DNA from: Methanomicrobiales archaeon
GTDB taxonomy: Archaea; Halobacteriota; Methanomicrobia; Methanomicrobiales; JACTUA01
Length of the DNA stretch: 38,179 nt
Direction: 5' to 3'
NCBI GenBank assembly: GCA_028678665.1
Contig: JAJRDA010000002.1
Coordinates: 1 to 38,179 of the forward strand
Shown here: piece after piece, positions 1 through 38,179 of the stretch
How the letters are laid out: each line of letters opens with the position of its first letter
How positions within the stretch are numbered: position 1 is the first letter of the stretch
Translations under genes and position numbers: made by a program
The notes under the pieces: generated by a model
The model's database searches: none
Told to the model about the DNA's origin: nothing
The model's input: the letters and a program-made list of their open reading frames with translations, nothing else

Positions 1-306
1 CCCCTCTCGGTGGATGCGGAGTGCCGGACCGTGATCCGGAACTCGGTGGAGACGTGCCTGATCGATCATCTCCCCTCCCTCCTGGAGACCGGTATCCCCC
101 TGCTGGCCATCGATGCCCGGGACCGAACCCCGCGCTACGCGGGGCGCATGACGGAGATCTACCGGCAGGGGGTGGCCGCGGCCGCGGAAGGGGGGGCGCA
201 TACCGGCGGTATCCTGGAGGACCTGAAGGAAGAGATCCGGAAGATGTCCAGGGGCGGGATCACCACCGCCCATCTCCTGAGGGGGCCTGACCCGTGGGAG
301 GAATGA
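1..306 (+). CDS. 3'-terminal part of an unidentified protein gene (open at window edge)
   Basis: Frame 1 is open from base 1 to the stop at 304-306 (track ORF 10..306). Codons are mostly G/C-ending like the neighbours. No family recognised from the visible residues. Confidence 0.45.
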   Translation, partial: PLSVDAECRTVIRNSVETCLIDHLPSLLETGIPLLAIDARDRTPRYAGRMTEIYRQGVAAAAEGGAHTGGILEDLKEEIRKMSRGGITTAHLLRGPDPWEE

Positions 307-383
307 AGGGGGGGCCGGCCGCGGAATGTATTAAGCAGCCGGGAACCTGAAAAGGAGTGGGAAACGGAGGGGTGACCTGGTCC

Positions 384-1016
384 ATGAAGATCGCGGTATC
401 GGTGGGGGAAAACACGGTTCCGGCTGACCTCCCCACTCTCCACCCCGACATGGTGGAGGTCCGGCTGGATCTCGGCGGGGCTGGCCTCCTGGATGCAGTC
501 CAGCCGGTGCGGGAGACCGCCTGCATCCCGGTGATCGTCACTCTCCGGAGCCGGGCGGAGGGAGGGAAGTTCGCCGGTGACGAAAGGGAATGGATCCGGG
601 TAGTCCGGCCCCTCCTGCCCCTCACTGACTGGGTGGACGTGGAACTCCGGTTCCGGCGCCATGCCCCCGAGATCCGGAAAGCCGAAAAGAAGATCGTTGC
701 CTCCTGCCACCTCTCCGGAATGCCTGACCTCCCGCAGCTGAAGGTGCTGGAGCGGGACCTCCGATCCTACGGCGACCTCCCCAAGATCGTGGTCACCCCG
801 AAGGACGAGAGGGATCTCCTGGCCCTCTGCTCCTTCACCCTCGCGGCCGAGAAACCCCTCTGCACCGGGGTCTCAGGCGAGCGGTTCCGGTATGCCCGGG
901 CCCTCCTCCCCCTCTTCGGATCCGAGCTGGCGTACACTCACGCAGGCAGACCCTCTGCCCCGGGCCAGTACCACATCCGCGAGTTCCGGGAGCTGTGGGA
1001 CCTCCTGACGAAGTGA
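384..1016 (+). CDS. aroD: 3-dehydroquinate dehydratase, type I
   Basis: Translation MKIAVSVGENT...VEVRLDL...IVASCH...PKIVVTP... has the size (~210 aa) and pattern of type I DHQase. SD-like GGAGGGGTGA lies upstream of ATG 384. An alternative in-frame ATG at 357 sits ~22 nt after a TATTAA element. Confidence 0.82.
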   Translation: MKIAVSVGENTVPADLPTLHPDMVEVRLDLGGAGLLDAVQPVRETACIPVIVTLRSRAEGGKFAGDEREWIRVVRPLLPLTDWVDVELRFRRHAPEIRKAEKKIVASCHLSGMPDLPQLKVLERDLRSYGDLPKIVVTPKDERDLLALCSFTLAAEKPLCTGVSGERFRYARALLPLFGSELAYTHAGRPSAPGQYHIREFRELWDLLTK

Positions 1017-1033
1017 ACGGGACCCATCGTCGG

Positions 1034-1040
1034 AAAAAAA
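1034..1040 (-). terminator. oligo-T tract (T7 on minus strand), possible intrinsic terminator for leftward transcripts
   Basis: A7 on the plus strand at 1034-1040, downstream (minus-strand sense) of the Zn-finger gene and of repeat copy A. Archaeal RNAP terminates at oligo-T. Confidence 0.35.
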
Positions 1041-1080
1041 TCGGGAACCGGTCGGGGCATCCTCATTGGGCCAATGTTGA

Positions 1081-1244
1081 TTACCAGGACGCTCCAGGGG
1101 GGGACCCGCGGTCCCCCCCCGCCGCGTGGGCGCCCCCCCCTGCATGAGGATATGTCTCCACGTCGGGTTTACCGATGATCATACCGTCAACCGGGGGGAT
1201 GCCGACCCGGTGGGGGCAGAGCCCAAGAAGATCGTCTCACCAGT
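1081..1244 (+). repeat. Copy A of a hairpin-containing non-coding element (second copy inverted at 37414-37606)
   Basis: Blocks shared with the reverse complement of 37414-37606: GGACGCTCCAGGGGGGGA (18/18), GGTCCCCCCC(C)GCCGCGTGGGCGC, TGAGG, CCACGTCGG and CGTCTCACCAGT, in the same order. Perfect 10-bp hairpin GGGGGGGACC-cgc-GGTCCCCCCC at 1097-1119. Lies in the convergent gap between aroD and the Zn-finger gene. Confidence 0.6.
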
Positions 1245-1304
1245 CCATATCAGAAAGGGTAGCACCCTCTGGAATACTCATCAGAAACCGAGGGGGTGCG
1301 GGGT

Positions 1305-1616
1305 TCAGGGCGGCAGGATGCCGTCACTCCCCGAACGGCTGCAGAACAGCCCTGCCCAGCCGGTGAACCCGCAGTAGATGCACCCGTCACCGTCGCAGTG
1401 CCGGCACTTCCGGGATGGCTGCGCCACCAGCACTTTCCCCGTCTTATCGCAGTAGCAGCACCCTTCCCCCTCGCAATGGGCGCAGGTCTCGGGGGTATAG
1501 CGGGGCTTTTCCTTCACTTCCTCGCTGCTCACGAGAGTACCGGTGGGCTGCATGAGACGATAACGGTTGCCGGACCTGATCTCTTCCTGCCCGGAAGGGT
1601 GACGGGAATGGGGCAT
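1305..1616 (-). CDS. Small DnaJ-type (CxxCxGxG x4) zinc-finger protein
   Basis: Four motifs: CAHCEGEG, CCYCDKTG, CRHCDGDG, CIYCGFTG. ATG at 1616 is preceded by GGGAGGTGGC and lies 25 nt downstream of the TATA-like GTAAATTTTC. The track ORF extends to 1640. Confidence 0.7.
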   Translation of the reverse strand: MPHSRHPSGQEEIRSGNRYRLMQPTGTLVSSEEVKEKPRYTPETCAHCEGEGCCYCDKTGKVLVAQPSRKCRHCDGDGCIYCGFTGWAGLFCSRSGSDGILPP

Positions 1617-1641
1617 GCCACCTCCCGGCCCCACCCCCATG

Positions 1642-1650
1642 AAAATTTAC
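1642..1650 (-). promoter_or_regulatory. TATA-like box for the Zn-finger gene
   Basis: Minus-strand TAAATTTTC, 25 nt upstream of ATG 1616. Confidence 0.4.
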
Positions 1651-1673
1651 ACTTCTGAGGGATCCGGAATCCT

Positions 1674-2681
1674 TCAGGGTTCTCTCTGACGGACCCCCCG
1701 GTACTTCTCCTGCTCCAGCCAGGCGTCCACAAGGACGAGCGCCAGCATCGCCTCGGCCACGGGCAGGATACGGGGCACGATGCAGGGATCATGCCTTCCC
1801 TCCACCCGGATCTCCCGGGGATTCCCCTCCAGGTCCACCGTCTGCTGGGGCTTTGAGATGGATGGCGTGGGCTTCACCGCGATCCGGACCACGATCTCCT
1901 GCCCGGTGCTGATCCCGCCCAGGATCCCGCCGGCGTGGTTGGAGAGGAAACCGCCGGGCACGATCGGGTCGTTATTCTCGCTCCCGAACCGCCGGGCAGC
2001 GGCGAACCCGGACCCGATCTCCACGCCCTTCACGGCACCGATTCCCATCATGGCTCCGGCGATGGCAGCGTCCAGCTTGCCCATGACGGGATCACCGAGG
2101 CCAGCCTGGCACCCCTCAACCACGATCTCCACGATACCCCCCACCGAGTCGCCGTCAGCCTTTGCACGCCTGATCTCCCCCTCCCACATCTCCTGGGAGG
2201 TGGCGCCATGGATCTCCCGGATCTCCCCCCGGATCCGGATTCCCTTGAGGGCCAGGACCTTCATGGCCACGGCACCTGCCGCCACCCGGCCCACCGTCTC
2301 CCGTCCTGAGGACCGGCCCCCGCCGCGGTGGTCCCGGATCCCGTACTTGGCCTGGTAGGTGATGTCCGCGTGGCCGGGCCGGAAGACCTCCCGGAGGGCA
2401 TCGTAGTCCCCCGGCTTCTGGTCCCGGTTCCCCACGAGGAGCGCCACGGGTGCGCCGGTGGTCCGCCCTTCGAAGACCCCGGAGAGGATCTCCACCCGGT
2501 CCGGTTCGGCCCGGGCCGAGACCAGGGGCCCGGTGCCCGGCCGCCTCCGGTCCAGGAGCGGCTGGATGTCCCCCTTGGCCAAAGGAAGCCCCGGCGGGCA
2601 GCCGTCAATCACGACCCCCAGCGCCCTCCCGTGGCTCTCGCCGAAGGTGGTGCACCGGAAGTTCCTGCCAAAGGTGTTCAT
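1674..2681 (-). CDS. aroC: Chorismate synthase
   Basis: MNTFGRNFRCTTFGESHGRALGVVIDGCPPGL... is the canonical AroC N-terminus, and the rest is full length. ATG 2681 overlaps the upstream stop as ATGA. The 37 codons upstream in the track ORF are rejected. Confidence 0.95.
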   Translation of the reverse strand: MNTFGRNFRCTTFGESHGRALGVVIDGCPPGLPLAKGDIQPLLDRRRPGTGPLVSARAEPDRVEILSGVFEGRTTGAPVALLVGNRDQKPGDYDALREVFRPGHADITYQAKYGIRDHRGGGRSSGRETVGRVAAGAVAMKVLALKGIRIRGEIREIHGATSQEMWEGEIRRAKADGDSVGGIVEIVVEGCQAGLGDPVMGKLDAAIAGAMMGIGAVKGVEIGSGFAAARRFGSENNDPIVPGGFLSNHAGGILGGISTGQEIVVRIAVKPTPSISKPQQTVDLEGNPREIRVEGRHDPCIVPRILPVAEAMLALVLVDAWLEQEKYRGVRQREP

Positions 2682-4066
2682 GACTCCACGATCCCCCTCA
2701 CCTCGCCCTCCCCGGGCAGGATCCCGGTGAGGTACCGGAACTGTTCGCGTGCCTGGTGGATGAACATCTCGGTGCCCGGGATCACCCGGCACCCGGCCGC
2801 ACGGGCTGCCCGGATCAGAGGTGTCTCCGGCGGGGTATACACCATGTCAAAGACCGTCATCCCCGCCCTTAGTGCCCGGGCGGGGACCGCCATTCCCCGA
2901 TCCGGGTGCATGCCTACCGGAGTTGCGTGGACCACCACGTCGGGTTTGAGGCGTTCAATGTCTGAGAGGGGCCCATGGGCACACCCGAACCGGTCTGCCA
3001 GCTGCCGCGCCCGATCCGGTGACCGGTTCAGGATCGTGACCTCCATCCGGAGAGAGACCATGGCATGGGCTGCGGCGGCGGCAGCCCCCCCGGCGCCCAC
3101 CAGCACCGCCCGGGCCCCCTCCAGGTGCTCCAGGGGACCCCGGATGCCCAGCCAGTCCGTGTTATACCCGGTGAGCTCACCCCCGCACTGGACCACCGTG
3201 TTCACCGCGCCGATGGCTGCCGCGTCCCGGTCCACCACGTCCAGGTGCGGGATGACCTGCTCCTTGAAGGGGATCGTGACCGCACACCCCCGGAGGTCCA
3301 GGAAGTGCATCGCCTGCATGAGGGAACCGATCTCCACGGGCTGGAAGAACGTGGAGAAGAAACCGAGGCCGTACCGGGCGAAGAGGGCGTTCTGGAGCGC
3401 CGGGGTCCGGGAGTGGAACACGGGGTTCCCGGCCACGCCGCAGATGCGGGTAAGGGGGTCCTCACCCTCAGCGCCAAGGATCTTCCGCACACGTCGCAGG
3501 TCTCCGTCCGGTATCCCCGCGGTCTCCAGGAGATGGAGGCCTTCCTCCCGTGCTCCTGGGGGTACGGTACCGGCATCGAGGATCTCCCGTATCCTCCGGC
3601 TGACGTCCCCCGGTGAAACGGCTGTCGTGTCCAGGCATACGTCCGCCGCCGCAAGGTAGGCGGTGCGGCGGGCAGCAAGGAGGGCCGGCACCTCCTCCTC
3701 CAGCGGCAGGGTCGTGAGGGCGGGGCGGTTGCTCCCCCGGATCCGTTCCAGGATGGCGGCCTCCGAGGCCCGGAGGAGCACGGTGCGGGAGCTCTTCCGG
3801 AGGTGACGCACGTTCTCCTGGTCCAGGACGGCCCCGCCACCAGCAGCCACTACCAGCGGCCCCTGAGGCAGCGTGGCGATCACCTCCCGCTCCCGCCGGC
3901 GGAACCCCTCCTCGCCCTCAGCGGCAAAGATTTCAGGGATCGGACGGCCCGCCCGGGCCTCGATCTCCCGGTCCAGGTCCAGGAACGGTACCGCCAGCCC
4001 TTTGGCGAGGAGCCTCCCGATGTGGCTCTTCCCCGTGCCCCGGAACCCGATGAGAATGATCCTCAC
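2678..4066 (-). CDS. aroK-aroE: Fusion protein: P-loop (AroK/AroL-type) shikimate kinase + shikimate 5-dehydrogenase
   Basis: N-terminal part VRIILIGFRGTGKSHIGRLLA...LDLD...AAGGGAV has the Walker A and shikimate-kinase pattern. C-terminal part ICGVAGNPVFHSRTPALQNALF...NTDWLGI...VLVGAGGAAAAAAHA matches AroE. GTG 4066 overlaps the aroA stop as GTGA. The remaining N-terminal 142 codons of track ORF 2678..4492 overlap aroA and are rejected. Confidence 0.88.
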   Translation of the reverse strand: MRIILIGFRGTGKSHIGRLLAKGLAVPFLDLDREIEARAGRPIPEIFAAEGEEGFRRREREVIATLPQGPLVVAAGGGAVLDQENVRHLRKSSRTVLLRASEAAILERIRGSNRPALTTLPLEEEVPALLAARRTAYLAAADVCLDTTAVSPGDVSRRIREILDAGTVPPGAREEGLHLLETAGIPDGDLRRVRKILGAEGEDPLTRICGVAGNPVFHSRTPALQNALFARYGLGFFSTFFQPVEIGSLMQAMHFLDLRGCAVTIPFKEQVIPHLDVVDRDAAAIGAVNTVVQCGGELTGYNTDWLGIRGPLEHLEGARAVLVGAGGAAAAAAHAMVSLRMEVTILNRSPDRARQLADRFGCAHGPLSDIERLKPDVVVHATPVGMHPDRGMAVPARALRAGMTVFDMVYTPPETPLIRAARAAGCRVIPGTEMFIHQAREQFRYLTGILPGEGEVRGIVES

Positions 4067-5331
4067 AGGAGCCCCACCCCCCGCAGCTGATCCCAGAACC
4101 CGGGGAAGGACTTCCCCACAGTCTCTGCATGCTCCACCGTCACCCCTCCCGCGCCAAGGCCGATGACGGCGAAGGCCATGGCGATCCGGTGGTCGCCGGC
4201 CGGGTCGACCGTCCCCCCGTGGAGGGCAGCAGGCAGGATCCGGATCCGGTCCTCTCCCACTTCCACCTTCCCGCCCAGCAAACGGATCCGCCCGGCCATC
4301 ACCCGGATCCGGTCGCTCTCCTTGTACTGGAGGTGACCTGTTCCCGTGAGGATGGTGGGACTGTCGGCGAATGGTGCCACTGCGCAGACCGTCATCACTG
4401 TGTCCGGGGCAGAGGACATCTCCGCCTCCACCCCGTGGAGGGGCCCGGCCCGCTCCACAGTGACGGAATCCCCCTCCGACCTTACGTTGCACCCCATGGA
4501 GGCCAGGATCGAAAGAAACATCCGGTCCCCCTGCACCGAGCGGGGGGCCAGGCCTTCCACCGTCACTCTTCCCCCCGCAACCGCGGCCAGGGCCAGCAGG
4601 TACGATGCCGAGGAGTAGTCCCCCTCCACCCGGTACTCCCTCCCCCGGTAGCCCTTCCCTGCCGGCACCCGGAAGATCGTGGTGCCCTCCCTCTCCACCT
4701 CCACCCCGAAGGCGGCCATGATGTCGGCCGTCACGTCCAGGTAGCTGGCCGAGACCGGCGGGGGATCGATCCGGAGAACCAGGTCCTCTCTCCCGCAGGG
4801 CCCTGCCAGGAGGAGGGAAGAGGCGAACTGGCTGGAGATGCTCCCGTCCACCGTCACCGTCCCGCCCCGGAACACCCCCTGGACCGTCAGGGGCGGAAAA
4901 CCCGTGCGGCCACGGTACCGGACCTGTCCCCCCATGGCCGTGAGCGCATCGGCCAGGGGACCCACCGGCCGCTCCCGCATGCGCGGGGAGCCGTCCAGGG
5001 TCACCTCCCGGGAGGCCAGCAGGGCCACGGAGGAGAGGAGCCGCAGGGAGGTGCCCGAGTCCCCCAGGTCCAGGGTCACCGGGCCACCGGTGGGGAACAT
5101 GCCGCCGGTCCCGCGGATACGGAGGGGATCCCCGTTCCCTGTGATCGAAACGCCCAGGGTTCGGAGGGCAGCGAGGGTCCGGTGGGTATCCTGGGCGAGG
5201 AGCGGGGTTCGGAGCACGGTCTCCCCGTTCGCCAGTGCTCCCGCGATCAACGCCCGGTGGGTGTAGCTCTTGGAGGGGGGAGCCGAGAACCTGAGGTCCA
5301 CGTCCCTGGCCCGGCGGAGGGTCACCCTCAC
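4063..5331 (-). CDS. aroA: 3-phosphoshikimate 1-carboxyvinyltransferase (EPSP synthase)
   Basis: VRVTLRRARDVDLRFSAPPSKSYTHRALIAGALANGETVL...LGDSGTSLRLL...DHRIAMAF matches EPSPS motifs. GTG 5331 overlaps the pheA stop as GTGA. Confidence 0.92.
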   Translation of the reverse strand: MRVTLRRARDVDLRFSAPPSKSYTHRALIAGALANGETVLRTPLLAQDTHRTLAALRTLGVSITGNGDPLRIRGTGGMFPTGGPVTLDLGDSGTSLRLLSSVALLASREVTLDGSPRMRERPVGPLADALTAMGGQVRYRGRTGFPPLTVQGVFRGGTVTVDGSISSQFASSLLLAGPCGREDLVLRIDPPPVSASYLDVTADIMAAFGVEVEREGTTIFRVPAGKGYRGREYRVEGDYSSASYLLALAAVAGGRVTVEGLAPRSVQGDRMFLSILASMGCNVRSEGDSVTVERAGPLHGVEAEMSSAPDTVMTVCAVAPFADSPTILTGTGHLQYKESDRIRVMAGRIRLLGGKVEVGEDRIRILPAALHGGTVDPAGDHRIAMAFAVIGLGAGGVTVEHAETVGKSFPGFWDQLRGVGLL

Positions 5332-6116
5332 TCCGGGACCTCCAGGCGGGTGAAGCAGCCCAGGTCCTTCACGTGGGTGATCTCCTTTAAGAAAGCAACA
5401 GCCCCCTCCCACCCGGGCCCCATCTGGAAGTCGATGAAGAAGACGTAGCTCCCCATCCCCCGCTTGGAGGGCCGGGACTCGATGCGGGTCAGGTTGATGC
5501 CCCGGGCAGAGAAGACCCCCAGCAGGTCGTGGAGCAGGCCCGGGCGGTCAGTGTGGGGATCGATGAGAAGGCTGCACTTGGTGCACGGCGGGCAGGGAGC
5601 CGGTTTCGCCCCGATCCGGACGAACCGGGTGATGTTCCCCGGGCTGTTCTGCACATCCTCCCTGACGAGGGGAATCCCGTAGTGGGTGGCCGTGAACCGG
5701 GAGATGATCGCCCCGCTCCCCGGGTGCTGTTCCATCTCCTTCGCCGATGCGGCATTGGAGGAGGTGGGAACCACCTCCACGCCCAGCCGGTCCAGGAAGA
5801 TGCTGCACTGCTCGTGGGTCTGGGGGTGGACATAGATCCGGGTGAGGCGCTTCACGGGCACCCGGGCGGCCAGGTGGTGGCGGACCTCCAGGTACGCCTC
5901 GGCGGTGATGAAGACCCGGTGGGTGAGGAGGCCGTCCAGGGTCGCTCCCACGCCGCCTGCCTCGCTGTTCTCCAGCGGTACGAGACCCTCCATCTTCCCT
6001 CCCTCCACCTCCTCAAAGATCTGCCGGATCGTGGGGAGGAGGACAGCCCGGCCCGGAAAAAGACGTTCCGCCAGCTCGTGGCTGAAGGTGCCCTCGGGTC
6101 CCAGCACTCCCATCAT
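5328..6116 (-). CDS. pheA: Prephenate dehydratase (PDT + ACT domains, no chorismate mutase domain)
   Basis: MMGVLGPEGTFSHELA...NITRFV...ESRPSK are typical PDT/ACT motifs. ATG 6116 overlaps the tyrA stop as ATGA. Confidence 0.9.
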   Translation of the reverse strand: MMGVLGPEGTFSHELAERLFPGRAVLLPTIRQIFEEVEGGKMEGLVPLENSEAGGVGATLDGLLTHRVFITAEAYLEVRHHLAARVPVKRLTRIYVHPQTHEQCSIFLDRLGVEVVPTSSNAASAKEMEQHPGSGAIISRFTATHYGIPLVREDVQNSPGNITRFVRIGAKPAPCPPCTKCSLLIDPHTDRPGLLHDLLGVFSARGINLTRIESRPSKRGMGSYVFFIDFQMGPGWEGAVAFLKEITHVKDLGCFTRLEVPE

Positions 6117-6940
6117 GGCTGCTCCGAAAGAAATTCAATGATACGGTCAGTCTCCTCCAGGGCCCGGGGCGAGTACTCCCGGAACCGGGCAGCAGTCTCC
6201 CGGAAGAACTCCTCGAACGCGGCGGGGTCTGCCGACTCCACCCGCTCCCGGAGATCGCGGACCGCCTGCTCGAAGGCAGCCAGGGCGGGGCCGGTCTCCG
6301 GGTTTAACCGGAGGATGTCCGCGTAGAGGGCAGGGTCCTGGGAGAGGAGCCTCCCGACCAGATTAAGCTGGATGCGGTACACCGGGCTGGTCGCGGCCAG
6401 CACCTCACCGATATCGGTCCCCAGGGTCCGCATCGCCCCGGCCATGCAGAGGGTGGAGAAGTGGGAGATCCCCTGGATCACGGCCATCATCCGGTCATGG
6501 GCCTCCGGCGTGGTGACGGTGACCCGCGCCCCCTCGGTCCTGAAGGTGCGGTACAGCTGCTCCGCCGTCTCCTCCCGGCACCGGGCCGGGGTCGCGAGGA
6601 TGGTCTGGTTCCTGAGGTTTGCGACCGTCGGGCCGAACATGGGATGGAACCCGATCACCTCTGCACGGGATGCCAGCATCGCCTGCACCGGGGCCACCTT
6701 CAGGGACGTGAGGTCGCAGATCACCTGGTCCTTCCGGAGCAGGGGTGCCACCTCCCGGATCACCGGTACCGTGTCCCGGATGGGCACCGACACCATCACC
6801 AGGTCCGCCTGCTCTGCCAGGTCCCGGGCGGTGAGGGATGTGGATCTCCCGGAGACCCTCACCTCCCACCCGGCCCGGCCCAGTACCCCGGCAAAGAGGC
6901 TCCCCATCTTCCCGGTACCGCCGATGATCCCTGCCTTCAT
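6113..6940 (-). CDS. tyrA: Prephenate dehydrogenase
   Basis: MKAGIIGGTGKMGSLFAGVL is a Rossmann GxGxxG start. The ...FHPMFGP... region and C-terminal helical domain are typical of the TyrA family. Confidence 0.87.
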   Translation of the reverse strand: MKAGIIGGTGKMGSLFAGVLGRAGWEVRVSGRSTSLTARDLAEQADLVMVSVPIRDTVPVIREVAPLLRKDQVICDLTSLKVAPVQAMLASRAEVIGFHPMFGPTVANLRNQTILATPARCREETAEQLYRTFRTEGARVTVTTPEAHDRMMAVIQGISHFSTLCMAGAMRTLGTDIGEVLAATSPVYRIQLNLVGRLLSQDPALYADILRLNPETGPALAAFEQAVRDLRERVESADPAAFEEFFRETAARFREYSPRALEETDRIIEFLSEQP

Positions 6941-6943
6941 CCC

Positions 6944-7930
6944 TCACTTCTCCCTGATGGTCTCCTTCACCGCGGTGCCAAAGTGGCGGCCACCCTCGGC
7001 GGTGGCTCCCAGCACCCGGTCGCCGGCTTTCAGGGCCACCACCGAGACCGGTCTCCCGTCCTCGCCAATGAGCCGTACCGTCTCTGCGTTCTGGAGAACG
7101 AGCGTTGCCTTCACGTCCCCGGCCTCTGCTTCCACGAGGAGCAGCGGTCTCCGCTCAATCTTCACCCGGCCCACCACCGCGTCGGTGGAGGAGCCGGAGG
7201 AGGCCACGACGGCCACGTGATCCCCGGCCGCGAGCTCGGAGAGGTACGCCGTCTTCCCGTCCGGCTTCATCAGGTACGCGTGGACGGCGCCCGCGTTCAC
7301 CCGGAAGGGGCGGGGGGCCACGTAGGGGTTCTCGGCCGTCTCGGCCTGGACCAGCAGGAATGCCGACGAGGTGTCCCCGACGAGCATTCCCTGCCCCTCG
7401 GCCATCATGGAGCAGGTATCGACGCAGACCCGGTCCCCGATCCCGACCGGCCGGATGGAGGTGACCGTGAACGGGACCAGCTGCACCGCTCCCTCCGATC
7501 CCTTCACGAGGGCCCCGACCTTCCGGATTTCACCCGCATCCGTCGTGGAGAGGAGGACCCCGTGCACGCCCCGCTCCAGCACCCGGAGGGCCAGCTCTGC
7601 CTCCCCCGCGTTCCGGACACGGGCGATGATCCGGTCTGCCCGGGCCACCAGGTTCTCCAGCGGGATCACGGTCCAGTCAGTGGTGGAGACCACCACGTAC
7701 CCCTCCTTTGCCCTGCGGACCGCCTCGTCCTCGTCACCCCGGCCCCGGATCTGGACGTCGAAGACGTCCCGCCCGGGCACGAGGTCCCCGTCCGGGGCAA
7801 CCGTCCTGACACGGGCCAGCTCGCGCGCCCTGGTGGCCTGGTCCACGACCAGCACGTCGGCACCGCTCTCGAGGGCCGTCGTGGCCAGCTCCTTCTTCCA
7901 GGGGCGGACCTCCACCCAGAACTCCTTCAT
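6944..7930 (-). CDS. aroB': 3-dehydroquinate synthase II (archaeal type, uses ADH)
   Basis: [29 protein letters not shown]..., ~328 aa, resembles the MJ1249-type DHQ synthase II family. ATG 7930 overlaps the upstream stop as ATGA. Confidence 0.87.
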
Positions 7931-8712
7931 CCTGCCCGCTCCAGCGCCCGTGCCGGGTCCTCGTTCTCGTGGACCACCCGGCAGATCGCCTTCGTGAACG
8001 CGGTGGTGTTGTCCCGCTGGAAGGCGTTCCTGCCCATGCAGACACCGGCGGCCCCGGCCTTGATGGCGTCCCGGATCATCTTCAGCGCGTCCAGGTCCCC
8101 GCCCTTCTCCCCGCCGGCGACCATCACCGGCACCGAGCAGGCAGCGGTGATCTCCCGGAAGGATGCCACGTCACCGGTGTAGTTCGTCTTGATCATGTCA
8201 GCTCCCAGTTCCTCGGCCACGCGGACGCAGTGGCCCACCGCCTGGGGCGAGACCGGGTCGATCCCCTTGCCCCGCGGGTAGATCATGGCGAGGAGCGGGA
8301 TCCCCCACCGGGCGCAGGCCTTGGAGACCTGCCCCGCCGACTCGATCATGTGGGACTCGTTGGGGGCCCCCAGGTTCACGTGGATGGAGACGGCGTCTGC
8401 CCCCAGCACGATGGCCTCCTCCACGGTGCAGACCAGCACCTTGTCGTTGGGGTCCGGGTTCAGGCTGGTGGAGGCCGAGAGGTGGACGATGAGCCCGATG
8501 TCCCTCCCGTGCTTCCGGTGGCCGGTTTTCACCATCCCCTTGTGGAGTACAATCGCGTTGGCTCCCCCGTCCGATACCTCTCCTATCACTCGGGTCATGT
8601 CCATGAGCCCCTTGATCTGCCCCAGGGAGAACCCGTGGTCCATGGGGATGATCACCGCCCTTTTTGTGTTCCTGTCAATGATCCGTTCGATCCTGATGTC
8701 CTTTCCAATCAT
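7927..8712 (-). CDS. Class I aldolase (DeoC/FbaB) family protein; ADH synthase (AroA') or DKFP-synthase-like paralog
   Basis: IRIERIIDRNTKRAVIIPMDHG...GANAIVLHKG...IKTNYTGD...VMVAGG...GRNAFQ matches the MJ0400/MJ1585 family pattern. AAGGAG lies ~10 nt upstream of ATG 8712. Confidence 0.8.
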   Translation of the reverse strand: MIGKDIRIERIIDRNTKRAVIIPMDHGFSLGQIKGLMDMTRVIGEVSDGGANAIVLHKGMVKTGHRKHGRDIGLIVHLSASTSLNPDPNDKVLVCTVEEAIVLGADAVSIHVNLGAPNESHMIESAGQVSKACARWGIPLLAMIYPRGKGIDPVSPQAVGHCVRVAEELGADMIKTNYTGDVASFREITAACSVPVMVAGGEKGGDLDALKMIRDAIKAGAAGVCMGRNAFQRDNTTAFTKAICRVVHENEDPARALERAG

Positions 8713-8733
8713 GTCCTGATCACTCCTTGTCCT

Positions 8734-9525
8734 TCATACCTTAAGAATCTCCAGCGCTTCGTCTACAGTTCTCTTCTCATGCACGATGGCGGCTGCAGCC
8801 CGGACAAACCGGTCTGGCGCCTTATGCTGGAACGCGTTGCGGCCGATGGAGATGCCGGCCGCTCCACCCTCCATGGCACCGGCAATGAGGTCCAGGGTCG
8901 CCCGCTCGTCGGTCTTCGATCCCCCGGCCACGACGACAGGGACCGGGCAGCCCCGGGTCACTGTCCGGAAGCTGTCGGGATCCCCCGTGTACACGGTCTT
9001 CACGATGTCGGCACCCAGCTCCGCGGCCACGCGGGCGGCGAGAGCCACGTGCTCCACGTCGTTCTCTTTCCGGATCTTGGCCCCCCGGGGGTACATCATG
9101 GCCAGGAGCGGCATCCCCCACTCCATGCACTCCACCGCGGTGCGGCCCAGGTCCCGGAGCATGCGGGCCTCGGACTCCGCGCCGATGTTGATATGGAGGG
9201 AGACACCATCGGCCCCCATCTTCAGCGCGTTTGCCACCGTGTTGACGAGCACCTTTTCGTTGGGGTCAGGGGAGAGGGACGTGGAGCCCGACAGGTGCAG
9301 GATCAGCCCCACGTCAGGGCCCCGCTGCCGGTGCCCGTAGAGGGAGAGCCCCAGGTGCCCCAGCACCGCGTTGGCCCCGCCCCGGGCCACCAGTTCCACG
9401 GTCTCTCCCATGTCGATCAGGCCTGCCATCGGACCGTTCGTCACCCCGTGGTCCATGGGGACGATGATCGTCTTTCTCGTGTTCCGGTCCATGATACGTT
9501 CCAGACGGATCTGTTTTCCTCTCAT
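8734..9525 (-). CDS. Class I aldolase (DeoC/FbaB) family protein; second tandem paralog (ADH synthase or DKFP synthase)
   Basis: [32 protein letters not shown]...MMYPRG...VKTVYTGD...VVVAGG...GRNAFQ. Strong SD GGAGGAG lies 5-6 nt upstream of ATG 9525. The track start at 9555 is rejected. Confidence 0.8.
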
Positions 9526-9570
9526 GACATCTCCTCCCGGCCGATCAGATCCCATGATCTGACGGACGGG

Positions 9571-9723
9571 TTACTGATAGCCAAAAAAGCGATAGCCGTA
9601 CGCTGCGCTTCCGGGCCTGGCACGAGTGCACGGGCCCGCCACCATCATCCTGCATGCGGGCGAGAACAGGACCTTCCGCTCAGCGATAAGGCAACCGGGA
9701 GCGGAAAGGCATTCACCACGCAT
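9571..9723 (-). CDS. Candidate 50-codon leader ORF upstream of the aro operon (hypothetical, may not be translated)
   Basis: ATG 9723 lies 24 nt downstream of TATA-like TTTTATCA. Peptide is MRGECLSAPGCLIAERKVLFSPACRMMVAGPCTRARPGSAAYGYRFFGYQ. The last 9 codons hold 3 Tyr and 2 Phe, and the Phe-Phe codons form a T6 tract. G/C-ending codon bias is weaker than in real genes. Confidence 0.3.
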   Translation of the reverse strand: MRGECLSAPGCLIAERKVLFSPACRMMVAGPCTRARPGSAAYGYRFFGYQ

Positions 9724-9747
9724 TGCTAAGCTATAGCATGGCAGGGT

Positions 9748-9755
9748 TGATAAAA
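9748..9755 (-). promoter_or_regulatory. TATA-like box (TTTTATCA), probable aro operon promoter
   Basis: It is the only AT-rich TATA-like element in the 436-nt gap upstream of the operon, and has the same sequence type as other putative TATA boxes in the window. Confidence 0.4.
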
Positions 9756-9991
9756 GTATGGGATCGCGGGGATGCCGGACCCGGAATGTTCCGGTCAGGG
9801 TGGGGGGAGAGCGCAGGGAGGAATGTTGGCACATTCCTGAACATCCTCCACCCCGAAAACCGAGGGAAGTGACCATCCCCATGGGGGTGGGACCGGGAGG
9901 GGGCTCTGCCCCTCCCGTCTCCCTCCCCCGGTGAGGATATTCTCTACGGACTGGCCAGGAATCCTGAACTCGGAGGGGGAGTGATCTGCCG

Positions 9992-11356
9992 TCACCGCTC
10001 CACCGGGAACCCCGCCGCCCGCCAGGCTGCCATGGAACCCAGTACCGTCGAGACCCTGTCGAATCCTTCCCGGAGGAGCAGGCTCGCCGCGATGGACGAC
10101 TTGTAGCCGGCATCGCAGAAGGTGAGGATCTCTTTCTCCCGGGGGATGGTGGGAATCACGGGGGGTAGTTCGCCCACGTAGACGTTGTGGGCTCCTGGGA
10201 GGTGGCCGAACCGGTCAAAGTTGGACCGGTCTCTCACGTCCAGCAGGTACACCGACGGGTCACCAAGCCGCCCCTTCAGCTCGTGCACCGAGAGGGTTCC
10301 CGCACGGCGGATAGGCTCACCCGCCTTCGCCCACGCAAAGAAACCCCCTGCCAGGTATCCTGCCACCCTGTCAAAGCCGAGCCGGAGGAGCTGGCGGTGG
10401 ACGGGCTCCAGCTGCAGGTTGAATTCATCGATGATGACAACCGGCTGGTCATAGGTAAGGTAGTAACCGGCAAAGGCCGCCATCCCCTGCCGCCAGAGGT
10501 TCAGAGAGCCGGGGATGTGCCCGCCGGCAAAGGAGGTGGGAAGCCGGATGTCCAGCAGCCAGGCGCCGGCTGCGGCCAGCTCCTTCACCCGGTCCACCGG
10601 AAGGGGGGGGAGGAATCGGTGCGGGGGAAGGGGCGGGGGACCCTGCAGGTTATACCGCTCCATCTGCCGGAAATAGGCAGGGGTGTGGTGCTTCTCTGCC
10701 ACCTTATCCGCAATGAACGCCTTCCGGTCGTGACGGAGCTGCGGGTTCACCGCCCGCTCGTAGCCCAGGGTGGAGAGGTCACGGTCCGCGATATTCACGC
10801 CGCAGACGGACCCGGACCCGTGGGCCGGGCAGAGGATCACGTCATCGCCCAGCGGGAAGATCTTCCGGTGCAGGGAGTCGTACAACGTTCCCCCCATCTC
10901 CTCCTCCCGGCCGGGGAAGAAGTCCGTCCTCCCCGTGTCGCCGGCAAAGAGGGCATCGCCGGTGAAGACAGCCAGCGCCCGTTTGGGAGACTCCGTTTCA
11001 GAGACGGCAAGGGAGATGGACTCCTCGGTGTGCCCGGGCGTCTCCAGGACCCGGATCTCCAGGGATCCGACCCGGAACCGGTCCCCGTCCCGGACCGGCT
11101 CCCCGTACGCGAAGGGGAGGGCAGCCCCGTGGTGGACAGTGGCGCCGGTCGCCCGGGCCAGCTCCAGGGACCCGATGACGTAATCCTCGTTCCGGTGCGT
11201 CTCGAACACACGGGTAATGCGGAGGTCGTTCCTCCCTGCCATCTCCAGGTACACGCCGATGTCGCGGCGGGGGTCGATGACCACCGCCTCGCCCCCCGAG
11301 CCCACCAGGTACGAGTGGTGGGCGATGCCTTCTGACGTAATCCGCTCCGGGATCAT
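9992..11356 (-). CDS. Metallo-beta-lactamase-fold protein fused to two rhodanese domains
   Basis: N-terminal MBL motifs ETPGHTEES, GDALFAGDTGRTD and LCPAHG. Two C-terminal rhodanese-like repeats (...GHIPGSLN...; ...GHLPGAHNV...CDAGYKS). Confidence 0.85.
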   Translation of the reverse strand: MIPERITSEGIAHHSYLVGSGGEAVVIDPRRDIGVYLEMAGRNDLRITRVFETHRNEDYVIGSLELARATGATVHHGAALPFAYGEPVRDGDRFRVGSLEIRVLETPGHTEESISLAVSETESPKRALAVFTGDALFAGDTGRTDFFPGREEEMGGTLYDSLHRKIFPLGDDVILCPAHGSGSVCGVNIADRDLSTLGYERAVNPQLRHDRKAFIADKVAEKHHTPAYFRQMERYNLQGPPPLPPHRFLPPLPVDRVKELAAAGAWLLDIRLPTSFAGGHIPGSLNLWRQGMAAFAGYYLTYDQPVVIIDEFNLQLEPVHRQLLRLGFDRVAGYLAGGFFAWAKAGEPIRRAGTLSVHELKGRLGDPSVYLLDVRDRSNFDRFGHLPGAHNVYVGELPPVIPTIPREKEILTFCDAGYKSSIAASLLLREGFDRVSTVLGSMAAWRAAGFPVER

Positions 11357-11482
11357 GTGATGCGCGCCCCCTCCCGGCCGGTCCCGGGAGATCGCTCAGG
11401 TCAGAGTGTGGCGGCAGGGAGTAGATAAGCGTGATGGGACCCGCCGGAAGGAGGGGGCAGGGCCGGGGGGGTGAGGACCCCT

Positions 11483-12922
11483 TCACTCCCAGTCCGGGAT
11501 GTTCTCCGGCAGGGTCAGGGGGAAGATGGCCGAGATATTGCCCGGGTGTGCCACGTACAGGGGTCCCCAGGAGGCGTTCCGGTCGTGCATCACCTTCAGG
11601 ATGCCGAGCATCCGGTCAAAGATCAGCGGGAGATCGGCGCCCTTCGCCACCGATGCGGTGACGGCGGCTGCGACGACGTGGGCGGCATAGATCCCCTTTG
11701 CGTAACGGGACGGGAGCGTCCCTGCCTGCTGCAGGAGTGTGCGCAGCTTCCCTGCGATCCGCTCATCCTTGTCCCTCCAGTCCTGGATGTGGCCCAGGGC
11801 GCGGAGTTCCAGCTGCTCCATCTTCGTCCGGGCCAGGATCTCTGCCACCACGTCAGCAGACCGTTTCGCATCATCGGATGGGATCACCGTCGTGCCCAGG
11901 CGGATGGTGGTGAGGTCCCGGTCCGCCTCCTTCTCGATGGCTGCCGCCCACTTCTTTGCGGCCGAGAAGGAGAGCCGCCGGATGACGGCCGCCGCCAGGT
12001 ACGCCCGGAGCAGGTCGGCCGGGTGGGGGTCCGAGAGGTGTCCGGTGCCGGAGAGGACGGGATCACCCCCGTAGGCATCCCGCAGGGCCCGGAAGTAGCC
12101 CACGAGACCGATGCCCGCGGCCGGCCCCATGTTCAGGATCCCCAGCACGTCGGAAGCGGTCTCATCGATCCGGGCAGACCAGTAGTCAGGGAGGATCTTC
12201 CCCAGTTTCTCCTTCGTGAGCGCTTCCCAGACCTTCGTGGCCATCTCTTCGGCAAGCCCCGAGTCGGCGTGGATGATGTCGTGCCCTGACGTCTCGTGGG
12301 CAATGGCGGCCCAGGCCAGGATACCGGCACGGGCGTTCGCCGGGGGCAGGTTCACGATGGCAGCGGCGACCCCGAACGAAGAAGTGGCATCCACCGGCCA
12401 GGTGTAGGGCCCGGCCTCCGGGTAGCCCCATTTCACGAGCGGGGGGATGACCCCTTTATCCGGAGGATTCACTTCTTTCCTGTCTTCGGCAGAGAGGAAC
12501 CCGTCGTAGAGGTCGCTCACCACCTCCTGGAACCCGTCCGTTGCCCGGTCCTCGTACCGCTCGCCGTTCTGCAGGATTGCCTGGGCAATATCGAGCATGA
12601 GACACGCCTCTCCCTCCCGCTCCGGGTCCCGTGAAAGGAGAGAGGCAAATCCTTTCTTGCCGAGCCGATCCAGTGCGGCACGGAACGGGGTGGAGACCTG
12701 GTCCCTGTACAGGGGAGGCAACCGCTCTTCAGCGGTCACCAGCCTCCGCCGGAGATCCGCGTAGTCGGTGGGCTCTGCAGGCCCCGTGTCAGTTGCCAGC
12801 GCAACCTGCTTTGCATCCCGGATGCAGGCTGAGAGGCCGGAGAGATCCGGCCCTTTTACCGCTGCCGCGGTCTCCCGTTCCGGCGGCTGTTCCTTCTGTG
12901 AGACACTCCTTCTCATCGCCAT
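11483..12922 (-). CDS. Hypothetical protein with HETSGH (HExxGH) motif, possible metallopeptidase-like
   Basis: ATG 12922 is preceded by GAGGTGAGAGGA. HETSGH is encoded at 12281-12298, with DETASD 40 residues later. No family recognised. Track ORF upstream of 12922 is rejected. Confidence 0.65.
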   Translation of the reverse strand: MAMRRSVSQKEQPPERETAAAVKGPDLSGLSACIRDAKQVALATDTGPAEPTDYADLRRRLVTAEERLPPLYRDQVSTPFRAALDRLGKKGFASLLSRDPEREGEACLMLDIAQAILQNGERYEDRATDGFQEVVSDLYDGFLSAEDRKEVNPPDKGVIPPLVKWGYPEAGPYTWPVDATSSFGVAAAIVNLPPANARAGILAWAAIAHETSGHDIIHADSGLAEEMATKVWEALTKEKLGKILPDYWSARIDETASDVLGILNMGPAAGIGLVGYFRALRDAYGGDPVLSGTGHLSDPHPADLLRAYLAAAVIRRLSFSAAKKWAAAIEKEADRDLTTIRLGTTVIPSDDAKRSADVVAEILARTKMEQLELRALGHIQDWRDKDERIAGKLRTLLQQAGTLPSRYAKGIYAAHVVAAAVTASVAKGADLPLIFDRMLGILKVMHDRNASWGPLYVAHPGNISAIFPLTLPENIPDWE

Positions 12923-13137
12923 TCCTCTCACCTCTGCCCGGACGGGCACGGCCCGTTTCAGGTAAAGCGGGAGATACGGGTCCGGAGGAGAAAGGGTTTC
13001 CGGGGGGGGGTCAAGGAAAAGTTCTTCCAGAGGTAGATACCGACAGGGCGGGACTATCTTCCTCAGGGAGGGCGACGGGAGGAGACAGAGCCCCCTCCCG
13101 GTCCCACCCCCACGAGAGGATAACCGCTCCACGCAGG

Positions 13138-13145
13138 AAAAAAAA
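13138..13145 (-). terminator. oligo-T (T8) intrinsic terminator after the VIT1 gene
   Basis: A8 on the plus strand (T8 in the transcript sense) starts 15 nt past the stop at 13160-13162. Confidence 0.5.
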
Positions 13146-13159
13146 CTTCTTTATTCCTC

Positions 13160-14041
13160 TCAGATCTCCACGCCCAGGAAGGTCCGGACCAGGATCCCCA
13201 TCAGGAAGGAGAGGGCGGCCACCCCCAGGCTGATCCCTGCCATCTCGGTGAAGCGCTTCCGGAACGGCAGGTCCCGGGCAACCGAGATGTAGTACGAGAA
13301 GAAGAGGATGACGAGGAGTGCGGTGACGAGAGTGATGGCCAGGGAGAGGTACAGGTTTCCGAGGATCAAAAACGGTGCGATGAGGGCGGCGACCGTGATC
13401 AGGTATGCCACACCCGTGTACATCGCGGCCCGGAACGGGTCCCTCCCGTCCTCCTCAGACTTGGTGGAGAGGTACTCTGCGGCAGCCATGGAGAAGGCGG
13501 CGGCGATCCCCGTGATGAGCCCGGCGACCGCGATGATCCGGGCATTCTGGAGAGCAAAGGTGAACCCTGCCAGGGCGCCGGTCAGCTCCACCAGTGCGTC
13601 GTTCAGCCCCAGGACTACTGATCCTGTGTAGCGCAACCGCTCCTCATCGATGAGGCCGATCAGCTCCCGCTCGTGGTCCCGCTCGTCCTGGAGAATCCGC
13701 TCAAGGTCCGGTATCGTTACCGACAGGTCCCGGTACACCTGCTGGATCCTCCGCTCCCCACGCTCCAGCTGCTTGATCCCGAATGTGATCCCCAGGATCC
13801 GGCAGGTCATGAGGAAAAACGTCACCCGGATCCGATCGGGCGCTATCTCCTTCTTGGTCAGCTGTTTCCAGTACCCATAGTGCTGGTACTCGACGGCGGC
13901 TATCTGTTCCAGCACCTGCCGGTTCCGGGGGTCCGCGGTGATCCGGGCCAGGCCGGTGTAAATGGCATGTTCGGTGATCTCCTCCTTCTGGGCGTCTGCC
14001 GCGGCGGCGAGGATCACCGGGTCCGTGATCTCCGGAGGCAT
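13160..14041 (-). CDS. Ferritin-like (rubrerythrin-type) domain fused to VIT1/CCC1 iron/manganese transporter
   Basis: N-terminal four-helix-type repeats (EITEHAIY...; ...ERDHERELIG). C-terminal part has VLGLNDALVELTGALAG plus several hydrophobic helices typical of VIT1. Confidence 0.82.
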   Translation of the reverse strand: MPPEITDPVILAAAADAQKEEITEHAIYTGLARITADPRNRQVLEQIAAVEYQHYGYWKQLTKKEIAPDRIRVTFFLMTCRILGITFGIKQLERGERRIQQVYRDLSVTIPDLERILQDERDHERELIGLIDEERLRYTGSVVLGLNDALVELTGALAGFTFALQNARIIAVAGLITGIAAAFSMAAAEYLSTKSEEDGRDPFRAAMYTGVAYLITVAALIAPFLILGNLYLSLAITLVTALLVILFFSYYISVARDLPFRKRFTEMAGISLGVAALSFLMGILVRTFLGVEI

Positions 14042-14069
14042 GATGGAGGAGGGGTGAGGAGAGATGTGA

Positions 14070-14077
14070 GATAAAGG
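14070..14077 (-). promoter_or_regulatory. TATA-like box (CCTTTATC) for the VIT1 gene, leaderless spacing
   Basis: 28 nt upstream of ATG 14041, with no SD in between. Confidence 0.45.
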
Positions 14078-14330
14078 TATGCTCGCCGCTGCGGGCTGCG
14101 GGTGGGTAGGCCACGGGGGAGGTGTCTCGCCCGGAGGTTATCTCCAGGAAGGTGCGAACCAGGTGAAGGGCCTCCCGCCGGTCTTCCCGATGGGTGCAGC
14201 CGGTTGTTCCGGAACCTTTCTCATCCGGCCGCGGAGCCGGCGGCTCCCGCAGGAGAAACCGGCCGAAATCCGCCGAGAACCGGTGCGATAAAGTGAAGTA
14301 TTCCGAAGATGTATAATTGGCTGGGAACGT

Positions 14331-14930
14331 ATGAAGAACCACCCGGTCCAGGACATGATGCTTCTGATGGCCTCCAAGATCCGGGCCATCGCGAACACCA
14401 TCTCCGACGAAGAGGTGGAATCTTTTCTCAGAGAGCTCCTGGCGGCCACGCGGATCTATGTGATGGGTGCCGGCCGGTCCGGCCTGGTGGCCAAGGCCTT
14501 TGCCATGCGCCTGATGCACCTGGGGCTCCAGTCCTACGTCGTGGGAGAGACGATCACCCCTGCGCTGGGGAAGGGGGACGTCATCGTGGTCTTCTCGGGA
14601 TCGGGCGAGACCAAGACGATGGCGGACATCGCCGAAACGGCGAAGGGGATCGGCGCCAGGATCTGCCTGATCACGTCGCGGAAGGACTCCCGGATTGGCC
14701 GGATCGCGGACTGCATCGTGGTCGTGGAAAGCCAGCGGGACGCGGTCCGGGACGACGCGGCCGAGTTCGAGATCCGGCAGATGATGGGGGAGCACAAGTC
14801 CTTTGCCCCCCTGGGCACGCTCTTCGAGACCACGGCCATGATCTTCGCCGACGCGGTCATCTCGCGGCTGATGGAGATCACGAAGACAGACGTGGAACAG
14901 CTCCGGGGCAGGCACGTGAACATCGAATGA
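14331..14930 (+). CDS. hxlB: 6-phospho-3-hexuloisomerase (SIS domain)
   Basis: ...RIYVMGAGRSGLVAKAFAMRLMHLGLQSYVVGETITP...VVFSGSGET... closely follows the PHI family pattern, and length is ~199 aa. Confidence 0.83.
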   Translation: MKNHPVQDMMLLMASKIRAIANTISDEEVESFLRELLAATRIYVMGAGRSGLVAKAFAMRLMHLGLQSYVVGETITPALGKGDVIVVFSGSGETKTMADIAETAKGIGARICLITSRKDSRIGRIADCIVVVESQRDAVRDDAAEFEIRQMMGEHKSFAPLGTLFETTAMIFADAVISRLMEITKTDVEQLRGRHVNIE

Positions 14931-14957
14931 GAATGGGATGAAGAGGAGGTACCTTAC

Positions 14958-16058
14958 GTGAGGTTTTCGGAACGGATCCAGGGCATCGAGGGTTCGGGGA
15001 TTCGAAAAATTTTTGAGGCGGCAGGGCCGGGAGCCGTGAACCTGGGCCTGGGGCAGCCGGACTTTGATACCCCGGCCCACATCAAGGAGGCCGCCATCGC
15101 GGCACTCCGAGAGGGAAAGACCGGCTACACGCAGAACGCCGGTATCCCTGAGCTCCGGACCGCCATCTGCGACAAGCTCCGGAGGGAAAACGGCCTTTCG
15201 TACCGGCCCGAAGAGGTGATCGTGACAGCGGGTGGCAGCGAGGCGCTCCACCTGCTGATGCAGGTCCTGGTCCGGGACGGGGACCGGGTGCTGGTCCCGG
15301 ACCCGGGCTTTGTCTCCTACGCGGCGCTGGCCACGGTAGCCGGCGGCGTCCCGGTGGGGATGCCCCCGGATTCCTCCATGCACACCGACGTGGAGAAGGC
15401 GAAGGAGCTCCTGGACGGCGCTGCCGTGATGGTGCTGAACAGCCCCTCGAACCCTACGGGTGCTGTCGAGCCGGAGGAGTCCGTCCGGGCGCTGGTCCAG
15501 TACGCCGCCGACCGGGGTGTTACCGTCATCTCCGACGAGGTGTACGAGCACCTGATCTACGGCCGTCGCCACGTGCCGGCCGCCCAATTCGGCGAGAACG
15601 TCATCACCGTGAACGCCACCAGCAAGACCTATGCCATGACCGGCTGGCGGGTCGGATTCTTTGCCGGCCCCCAGGAAGTGGTGGACCAGGCCGTGAAACT
15701 GCACCAGTACTGCCAGGCCTGCGCCACCTCCATCGCCCAGTACGCGGCCGTTGCTGCCTATACCGGCGACCAGTCCTCGGTGGCAGAGATGCGGAAGGAG
15801 TACCAGGCCCGCCGGGACCTGATGTACGAGGGGTTCAGCCGCATGGGGATCTACTTCCCGATCCCGGAGGGGGCATTCTATATGTTTGTGCCCTTCGGCA
15901 GGGAGCTCACCGGTAAGATCCTCTCGAAGGGCGTCGTGATCGTGCCCGGCGACGCCTTCGGGAAGAACGCGCCGGGTTATGCCCGGCTCTGCTATGCCGT
16001 GAGCCGGGAGACCATCGAGGAAGCCATCCACCGGATCGGGAAGGCGGTGGCGGAGTGA
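14958..16058 (+). CDS. Class I/II PLP-dependent aminotransferase (aspartate/aromatic type)
   Basis: GTG start at 14958 after GAGGAGGT. ...NLGLGQPDFDTP...GYTQNAGIPELR...SPSNPTG...NATSKTYAMTGWRVGF... (the PLP Lys lies in SKTYAM). Confidence 0.9.
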   Translation: MRFSERIQGIEGSGIRKIFEAAGPGAVNLGLGQPDFDTPAHIKEAAIAALREGKTGYTQNAGIPELRTAICDKLRRENGLSYRPEEVIVTAGGSEALHLLMQVLVRDGDRVLVPDPGFVSYAALATVAGGVPVGMPPDSSMHTDVEKAKELLDGAAVMVLNSPSNPTGAVEPEESVRALVQYAADRGVTVISDEVYEHLIYGRRHVPAAQFGENVITVNATSKTYAMTGWRVGFFAGPQEVVDQAVKLHQYCQACATSIAQYAAVAAYTGDQSSVAEMRKEYQARRDLMYEGFSRMGIYFPIPEGAFYMFVPFGRELTGKILSKGVVIVPGDAFGKNAPGYARLCYAVSRETIEEAIHRIGKAVAE

Positions 16059-17098
16059 CGGGCGAAAAGCAGCTCCTCCGGAAGTTCGCGGACGCCCACG
16101 GGGTCTCGGGGAGCGAGGGGAACGTCCACGACGTGATCCGGGCCGAGATCCGGGATCACGTGGACGAGGTCCGGACCGACCGGATGGGCAACCTGGTGGC
16201 CGTGAAGAACGGCGGCGACCTCTCGGTGATGCTGGCCGCCCACACCGACGAGATAGGCCTGATGGTGAACTACATCGATGAGAAGGGGTTCTCTCGGTTC
16301 GTCACCTTCGGCGGGTGGTATGCCCCGACGCTCCTCGCCCAGCGGGTGATCCTCCATGGAACCAAGGGGCTGATCCACGGTGTGGTAGGGGCGAAGCCGC
16401 CCCATGCCATGTCCGAGGAGGAACGCAAGAAAGGGGTGAAGACCGAGGAGATGTTCATCGACGTGGGGGCCTCCAGTGCGAAGGAGGTGGGGCGGCTGGG
16501 CATCGAGATCGGGACCCCGGTCACCATCGACCGGGAGCTGGCGGACCTGGGCTACCGGCGGGTGACGGGCAAAGCCTTCGACAACCGGGTCGGGTGCGTC
16601 CTCCTGGCCCGGACCCTCCAGCAGATGGACTCGCCCCATACCGTCTATGCCGTCTTCACGGCACAGGAGGAGGTGGGGGCCAAGGGCGCCCGGACCAGCG
16701 CCTTTGAGCTGGAGCCGGACTGTGCCATCGCAACGGATGTCACCTTCCCGGGGGACCACCCGGAGATCAAGAAGGAGGACTCCTCTCTCGTGATGGGGAA
16801 GGGGCCCGCCATCACCGTCTCGGATGCCAGCGGCCGGGGTCTCATCGCCGACCGGCGGATGGTGGCCTGGCTCCGGTCCGTTGCCGAAAAAAAGAAGATC
16901 CCCTACCAGCTGAAGGTAGGCCACGGCGGCACCACCGATGCGAGCGCCATCCACCTGGTCCGGGCCGGCATCCCCTCGACGGTGATCAGTGTCCCGGTGC
17001 GGTACATCCACTCGCCGGTCGAAGTGGTGGACCTGCGGGACATCGAGATGTCGGTGAAGCTCCTGGTGGAGGCGCTCCGGATCAGGCCGGACCTCTGA
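16055..17098 (+). CDS. M42 family aminopeptidase (TET/FrvX type)
   Basis: ...HGVSGSE...AHTDEIGLMV...KAFDNRVG...FTAQEEVG...GGTTDA... . GTG 16055 overlaps the aminotransferase stop as GTGA. Confidence 0.87.
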   Translation: MTGEKQLLRKFADAHGVSGSEGNVHDVIRAEIRDHVDEVRTDRMGNLVAVKNGGDLSVMLAAHTDEIGLMVNYIDEKGFSRFVTFGGWYAPTLLAQRVILHGTKGLIHGVVGAKPPHAMSEEERKKGVKTEEMFIDVGASSAKEVGRLGIEIGTPVTIDRELADLGYRRVTGKAFDNRVGCVLLARTLQQMDSPHTVYAVFTAQEEVGAKGARTSAFELEPDCAIATDVTFPGDHPEIKKEDSSLVMGKGPAITVSDASGRGLIADRRMVAWLRSVAEKKKIPYQLKVGHGGTTDASAIHLVRAGIPSTVISVPVRYIHSPVEVVDLRDIEMSVKLLVEALRIRPDL

Positions 17099-17302
17099 TC
17101 TCCCTCTATCCCGTTTCAGATCGATCCTGAGGTAAACCGAGCATCCCTTCTCTCTGTGATTGGGAAACTCGGCAGGAGTTGGATAGGGGGGTAGGACCGG
17201 AAGGAGGCTCAGCCCTCTCCCGCCGCGTTCCCCGGACAGGTATGCCCTTCCGGCATGGGGGGACCTTGCCCCACCAGCAAGGCTCATGCCCCTTCACACC
17301 CC

Positions 17303-18982
17303 ATGATGATGCGAAGATCCATGGTCACCATCATCCTGCTGGACGACCGTCCTGGTTTTTTCGAGATATTCCGAACGATAGCCACAGGCGCTGGCGATCT
17401 CCCGGTGGTGTCAGCCGGAACCGATGCGGAGGCCCTGGCCCGTCTCTCGGAGGGCGACGCGGATCTGGTCCTGGGGCGGTTTGGCAGTGGTGAGACCGGA
17501 GGGATCCGGCTGCTGGAGGCTATCCGGTCCTCGGGATCGGGAATCCCCGTCATCCTGGTTGCCGACCGGGCCGACCGGGATGCGCTGGGCCATGCCTACC
17601 TTCACGGGGCAGACCTGGTCCTGGACCGGCTGCCCGATTCCCTGGAGTCCTGGACCAGTCTCACCGGGACACTCCGTGCCCTGGCCGGCCGGTGGCGCCG
17701 TGAAGAGAACCTGCGCCAGGAGAACGGGATCATGGAGGCGGTGCTGAATGCAACCCCCCTGGCAGTCTGTGTCATCAGGAACCACGTCGTTGTCTGGGCG
17801 AACCGCACACTCCAGTCCATGCTGGGGTATCAGGAGGGGGATCTGATCGGCAGGGATCCGGTTGAGTTCATGGCCGGAGAAAAGGAGCACCGGCGGATCG
17901 ATGACGGGCTTTTCGGGACCCGGGATGAGTTCGGCTGGGGCTCCACCGAGACGCAGGTGATCCGGAGGGACGGGTCCCTGCTCAGCTGCCACCTCCGATC
18001 CCGGCCGGTTGACTCCGAGGACCCCTCCCAGGGCCACATCGTGGTGGGCCAGGACATGACCGAGTACCACCGGGCCCGGGACCTGCTGCGCAGGAGCGAG
18101 CTGCGCTACCAGGACCTGATCGACAACGCCCACAGCATCATCCTCCGGGTGGACCCCCGGGGGATCGTCCGGTTCATCAACCGGTACGGGGAGACGTTCT
18201 TCGGCTATTCCGGGGACGAGATCGTGGGGAAGCCCCTGCTGGGCACGATCCTCCCCGATCGCTCACGGACCGGACGGGACCTGGCCGCCATGGTGAGGGA
18301 GGTGATGCAGAAACCCGAGGACTTCGAGGTGAACGTGAACGAGAACATGAAGAAGTCCGGCGAACGGGTCTGGATCGCCTGGACCAACAAGGCGATCCGG
18401 GACGAAAAGGGGCGTCTGGTGGAGATGCTCTCCATAGGAAACGACATTACCGACCGGAAGCTGGACGTCAAGGAGGTGAGTATCACCATCGCACCCTGGA
18501 AGAAAGCCCTCATCGAGGACACCGATATCCAGGAGCCGGTCTTTGACGCGGTCTACGAGATCGCCGCCGAGATATCCCGTGAAGGACGGGAGGGAAAGCC
18601 GGTGGGGACCACCTTCGTCCTCGGCGATACGCCCCGCGTGCTGGCCCGTTCCCGGCAGTTGATCCTGAATCCCTTCGAAGGGCACCCGAGGGAGGCCCGG
18701 AGGATCACACGGCCTGAGCTCCGGGAGACGATCAAGGAGCTGGCCCAGCTGGACGGTGCCTTCGTGGTGAGCGGGGATGGGGTGGTCTGTGCCGGGGGCA
18801 GGTACATCACGATCGACACGAGTGCTGCCGCGGTGCCAAAGGGCCTCGGGACCCGCCATGCCTCCGTGGCCGGGATCACCCAGGAGACGCGGTCCGTGGG
18901 GATCGTGGTCTCCCAGAGCGGTGGCCGGATCTCCCTCTTCAAGGACGGGCGGGTGGTGAAGGTGATCACCTCGGCGGACTGA
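17303..18982 (+). CDS. Signal-sensor protein: degenerate receiver domain + two PAS domains + C-terminal DisA_N/DAC (diadenylate cyclase) fold
   Basis: REC-like MVTIILLDD...DLVLGRF...IPVILVADR. Two PAS blocks (...NATPLAVCVI...; ...DNAHSIILRVD...GNDITDRK). C-terminus GTTFVLG...LDGAFVV...GLGTRHASVAGIT...IVVSQSGGRISLF aligns to CdaA/DisA DAC motifs. Start is uncertain: ATGs at 17255, 17303 and 17321. Confidence 0.8.
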   Translation: MMMRRSMVTIILLDDRPGFFEIFRTIATGAGDLPVVSAGTDAEALARLSEGDADLVLGRFGSGETGGIRLLEAIRSSGSGIPVILVADRADRDALGHAYLHGADLVLDRLPDSLESWTSLTGTLRALAGRWRREENLRQENGIMEAVLNATPLAVCVIRNHVVVWANRTLQSMLGYQEGDLIGRDPVEFMAGEKEHRRIDDGLFGTRDEFGWGSTETQVIRRDGSLLSCHLRSRPVDSEDPSQGHIVVGQDMTEYHRARDLLRRSELRYQDLIDNAHSIILRVDPRGIVRFINRYGETFFGYSGDEIVGKPLLGTILPDRSRTGRDLAAMVREVMQKPEDFEVNVNENMKKSGERVWIAWTNKAIRDEKGRLVEMLSIGNDITDRKLDVKEVSITIAPWKKALIEDTDIQEPVFDAVYEIAAEISREGREGKPVGTTFVLGDTPRVLARSRQLILNPFEGHPREARRITRPELRETIKELAQLDGAFVVSGDGVVCAGGRYITIDTSAAAVPKGLGTRHASVAGITQETRSVGIVVSQSGGRISLFKDGRVVKVITSAD

Positions 18983-19065
18983 AGGGGTACCAGGGATCTC
19001 CGTTTCAACGGTGAGTCCGTGTGGTATCAGAATCCTTATCACACACTCCCCTCCACACCTCCTCC

Positions 19066-19614
19066 ATGGACGAGACCTCCCGGAAGGTAGTGCACCTCCT
19101 CTTCGGGCTGGGTATTGCCGCCGCCATCGCCGTCATCGACCGGCCGGTGATGCTCGCCCTCATGGTGATCGCGCTCTTCTTCGGGTTCCTCCTCTCCGAT
19201 GCCCTCTCCCGCGGCCACCACATCGAGGGGATATCGCCGCTCATGAAGGTCCTGGAACGGGAGAGTGTCCTCCCCGGGAAAGGGGCGCTCCTCTTCGTCT
19301 TCTCAGCGTTCGTCTGCCTCTTCTTCTTCGAGGCAAACGTGGTGATCCCGGCGGTGGTTGCCCTCGCAGTCCTGGACGGTGTGGCGACGCCGGTCGGGAT
19401 CCGGTACGGCAACCACCGGATCTACAATGGCAAATCCGTGGAAGGGACCGGGGCAGGGATTGCTGCAGCCTTCCTTGCGCTCATGTTCCTCCTCCCGCCC
19501 GTGCATGCCCTTGCCGCCGCTGTACTGGCAGGAGTGATCGAGCTCGTCGCCCCCGTGGATGACAACCTGCTGATCCCGCCCTGTATCTGCGTGCTCCTGA
19601 CGGTGCTGGGGTGA
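19066..19614 (+). CDS. Polytopic membrane protein, dolichol kinase / CdsA-like (CTP-dependent polyprenol kinase family) candidate
   Basis: About 6 hydrophobic helices and a NGKSVEGTGAG motif resembling the KxxEG motif of this family. Start chosen at MDETSRKVVHLLFG; the track ORF starts at 19021. Confidence 0.5.
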   Translation: MDETSRKVVHLLFGLGIAAAIAVIDRPVMLALMVIALFFGFLLSDALSRGHHIEGISPLMKVLERESVLPGKGALLFVFSAFVCLFFFEANVVIPAVVALAVLDGVATPVGIRYGNHRIYNGKSVEGTGAGIAAAFLALMFLLPPVHALAAAVLAGVIELVAPVDDNLLIPPCICVLLTVLG

Positions 19615-19799
19615 GAAGGGGTGAAAAGGGCTTGGTGGTCTATCCTCTCGGGGGGTGGGACCGATAGGGGGCCGGCCACGGCGGGGGTGTGAACCGGGGC
19701 AGGGTACTGACCGGAGGATGAAAAACAGTCATCCGGGGGAATCAACGTGATCAGGAAAACGAAAGGGAAAAAGGAGAGGGATTTCCCCCGTATCCGCCT

Positions 19800-22610
19800 C
19801 TAGGTGAACCAGACCTTCACCATCATGTCGGAGACCGCATTCGGGTAGAAATTGGTCCCCCGGTAGTGGATGCCGTGAGGGTAGGGATTCCCGGAATTCA
19901 GCGGGACATAGTAGTAGTTCTTCAGGTCGTATGTCCCGGTGTCCAGTACCACATACAGCGTGCTCCCCGCGGTAAGGATCCCCTCCTGGTCAATGGGCAC
20001 CTCCACCCATGAGGGACTCGCAGAGCTGGTCGAGGTGACCATGGCAGGGGTGATGGTGGCCGTGGCCAGGTCAGGCCCTTTCAGGGTTGTCCTCAGGCGG
20101 ACCGTGATGCTCAGGGATGGGGTTCCCTTGCGGGCCAGTCCGATGGCGATCCGGTCGATTCCGGTACCGGCTGCCTTAATTGTCTGGGCTTGTTTGATGT
20201 AGGAGCTGCTGTACCCCAGGTAGGAAGAGGTGGTGGCGGTCTCCGTGGTCGTGACCAGCCCGGGCTCCGGAGGGGGAGTGGGCTCCGGGGTGGGTGTGGG
20301 GGTTGGTTCCGGCGGGGGTGGAGGGGGTGGGGGTGGGGGAGTCGTGGAGAACCGGACCTGGATTTCCGTGTCCCCGGCCGGAACGGTAAGGGTAAGGATC
20401 CTGCTGGAACTGTTCCAGACGAACCCGGTGCCGGAGACCGGTGCCCCGTTCACCCGCACCTCCCCGGGTTCCTCAGAGGGGAAGGACACGGAACTCGGGG
20501 ACGATGCCTGGATCGTCCCGTCAATGCCGTCGGTCGGGAACTGGAAGGCCACGGAGACCGGCTTCGTGGAGGTGACCTGCACCTTTCCTGCTGCCCTGAG
20601 GGAGGTCCCATCCTCCAGGGTGAACCCGCTGAGCCGACCATCCTGTTTCGAGACAAGGACCATCCTGCCATCGGTACTGATATCAACGTAGCGGATGCTG
20701 GCACCCGTGGTGCTGAAGAGGAGGGTATCATCCCACGCGTCCTTCGACACGGTCACCCCGTCAAAGGAGGTCCCGCTGATATCGGTTACCCGGGGGGCTG
20801 TCTCGCTGCTCCCCAGCGGGTACAGGACCGCAAGGAACCGGGTGCCCGTCGATTTCGTATACGTGGCCGCCCGGACGTAGGAGGTGGCCTGGTCGCTTCC
20901 GCCAATGGAGGTAGGCTTTCCCGTGAGCACGGTGAAACGCAGATCATCGGGGCTCATCACTTTCGCATACAGGCGGGCCGTCGGCCGGGTGATGGAGATG
21001 GTACCGGTGCCGAAGGTGTTCGTCCTCACGGAGCCGGTTCCCAGGCCGTGGAGCAGGAAGTCAAACTCGACAGCCCTTGTGGCCGCCAGGTCATCGTATA
21101 CGATGAGGTAGCCCGGGGCATCGTGTTTCACAAAGACCAGGTCCCGGGTGAACTTGGAGAGCTTCCCCTTGTACACCGATGCTGCCGAGCCCTGGGTCTG
21201 GTCACAGAACGATGAGGAGAGGAACCGGGTGATCAGCGAGGAACCTTCGGGCGGATGGATCACCTGGCTCTGGGTATCCTTATCCAGCATGATCGTATTC
21301 TGGCCCAGAGTGGAGCGATACCAGGTTTCGTAATATGAATCGTATCCCTTCGACGAGATGCCCGGGAGGATCACCAGCCGTTCGCCCAGCGCGTCGAGGA
21401 AGAAGCTGTTCTGCTCGGGCCGGTCGTTGCCCGGGTTGAAGGGACCGGACTTGAATCCCACCAGGGTATCCTCGGTATTCCAGCCGGTCCGCATGGCCAC
21501 CCAGCCGGCGTCCCGGAACCAGCGGGAGAGGGGGAGGGTGCCCGGCGACTGCTCAGGGAGGGTTCCGTCGGTGAAGAGGATATCGCCGATGGGGTCAGGA
21601 TATCGCAGGGGAGCGTTCCGGTAGTACCACTGGGCATAGGGGTTGCCGGTCCGGGAGGCAAGGGCTGCGGCAGGGGCGCTCCGGAAGGCATCGCTGAAGT
21701 CCTCATCCCCGAATGCGCTGGACGCCCCCTTGCGGTCGGGAGGGAGGAAATAGACCAGAAACTCGGGTGATTTGCTGAATTTCTGATGCCGGAAGAGATC
21801 CTCGCCGGTGGCGCGCCGGAGGGCCTCCGCGTAATAGATTGCCCCGCTGCCCCCGGCATCATTCGCGAGGCCGAAAGAGAGGTAGGCGATCCCCTCGGTC
21901 CAGGCACCATCGCGGTCAAACCGGTTGAAATATTCCTGCATCAATGTGTCGTGGACGATACTGGCGGCGGAATTCACCGTGGGGTTGCCGGGCAGATCGT
22001 CTTTCAGTACCATGGCAACGAGCCCGACGCCTCCCTGCGCCAGGGCGATACGGTTGGTGTTGAAGTCACGGGATTCCATCTCGGTACCGTGCTGCGCGAT
22101 CAGCGGTTCCAGGGACTTCGCGACCATGGCCTGCTGCACCGTGGCCCGCTCCTGCTCGGAGAGAAGCGGGTAAATCCAGTCGTAGGTCTCTGCGATGGAC
22201 CCCTGGAGTGTACCGGACATGTAGCTCACCTGCTGCCCATTGGCTATCCGGTCCGCATCCTGCCAGTAAGGCCATGTACAGGCCCTGAGCAGGTACCCCT
22301 TTGCCCGGAGGCCATACGTTTGATCGCCGTTCACCGCATACACGAACGCATTCGTGCGCAGCGCCCTCGCCGCTTCCCCCAGGTCCTGCTGGGACAGCGA
22401 GGGACCATTCGGGAATAGAGTCTCCTGCGCCAGCTGCTGCACACCCGCAAACCACGAGCGGTACGGTTCAGCGGCCACCTTCGCCCCCAACCCTGCCACG
22501 TCGGCAGACGTGAAATAGAGCCGGGGGTGAGCGGCACTGGCTGCCCCGGCCAGGAGCGGGAGTAGGATCAGGACCAGAAGCACTGCTACCGCGTAAAATC
22601 GTTTCGTCAT
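19800..22610 (-). CDS. Large secreted heparinase II/III-like (alginate-lyase-fold) protein with Pro/Thr linker and unknown C-terminal domain
   Basis: Signal peptide MTKRFYAVAVLLVLILLPLLAGAASA. The N-terminal ~650 aa resemble (alpha/alpha)-toroid + beta-sandwich heparinase II/III family proteins. Linker with a run of ~10 Pro then EPTPTPTPEPTPPPEP is encoded at about 20262-20339. SD GGGGAGGGTG precedes ATG 22610. Confidence 0.72.
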   Translation of the reverse strand: MTKRFYAVAVLLVLILLPLLAGAASAAHPRLYFTSADVAGLGAKVAAEPYRSWFAGVQQLAQETLFPNGPSLSQQDLGEAARALRTNAFVYAVNGDQTYGLRAKGYLLRACTWPYWQDADRIANGQQVSYMSGTLQGSIAETYDWIYPLLSEQERATVQQAMVAKSLEPLIAQHGTEMESRDFNTNRIALAQGGVGLVAMVLKDDLPGNPTVNSAASIVHDTLMQEYFNRFDRDGAWTEGIAYLSFGLANDAGGSGAIYYAEALRRATGEDLFRHQKFSKSPEFLVYFLPPDRKGASSAFGDEDFSDAFRSAPAAALASRTGNPYAQWYYRNAPLRYPDPIGDILFTDGTLPEQSPGTLPLSRWFRDAGWVAMRTGWNTEDTLVGFKSGPFNPGNDRPEQNSFFLDALGERLVILPGISSKGYDSYYETWYRSTLGQNTIMLDKDTQSQVIHPPEGSSLITRFLSSSFCDQTQGSAASVYKGKLSKFTRDLVFVKHDAPGYLIVYDDLAATRAVEFDFLLHGLGTGSVRTNTFGTGTISITRPTARLYAKVMSPDDLRFTVLTGKPTSIGGSDQATSYVRAATYTKSTGTRFLAVLYPLGSSETAPRVTDISGTSFDGVTVSKDAWDDTLLFSTTGASIRYVDISTDGRMVLVSKQDGRLSGFTLEDGTSLRAAGKVQVTSTKPVSVAFQFPTDGIDGTIQASSPSSVSFPSEEPGEVRVNGAPVSGTGFVWNSSSRILTLTVPAGDTEIQVRFSTTPPPPPPPPPPEPTPTPTPEPTPPPEPGLVTTTETATTSSYLGYSSSYIKQAQTIKAAGTGIDRIAIGLARKGTPSLSITVRLRTTLKGPDLATATITPAMVTSTSSASPSWVEVPIDQEGILTAGSTLYVVLDTGTYDLKNYYYVPLNSGNPYPHGIHYRGTNFYPNAVSDMMVKVWFT

Positions 22611-22656
22611 CGACACCCTCCCCTGAAAGCTGACGAGGGGATTATCGGGGGAAGAG

Positions 22657-22664
22657 TTTATAAA
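22657..22664 (-). promoter_or_regulatory. TATA-like box (TTTATAAA) upstream of the heparinase-like gene
   Basis: AT-rich palindromic element ~46 nt upstream of ATG 22610, followed by an SD-containing leader. Confidence 0.4.
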
Positions 22665-22787
22665 CATATGCCCGGAAAAGACAATGCTTTTTCATTAACC
22701 TTGTACCGTTCTGTCCTCAGGATTCGGCGTTCGGGTTCTCAGTTCAAAGGCGATGTTCCGGGCGGTGAGCGTCTTCTGCACCGTCCC

Positions 22788-23633
22788 TCATGGAGGAGTC
22801 GTGGGGGTGGCGGGCACCGAGGTCGCCGGCACCATCGTCACCCCGGTGGCAATGACCATGATGGACTGGTACGCCAGGGGGACAACGGGCGTATGGTCGT
22901 TGTTCACGAGCTGCACCGAGAGGGTATGCATGCCGGGCGGGATATCGGGGAAGGTGAAGCCGGTGGCAGCCACGTGCCCCCACGGGACACCCGGGCTGGT
23001 GGGGATGGCAGGTGTCCCGGGGACGAAGGGTACGGTTCCGATGTCCAGGTAATAGTGCACGTGCCCCTCCCCGGCCACGTTCGCCTGCCCCTGCTTCTCC
23101 ACGATCCGGAAATTGTCCACCTGGACGGTGACCGGAACATCTCCCGCAGCGATCGTGGCTTCGTCCCGGGGTGAGAGGAAGGTGACCATCGGGACGGGCG
23201 GGGCGGTCACCGTGACCGTCACAGACCGGTACACGGGGGGTATTACCGGCGTCTGGTCGTTGTTCACGAGCTGCACGGTGAAGGTGTGCGTCCCGGGGGG
23301 AACATCAGTGAAGGTGTATTCTGTTCCTGCCACGTGGGCCCACCGGGTATCCGGTGCCGACGGGATTGCCGGCGATCCTGGCGTGGAAGGAACCGTTCCC
23401 GCGTCCAGGTAGACGTGGACATGCCCCTCGCCGGCCGCATTCGCCTGGCCCAGTTTATCCGCGATCCGGAAGTTGCCTGCTCGGAGGGTGACCGTGACAT
23501 CCCCTGCCGGGACCGAGGCTCCCTCCTGAGGCGAGAGGATATTCAGGGTCGGGCCCGGTGAAGCGCAGCCAGCGAACGCTGCCAGCACCGCCAGCGCAAG
23601 GAGGAGGGCAGGGATCCTGAGACCCGTATCCAT
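22788..23633 (-). CDS. Lipoprotein with two tandem ~120-aa domains carrying a GEGHVH motif (DUF4399-like)
   Basis: MDTGLRIPALLLALAVLAAFAGC is a signal peptide plus lipobox. Two repeats each contain NFRI..K.GQAN.AGEGHVH.YLD...QLVNND.TPV. Track ORF upstream of 23633 is rejected. Confidence 0.8.
   Translation of the reverse strand: MDTGLRIPALLLALAVLAAFAGCASPGPTLNILSPQEGASVPAGDVTVTLRAGNFRIADKLGQANAAGEGHVHVYLDAGTVPSTPGSPAIPSAPDTRWAHVAGTEYTFTDVPPGTHTFTVQLVNNDQTPVIPPVYRSVTVTVTAPPVPMVTFLSPRDEATIAAGDVPVTVQVDNFRIVEKQGQANVAGEGHVHYYLDIGTVPFVPGTPAIPTSPGVPWGHVAATGFTFPDIPPGMHTLSVQLVNNDHTPVVPLAYQSIMVIATGVTMVPATSVPATPTTPP
22830..23549 (-). repeat. Intragenic tandem duplication, 2 x 360 bp
   Basis: Residues 29-148 and 149-268 of the lipoprotein align position for position. 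The duplication is also visible as near-identical off-frame ORFs 22753..23052 and 23113..23412, offset by 360 nt. Confidence 0.85.
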
Positions 23634-23660
23634 GGGAGGAAGGTAGGACGATCGTTCTCC

Positions 23661-23666
23661 ATATAC
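23661..23666 (-). promoter_or_regulatory. TATA-like element (GTATATGG) for the repeat lipoprotein, leaderless spacing
   Basis: 27 nt upstream of ATG 23633, with no SD. Confidence 0.35.
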
Positions 23667-23842
23667 GTTCCTGTCATTTCCAGAAAGTGACCCGAACCCG
23701 GGGAATGCGCACCCCCGGCGTCCCCCAAGGGGGGAGCGGCCGGGCTGCCGGCAGGCCCCGGAAGGGTGAACCCGAGGGAGAGGTGGTTGTCCTGAAAAGG
23801 GGGAGGGGAACCCCCCATGAATCCCGGGCCGCGGGGGGCCGG

Positions 23843-24595
23843 TCATCCCCTCCTCTCCCGCTCGAGGGTCCGGTGGATAACCAGGCCTGATACCACCCAG
23901 GCAAGGGGAACGATCAGGATCACGAGGACGACAAGGGTGAACGAACCCGTCACCATGAAGTTGAAGATGCCGTGGAGGAGAACGGCAAAGAGGAAGCCGG
24001 CCGCCACAACGGCCCGCCCCCTGGCGGGGGGCATGAATTTCGCCCATCCCAGGGCCGCTCTCCAGCTGAGGGAGATGAGGGCATGAGCGGGAACCGAGAG
24101 GAATGCCCGCACCGCGGCAACGCCCAGTGCCAGCGGAACGGACGTGAGGGCCGATGTCCCCACGTACAGGACGTTTTCCAGCGTGGCAAACCCGAGGGCT
24201 GCGGCAACGGCGTAGATGATCCCGTCCATGGGCTCGTCAAATTCAGGGCTGTCATAGACAAAACCCCTCACGACCCCGAACTTGGCGAACTCCTCGATCA
24301 GGGGCCCGGCAGCCACGGTGAGCAGGAACGCGGGGACCACGTACGAGGCGAGCAGCTCCAGGAATGCTGCCGGGATCACGACGAGGCCTCCGAGGAGAAA
24401 GATGCGAATCACCGCGGCGGGGGGCTCCGGCTCGTACCGATCCTTCAGGTAGAAGTAGAACATCCAGAAGATGCCGGGCGCCACCGCCAGGGGAAGGATG
24501 AGGAGGGGATCCACGGGGAGATCTTTTCCCTTCAGGGGATAAAGCCGGCAGCAGCAGGCCTGGATCCGGTGGCAGGCCAGGACGGCCTGGCGCAC
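23843..24595 (-). CDS. prsW: PrsW-family intramembrane protease
   Basis: ...FWMFYFYLKDRYEPEP..., EEFAKF and HGIFNF motifs across multiple TM helices. The true start may be GTG 24514 (VDPLLILPL...). Confidence 0.72.
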   Translation of the reverse strand: MRQAVLACHRIQACCCRLYPLKGKDLPVDPLLILPLAVAPGIFWMFYFYLKDRYEPEPPAAVIRIFLLGGLVVIPAAFLELLASYVVPAFLLTVAAGPLIEEFAKFGVVRGFVYDSPEFDEPMDGIIYAVAAALGFATLENVLYVGTSALTSVPLALGVAAVRAFLSVPAHALISLSWRAALGWAKFMPPARGRAVVAAGFLFAVLLHGIFNFMVTGSFTLVVLVILIVPLAWVVSGLVIHRTLERERRG

Positions 24596-24732
24596 GGGGG
24601 CAGCATCCCTCTTTCCTATCGCCAGAACAACACCATATCCCTCCCGGGTCAGGGAAGAGACAGGGGCCCGGTATCGATGCCGGCGATCCAGGTCAGCGTA
24701 TCAATCCAGGGCTCAGCCCGCTATGGAAAGCC

Positions 24733-25422
24733 TCAGTTATCCCGATCCGCACCGGACCAGGACCTGGTGAGAAGAACGGCGAGGACGATGATGAGCAGGA
24801 TCACGACGAGTGCCAGCACAGGGGTTCCATGGTCCAGGAGCAGCCTCCAGACCAGGTCGTATCCCAGGGCAAAGAAGAGGCTCTCCACCGAGGCGCCGAT
24901 GCCGATGGCCAGGAGGATCTCTCCCGCGGTCAGATCCATCATCCACCCCACGAGAGGGGACCCGGTCCCCCCCGTGCCCTGGAAAGGGAGCATGACAAAG
25001 ACCGCCAGGCCCGGTACCTTCCACCGGATAAGCCAGGGCCTTTTAAACAGGAACTCCTTCCCCCGGGCGAGAAACCTGCCGATCCAGGAACCGAGGAATG
25101 GGATGCGGAACGCGATATCCAGGTTCAGGATCATGAAGAGGCCGGTCACCAGGTCCAGTACCACCACCGAGGCTGCCATGAGGTACCAGGGAACCCCCAG
25201 CACGATCCCGAGCGGGATGATGGACTCCTTTCCGGAAGGGGGGATCATGTACGCGATCAGCAGGCCGCCAAGGACCAGAGCCTTCTCAGGCGGCAGTACG
25301 AGGAATGAGCCGGCAAACCAGGCGAATGCCAGGAGGAAGGGCAGCAGCAGCCGGACGAGCGGGATGCGGAGAATCGAGGTCCTTGTCTCTGGAAACCACT
25401 CCAGCTCACTCGGCACCGTCAT
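24733..25422 (-). CDS. Polytopic membrane protein (possibly small multidrug-export/COG2426-like)
   Basis: Five to six hydrophobic helices. Family call is tentative, based on ...IPPSGKESIIPLGIVLGVPW.... Confidence 0.5.
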   Translation of the reverse strand: MTVPSELEWFPETRTSILRIPLVRLLLPFLLAFAWFAGSFLVLPPEKALVLGGLLIAYMIPPSGKESIIPLGIVLGVPWYLMAASVVVLDLVTGLFMILNLDIAFRIPFLGSWIGRFLARGKEFLFKRPWLIRWKVPGLAVFVMLPFQGTGGTGSPLVGWMMDLTAGEILLAIGIGASVESLFFALGYDLVWRLLLDHGTPVLALVVILLIIVLAVLLTRSWSGADRDN

Positions 25423-25500
25423 GTCATAGGGAGGATGGAGCGGACCGGATCATAGCGTTTGCCATGCGGGGCCGGTCGCGGTACCGGGAAAACAACGGAA

Positions 25501-25572
25501 CGCCCCGGCCGGGATTCGAACCCGGGTCAAAAGCTCCGCAGGCTTCTAGGATATCCACTACCCTACCGGGAC
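25501..25572 (-). tRNA. tRNA-Arg(GCG): tRNA-Arg (anticodon GCG)
   Basis: The minus strand GTCCCGGTAGGGTAGTGGATATCCTAGAAGCCTGCGGAGCTTTTGACCCGGGTTCGAATCCCGGCCGGGGCG folds as a cloverleaf. It has a 7-bp acceptor stem (one G-U), anticodon loop CTGCGGA, T-arm CCGGG-TTCGAAT-CCCGG and discriminator G. CCA is not encoded. Confidence 0.9.
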
Positions 25573-25652
25573 AGGACGAACGCGGATTCCCGCGTGTACC
25601 CTTCCAGATCTGTCCTGATCGCTTAAAAACCCTAGCCCTCTTCCCCGTCTGG

Positions 25653-25787
25653 CTATTTCTTCGGCCGGAAGGTCCGGGAAGGGCACCGGCCCGCGTCCCG
25701 GCCGGCCTCCACCGGGCCGTGGAGCTGGCACTCGCCCTGGTCCTTTGCAGTCGGACGGAAGAAGAAGCACTCGCTGCAGGATGGCAT
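25653..25787 (-). CDS. Unlisted 44-aa Cys-rich small protein (putative zinc ribbon), apparently leaderless
   Basis: MPSCSECFFFRPTAKDQGECQLHGPVEAGRDAGRCPSRTFRPKK. By my count ~85-90 percent of codons end in G/C, like bona fide genes here. TATA-like CCTTTTTATC lies 22 nt upstream of the ATG, and a T5 tract follows the TAG stop. It is below the 60-aa cutoff of the ORF track. Confidence 0.55.
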   Translation of the reverse strand: MPSCSECFFFRPTAKDQGECQLHGPVEAGRDAGRCPSRTFRPKK

Positions 25788-25809
25788 ACAGGGAAGAGGG
25801 CGGTGCCGG

Positions 25810-25819
25810 GATAAAAAGG
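25810..25819 (-). promoter_or_regulatory. TATA-like box (CCTTTTTATC) for the 44-aa ORF
   Basis: 22 nt upstream of ATG 25787. Confidence 0.45.
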
Positions 25820-25828
25820 ATGGGGGGA

Positions 25829-26470
25829 TCAGGTGGCGACCCGCATCTGGACGTCCACAGAGACCTGGTTTCCGGACAACTCGATGAAATAGTTCCCAGG
25901 TGACCGGACGGTCAGCCGCTTCTCAAAACCTACGTCATAGTCCCGGGCGAACCCATCCTCGGCCACGACCTGGGTGCTGCCCTGGGGTTTGACCTTGATC
26001 GTGAACCATGCATTGGGATCCGGGTAGGTGACCTTGACGGACTTCAGGCACAGATTGTACTCAGTGGGCTGGCACGTCACGTCCCGTACCGATGTGGTCC
26101 GGGTGATATTCACGGGCTTCACGGTGACGTCGATGAGGAGCGGCGGGTGATTCAGGGAGTATTCGAGGCCGGTGGTATTGCCTTTGAACGCGTATTCCTT
26201 GTGGTAGACCTCCACATAGGTCACCTGGTCGATGGTAGCGGGAGGCTCGGGAGTGATCGTGACGGTTTCAAACGTGACCTCCACCACCGTGCCCAGATCC
26301 GGCGTGGTGGGGACTGGGGTTCCCCCGGCCACAGTGGTCGCGTCCCAGAAGGGCTGGAAACCGGTACTGGTATTTGATCCGGAGGTCGGCCGCTGCCCGC
26401 AGCCGGCAGAAAGGAGGAGCAGGACGAGCAGGATCCCCGCAGATGCCGATATGAACGCACTCGCTCTCAT
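25829..26470 (-). CDS. Lipoprotein, unknown function
   Basis: MRASAFISASAGILLVLLLLSAGC is a signal peptide plus lipobox, followed by a Thr/Pro-rich linker and a beta-rich domain. Confidence 0.7.
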   Translation of the reverse strand: MRASAFISASAGILLVLLLLSAGCGQRPTSGSNTSTGFQPFWDATTVAGGTPVPTTPDLGTVVEVTFETVTITPEPPATIDQVTYVEVYHKEYAFKGNTTGLEYSLNHPPLLIDVTVKPVNITRTTSVRDVTCQPTEYNLCLKSVKVTYPDPNAWFTIKVKPQGSTQVVAEDGFARDYDVGFEKRLTVRSPGNYFIELSGNQVSVDVQMRVAT

Positions 26471-26493
26471 TGAAGAGAGATTATGAACCCCCC

Positions 26494-26503
26494 CTATTTA
26501 TCA
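26494..26503. promoter_or_regulatory. TATA-like element (CTATTTATCA) in a divergent intergenic region
   Basis: 23 nt upstream of the minus-strand ATG 26470. A second AT-rich element ACATATTAC (26541-26549) lies ~28 nt upstream of the manC ATG 26577. Confidence 0.4.
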
Positions 26504-26576
26504 ATTCTCTCCTCGCGGATCCGCGTACACGGGGAGCAATACATATTACGATGCCAAATCAATGCTCTATCATCTG

Positions 26577-27929
26577 ATGGACCCTACCTCCCTGATCCTG
26601 GCCGGCGGGATCGGTACCCGGCTCTGGCCCCTCTCCCGGCAGTTCTACCCCAAGCAGTTCCTGCAGCTGGACGGCAGGTCCCTCTTCCAGGAGACCTTCC
26701 GGCGAGCCTCTGCCCTCTCCGGCCCGGACCGGGTGCTTGTCGTGACCAACCACCTGCACCAGTACCTGGTCCGCAACCAGCTGGAGGAGATGGGATTCCG
26801 GATTCCCGGGGAGCACCTGCTCCAGGAACCGGAGGGAAAGAACACGCTCCCGGCCATCACCTGGGGGATGGACAGGGTGCGGGAGGAACAGGGAGAGGCC
26901 ACGGTGGCCATTTTTCCCTCGGATCACCTCCTGGGGGACGGGGCCATCGGGGAGATCCGGCAGGCTGCCCCGCTGGCAGGGGAGTACCTGGTCACCTTCG
27001 GCATCCCACCCACCCGGCCCCACACGGGATACGGGTATATCCGGCCGGGGAAGGCCCTCTCGCTGGGGTCCAGAGTGGCGGCCTTCCGGGAGAAGCCCGA
27101 CGGGCCGACGGCGGAACGGTACGTGAAGGAGGGATACCTCTGGAACTCCGGGATCTTTCTCCTCTCCACGAAGATCTTCTTCCGCGAGCTGGAGGCGCAC
27201 CAGCCGGACCTTGCCCGGGCGTTCCGCGGGGGTCAGCCGGACTACGCTTCCCTCCCTGCCATCTCCATTGATTATGGCCTGCTGGAGAAGTCCACCCGGG
27301 TGGCAGTGGTTCCCCTCCATGCCCCCTGGAGCGACCTCGGGGACTTCCAGGCCATTGCAGATGCACAGCCGCAGGATGAGAAGGGGAATGCCGGTACCGC
27401 GGAGTTCATTGACGCCGAGAACACCTTTGTCCGTGCCCCGGGAAAGCACGTGGGGGTGATCGGGACCCGGGACCTGGTGGTGGTCGATACCCCGGATGCC
27501 CTGCTGGTATGCCAACGGGCCATGACCGGGAGGGTACGGGACCTGGTCCAGCGGTACGAGGCACGTGGCGATCCCATCACGCAGTTCCACACCCAGGTCC
27601 ACCGGCCCTGGGGGTCCTACACCGTTCTCGAGGAGGGACCGGGATACAAGATCAAGCGGGTGACGGTGAACCCGGGGAAGAAGCTCTCCCTCCAGCTCCA
27701 CCGGCAGAGGAGCGAACACTGGATCGTCGTGGCCGGTACCGCGGAGATAGATCTCGGGGATCGAATACTGACCCTCTCGGCGAACGAGAGCACGTTTGTC
27801 CCCGCCGGCACCCGGCACCGCCTGGCCAACCCCATGGAGACCCCGCTGGAAGTGATCGAGGTCCAGAGCGGCGGGTACCTGGGCGAGGATGACATCGTCC
27901 GTTTCGACGACGAATACGGCAGGTCGTAA
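26577..27929 (+). CDS. manC: Mannose-1-phosphate guanylyltransferase / mannose-6-phosphate isomerase (type II PMI-GMP)
   Basis: MDPTSLILAGGIGTRLWPLSRQFYPKQF...; C-terminal cupin ...KRVTVNPGKKLSLQLHRQRSEHWIVV.G.A. Alternative ATG at 26562. Confidence 0.9.
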   Translation: MDPTSLILAGGIGTRLWPLSRQFYPKQFLQLDGRSLFQETFRRASALSGPDRVLVVTNHLHQYLVRNQLEEMGFRIPGEHLLQEPEGKNTLPAITWGMDRVREEQGEATVAIFPSDHLLGDGAIGEIRQAAPLAGEYLVTFGIPPTRPHTGYGYIRPGKALSLGSRVAAFREKPDGPTAERYVKEGYLWNSGIFLLSTKIFFRELEAHQPDLARAFRGGQPDYASLPAISIDYGLLEKSTRVAVVPLHAPWSDLGDFQAIADAQPQDEKGNAGTAEFIDAENTFVRAPGKHVGVIGTRDLVVVDTPDALLVCQRAMTGRVRDLVQRYEARGDPITQFHTQVHRPWGSYTVLEEGPGYKIKRVTVNPGKKLSLQLHRQRSEHWIVVAGTAEIDLGDRILTLSANESTFVPAGTRHRLANPMETPLEVIEVQSGGYLGEDDIVRFDDEYGRS

Positions 27930-28012
27930 AAGACGAAAAGGATAAAAATGTCGTTCCAGTCCGAATGAGGATACCTAGATGACGGGTGGTGATCGGTACG
28001 AAGGAGTCCGAT

Positions 28013-29155
28013 TCATTGGGTGTCATCCAGGGGGAGGGAACGCCAGGTCACATTCCGGTTTACCAGGTAGTTCCAGATAAAACCGGCAAGGATTCCCAGC
28101 AGGTTGGCCACCAGGTAGTAGATCCCGAAGATCTCTTTCCCTATGAAGAGCACGGCCATGTTCACGACAAGGCCGCCGAGAGAAACCGCCTCGAATGAGA
28201 GGAACCGGTAGATTCTCCTTCCCATCCGGTGCCCGGACTCCCCTCCAAAGGTCCAGAAGTCATTCAGGAGGAAGTTGGTGATAATTGAGGTCTCGATGGC
28301 CACGGCACTGGAGTACAGGTAGTAGAGGCCTGCCCGCTCGGTGAGCGCCCAGAGGATCCCGGTGTTCACGACGATTCCCGAAAGCCCTACCAGGGCGAAC
28401 CGTAGGATCTTCCGGAGTTCCCGCCAGGCAGGCCCCTCACGCCGGGAAAAGGCATGGGCCGAGATGTCCGCCACCTGGACAGCGTACGCGAGGATGGTGG
28501 TGAACGAGAGCTTGCTGGCCCCCTCCTTCCGGTTAGTGAAGGTATAGGGGATCTCCACTGCCCGCGTCCACCGGCCCTTGCCCAGCACCTCCATCAGGAT
28601 CTTGTAGCCCCGGGGCTGCAGCGGCGCCCCCTCCACCACCTCCCTCCTGACCGCGAAGAACCCGCTCACCGGATCCGTGATTTCGGGGAAGAGGATCCGG
28701 CCCAGCGCCGTGGCACCCAGGGAAATGATCCGCCGGGAGAGGGGCCACTCCCCGATGCCGCCCCCGGCCGTGTAGCGGCTGCCGATGACCACGTCGGCTC
28801 CCTCATGGATCTTCCGGAAAAACTCCGGGATCAGGGTGGTGGGGTGAGAGAAGTCGGCGTCGATGACCTGGATAACCGCCCCCCGTGCGTTCCGGAATCC
28901 CTCCACCACCGACTGGGAGAGGCCGGGATCGGCAGACCGGACCACCAGCCGGACGTGGGGGAGTTCCCGCTCCAGATCCCTGACAAGGGGGATTGTCCGG
29001 TCCGGAGAACTGTCATCCACGACAAGGATCTCGCCCCGAATGCTGTGATCGGCCAGGGTGCGGCTCACCTCCCGGACGATGGCCCCGATGTTCTCCTCCT
29101 CCCGGTAGGTGGGGATGATGACGGTCAGGTCCGGGGGAGCGGTGTCGGGGCTCAC
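28013..29155 (-). CDS. GT2 glycosyltransferase (dolichyl-phosphate mannose/glucose synthase-like) fused to a GtrA-like membrane domain
   Basis: GTG 29155 follows GGTGAGGGG. LTVIIPTYREEENI...VVDDSSPD...IDADFSH is the GT-A DxD pattern. C-terminal LRFALVGLSGIVVNTGILW...NFLLNDFWTF is GtrA-like. Track ORF upstream of 29155 is rejected. Confidence 0.87.
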   Translation of the reverse strand: MSPDTAPPDLTVIIPTYREEENIGAIVREVSRTLADHSIRGEILVVDDSSPDRTIPLVRDLERELPHVRLVVRSADPGLSQSVVEGFRNARGAVIQVIDADFSHPTTLIPEFFRKIHEGADVVIGSRYTAGGGIGEWPLSRRIISLGATALGRILFPEITDPVSGFFAVRREVVEGAPLQPRGYKILMEVLGKGRWTRAVEIPYTFTNRKEGASKLSFTTILAYAVQVADISAHAFSRREGPAWRELRKILRFALVGLSGIVVNTGILWALTERAGLYYLYSSAVAIETSIITNFLLNDFWTFGGESGHRMGRRIYRFLSFEAVSLGGLVVNMAVLFIGKEIFGIYYLVANLLGILAGFIWNYLVNRNVTWRSLPLDDTQ

Positions 29156-29165
29156 GGGGGACCCC

Positions 29166-30722
29166 TCACCCGGAAGGGAGCAGGAAGAGGTCGGGCCCGT
29201 ACTGGACAGCCTGGGCCATATCGGTGTGGGTTTCCAGCCACTGTACAACCGTTCCGGTGGGATCGGTAGACCAGATATCCAGAGTGACCACGTAGTAAAT
29301 ACGGTGACTCCCCGCAGACGCAGCGATATTCTCCAGCTCTCCGGTCGTGTATACCCCGTACAGGAGCGTTCCGTCCGTTTCATTCTGGTAATAGTACCCC
29401 AGAGGTTGCAGGATGTATCCCGGGAGCACCACCACCAGGTCGCCCGTTGACGTCTGCCCTGCCAGGTAGCCGGAGAATCCCCGCCAGTCAGTTTTCGGGG
29501 AGGTTGTGTAGTAGGAGGCAAAGAGCGGGAGAGAGGCCAGGAGGATCAGCAGCACAGCGGCGACGGCGAGGTACCGGATCCGGAGCCTCCTGCACAACGC
29601 CGGGAATGATGCGGCAACCCCCAGGAACAGGAACGGCTGCAGACAGATCAGGTAGCGGGGGTCCATGGGCATCCGGTAGGAGAGTACCACACTCACAAGG
29701 AGTGGCAGCACGAAGCCTGAAACGAGCAGGACCGCAAGGGCACGGTCACGGGAAGCGAACCATGCGACACCGACGATAAAGAACGCCAGCAGGACTATCG
29801 TGAGAAAGACGCTGTACCCCGGGATATCGTTGATACCGGAGGATATCCATACCAGGGTATCGGTGATCAGTTCGAGTCCCTGGACACCAAAGGTGGGTCC
29901 CCCCCCCGTCCGCTGGGAGAAGAGCTGGATCGTCGTGACGACGAGGGGCAGTGCCACGAGGAAGAAGACTCCGGTCGCTAGCAGCGGGGCCGCGGCTTCC
30001 TTCAGGTTCTTCGATATCACCCGAGCCCGGAACACGAAGGCCAGGAGGATCAGCACGCCCACCGGAACAAAGGCATAGAAGTGGGTCCAGAAGGCGAGAG
30101 CCGAGAAGGCTCCGAACGCGATCCAGTTACCGTACCCCCCCCTCCGGGTGGCCCGGAGGAAGAAGAGGAGGGCCAGGGAGAAGAAGAAGAGCATGGGTGC
30201 ATAGGCGCGGGCCTCCTGGGAATAGAACACATGGAAGGGAGAGAAGGCGAGGAGGGTGACCGCGATGAGGGAGGAGGGGCGGTCCAGCACTTCCCGGGCT
30301 GCGAGGTACATGACCACCAGCGTCAGGGAGCCGAGGAGCGCCGGGAGGAACCGCAGCACCGCCTCGCTCTCCCCAAAGGAGATCATCAGGTGCTCCATCC
30401 AGTAGAAGAGCGGCGGATTGAACTCCCCGGCGGCGGAAGTTCCCCATATCTCCAGGAGGCTCTCCCTCGCGAAGGTCAGCGTGGATGCCTCGTCAAGCCA
30501 GAGGGAGTACTTCCCAAGGTTCAGGAACCGGAGCAGGAATCCCGCCAGCACCACCCCGAGGAGGATCTGGAGCAGCCGCCGGGTGCGAAGGAGCTCCCAG
30601 GCTTTACCGGGATCGCGGAGCAGGGCAGAGAGCGGAACTCTCTCCCCTGCCGGATCCGGATCGCAATCATAGATCCCCTTTTCCGGGACCTTCGCGGCCT
30701 TCGCCTTTCCCTTCTTCCCCAT
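29166..30722 (-). CDS. GT-C family glycosyltransferase (ArnT/PMT-like, polyprenyl-phosphate-sugar dependent)
   Basis: More than 10 TM helices, an early-loop LWLDEAS motif and a C-terminal soluble domain. ATG 30722 lies 28 nt downstream of the TATA-like CTTTTTATAG. Confidence 0.83.
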   Translation of the reverse strand: MGKKGKAKAAKVPEKGIYDCDPDPAGERVPLSALLRDPGKAWELLRTRRLLQILLGVVLAGFLLRFLNLGKYSLWLDEASTLTFARESLLEIWGTSAAGEFNPPLFYWMEHLMISFGESEAVLRFLPALLGSLTLVVMYLAAREVLDRPSSLIAVTLLAFSPFHVFYSQEARAYAPMLFFFSLALLFFLRATRRGGYGNWIAFGAFSALAFWTHFYAFVPVGVLILLAFVFRARVISKNLKEAAAPLLATGVFFLVALPLVVTTIQLFSQRTGGGPTFGVQGLELITDTLVWISSGINDIPGYSVFLTIVLLAFFIVGVAWFASRDRALAVLLVSGFVLPLLVSVVLSYRMPMDPRYLICLQPFLFLGVAASFPALCRRLRIRYLAVAAVLLILLASLPLFASYYTTSPKTDWRGFSGYLAGQTSTGDLVVVLPGYILQPLGYYYQNETDGTLLYGVYTTGELENIAASAGSHRIYYVVTLDIWSTDPTGTVVQWLETHTDMAQAVQYGPDLFLLPSG

Positions 30723-30750
30723 CGGTATCACTAGTGGTAGGAGAGGGGGC

Positions 30751-30758
30751 TATAAAAA
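30751..30758 (-). promoter_or_regulatory. TATA-like box (TTTTTATA) for the GT-C/GT2 operon
   Basis: 28 nt upstream of ATG 30722, with no SD. Confidence 0.45.
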
Positions 30759-30840
30759 GGGATGCGGAAGGAGGGAAGGTGGGATCGGAACCAGATCTCA
30801 AGCCATCGGAACCCCACGGCTTCCCGAAACCTGCAGTATC

Positions 30841-32022
30841 TCAAACCGTGTACGCGTTGATGACCCCGTGGTACACGTCCGCTGCCTGTTCCAGGGCCCG
30901 GACCGGGACCCGCTCGTCCACGCCGTGCAGGGTGGCGAGGTCCCCCGGCCCGTACTCCACCACCCGGAACCCTGCGGCCCGGAGATGCTTGGCATCGCTG
31001 GCCGCCCACTGGACGATGGGGCGCGGCTCCCCGCCGTGGACCCGCCGGATTTCGCGGGACAGAATCCCAACCAGGGCCACGTCAGGGGGGGTGAAGTTCG
31101 GCTCCGACCAGGCCAGCACCTCCACACCGGCCCTCCTGGCCCGGGCACGGAGGGATGCGAGCACCTGCTCCACGGAGGCCCCGAAGGGAATCCGGAGCTC
31201 CAGCTCCAGGCTGCACCGGGCCGCCACGACGTTGGCCTTCTCCCCGCCTTCGATCCGGCCGGGATTGAAGGTGATCCGCTGCAGCACCTCTTTGGGATCC
31301 GCAAGACCGAAGATCTCTCCCAGCACCTCCGCAGAGACCTCCACGGACTCCCTGAGCGCCTCCGGCGGCGGGTAGACCTTCTCGTGGGCTTCCTTCAGGT
31401 ACTCCAGCAGGTCGAGGGCCTCCATCACCGCCGAGACGCCGACCCGGGGGTAGAGGGACCCGTGCCCGGGCTGGCCCCGGAACCGGAAGGCCAGCCGGAG
31501 GAGACCCTTCATGCCGATCACGGGGTTGAGCACCGGGGTGGGTTCCGCTACCAGGCAGTCGCAGGGCGGGATCAGGCCGGCATCCAGCACAGCCCGGATA
31601 CCCAGTTCCCCGCCGGTCTCCTCGTCCGCCACAAAGGCCAGGCTGACCGGCAGCTCCCTGCCCTTCTCCACGACGTCGGTTACCGCTGCCAGGATGGCAG
31701 CGCAGCCGCCCTTCATGTCGCTCGAACCCCTCCCGTACAGCATCCCGTCCCGGATCTCGCCGCCGAAGGGATCCACCGACCAATCCCCTTCCCCCGCAGG
31801 GACCACGTCAAGGTGGCCGCAGAGAAGGAGGCCCGCCGCGGGGCCGGGGGAGACCAGGCTCTCCCGGCCCCCGGGCTTCCGGATCGTGTGGGACCCGATG
31901 CCGAGGGCGTCCAGGTGCTCCCGGATGTAGGAGGCCGCATCAGTGGTATCGCCGGGCGGGTTCACGCTCCGGATCCGCACCAGGTCAGCGCAGATCCGGG
32001 CAGGGTGTGAGGGAGGTGCCAT
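30841..32022 (-). CDS. M20 family metallopeptidase/deacylase (ArgE/DapE-like)
   Basis: ...LLLCGHLDVVP...GRGSSDMKGG...FVADEETGG... are metal-binding motifs, followed by a dimerisation domain. ATG 32022 lies 10 nt after the upstream stop. Alternative ATG at 32055. Confidence 0.85.
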   Translation of the reverse strand: MAPPSHPARICADLVRIRSVNPPGDTTDAASYIREHLDALGIGSHTIRKPGGRESLVSPGPAAGLLLCGHLDVVPAGEGDWSVDPFGGEIRDGMLYGRGSSDMKGGCAAILAAVTDVVEKGRELPVSLAFVADEETGGELGIRAVLDAGLIPPCDCLVAEPTPVLNPVIGMKGLLRLAFRFRGQPGHGSLYPRVGVSAVMEALDLLEYLKEAHEKVYPPPEALRESVEVSAEVLGEIFGLADPKEVLQRITFNPGRIEGGEKANVVAARCSLELELRIPFGASVEQVLASLRARARRAGVEVLAWSEPNFTPPDVALVGILSREIRRVHGGEPRPIVQWAASDAKHLRAAGFRVVEYGPGDLATLHGVDERVPVRALEQAADVYHGVINAYTV

Positions 32023-32032
32023 GCGAAAGATC

Positions 32033-32542
32033 TCAGCAGGTCTTCGCGTACTCATCGAAGAGTCTGGCCAGGGATGCGTCCAGGTACAGGGTTTTTAAAA
32101 AATTCCGGTCAAAGAGCTCCTCGATGGCGTCGTAGAAGAAGCGGGCCGGGATCGGGGCATTGCTGTCGGGATCCAGCACGATCCGGAAGGATCGGTAGCC
32201 GGCCGGGTCCTCGGTATCATAGATGTCCCGCCACATCATGGGCAGGTCATTGTACCGATCCTCATCCCGGGTCTTCAGCCAGTTGATGAAGCCGGGGAAC
32301 TTCGGGCGGTCCCCCTTCTGCTCCTCGTCAATGCGCCAGCGCAGATACTCCCGGGCCATCTCGTTCTTCACCGAGAGGAAGTTGAAGGCCATCGTGCCCA
32401 GGGTATAGTCCAGATGGGCGACGGCATCCATGAAGTAGAAGCGGAGTACCGGGTGAAAGGTTGAGGTGTCTTCGAGGATCAGGCTCTTGCCGTAGAGGTG
32501 ACGGAGCACCTGGAAATATTCACTGATCTCCTGCATCACCAC
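32033..32542 (-). CDS. Hypothetical protein (169 aa), no family recognised
   Basis: Clean ORF in operon context between moaA and the M20 gene. Visibly more A/T-rich than its flanks. Trp/Tyr/Phe/Asp-rich soluble protein. Confidence 0.6.
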   Translation of the reverse strand: MVMQEISEYFQVLRHLYGKSLILEDTSTFHPVLRFYFMDAVAHLDYTLGTMAFNFLSVKNEMAREYLRWRIDEEQKGDRPKFPGFINWLKTRDEDRYNDLPMMWRDIYDTEDPAGYRSFRIVLDPDSNAPIPARFFYDAIEELFDRNFLKTLYLDASLARLFDEYAKTC

Positions 32543-32596
32543 AGCATGGGGCTGGAGGGAGGAAAAACATTGCCGGGTGCGGGAAGGTTCCCTCCC

Positions 32597-33472
32597 CTAC
32601 CGGTAGAAAGGCTCCCGGCGCCGCACCGCCTCGCAGAAGAGGGCCTCCAGCTCGGCTCCGGACTTCCCCCGGATATCCAGGTGATTGTCGCTGCGCAGCA
32701 GGCAGGGCTTCAGCTTGCCGTCGGAGGTGATCCGGAGCCGGTTGCAGAAGTCGAAGAACTCGGTGTTGTGGAGGGGCCGCACAACCTCCACCTCGGCCCC
32801 GTCCAGGCAGTACTTCTTCCGGTGGTGCATCCGGCGGGTGAGCACCTGGCGGGACCGGGACGCCAGATCCTCTTCCACCCGGTCGATGTCCCCGTGGGAG
32901 GAACAGCGGTTGAACTCCAGGAGCTCGATCAGCTGCAGGATCAGGTTCCGGTTCCCCCGGACATAGGCGAGGAAGTCCTCCACCTCGTCCTCGTTGATAC
33001 CGGAGAGCAGTACCATGTTCAGCTTGATGGGGGTAAGCCCGGCCTCCTCGGCGGCCTGGATGCCGGCCAGCACGTCGCCCAGGAGATCGCTCCCCGTGAT
33101 CTTCCGGTACCGGTCCCGCCGCAGGCTGTCCAGGCTCACGTTCACCCGGGAGAGTCCGGCCTCCTTCAGCCCGCGGGCCCGGTCGGCGAGGAGCGTCGCA
33201 TTGGTGGTGAGGGAGCTCTCGATCCCCGGGGGCACCGCCGCAATGATCTCGGGGAGGTCCTCCCGGAGGAGGGGCTCCCCGCCCGTGAACTTCACGGACC
33301 GGATCCCGAACTTCCCGGCGACCCGGAGGATCTCAGCGATCTCGCCGGCGGTGAGTTCCTGCGCCGGTGCCTTTTCCCCCTCGGCATGGCAGTAGGTGCA
33401 CCGGAGGTTGCAGCGCGCGGTGAGGGCGATCCGCAGGTTGGTGAACGGTCTCCCGTAGGTATCCGCTAGCAC
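32597..33472 (-). CDS. moaA: GTP 3',8-cyclase (radical SAM, molybdenum cofactor biosynthesis protein A)
   Basis: ...LRIALTARCNLRCTYCH... is the CxxxCxxC motif. ...KFTGGEPLLR... and C-terminal ...FCNRLRITSDGKLKPCL are also present. Start is likely GTG 33472 (overlaps the rlmE stop); the track start is 33514. Confidence 0.9.
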   Translation of the reverse strand: MLADTYGRPFTNLRIALTARCNLRCTYCHAEGEKAPAQELTAGEIAEILRVAGKFGIRSVKFTGGEPLLREDLPEIIAAVPPGIESSLTTNATLLADRARGLKEAGLSRVNVSLDSLRRDRYRKITGSDLLGDVLAGIQAAEEAGLTPIKLNMVLLSGINEDEVEDFLAYVRGNRNLILQLIELLEFNRCSSHGDIDRVEEDLASRSRQVLTRRMHHRKKYCLDGAEVEVVRPLHNTEFFDFCNRLRITSDGKLKPCLLRSDNHLDIRGKSGAELEALFCEAVRRREPFYR

Positions 33473-34089
33473 GGTTCCCTGCCCCCGAGAAAATGCCTGG
33501 CCACGATGTAGCACTCGCGGCTCCCCTTCCGGGTGGCCGAGGGGCGGAAGACCCGGACGGACCGGAAGTGCCGCCTCACCTCAGCCAGGAACTCCTCGAA
33601 GAGGTCCCCCTGGAAGGTCTTCACCACGAAATTGCCACCCCGGGTGAGGAGTGTCATGGCGAGGGCCAGGGCTTCCTCTCCCAGGGCGACGGCCCTCGCC
33701 TGGTCGTAGTCACGATGCCCCGAGAGCTTCGGGGCGGCGTCCGAGAGGACCACGGAAGCAGCCGGGAGGATCTCCCGGATCCGGTCCTGCGTCACCCGCT
33801 CGCTGAAGTCGCCCACGAGGAGGGTTGCCCCTTCCACGGGAGCCACGGGCTGCAGGTCCACCCCCACCACCGGCCCGCGGGTGAGCGTGGTGAGCACCTG
33901 GAGCCAGGAGCCGGGTGCCGCCCCCAGGTCCAGGACCGCGTCGCCTTCCCGGACCACGCGGTGGCGCTCCTGGATCTCCCGCAGCTTGTACGCGGCGCGG
34001 GACCGGTACCCCTCCTGCGCCGCGCGCCGGTGCAGGCGGTCACCCGCCCACCGGGGGTTCGGCACTACCGGACCACCGCCTCTCCACAC
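33466..34089 (-). CDS. rlmE: 23S rRNA 2'-O-ribose methyltransferase RlmE/FtsJ
   Basis: ...QEGYRSRAAYKLREI...VLDLGAAPGSWLQV...VLSDAAPKLSG...FVVKTFQG... . Start codon is uncertain (GTG 34089; no in-frame ATG nearby). Confidence 0.86.
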   Translation of the reverse strand: MWRGGGPVVPNPRWAGDRLHRRAAQEGYRSRAAYKLREIQERHRVVREGDAVLDLGAAPGSWLQVLTTLTRGPVVGVDLQPVAPVEGATLLVGDFSERVTQDRIREILPAASVVLSDAAPKLSGHRDYDQARAVALGEEALALAMTLLTRGGNFVVKTFQGDLFEEFLAEVRRHFRSVRVFRPSATRKGSRECYIVARHFLGGREPC

Positions 34090-34120
34090 CCCACGGGACC
34101 ATACCCTCCCCTGTCCATAT

Positions 34121-34145
34121 CATTTAAAATATGCTTATATAGATA
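34121..34145. promoter_or_regulatory. AT-rich divergent promoter region (TATA-like ATTTAAAAT and CTTATATAG) between rlmE and pcn
   Basis: It is the only strongly AT-rich stretch in this gap. The elements lie ~25-35 nt from the two divergent starts. Confidence 0.5.
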
Positions 34146-34172
34146 CTAATAGAGCTTGTTACGAGGTTGTTG

Positions 34173-34916
34173 ATGTTCAAGGCTGCCATCGATGCGGACA
34201 TCTTCAGGGAGGCGATTGATGCGATCGCGGCGCTGGTCACCGAGTGCCGGCTGCACGCGGACCAGAACGGGATCCGGACCCGTGCCGTGGATACCGCCAA
34301 CGTGGCCATGGTCTCTATGGACCTGAAGAAGGACGCATTCAAGTCCTTTTCTGCCACCAAGGACGAACTGGGGATTGATATTGCAAAGATGAAGAACATC
34401 CTGGGCATGGTCAGCAAGGGGGACCTCATGAACATGGCGCTCCCCGAGGCGGGCCACAAGCTGGAGATGGCGTTCCAGAACTACAAATATTCCATCACCC
34501 TGCTGGACGTGAACACGATCCGGAAGGACCCCAACCCGCCCACCATCGAGCTCCCGGGAAAGATCGTGATCACGGGGGAAGCCCTGAACTCGGCCATCCG
34601 GGCTGCGTCGGTGGTTTCAGACAAGATCGCCCTTGGCATTGACCCCAAGGCCCAGAAGTTCTTCATGGTGGCTGAGGGCGACACCGACCATATCCGCCTG
34701 GAGCTTGGCAGGGATGAACTGGTCTCCCTCTCGCCCGTTGAGGCGCGCTCGCTCTTCTCCCTGGACTACCTGAAGGACATGGGAAAGGTGATGGCGAGGG
34801 CACCTCAGGTCGAGATCGCGCTCGGTATCGACCACCCGGTGAAATTCTCCTTCCCCATCGCGGAGGGTGCCGGGAGGGTGGAGTACCTGCTCGCGCCCCG
34901 CATCGAGGCTGAGTGA
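34173..34916 (+). CDS. pcn: DNA polymerase sliding clamp (PCNA)
   Basis: MFKAAIDADIFREAIDAIAALV...; ~247 aa; C-terminal ...YLLAPRIE is typical of archaeal PCNA. SD GAGGT lies upstream of ATG 34173. Confidence 0.93.
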   Translation: MFKAAIDADIFREAIDAIAALVTECRLHADQNGIRTRAVDTANVAMVSMDLKKDAFKSFSATKDELGIDIAKMKNILGMVSKGDLMNMALPEAGHKLEMAFQNYKYSITLLDVNTIRKDPNPPTIELPGKIVITGEALNSAIRAASVVSDKIALGIDPKAQKFFMVAEGDTDHIRLELGRDELVSLSPVEARSLFSLDYLKDMGKVMARAPQVEIALGIDHPVKFSFPIAEGAGRVEYLLAPRIEAE

Positions 34917-36088
34917 TGCGGGGTCGCCTGGACCGGAAAGACCTTGCCAAATACCCTTTTCTGAAGGAAGCCCAGGAGTGGGTCTCCGGCCGGACCGGAT
35001 CCCTCCCTGAGTTCTTTTCCAGCAACTACGGGCGCATTGCCGCCCGCCACGCCGTCGAGCGGATCCGGGAGGCCATGGAGGGAGGGCGTCCCCCCGCACC
35101 CGGCCCCGAACGGCTGGACCCTGACCGCGAGGTGTATGCGTACGCCATCGCACGGGTGCTCGTCTCCTGCACGAAGGACCGGCTGCTGATGGACCGCCTG
35201 AGCCGGTACGAGGCCGAACGCGCCGCCCGGTACCTGGCGGACGAACAGCCGGAGAAGCGTGCCCTCGTGGCCGAAGGGGTCGGGATGCCTGCTGAGGCCG
35301 GGGACCTCCCCGTCGTCCAGTACGTGGAGCTGGCCTCCCACCTGAAGGACGACCGCTGGCGCCTGGTGAACCGGGAGGTGGAGAAGGGGCACGTCGCCCT
35401 CGGCGACGGGGATCTCCCGGACCTGACAGCGGAGCGGATCCGGATCCTCCTCTTCTCCCAGCTCCCCCTCCCCGTGCCACCGGCCATCTGCGAGCTGCTC
35501 TCCCCCCTTGCGGCCGAGATCACGGCAGCCCAGCAGCAGTACCTGCTCCGCGAGTTCGGGTCCGTGGAGGAAGGCGCGTTCCCGCCGTGCATCCGGGTTC
35601 TCACGACGGCCATCACGTCGGGAGCCAACCTCTCCCACAGCGGCAGGTTTGCCCTCACCGCGTTCCTGCACAATATCGGCATGAACCCGCTGCAGATCAT
35701 GGAGCTCTTTGCCCGTGCCCCGGACTTTGACGCGGGAAAAACCCAGTACCAGGTGGAGCACATCTCGGGGAGGAGCGGCACCGAGTACACCGCCCCCTCC
35801 TGCGCCACCATGCGGACCCATGGCATCTGCACGGGCAGGGACGGCCTCTGCACACAGGTGAGCCACCCGCTCAGCTACTACCGTGCACGGAAGAGAATGG
35901 GGAAGCAGGGGGATGGTTCAGCGGATCGCGCCCCGGATCAGCCAGCCGGCAGCGGCCATGGCGCCGATGAAGGCGAGAAGGGCCAGCAGGTAGGCAAAAC
36001 CCGGGTTCCCCGGGAGCGCCAGGGGAAGCCCAATCAGGAGGATGATAAAGATGAGCAGGCTCGCAGCACCGGTGAGGATATCCAGTAG
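34916..36088 (+). CDS. priL: DNA primase large (regulatory) subunit PriL, with an atypical ~60-aa C-terminal tail
   Basis: ...YPFLKEAQEWV...; Fe-S domain ...FPPCIR...SGRFALTAFLHNIG...APSCATMRTHGICTGRDGLCTQVSHPLSYY. ATG 34916 (or GTG 34913) overlaps the pcn stop. The first in-frame stop is at 36086-36088. Confidence 0.87.
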   Translation: MRGRLDRKDLAKYPFLKEAQEWVSGRTGSLPEFFSSNYGRIAARHAVERIREAMEGGRPPAPGPERLDPDREVYAYAIARVLVSCTKDRLLMDRLSRYEAERAARYLADEQPEKRALVAEGVGMPAEAGDLPVVQYVELASHLKDDRWRLVNREVEKGHVALGDGDLPDLTAERIRILLFSQLPLPVPPAICELLSPLAAEITAAQQQYLLREFGSVEEGAFPPCIRVLTTAITSGANLSHSGRFALTAFLHNIGMNPLQIMELFARAPDFDAGKTQYQVEHISGRSGTEYTAPSCATMRTHGICTGRDGLCTQVSHPLSYYRARKRMGKQGDGSADRAPDQPAGSGHGADEGEKGQQVGKTRVPRERQGKPNQEDDKDEQARSTGEDIQ

Positions 36089-36100
36089 CCTCGGGTCCAT
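35918..36100 (-). CDS. Candidate small two-TM membrane protein overlapping the priL 3' tail (convergent)
   Basis: MDPRLLDILTGAASLLIFIILLIGLPLALPGNPGFAYLLALLAFIGAMAAAGWLIRGAIR has two clear hydrophobic helices and strongly G/C-ending codons (ATC, CTC, CTG, GCC). Alternative upstream ATGs at 36136 and 36154. Confidence 0.45.
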   Translation of the reverse strand: MDPRLLDILTGAASLLIFIILLIGLPLALPGNPGFAYLLALLAFIGAMAAAGWLIRGAIR

Positions 36101-36230
36101 CGTCTCGGTCCGCGATCCCGTGCCGGCTGCTGCCATACCATAGTGAGCTGCCATCCGAGCTGATATCCCTATCCCTTTTCCCCGCCCGCCCAGCGGTGCC
36201 TTCATCTGCCGGTACAGCCATCCCGGAGGT

Positions 36231-36779
36231 ATGGAGCGGACGGAAGCTCTCTCGCTGCTCGCCCGGCACGTGAAGGGCGAATCCCTGCGGGCCCACTTCA
36301 TCGCCACCGGCGCGGTGATGCGGGAGGCGGCGGTGCCACTGGGGGGGGACCCGGTCGAGTGGGAGGCCATCGGCATCCTGCATGACATCGACTTCGAGGA
36401 GGTGGAGGGGAGCATGGAGCGGCACGGCATCCGCGGGGCGGAGATCCTGGCTGCGGCTGGCGTGGACGAGGGCATCTGCACGGCCGTGAAACGGCACAAC
36501 CACCACCTCTTCCACGGGCACGCGACACCCCTGGAAGTGGCCGTCCAGGCGGCCGACGCGGTATCGGGCCTTGTCATCGCCTGTGCCCTCGTGAAGGGCG
36601 GGGCGGTGACGCAGGTGACCGAAAAGACGGTAAAAAAGAAGTTCCGGGAGAAGGGGTTTGCGGCCGGCTGCGACCGGGAACGGATCCTGCCCGTGGAAGC
36701 GGTGATGCCCCTCCCCGAATTCTACGGCTGTGCCATCCGGGGGATCACCCGGGTGAAGGAGGAACTGGGGCTCCGGTAG
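36231..36779 (+). CDS. HD-domain metal-dependent phosphohydrolase
   Basis: ...AIGILHDIDFE... is the HD motif. ...RHNHH... and ...AADAVSGL... fit HDIG-type small proteins. GGAGGT lies just upstream of the ATG. Confidence 0.83.
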   Translation: MERTEALSLLARHVKGESLRAHFIATGAVMREAAVPLGGDPVEWEAIGILHDIDFEEVEGSMERHGIRGAEILAAAGVDEGICTAVKRHNHHLFHGHATPLEVAVQAADAVSGLVIACALVKGGAVTQVTEKTVKKKFREKGFAAGCDRERILPVEAVMPLPEFYGCAIRGITRVKEELGLR

Positions 36780-36800
36780 GGAGAGGGCGAAAAAGAAAGG

Positions 36801-37358
36801 ATGAGAACCATGGCATCGGAAGAAGAAAAACAGGAGGTGCTGAAGCGCCTCACGGATGCGGTTGCCCGGCTCCGGGAAGGAATGTCCCCGTCACTCGTGC
36901 CCGAAGTGGGAACCAACCTGGCGTACGCGGTGCCGGGGGCCAGGTCACCGGGAGATGTGGCGGCGGTGGAGGGACGGATCGTTCGGCTGAAGGGGAGGGT
37001 CCACCCGGTGGGGGAGGTGGCCTTTGGAGCGAGCGACCACATGGCGAGGGTCGTACTCACCGCCATGCGGTTCGATCCCCTGATCCGGGCGGCCGGCAAC
37101 GTCCGGTTCTCGGAGGAGGCTATCGGGCAGCTGCAGGATCTTCTCCTGGAGGTCTGCGAGTTTGACCGGCGGACGGAACCACCGGGGGTATCCACCATGG
37201 ACTGGGGGGTGGCCCACTGCTGCCGTGAGAGCGTCCCCGACGTGATCTCTGACCGGGGGGCGGTGGGGAAAGAGCCCATGATCCGGATCCTCGGGGAGGA
37301 CCCGGAGACAGTGGCAAAGAGGATCATCCAGCTGGGGCAGAGACTGGCCAGGGACTGA
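36801..37358 (+). CDS. thiN: ThiN-domain protein (thiamine-phosphate synthase ThiN type)
   Basis: ...LVPEVGTNLAYA...VAAVEGRIV...FGASDHMARVVL...RAAGNVRF... resembles the archaeal ThiN domain. Alternative ATG at 36810. Confidence 0.75.
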   Translation: MRTMASEEEKQEVLKRLTDAVARLREGMSPSLVPEVGTNLAYAVPGARSPGDVAAVEGRIVRLKGRVHPVGEVAFGASDHMARVVLTAMRFDPLIRAAGNVRFSEEAIGQLQDLLLEVCEFDRRTEPPGVSTMDWGVAHCCRESVPDVISDRGAVGKEPMIRILGEDPETVAKRIIQLGQRLARD

Positions 37359-37413
37359 GGAATCCTGAGGGATTCTGTCACCATCACCTGACGGTCTCCC
37401 GGAATCTTTGAGT

Positions 37414-37606
37414 ACTGGTGAGACGCTCTCGGGGGTTCACCGCCCCCGCCGCGTGGGCAACCCCCGCCGGCGTTCCGGCAACCGGTGCTCCAAGGTATCT
37501 GACAGACCGACGTGGCGGTCCCCGGTTACACCGACGTGGACAGACTAACCTCACGGGAGCGCCCACGCGGCGGGGGGGACCAAGAGGATCCCCCCCTGGA
37601 GCGTCC
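37414..37606 (-). repeat. Copy B of the hairpin-containing non-coding element (copy A at 1081-1244), with an extra internal inverted duplication
   Basis: The reverse complement carries the same ordered blocks as copy A. The hairpin GGGGGGGA...TCCCCCCC (37572-37596) has a different loop. The core CCCCCGCCGCGTGGGC (37443-37458) is perfectly complementary to 37561-37576. Confidence 0.6.
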
Positions 37607-37792
37607 CGGAAGTGCGAATCGAACCGGTAATTCCGTACGTTCCTATCCGTGAACGGAATGAACTTCGACGGGAGGGAGCTGTCGGCGGGATTCGGATTCC
37701 CCTGGGCGGATGAACGATTCCCCGCCCCTCCATAACCTTCTTAACCTCGCCCGGCGCATGAGTGATGCACAGACCTGTAAGGAACGGTGGGA

Positions 37793-37984
37793 ATGGGAAT
37801 CAAACCGTCATATATCAAGAGTATTGGCAAGGAACTCCTTGCCCGGCACCCGGAGAGGTTCGGCCGCGAGTTCGCCCAGAACAAGCAGGCCGTAGCGGAA
37901 GGAACGGTCATTGCGAGCAAGGGCGTCCGCAACCGGATCGCTGGTTACATTACAAGAAAGAATAATACGGGGAAGCATTCATAA
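37793..37984 (+). CDS. rps17e: 30S ribosomal protein eS17 (S17e)
   Basis: MGIKPSYIKSIGKELLARHPERFGREFAQNKQAV...SKGVRNRIAGYITRK is a canonical S17e sequence. Confidence 0.92.
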   Translation: MGIKPSYIKSIGKELLARHPERFGREFAQNKQAVAEGTVIASKGVRNRIAGYITRKNNTGKHS

Positions 37985-37992
37985 TCCCCTTC

Positions 37993-38179
37993 ATGGTCAG
38001 GGTATTTGAAGGTGTCTTCCCCGCAATCGTCACTCCTTTTTCGAGGAACGATCCTTCCCGGCTGGACCTGGAAGGATTGCGGTCGAATGTCCGATGGCTT
38101 GTCTCCCAGGGGGTCCATGGCATCGTCCCCTGCGCTTCGACGGGCGAATCCGCCACCATGAGCCATACCGAGCACGAGA
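37993..38179 (+). CDS. dapA: 4-hydroxy-tetrahydrodipicolinate synthase, 5' part (runs off the window)
   Basis: My translation from ATG 37993 is MVRVFEGVFPAIVTPFSRNDPSRLDLEGLRSNVRWLVSQGVHGIVPCASTGESATMSHTEHE, a typical DapA N-terminus. It is not in the ORF track because no stop lies within the window. Confidence 0.85.
   Translation, partial: MVRVFEGVFPAIVTPFSRNDPSRLDLEGLRSNVRWLVSQGVHGIVPCASTGESATMSHTEHE

Follow-up and report, generated by a model that had tools for sequence, protein, structure and literature searches.

High-copy palindromic interspersed repeats, probably non-autonomous and MITE-like or REPIN/BIME-like, in uncultured wetland Methanomicrobiales

Introduction

MITEs are dispersed elements of about 50-800 bp without coding capacity, carrying terminal inverted repeats of at least 10-15 bp and showing presence/absence differences. 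Further hallmarks are a target-site duplication of 2-10 bp and a parent insertion sequence that shares the ends and encodes the transposase. Representatives with long terminal inverted repeats are the Correia elements of Neisseria and SM1-SM4 of Sulfolobus, which are intergenic, free of ORFs and present in many copies. The ERIC/IRU and BOX repeats of bacteria are imperfect palindromes or modular repeats of about 100-200 nt in transcribed intergenic regions; variants with internal modules occur, and no transposase is known for them. PATEs derived from IS200/IS605 and the omega-RNA ends of TnpB, common in archaea, have unlike left and right hairpins near their ends on one strand, no true terminal inverted repeats and no target-site duplication.

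The REPINs and BIMEs of Pseudomonas and E. coli, REP doublets with a RAYT, are high-copy, extragenic, G+C-rich inverted hairpin pairs, which fold into a longer hairpin (PMC3733652, PMC2817692). Their units mostly occur in inverted pairs, often of two types, form mosaic arrays, differ between strains at fixed sites and lack a target-site duplication. A REP unit is an imperfect palindrome of 20-40 nt with an unpaired, conserved GTAG or CGTC tag at one end, and the gene of the cognate RAYT, an HUH tyrosine transposase, is flanked by such repeats. Surveys of REP sequences and RAYTs found them in bacteria only; in Archaea only the IS200-type TnpA was reported (PMC3733652, PMC6006769), and REP-like systems are without description in archaea. 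A census of archaeal MITEs lists 18,091 members, but the family presented here is not described there (PMC11602168). No description of it was found in the literature on repeats of Methanomicrobiales or Methanoregula either.

Here we report on a window of 38,179 nt (contig JAJRDA010000002.1, the whole stretch of DNA analysed) from an uncultured wetland archaeon, for which a 99% identical contig exists. Its repeats are a new family, but an ordinary kind of element. The host clade is a group of uncultured Methanomicrobiales of wetlands with a G+C content of about 65%.

Results

Two foldback elements

A preliminary description of the window had claimed two diverged, inverted copies of a non-coding segment, sharing five blocks in the same order. 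These blocks were confirmed between 1087-1244 (plus strand) and 37414-37606 (minus strand). The two matching stretches are real, but their bounds, as set by an arm profile, are 1080-1244 (copy A) and 37413-37613 (copy B). The 18-mer GGACGCTCCAGGGGGGGA and the 19-mer CCCCCCGCCGCGTGGGCGC occur exactly once in each copy; by chance, 0.37 and 0.18 matches per window, respectively, were obtained with up to three mismatches in dinucleotide-preserving shuffles of the window.

Beyond this earlier reading, each copy proved to be palindromic. Both are foldback elements (165-201 nt) with two inverted arms of about 55 nt, T1 and T2, around a short core. The arm profile (nhmmer) finds exactly four arms in the window, at 1080-1138 (+), 1244-1194 (-), 37413-37465 (+) and 37613-37555 (-). 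Since the box CCCCGCCGCGTGGGC occurs a third time in the window, on the plus strand at 37444, copy B is a near-palindrome by itself. ACTGGTGAGACGCTC, the short G5/C5 hairpin and then the box form its beginning; at its end are the reverse complement of the box, the G7/C7 hairpin and GGGACGCTCC. Both arms of copy B are intact; one arm of copy A (1194-1244) is decayed. The elements and their neighbours are:

384..1016, plus strand: aroD, type I 3-dehydroquinate dehydratase (PF01487; 210-aa gene call), left neighbour of A
1080..1244, plus strand: element A, a full foldback with T1, core and decayed T2 in this order (nhmmer arm matches E 3e-11 and E 0.13)
1080..1138, plus strand: T1 arm of A, with the non-canonical terminus TTACCAG followed by GACGCTCC (nhmmer E 3e-11)
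1139..1193, plus strand: core of A, ATGAGGAT...CCACGTCGGGTTTACCGATGATC..., with a central TCGG-loop-CCGA hairpin
1194..1244, minus strand: decayed T2 arm of A, read on the minus strand as ACTGGTGAGACGATCTTCTTGGGCTCTGCCCCCACCGGGTCGGCATCCCCCC (nhmmer E 0.13)
1305..1616, minus strand: small CxxC Zn-ribbon gene (103-aa call; weak DnaJ_CXXCXGXG match), right neighbour of A
36801..37358, plus strand: ThiN-like gene (PF10120), left neighbour of B
37341..37718, no strand: hypervariable spacer, as given by the breaks of homology in relatives and by the gap lengths of outgroups
37413..37613, minus strand: element B, a full foldback with T1, core and T2 in this order on the minus strand (arm matches E 5e-11 and E 4e-11)
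37413..37465, plus strand: T2 arm of B, TACTGGTGAGACGCTCTC (nhmmer E 5e-11)
37555..37613, minus strand: T1 arm of B, GGGACGCTCCA, the box, then GC (nhmmer E 4e-11)
37793..37984, plus strand: ribosomal protein S17e gene, right neighbour of B

aroD and the Zn-ribbon gene converge on the gap that contains element A; element B is found in the spacer between the ThiN-like and the S17e gene. The surroundings of copy A were as claimed before (Zn-ribbon ORF 1305-1640 on the minus strand, A7/T7 tract at 1034-1040). The same holds for the G7/C7 hairpin with unlike loops in both copies: the T1 arm of A contains G7-ACC-CGC-GGT-C8 (1097-1120, loop CGC), the T1 arm of B G7-A-TCC-TCTT-GG-T-C7 (37596-37572, loop TCTT). 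In the former the box (1117-1131) is followed by GC and a C-run. The T2 arm of B has a short hairpin, G5-TTCACCG-C5 (37431-37447), and the box (37444-37458) is followed by AA and a C-run. As had been stated, neither tRNA nor ORF is attached to either copy according to the ORF list and the tRNA search, and no ORF beyond chance poly-Gly/Pro frames is present in the elements. A link to tRNA or tmRNA was rejected; the ARAGORN call of a tRNA-Cys inside aroD is unsupported.

Family-wide, the full element measures 145-276 nt. The T1 consensus consists of ACTGG..GACGCTC-CA, a long G7ACC-loop-GGTC7 hairpin, the box and GC. T2 has the same frame, but with TC or TT instead of CA after GACGCTC, a short G5CTCCGC5 hairpin instead of the long one and A-Y instead of GC after the GGGC of the box. 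The box comprises 15 nt, is invariant and not palindromic. The core is bounded by GAGGAT...ATCCTC around the central TCGG-loop-CCGA hairpin. Beside the G/C hairpin of 15-25 nt in each arm lies the conserved, unpaired GACGCTC, within which CGTC is present in reverse complement. In two conserved arm segments of 15 elements, 295 of 315 positions are identical from arm to arm. The decayed arm of A differs from its partner at 4 of 22 scored conserved (P1/P2) positions; three of these changes break a pair, one is a possible wobble and none is matched in the partner.

A second palindromic family

Palindromes of another family, F2, were found in the window:

9870..9945, plus strand: F2 copy, GGGGGTGGGAC-CGGGAGGGGGC-TCTG-CCCCTCCCG-TCTCCCTCCCCC-GGTGAGGATA
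13055..13135, minus strand: second F2 copy, directly 3' of the stop of a minus-strand gene and of a T8 tract
17180..17240, plus strand: degenerate F2-like hairpin, 3' of a stop codon
19640..19720, plus strand: degenerate F2-like element, CTATCCTCTCGGGGGGTGGGACCGATAGGGGGC...GGAGGAT, 3' of a stop codon

For the copy at 9870..9945 a metagenome depth of 350-3100 was obtained, compared with 8-60 alongside. F2 and the T elements have GAGGAT/ATCCTC and C-run motifs in common, and mosaics of both occur in relatives.

Copy number, dispersal and lineage range

The possibility raised before that only two copies exist turned out to be false, as profile and word searches place the window segments as two members of a large family. 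In an exact-word scan of one genome per species at least 111 loci were found, at least 18 of them in Methanomicrobiales MAGs, several of the latter with two to five arms. With the arm profile at least 59 arms were detected in at least 37 loci from related Methanomicrobiales MAGs and metagenome contigs; at least 15 T1+T2 pairs in this set form full elements. The 18-mer box is common to MAGs labelled Methanoregula and Methanolinea.

In Logan contigs of four wetland and freshwater metagenomes the word depth rises from about 8-60 beside the arms to 600-23,600 over 37392-37473; over 37556-37596 and 1072-1159 it amounts to 100-325 and 100-760, respectively. The T2 arm of B, with its depth of up to 23,600, is the commonest arm type in metagenomes. 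Contig depth is the sum over several populations, and the copy number per genome is an estimate. The arm borders (1087-1089 and 1137-1140; 37409-37415 and 37466-37478; 37555 and 37607) are the points at which contigs diverge from the window. Beyond these borders the flanks are dissimilar among contigs, with a consensus agreement of about 0.5.

Two subfamilies were distinguished. The first, of about 160 nt, comprises element A, locus L014, L031 (twice, L031a/b) and L197, all with the core of A; element A and the L014 element are 83% identical over 141 nt. The second, of about 270 nt, is composite with an internal F2 hairpin (L038, L057, L090). Within each subfamily the same core is found at unrelated loci. 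Copying thus involves the whole unit. Beyond the window, contigs of the same population carry another full element and a solo arm, and the density of T elements in this genome, including the DNA just outside the window, is about 1 per 16 kb. A very recent burst is not indicated, since copies from the same MAG are only about 80-85% similar from end to end. In general, arms are more conserved than cores.

All arms lie between coding-like ORFs at distances of 16-370 nt, mostly directly 3' of genes. Their neighbours are housekeeping genes, e.g. for DNA polymerase, ribonucleotide reductase, aminoacyl-tRNA synthetases, PAN and CofD. The profile search detected no arms in 365 kb of distant relatives (ThiN-like protein with 40-68% identity). 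Some G+C-rich bacterial loci match the 18-mer; these are chance matches, as no arm-profile match was obtained in 688 kb of such loci.

Orthologous sites in relatives

A protein-guided scan of metagenome contigs for the ThiN-like/S17e gene pair returned 80 loci. In about 35 loci of outgroups (58-68% identity) the gap between both genes is 19-32 nt, with one exception of 90 nt, whereas it measures 369-616 nt in the nine loci of the clade (83-86% identity). Homology with close relatives (82-88% nucleotide identity) ends at 37336-37360 and restarts at 37719-37725. The filling of this spacer varies: T2, core and T1 in the window, T2, F2 and T1 in L113, T2 and F2 in L114-L118, and F2 only in L119-L121.

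The corresponding gap next to aroD measures 62 nt in one outgroup, compared with 288-780 nt in eight relatives (76-89% identity). The order is T1 to T2 in the window and in L197/L198, and T2 to T1 in L193 and L200; L194 and L196 contain T2 and F2. Taking both sites together, outgroup gaps of 19-62 nt (90 nt in one ThiN-S17e locus) stand against 288-780 nt in the clade. The constant presence of some element at both sites in all close relatives could point to an old insertion followed by gene conversion.

A difference within the population was resolved at the aroD site. Locus L203, which encodes an identical AroD protein, has 102 additional nt, namely a second, truncated T1 head and 69 nt. The form of the window and L202 and the form of L204 look like deletions between two direct T1 heads. 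The two forms have different crossover points, as the loop base (C or T) shows. A second T1 head upstream, as in L203, accounts for the unusual TTACCAG end of copy A.

Folding, covariation and RNA

The folding energies of the two strands of element B are -117 kcal/mol (z -3.9) and -112 kcal/mol (z -3.7). Such equal folding of both strands is expected of any DNA palindrome. For the minus strand of copy A z was only -0.9.

The conclusion drawn before, that pairing kept despite sequence change indicates a selected RNA, was not borne out. The compensation test compared each column of GACGCTC and of the box between the two arms of 15 full elements. Both arms had the consensus at 295 positions, a single arm deviated at 20, and at no position did both deviate. 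None of the 20 changes in the conserved stems is compensated, a result of modest power with 15 full elements. Covariation was tested with an alignment of nine elements, the fold of a consensus-like member and shuffled controls. The score (0.076, shuffled 0.079) shows no covariation above chance among these nine elements, 80.1% of the cells were paired compared with a shuffled mean of 80.1, and no compensatory pair was found in the 21-bp central helix of this alignment. Covariation behind the hairpins, whose lack the preliminary description had named among its refuting conditions, is absent in both tests.

The G-run/C-run hairpin is kept in 48 of 48 arms with freely varying loops. The sole type of double change in the arm hairpins is A-T to G-C (two of the 48 arms, in L032 and L194). 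The kept pairing is explained by the conserved inverted sequence alone. The small hairpin within each arm is probably needed, which has no bearing on the question of RNA or DNA.

The earlier statement that no RNA family could be recognized agrees with Rfam: only a tRNA was found in the window at the gathering score, and nothing credible at E values up to 10 over both copies. The Methanoregula-like arms of L040, L042 and L097 gave no Rfam match. The consensus element was absent from all RNA runs. Three metatranscriptome runs of the same study do not contain this organism; even its S17e gene was unmatched. No promoter-like conserved flank was found at the arms, and position and orientation relative to the neighbouring genes are not conserved at orthologous sites.

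Search for mobility machinery

No consistent direct repeat that could represent a target-site duplication was found at the borders of 13 complete copies, which are old; isolated direct repeats of 4-7 nt at copy borders are within chance. A TA duplication was rejected, as G precedes the terminal ACTGG about as frequently as T does. No allele pair, filled and empty with exact borders, was found.

Neither a transposase nor another gene flanked by arms was detected in about 190 kb of clade sequence. Among about 30 ORFs adjacent to arms the recognizable ones are housekeeping genes, and Pfam searches with the unclear ones yielded no transposase. About 190 kb of clade loci also yielded no parent insertion sequence sharing these ends, and no RAYT-like gene was seen in the clade loci analysed. 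Collections of plasmids, phages and viruses gave no match to the repeat. No known IS end matched; such a match would, according to the preliminary description, have reclassified the repeat as an ordinary MITE.

Candidates for larger mobile units were also rejected. The interval between the inverted arms of L085, 2.9 kb apart, contains HEAT-repeat, MsrB-like and methyltransferase genes and no autonomous element. A composite transposon with the two copies of the window bracketing 36 kb was discarded, because aro, ribosomal and other housekeeping genes fill the interval and each copy is complete by itself. Ends of the IS200/IS605 type or an omega-RNA do not fit, since the ends are true inverted repeats of 55 nt and neither tnpA nor tnpB is among the neighbouring ORFs.

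Discussion

Comparison with described systems

The segments are most probably (about 0.78) members of a non-autonomous, palindromic interspersed repeat, lineage-specific, high-copy and MITE-like or REPIN/BIME-like. The repeat is probably selfish or formerly mobile DNA of a familiar kind and very unlikely to be a small-RNA gene. Of the four identities considered in the preliminary description (MITE/REP-like element, family of small RNAs, protein-binding module, terminator module), the first is the one supported, by many copies in unrelated contexts, absence from the same sites in outgroups and varying content and orientation.

The features listed above for MITEs, i.e. a length within about 50-800 bp without coding capacity, terminal inverted repeats of more than 10-15 bp, dispersed copies and presence/absence differences, were all found. 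With 145-276 nt, no ORF, long terminal inverted repeats, intergenic position and many copies, the family resembles the Correia and SM1-SM4 elements, as it does in its same-core units at different loci and its decayed copies. It differs from them by the lack of a target-site duplication (13 copies) and of a detected parent IS, by arms far better conserved than the cores and by the systematic non-identity of T1 and T2.

The likeness to REPINs and BIMEs concerns the high-copy, extragenic, G+C-rich inverted hairpin pairs that fold into a longer hairpin, and also the inverted pairs of two unit types, the mosaic arrays, the strain differences at fixed sites and the missing target-site duplication. 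In contrast to those repeats, the unit measures about 55 nt, contains a 15-nt box and is paired tail to tail around a core of 35-150 nt. Furthermore, the host is an archaeon and no RAYT was found, and the REP-associated transposase classes have been reported only from Bacteria (PMC6006769).

ERIC/IRU and BOX share the palindromic or modular build, the size of about 100-200 nt and the internal-module variants, but there is no sequence relation, the module logic is another one and the hosts are bacteria. PATEs and omega-RNA ends share the hairpins near the ends, the missing target-site duplication and the frequent occurrence in archaea; they differ from the 55-nt inverted repeats found here, near which tnpA and tnpB do not lie.

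Origin and rival explanations

We infer active transposition for the family. Whole T1-core-T2 units would have been copied to new intergenic sites by an enzyme acting in trans, which would recognize the hairpin-bearing arms by their sequence. After insertion the copies would decay and be reshuffled by arm-to-arm recombination. Effects on neighbouring transcripts, if any, would be secondary. In favour of a MITE are the long inverted ends and the copying of whole units. REP/BIME is favoured by the obligate heterodimers of T1 and T2, the F2 mosaics, the missing duplication and arms that surpass the cores in conservation and recur in MAGs labelled Methanoregula and Methanolinea. This conservation of the arms, and the box common to these MAGs, could mean that the arms are under selection and the spread is not purely selfish.

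A REP/BIME system in the strict sense would consist of long-kept REP-like arms, moved or processed as single-stranded hairpins by a single-copy, domesticated HUH tyrosine transposase (RAYT-like); the host could use them for protection of mRNA 3' ends, insulation of transcription or binding of nucleoid proteins. This explanation is unlikely. It agrees with full elements that are always inverted heterodimers like the Y/Z REP pairs of BIMEs, with the F2 mosaics and strain differences at fixed intergenic sites, the missing target-site duplication in 13 copies, the conservation of arms across MAGs of different genera and the position of copies mostly directly 3' of genes. The conserved, unpaired GACG(CTC) beside the hairpin is the reverse complement of CGTC, and REPs tagged with CGTC are described (PMC3733652). 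However, the unit of 55 nt with its invariant, non-palindromic 15-nt box is not a palindrome of 20-40 nt, a RAYT-like gene was not seen in the loci analysed, and T1-core-T2 units with shared cores at different loci are more MITE-like. Moreover, a survey of complete genomes found only IS200-type TnpA in Archaea and assigned the REP-associated classes to bacteria (PMC6006769). It is likewise improbable that the family represents the first archaeal REPIN/BIME-like system, with long-lived, vertically inherited units of two (T1/T2) or, with F2, three types, kept by a single-copy domesticated transposase or another hairpin-binding protein and used by the host at gene ends. If this were true, the strict T1+T2 pairing would reflect the working of that protein, and the host use could be, for example, insulation or stabilization of transcripts.

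The two further explanations are far less probable than a strict REP/BIME system. Structured small RNAs or a cis-acting RNA module (3'-UTR stabilizer or terminator) with a selected rod-like fold would account for the folding of element B far beyond shuffles (z -3.9), the hairpin kept in every arm with varying loop, and the location of copy A, which on the minus strand is flanked by a stop codon and a T7 tract. This is very unlikely, as both strands of B fold equally while z is only -0.9 for the minus strand of A, none of the 20 arm changes is compensated, and pairing (80.1, shuffled 80.1) and covariation (0.076, shuffled 0.079) are at the level of the controls. Position, orientation and content also vary at orthologous sites, and neither an Rfam match at E up to 10 nor a conserved promoter-like flank was found. 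Still slightly less credible is a set of non-mobile repeats, spread by local duplication, gene conversion and recombination among few ancient intergenic palindromes. The only resolved population difference is indeed an arm-to-arm deletion or duplication and no clean insertion; neither a target-site duplication nor a transposase was found, and every close relative has repeats at these sites. Against this stand hundreds of contexts in metagenomes, copies beside unrelated housekeeping genes in MAG contigs, opposite orientations at one site and a length of only 19-62 nt of these sites in outgroups. Dispersal to many unlinked loci requires some copying mechanism.

Implications for the lineage and for annotation

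In this lineage, spacers that were once very short (19-62 nt) now contain several hundred nt of mosaic palindromes, with turnover from strain to strain. The ThiN-like and S17e genes, almost contiguous in relatives, have been separated by repeats at one of the sites. Should a partner enzyme be found, arms that are always heterodimeric would offer a tractable system for element recognition in archaea. The repeats are also relevant for annotation and assembly. Scans for structured RNA will keep flagging them. Arms and F2 hairpins occur every 10-16 kb or so, and MAG contigs end at the repeats, as seen for L014, L055, L097, L195, L196 and L199.

A second repeat family and further copies

The T elements, palindromic interspersed repeats with two unlike inverted arms (T1 and T2) around a core, are accompanied by a second palindromic family, F2, built on the plan CTATCCTCAC-GGGGGAGGGAC-CGGGAGGGGGC-loop-GCCCCCTCCCG-GTCCCTCCCCC-GTGAGGATAG. 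Mosaics in which F2 is joined with T arms were found, and about 25 F2 copies were detected in the loci of the clade. Like the T arms, F2 is high-copy in the metagenomes, where its depth was 350-3100 versus 8-60. The following copies were located in the window:

9870-9945, plus strand, F2 copy
13055-13135, minus strand, F2 copy
17180-17240, degenerate F2
19640-19720, degenerate F2
1617-1640, F2-like half

The same genome contains further repeats just beyond the window:

L112 12853-13219, full T2..T1 element in the spacer of the CofC and F420-ligase genes

Besides this element, a solo arm was identified there, as was an F2 hairpin (L203 100-155; L202 2504-2526).

Variation of the repeats

At copy A, the T element between aroD and the Zn-ribbon gene, locus L203 (9513-9622) has 102 nt more than the window (at 1086/1087), with identical flanks. 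The surplus consists of a second, truncated T1 head and 69 nt. The form shared by the window and L202 and the form of L204 look like independent deletions between two direct T1 heads.

T2 hairpin loops with internal duplications of 9-11 nt (CTCCG-CTGCCG-CTCCG) were observed at L114 1569-1630, L116 960-1019, L117/L118 and L194 3789-3848, which suggests slippage within the hairpin. Loci from MAGs with the labels Methanoregula, Methanolinea and 'Methanobacteriota' (L040 448-830, L042 2587-2990 and L097 2-120) contain a variant arm (TGACGCTTGAAGGAGGGGCTTCGCCCCCCGCCGCGTGGGCGCCGCCCC) at the head of a longer common stretch. Between L040 and L042 this stretch measures about 350 nt; it includes repeated GGTGACGC motifs and may represent a larger element related to T.

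Neighbourhood of the repeats

Downstream of aroD, an A+T-rich stretch in L197 (2590-4506) and L198 (3160-3976) adjoins and truncates the T2 arm and stands in place of the Zn-ribbon gene. It encodes a protein with a PIN domain of the PIN-TPR-GreABC type (PF20698, E 6e-20) and has the appearance of a foreign island that entered at the repeat or beside it. Within the aroD coding region, ARAGORN called a tRNA-Cys of 92 nt (465-556), probably a false positive because Rfam support is absent.

Directly upstream of S17e, window 37721-37783 is conserved and resembles the tail of the outgroup ThiN-like gene (last ~50 nt and stop codon). Matches were found at 29-30 of 50 positions, in the same register in five outgroups, exceeding 200 of 200 shuffles. 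The ThiN-like/S17e spacer may have originated when the ThiN tail carrying the S17e promoter was duplicated.

Other observations

A direct repeat of 300 nt (22844-23143 and 23204-23503; 71% identical, spacing 360 nt) may be a repeat within one gene. A bacterial-type RuvB (L089 1477-2487; Pfam RuvB_N/RuvB_C, E 3e-75) on a Methanomicrobiales-binned contig and a GroEL-like chaperonin, assigned by eye, on a Methanoregula-binned contig (L040 978-2603) could reflect horizontal transfer or a binning issue.

Follow-up and report, generated by a model that had tools for sequence, protein, structure and literature searches.

Among the archaea, the cyclic dinucleotide c-di-AMP is made by diadenylate cyclases (DACs), and the locus described here raises the question of whether one of these enzymes has lost its active site. 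It lies within a stretch of 38,179 nucleotides from a Methanomicrobiales archaeon (GCA_028678665.1), the whole of which is referred to here as the window, and encodes a protein with a DAC-like domain in which alanine replaces the last residue of the bacterial RHR motif. An earlier note, made from the sequence alone, raised the possibility that a catalytic arginine had been lost and the fold repurposed, and set the arrangement of a receiver-like domain, two PAS domains and a DAC domain (REC-PAS-PAS-DAC) apart from the described archaeal class DacZ/CdaZ. Our results bear out the description of a sensory DAC that carries a pseudo-receiver, whereas they do not support a degenerate active site or a new architecture.

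The coding sequence occupies positions 17321–18982 of the + strand, with its stop codon at 18980–18982, and specifies 553 amino acids counted from M7 (residue numbers count from 17303 unless stated otherwise). The previously claimed reading frame and translation were reproduced, the frame ending at 18982 on the + strand. The frame stays open as far upstream as an ATG at 17255, and the alternative starts at 17303 and 17255 would give proteins of 559 and 575 amino acids, respectively. Identical (100%) public proteins exist in two lengths, 553 amino acids in the NCBI/ENA call and 559 amino acids, from 17303, in the JGI call, and the product of 17321–18982 is named "PAS domain S-box protein" in the public record. 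A start equivalent to M7 is present in most homologues, and M7 at 17321 is most likely the true start. The REC-PAS-PAS-DAC layout was borne out by Pfam and NCBIfam domain calls, and chance resemblance can be dismissed as a source of the Pfam, NCBIfam and PDB motif matches. A full-length AF2 model (pLDDT 84.5, pTM 0.45) contained, in order, a receiver fold, a 37-residue helix, PAS1, PAS2, a low-confidence linker and the DAC domain; this model is of a monomer and bears on the fold of the chain, not on a dimer.

The sensory half of the protein

The first domain, a CheY-like pseudo-receiver (residues 7–113; 17321–17641, + strand), was recognized by Pfam Response_reg, by PDB matches and in the AF2 model. 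PDB sequence matches to CheY and NtrC had E values of 0.005 to 0.05, and the AF2 segment (pLDDT of approximately 76 to 91) has the five strands (4–7, 29–32, 49–53, 77–80 and 99–101) and five helices (15–24, 35–43, 61–70, 88–94 and 108 onwards) of the (beta-alpha)5 CheY fold. Retention of this fold, together with that of the first acidic residue (D14; Asp in 78 of 104 family members) and of Thr or Ser at T87 (75 of 104), is compatible with a receiver that works through phosphorylation of a noncanonical residue, which would make the protein a two-component response regulator. The candidate sites would be the conserved D54, at the start of beta3, or the His that most relatives have at the acceptor position. 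However, when these 104 proteins are aligned with CheY, Spo0F and PhoB, the result argues against such a function. The segment ADLVLGR aligns with PDLVLLD of the reference receivers, so that the phospho-acceptor position is filled by R59 (17477–17479), and Asp is found in this column in none of the 104 aligned members (His in 54, Tyr in 14, Ser in 11, Arg in 8 and Glu in 6, with Leu and Gly also occurring). At the Lys109 column, 76 of the 104 have a gap, only 6 have Lys and the protein studied here has Arg, while the second acidic residue of the receiver metal site is not conserved among these members. In addition, the Response_reg score (PF00072; 28.8 bits over residues 10–107) falls just below the cut-off of 30.2, and a Pfam scan of the 38 predicted proteins of the window found no histidine kinases. 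Hence, we regard a phosphorylated receiver as very unlikely. With neither the acceptor Asp nor Lys109, the pseudo-receiver label is correct and, on this alignment, holds for the whole family, although the residue at issue is R59 and not G58 (17474–17476), the preceding residue, which the earlier note had named.

A long helix (residues 114–150, approximately; 17642–17752, + strand) runs in the AF2 model from alpha5 of the receiver into PAS1. It spans 37 residues, 108–144 in the 553-aa numbering, with a pLDDT of about 88 to 92, and is a probable dimerization or signaling helix. It is followed on the same strand by two PAS domains, the first at about residues 151–262 (17753–18088) and the second at about residues 263–392 (18089–18478), where Pfam places PAS at 268–382 and PAS_9 at 278–384. 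Both domains are covered by two-stretch matches to PF00989 (97.3 bits, passing the profile cut-off) and TIGR00229 (95.2 bits). The best PDB sequence match for PAS1 was the PAS domain of a LuxR-family protein (3mqo; E = 0.0028). In the same PDB sequence search, no cofactor signature was found; PAS1 lacks the Cys motif of LOV domains (NCRFLQ type), which align only weakly (E ≥ 0.17).

In Foldseek comparisons, FixL and DosP, with their paired PAS domains, gave the nearest structural matches to the N-terminal half of the protein. This match does not point to heme, as the likeness reflects the tandem PAS arrangement. PAS-regulated dimeric nucleotide cyclases and phosphodiesterases (PAS-GGDEF proteins, DosP and FixL-type sensors) share with the proposed enzyme a common logic, in which a PAS dimer governs an output that requires two catalytic domains; the output in these proteins is a GGDEF, EAL or kinase domain, whereas here it is a DAC, and the present analysis gave no sign of heme or flavin.

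The DAC domain and its alanine

The DAC (DisA_N) domain, at residues 409–552 (18527–18958, + strand), is preceded by a flexible linker of low AF2 confidence at about residues 386–396 (380–390 in the 553-aa numbering) and was assigned to the archaeal DacZ type from PF02457, NF041371, AF2 and Foldseek. That this domain is DisA_N, as previously claimed, was confirmed by a PF02457 score of 67.7 bits, well above the model's cut-off of 27 (E = 8.8e-19; residues 426–550, model positions 4–118 of 119). The best NCBIfam match was the DacZ model NF041371, with 111.8 to 115.7 bits over model positions 122–262 only, the C-terminal half of the model, while the bacterial class models CdaA, CdaM, CdaS and DisA gave about 23 to 35 bits. 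The DGA motif (D484, G485 and A486) and TRHA were found where they had been reported, at 18752–18760 and 18854–18862, respectively, on the + strand, the latter triplet of codons being those of R518, H519 and A520, the site of the bacterial RHR. The segment S537-Q-S-G-G (18911–18925, + strand) follows the RH helix and is the counterpart of S-E-E-T-G in CdaA. In the PDB sequence search, GLGTRHASVAGIT...VVSQSGGRISL aligned with GTRHRAALGIS...VVSEETGGISL of Listeria CdaA; the phosphate-binding segment G516-T517-R518-H519 and the downstream S537 are present. Structure prediction, which the earlier note had advised, yielded a DAC fold for the isolated domain (pLDDT 88.4, pTM 0.88), and the best 50 Foldseek matches in the PDB were all DisA, CdaA/DacA, CdaS or CdaM/DacM (probability 1.00, TM 0.45 to 0.64), with no DacZ-type enzymes among these 50. 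When the window was translated in all six frames and searched by phmmer for the DAC domain, only the domain itself was matched, and no second DAC domain was found there.

If the missing second Arg of RHR were a lesion, the domain might be dead and repurposed, for example as an output or receptor that binds ATP or c-di-AMP. This explanation was evaluated by four independent tests, consisting of a profile search, a substitution probe, the reading of genuine dacZ genes and comparison with the Haloferax volcanii enzyme. The profile search, run exhaustively with the DAC domain, covered 1.84 billion representative proteins, from which the 145 closest full DAC domains were aligned. Position 520 is variable in these domains (Ala in 42, Ser in 26, Val in 15, Leu in 12, Arg in 9, Thr in 8, Ile in 7 and Gln in 6), so that the Arg whose loss is at issue occurs in only 9 of the 145. 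Conversely, D484, G485, G514, G516 and S537 are found in all 145, R518 in 139 and H519 in 143, and the protein studied here retains all of the residues conserved in this clade (D484, G485, R518, H519 and S537), which speaks against a dead domain.

In the substitution probe, ten single changes at position 520 were scored on the curated class models. The bacterial models do penalize the Ala by approximately 4 bits, as a dead domain would lead one to expect, with A520R gaining 4.5 bits under CdaA, 4.2 under CdaM, 4.0 under CdaS and 3.8 under DisA. Under the DacZ model NF041371, however, every residue tried except Gly scored 115.5 to 115.9 bits and A520R added 0.0. The probe does detect conserved columns, because control changes scored on the same model lost bits (3.8 for D484A, 3.2 for G485A, 3.7 for R518A and 4.8 for H519A). 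The DacZ model favors S-E-S at the S537 segment, with Q538E gaining 2.4 bits and S539E losing 2.7.

The genuine dacZ genes present in two Haladaptatus replicons, detected by tblastn against plasmid records and scoring 449.8 and 441.8 bits, above the equivalog cut-off of NF041371, read GTRHH. Using Haladaptatus dacZ as the query, we collected 120 haloarchaeal DacZ proteins, including that of H. volcanii; judged by amino acid composition, haloarchaeal representatives were absent from the best 150 DAC-domain matches. The 120 proteins read RHM (108), RHN (7), RHH (3), RHW (1) or RHL (1), and RHR occurs in none of them. The H. volcanii protein itself (P0474, 269 aa) reads GLGARHMAGG, i.e., RHM, and this enzyme both synthesizes c-di-AMP and is essential (PMC6741144; PMC10249747). 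In the mutagenesis commonly cited for RHR, a mutant of Mycobacterium tuberculosis DisA with RHR changed to AAA was inactive (PMC3328451), an observation that could be taken to favor a dead domain; this mutant carries a triple change, however, and leaves the role of the third Arg unseparated from that of its neighbors.

As the four tests agree, RHA is the normal state of the archaeal DacZ-type clade and not a lesion, and the third-position Arg of RHR is, across the sequences compared, conserved only in the bacterial DAC classes. The earlier note had also allowed for an Arg supplied from a shifted position; this is not the case, the Arg being simply dispensable in the archaeal clade. Considering also that D-G-A, R-H and S-x-S are kept throughout the REC-PAS-PAS-DAC family, as a functional site would require, we view a dead, repurposed domain as highly improbable. 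We give scarcely any credence to the idea that the enzyme is active with a different product (a cyclic dinucleotide of another kind, a linear one, or pApA or ADP formed in a side reaction), for which there is nothing specific beyond the departure of the archaeal clade from the bacterial DACs near the pocket (RHx, and S-Q-S-G-G versus S-E-E-T-G), since H. volcanii DacZ shows the same departures (RHM and S-E-S-D-G) and makes c-di-AMP (PMC6741144).

Relatives, class and genomic surroundings

A first homology search returned 1,315 proteins at E < 1e-5, and most of the best 120 were proteins of 545 to 560 amino acids with the same Pfam set from Methanomicrobiales, Methanoregulaceae and Methanomicrobiaceae MAGs, the remainder being truncated fragments. 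A survey of the RHA variant, as suggested in the earlier note, showed that these best 120 read TRHA (111), TRHN (5) or TRHS (3). There are more than 100 full-length homologues, with 42 to 91% identity over 98 to 100% of the length and invariant DAC key residues; the whole REC-PAS-PAS-DAC architecture is, by this measure, under strong purifying selection.

We also scanned one genome per GTDB species, obtaining 581 DAC relatives, of which 80 loci were examined. Among these 80, the Methanoregula and Methanolinea loci carry PAS-PAS-DAC genes for proteins of about 555 to 570 amino acids, with the REC-like segment also matched in 12 of them (phmmer, E < 1e-3), and the Methanoperedens DAC proteins are short (about 250 amino acids). 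The same REC-PAS-PAS-DAC layout is present in the DAC of an ADurb.Bin "Euryarchaeota archaeon," and a Methanoregula-seeded search identified an orthologue in the cultured species Methanoregula formicica, named "Diadenylate cyclase" in UniRef. In other DACs of the Methanomicrobiales, the fusion partner consists of PKD repeats with a transmembrane (TM) helix, of TPR with a TM helix (in Methanospirillum hungatei) or of the potassium transporter TrkH. Two DAC genes are present on at least one Methanomicrobiales chromosome. On these sequences, REC-PAS-PAS-DAC is the common DAC form of Methanoregula and Methanolinea, and the protein studied here is one more member of the commonest sensor-DAC family of the Methanomicrobiales.

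The architecture probably had, moreover, a place in the literature. The archaeal DAC classes DacV to DacZ go back to Corrigan and Gruendling (2013), as listed in Braun et al. 2019 (PMC6741144), where the examples are B8GHP5 of Methanosphaerula palustris for DacV, Q2FM57 of Methanospirillum hungatei for DacW and A7I8S2 of Methanoregula boonei for DacX; a later classification recognizes 22 DAC families (PMC12901056). DacV, DacW and DacX come from the Methanomicrobiales, as does the present protein, and are defined by architecture alone. The view that this architecture is undescribed is, therefore, contradicted by the more than 100 homologues in Methanoregulaceae and other Methanomicrobiales and by classes that, on the evidence of the list, were named in 2013. 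The earlier note had also contemplated that it might represent a well-characterized cyclase class, of which only half holds: the class is catalogued but not well characterized. Our protein is most likely of the DacX type because it has the layout of the Methanoregula and Methanolinea DACs of about 555 to 570 amino acids; this is a probable assignment by organism and layout, to a class represented here by its listed example accessions.

H. volcanii DacZ (HVO_1660; NF041371) falls within the DAC clade of the present protein. The two DAC domains are 35% identical and have in common DGA, S-x-S and a G-x-R-H that is followed by a residue other than Arg. DacZ differs in being a protein of 269 amino acids with an N-terminal PK_C-like DacZ_N domain (PF19294), in place of which the present protein has REC-like, PAS and PAS domains. 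All 120 haloarchaeal DacZ proteins are annotated with PF19294 and no member of the REC-PAS-PAS-DAC family is, and the NF041371 equivalog cut-off of 430 bits was not reached, the score of 111.8 being a quarter of this value, as compared to 442 to 450 for genuine DacZ. The statement that the N terminus is unlike that of DacZ/CdaZ is thus accurate, with a Response_reg-like and two PAS domains found and not PF19294. CdaZ/DacY of Methanocaldococcus jannaschii is likewise an archaeal DAC, active on heterologous expression and on the same tree branch as DacZ (PMC6741144), but has a PK_C N-terminal domain. The bacterial enzymes CdaA, DisA, CdaS and CdaM have the same fold and the DGA, G-T-R-H and Ser motifs, whereas they conserve the third Arg (RHR), CdaA has S-E-E and their regulatory modules are different (transmembrane helices, the HhH domain of DisA and the helices of CdaS).

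The surroundings of the gene are those of a housekeeping region on an archaeal chromosome. An aminotransferase and an M42 peptidase are encoded upstream, and other genes nearby are those for PCNA, MoaA, the large subunit of primase and the archaeal version of the shikimate pathway. A tblastn search with eight neighbors (11483–24595) against the 80 related loci detected no conserved operon partner, the one match being to an unrelated aminotransferase. A DEAD-box helicase is found upstream in the loci of 13 relatives, and other neighbors are conserved only within subclades. As the neighborhood is not conserved among relatives, no functional inference was drawn from gene context.

Proposed function and its meaning

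Taken together, the sequence comparisons make it likely, in our judgment, that the gene encodes a c-di-AMP synthase that is active, is regulated through its PAS domains and has a receiver working independently of phosphorylation. The product is probably a soluble, cytoplasmic sensory diadenylate cyclase of a Methanomicrobiales-specific sensor-DAC family. Its C-terminal domain would be a catalytically competent DAC of the DacZ type, and two such domains would have to meet face to face to condense two molecules of ATP into c-di-AMP; by analogy to H. volcanii DacZ, the metal requirement may be for Mn2+. The pseudo-receiver, the long helix and the two PAS domains would probably form a parallel dimer. 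The PAS domains may then sense a ligand or the redox state, or a protein partner may bind the phosphorylation-independent receiver, and either event would alter the way in which the DAC domains face one another and thereby control how fast c-di-AMP is made; i.e., the dimeric REC-like/helix/PAS/PAS module would bring these domains together or hold them apart in response to an intracellular signal. We infer the activity, the dimer geometry and the direction of this regulation from the observed domain composition, predicted folds, residue conservation and distribution.

It is also possible, and we suggest it only tentatively, that the REC-like/PAS/PAS cyclase is the principal c-di-AMP synthase of the Methanoregulaceae, set by an intracellular cue (redox, O2 or a metabolite) that is sensed by the PAS domains and relayed via the phosphorylation-independent receiver. 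Were this proposal to be true, the "essential poison" c-di-AMP would be under PAS-sensed control in these methanogens, in contrast to the osmotic and membrane cues known elsewhere, and a sensory input could be defined for an archaeal DAC for the first time.

In summary, the protein encoded by 17321–18982 is probably an ordinary and active member of an already catalogued class, because the "missing arginine" is normal in archaeal cyclases of this type. As a motif of the bacterial classes, RHR is unfit for calling archaeal DAC domains degenerate. The DacZ-type cyclases of the Methanomicrobiales carry varied sensor modules (REC-PAS-PAS, PKD-TM, TPR-TM and TrkH), and these sensor-fused cyclases could reveal what governs c-di-AMP in methanogens.

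Genes around the predicted window cyclase

Immediately 3' of the gene for the predicted REC-PAS-PAS-DAC diadenylate cyclase, which ends at 18982, lies a gene on the same (+) strand for a multi-pass membrane protein of 197 aa (19021-19614). Pfam has no hit for this protein or for the product of a 549-aa ORF on the minus strand (11483-13132), even with the E-value limit relaxed to 0.1. In 13 Methanolinea-type loci (L007, L012, L016, L017, L019, L020, L022 and L024-L029) a DEAD-box RNA helicase gene is present 67-141 bp upstream of the DAC gene and on the same strand; the window has no such helicase gene, and an M42 peptidase is encoded upstream of its DAC gene instead. In the receiver-like domain of the window protein, the phospho-acceptor column holds an Arg (17477-17479), and 54 of the 104 aligned family members have a His there.

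Elsewhere in the window, a 955-aa protein (19800-22667, minus strand) carries heparinase II/III-like and DUF4962 domains as well as a linker rich in Pro and Thr; its C-terminal part matches no family. It is predicted to be a polysaccharide-lyase-like surface protein, which is unusual in a methanogen. An archaeal-type aromatic amino-acid cluster (5328-9555, minus strand) encodes prephenate dehydratase-ACT, prephenate dehydrogenase, 3-dehydroquinate synthase II and two DeoC-family aldolases; this cluster is ordinary, yet it confirms a chromosome of methanogen type.

Additional DAC genes in Methanomicrobiales and Haladaptatus

Other Methanomicrobiales loci encode DAC domains in different settings. 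Pfam assigned PKD repeats and a DAC domain to the L057 protein, and TPR repeats and a DAC domain to that of L065 (Methanospirillum hungatei), while L041, L051, L061, L069 (Methanoculleus palmolei, CP137641.1) and L075 were judged by eye to resemble L057 in layout. The signal peptide and the single transmembrane helix that precede the DAC domain in these proteins were likewise judged by eye. Every one of these seven proteins has RH followed by a residue other than Arg. The complete MAG chromosome OY969100.1 carries two DAC genes, the PKD-TM-DAC gene of L057 and a PAS-type gene, L004; therefore, more than one cyclase is possible per genome of such Methanomicrobiales. The L004 ORF is short as called, possibly due to a frameshift in the long-read assembly.

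Two Haladaptatus megaplasmids, of 540 and 600 kb, each carry one full dacZ gene (L081 1120-1926, NZ_CP085330.1; L082 1114-1920, NZ_CP085338.1), and both score above the equivalog cut-off of 430 bits (NF041371). These genes encode an RHH motif, whereas RHM is typical of chromosomal haloarchaeal DacZ. They may represent second, plasmid-borne copies of dacZ, an essential gene of H. volcanii (PMC6741144, PMC10249747).

Fusion of DAC to a potassium transporter

Among the best 80 of 581 relatives from GTDB species representatives, the nearest to the window DAC domain (68-71% identity) are those of two Methanomicrobiales MAGs (L001 296-2521, JAJRDF010000200.1; L002 1277-3478, JAJRCY010000125.1). These proteins of 733-741 aa join a DacZ-type DAC domain to a K+ transporter of the TrkH type (PF02386, 148.7 bits). 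The DAC product, c-di-AMP, is a messenger controlling potassium uptake. The fusions place a potassium transporter and the synthase of a messenger for potassium uptake in one polypeptide, a notable pairing.
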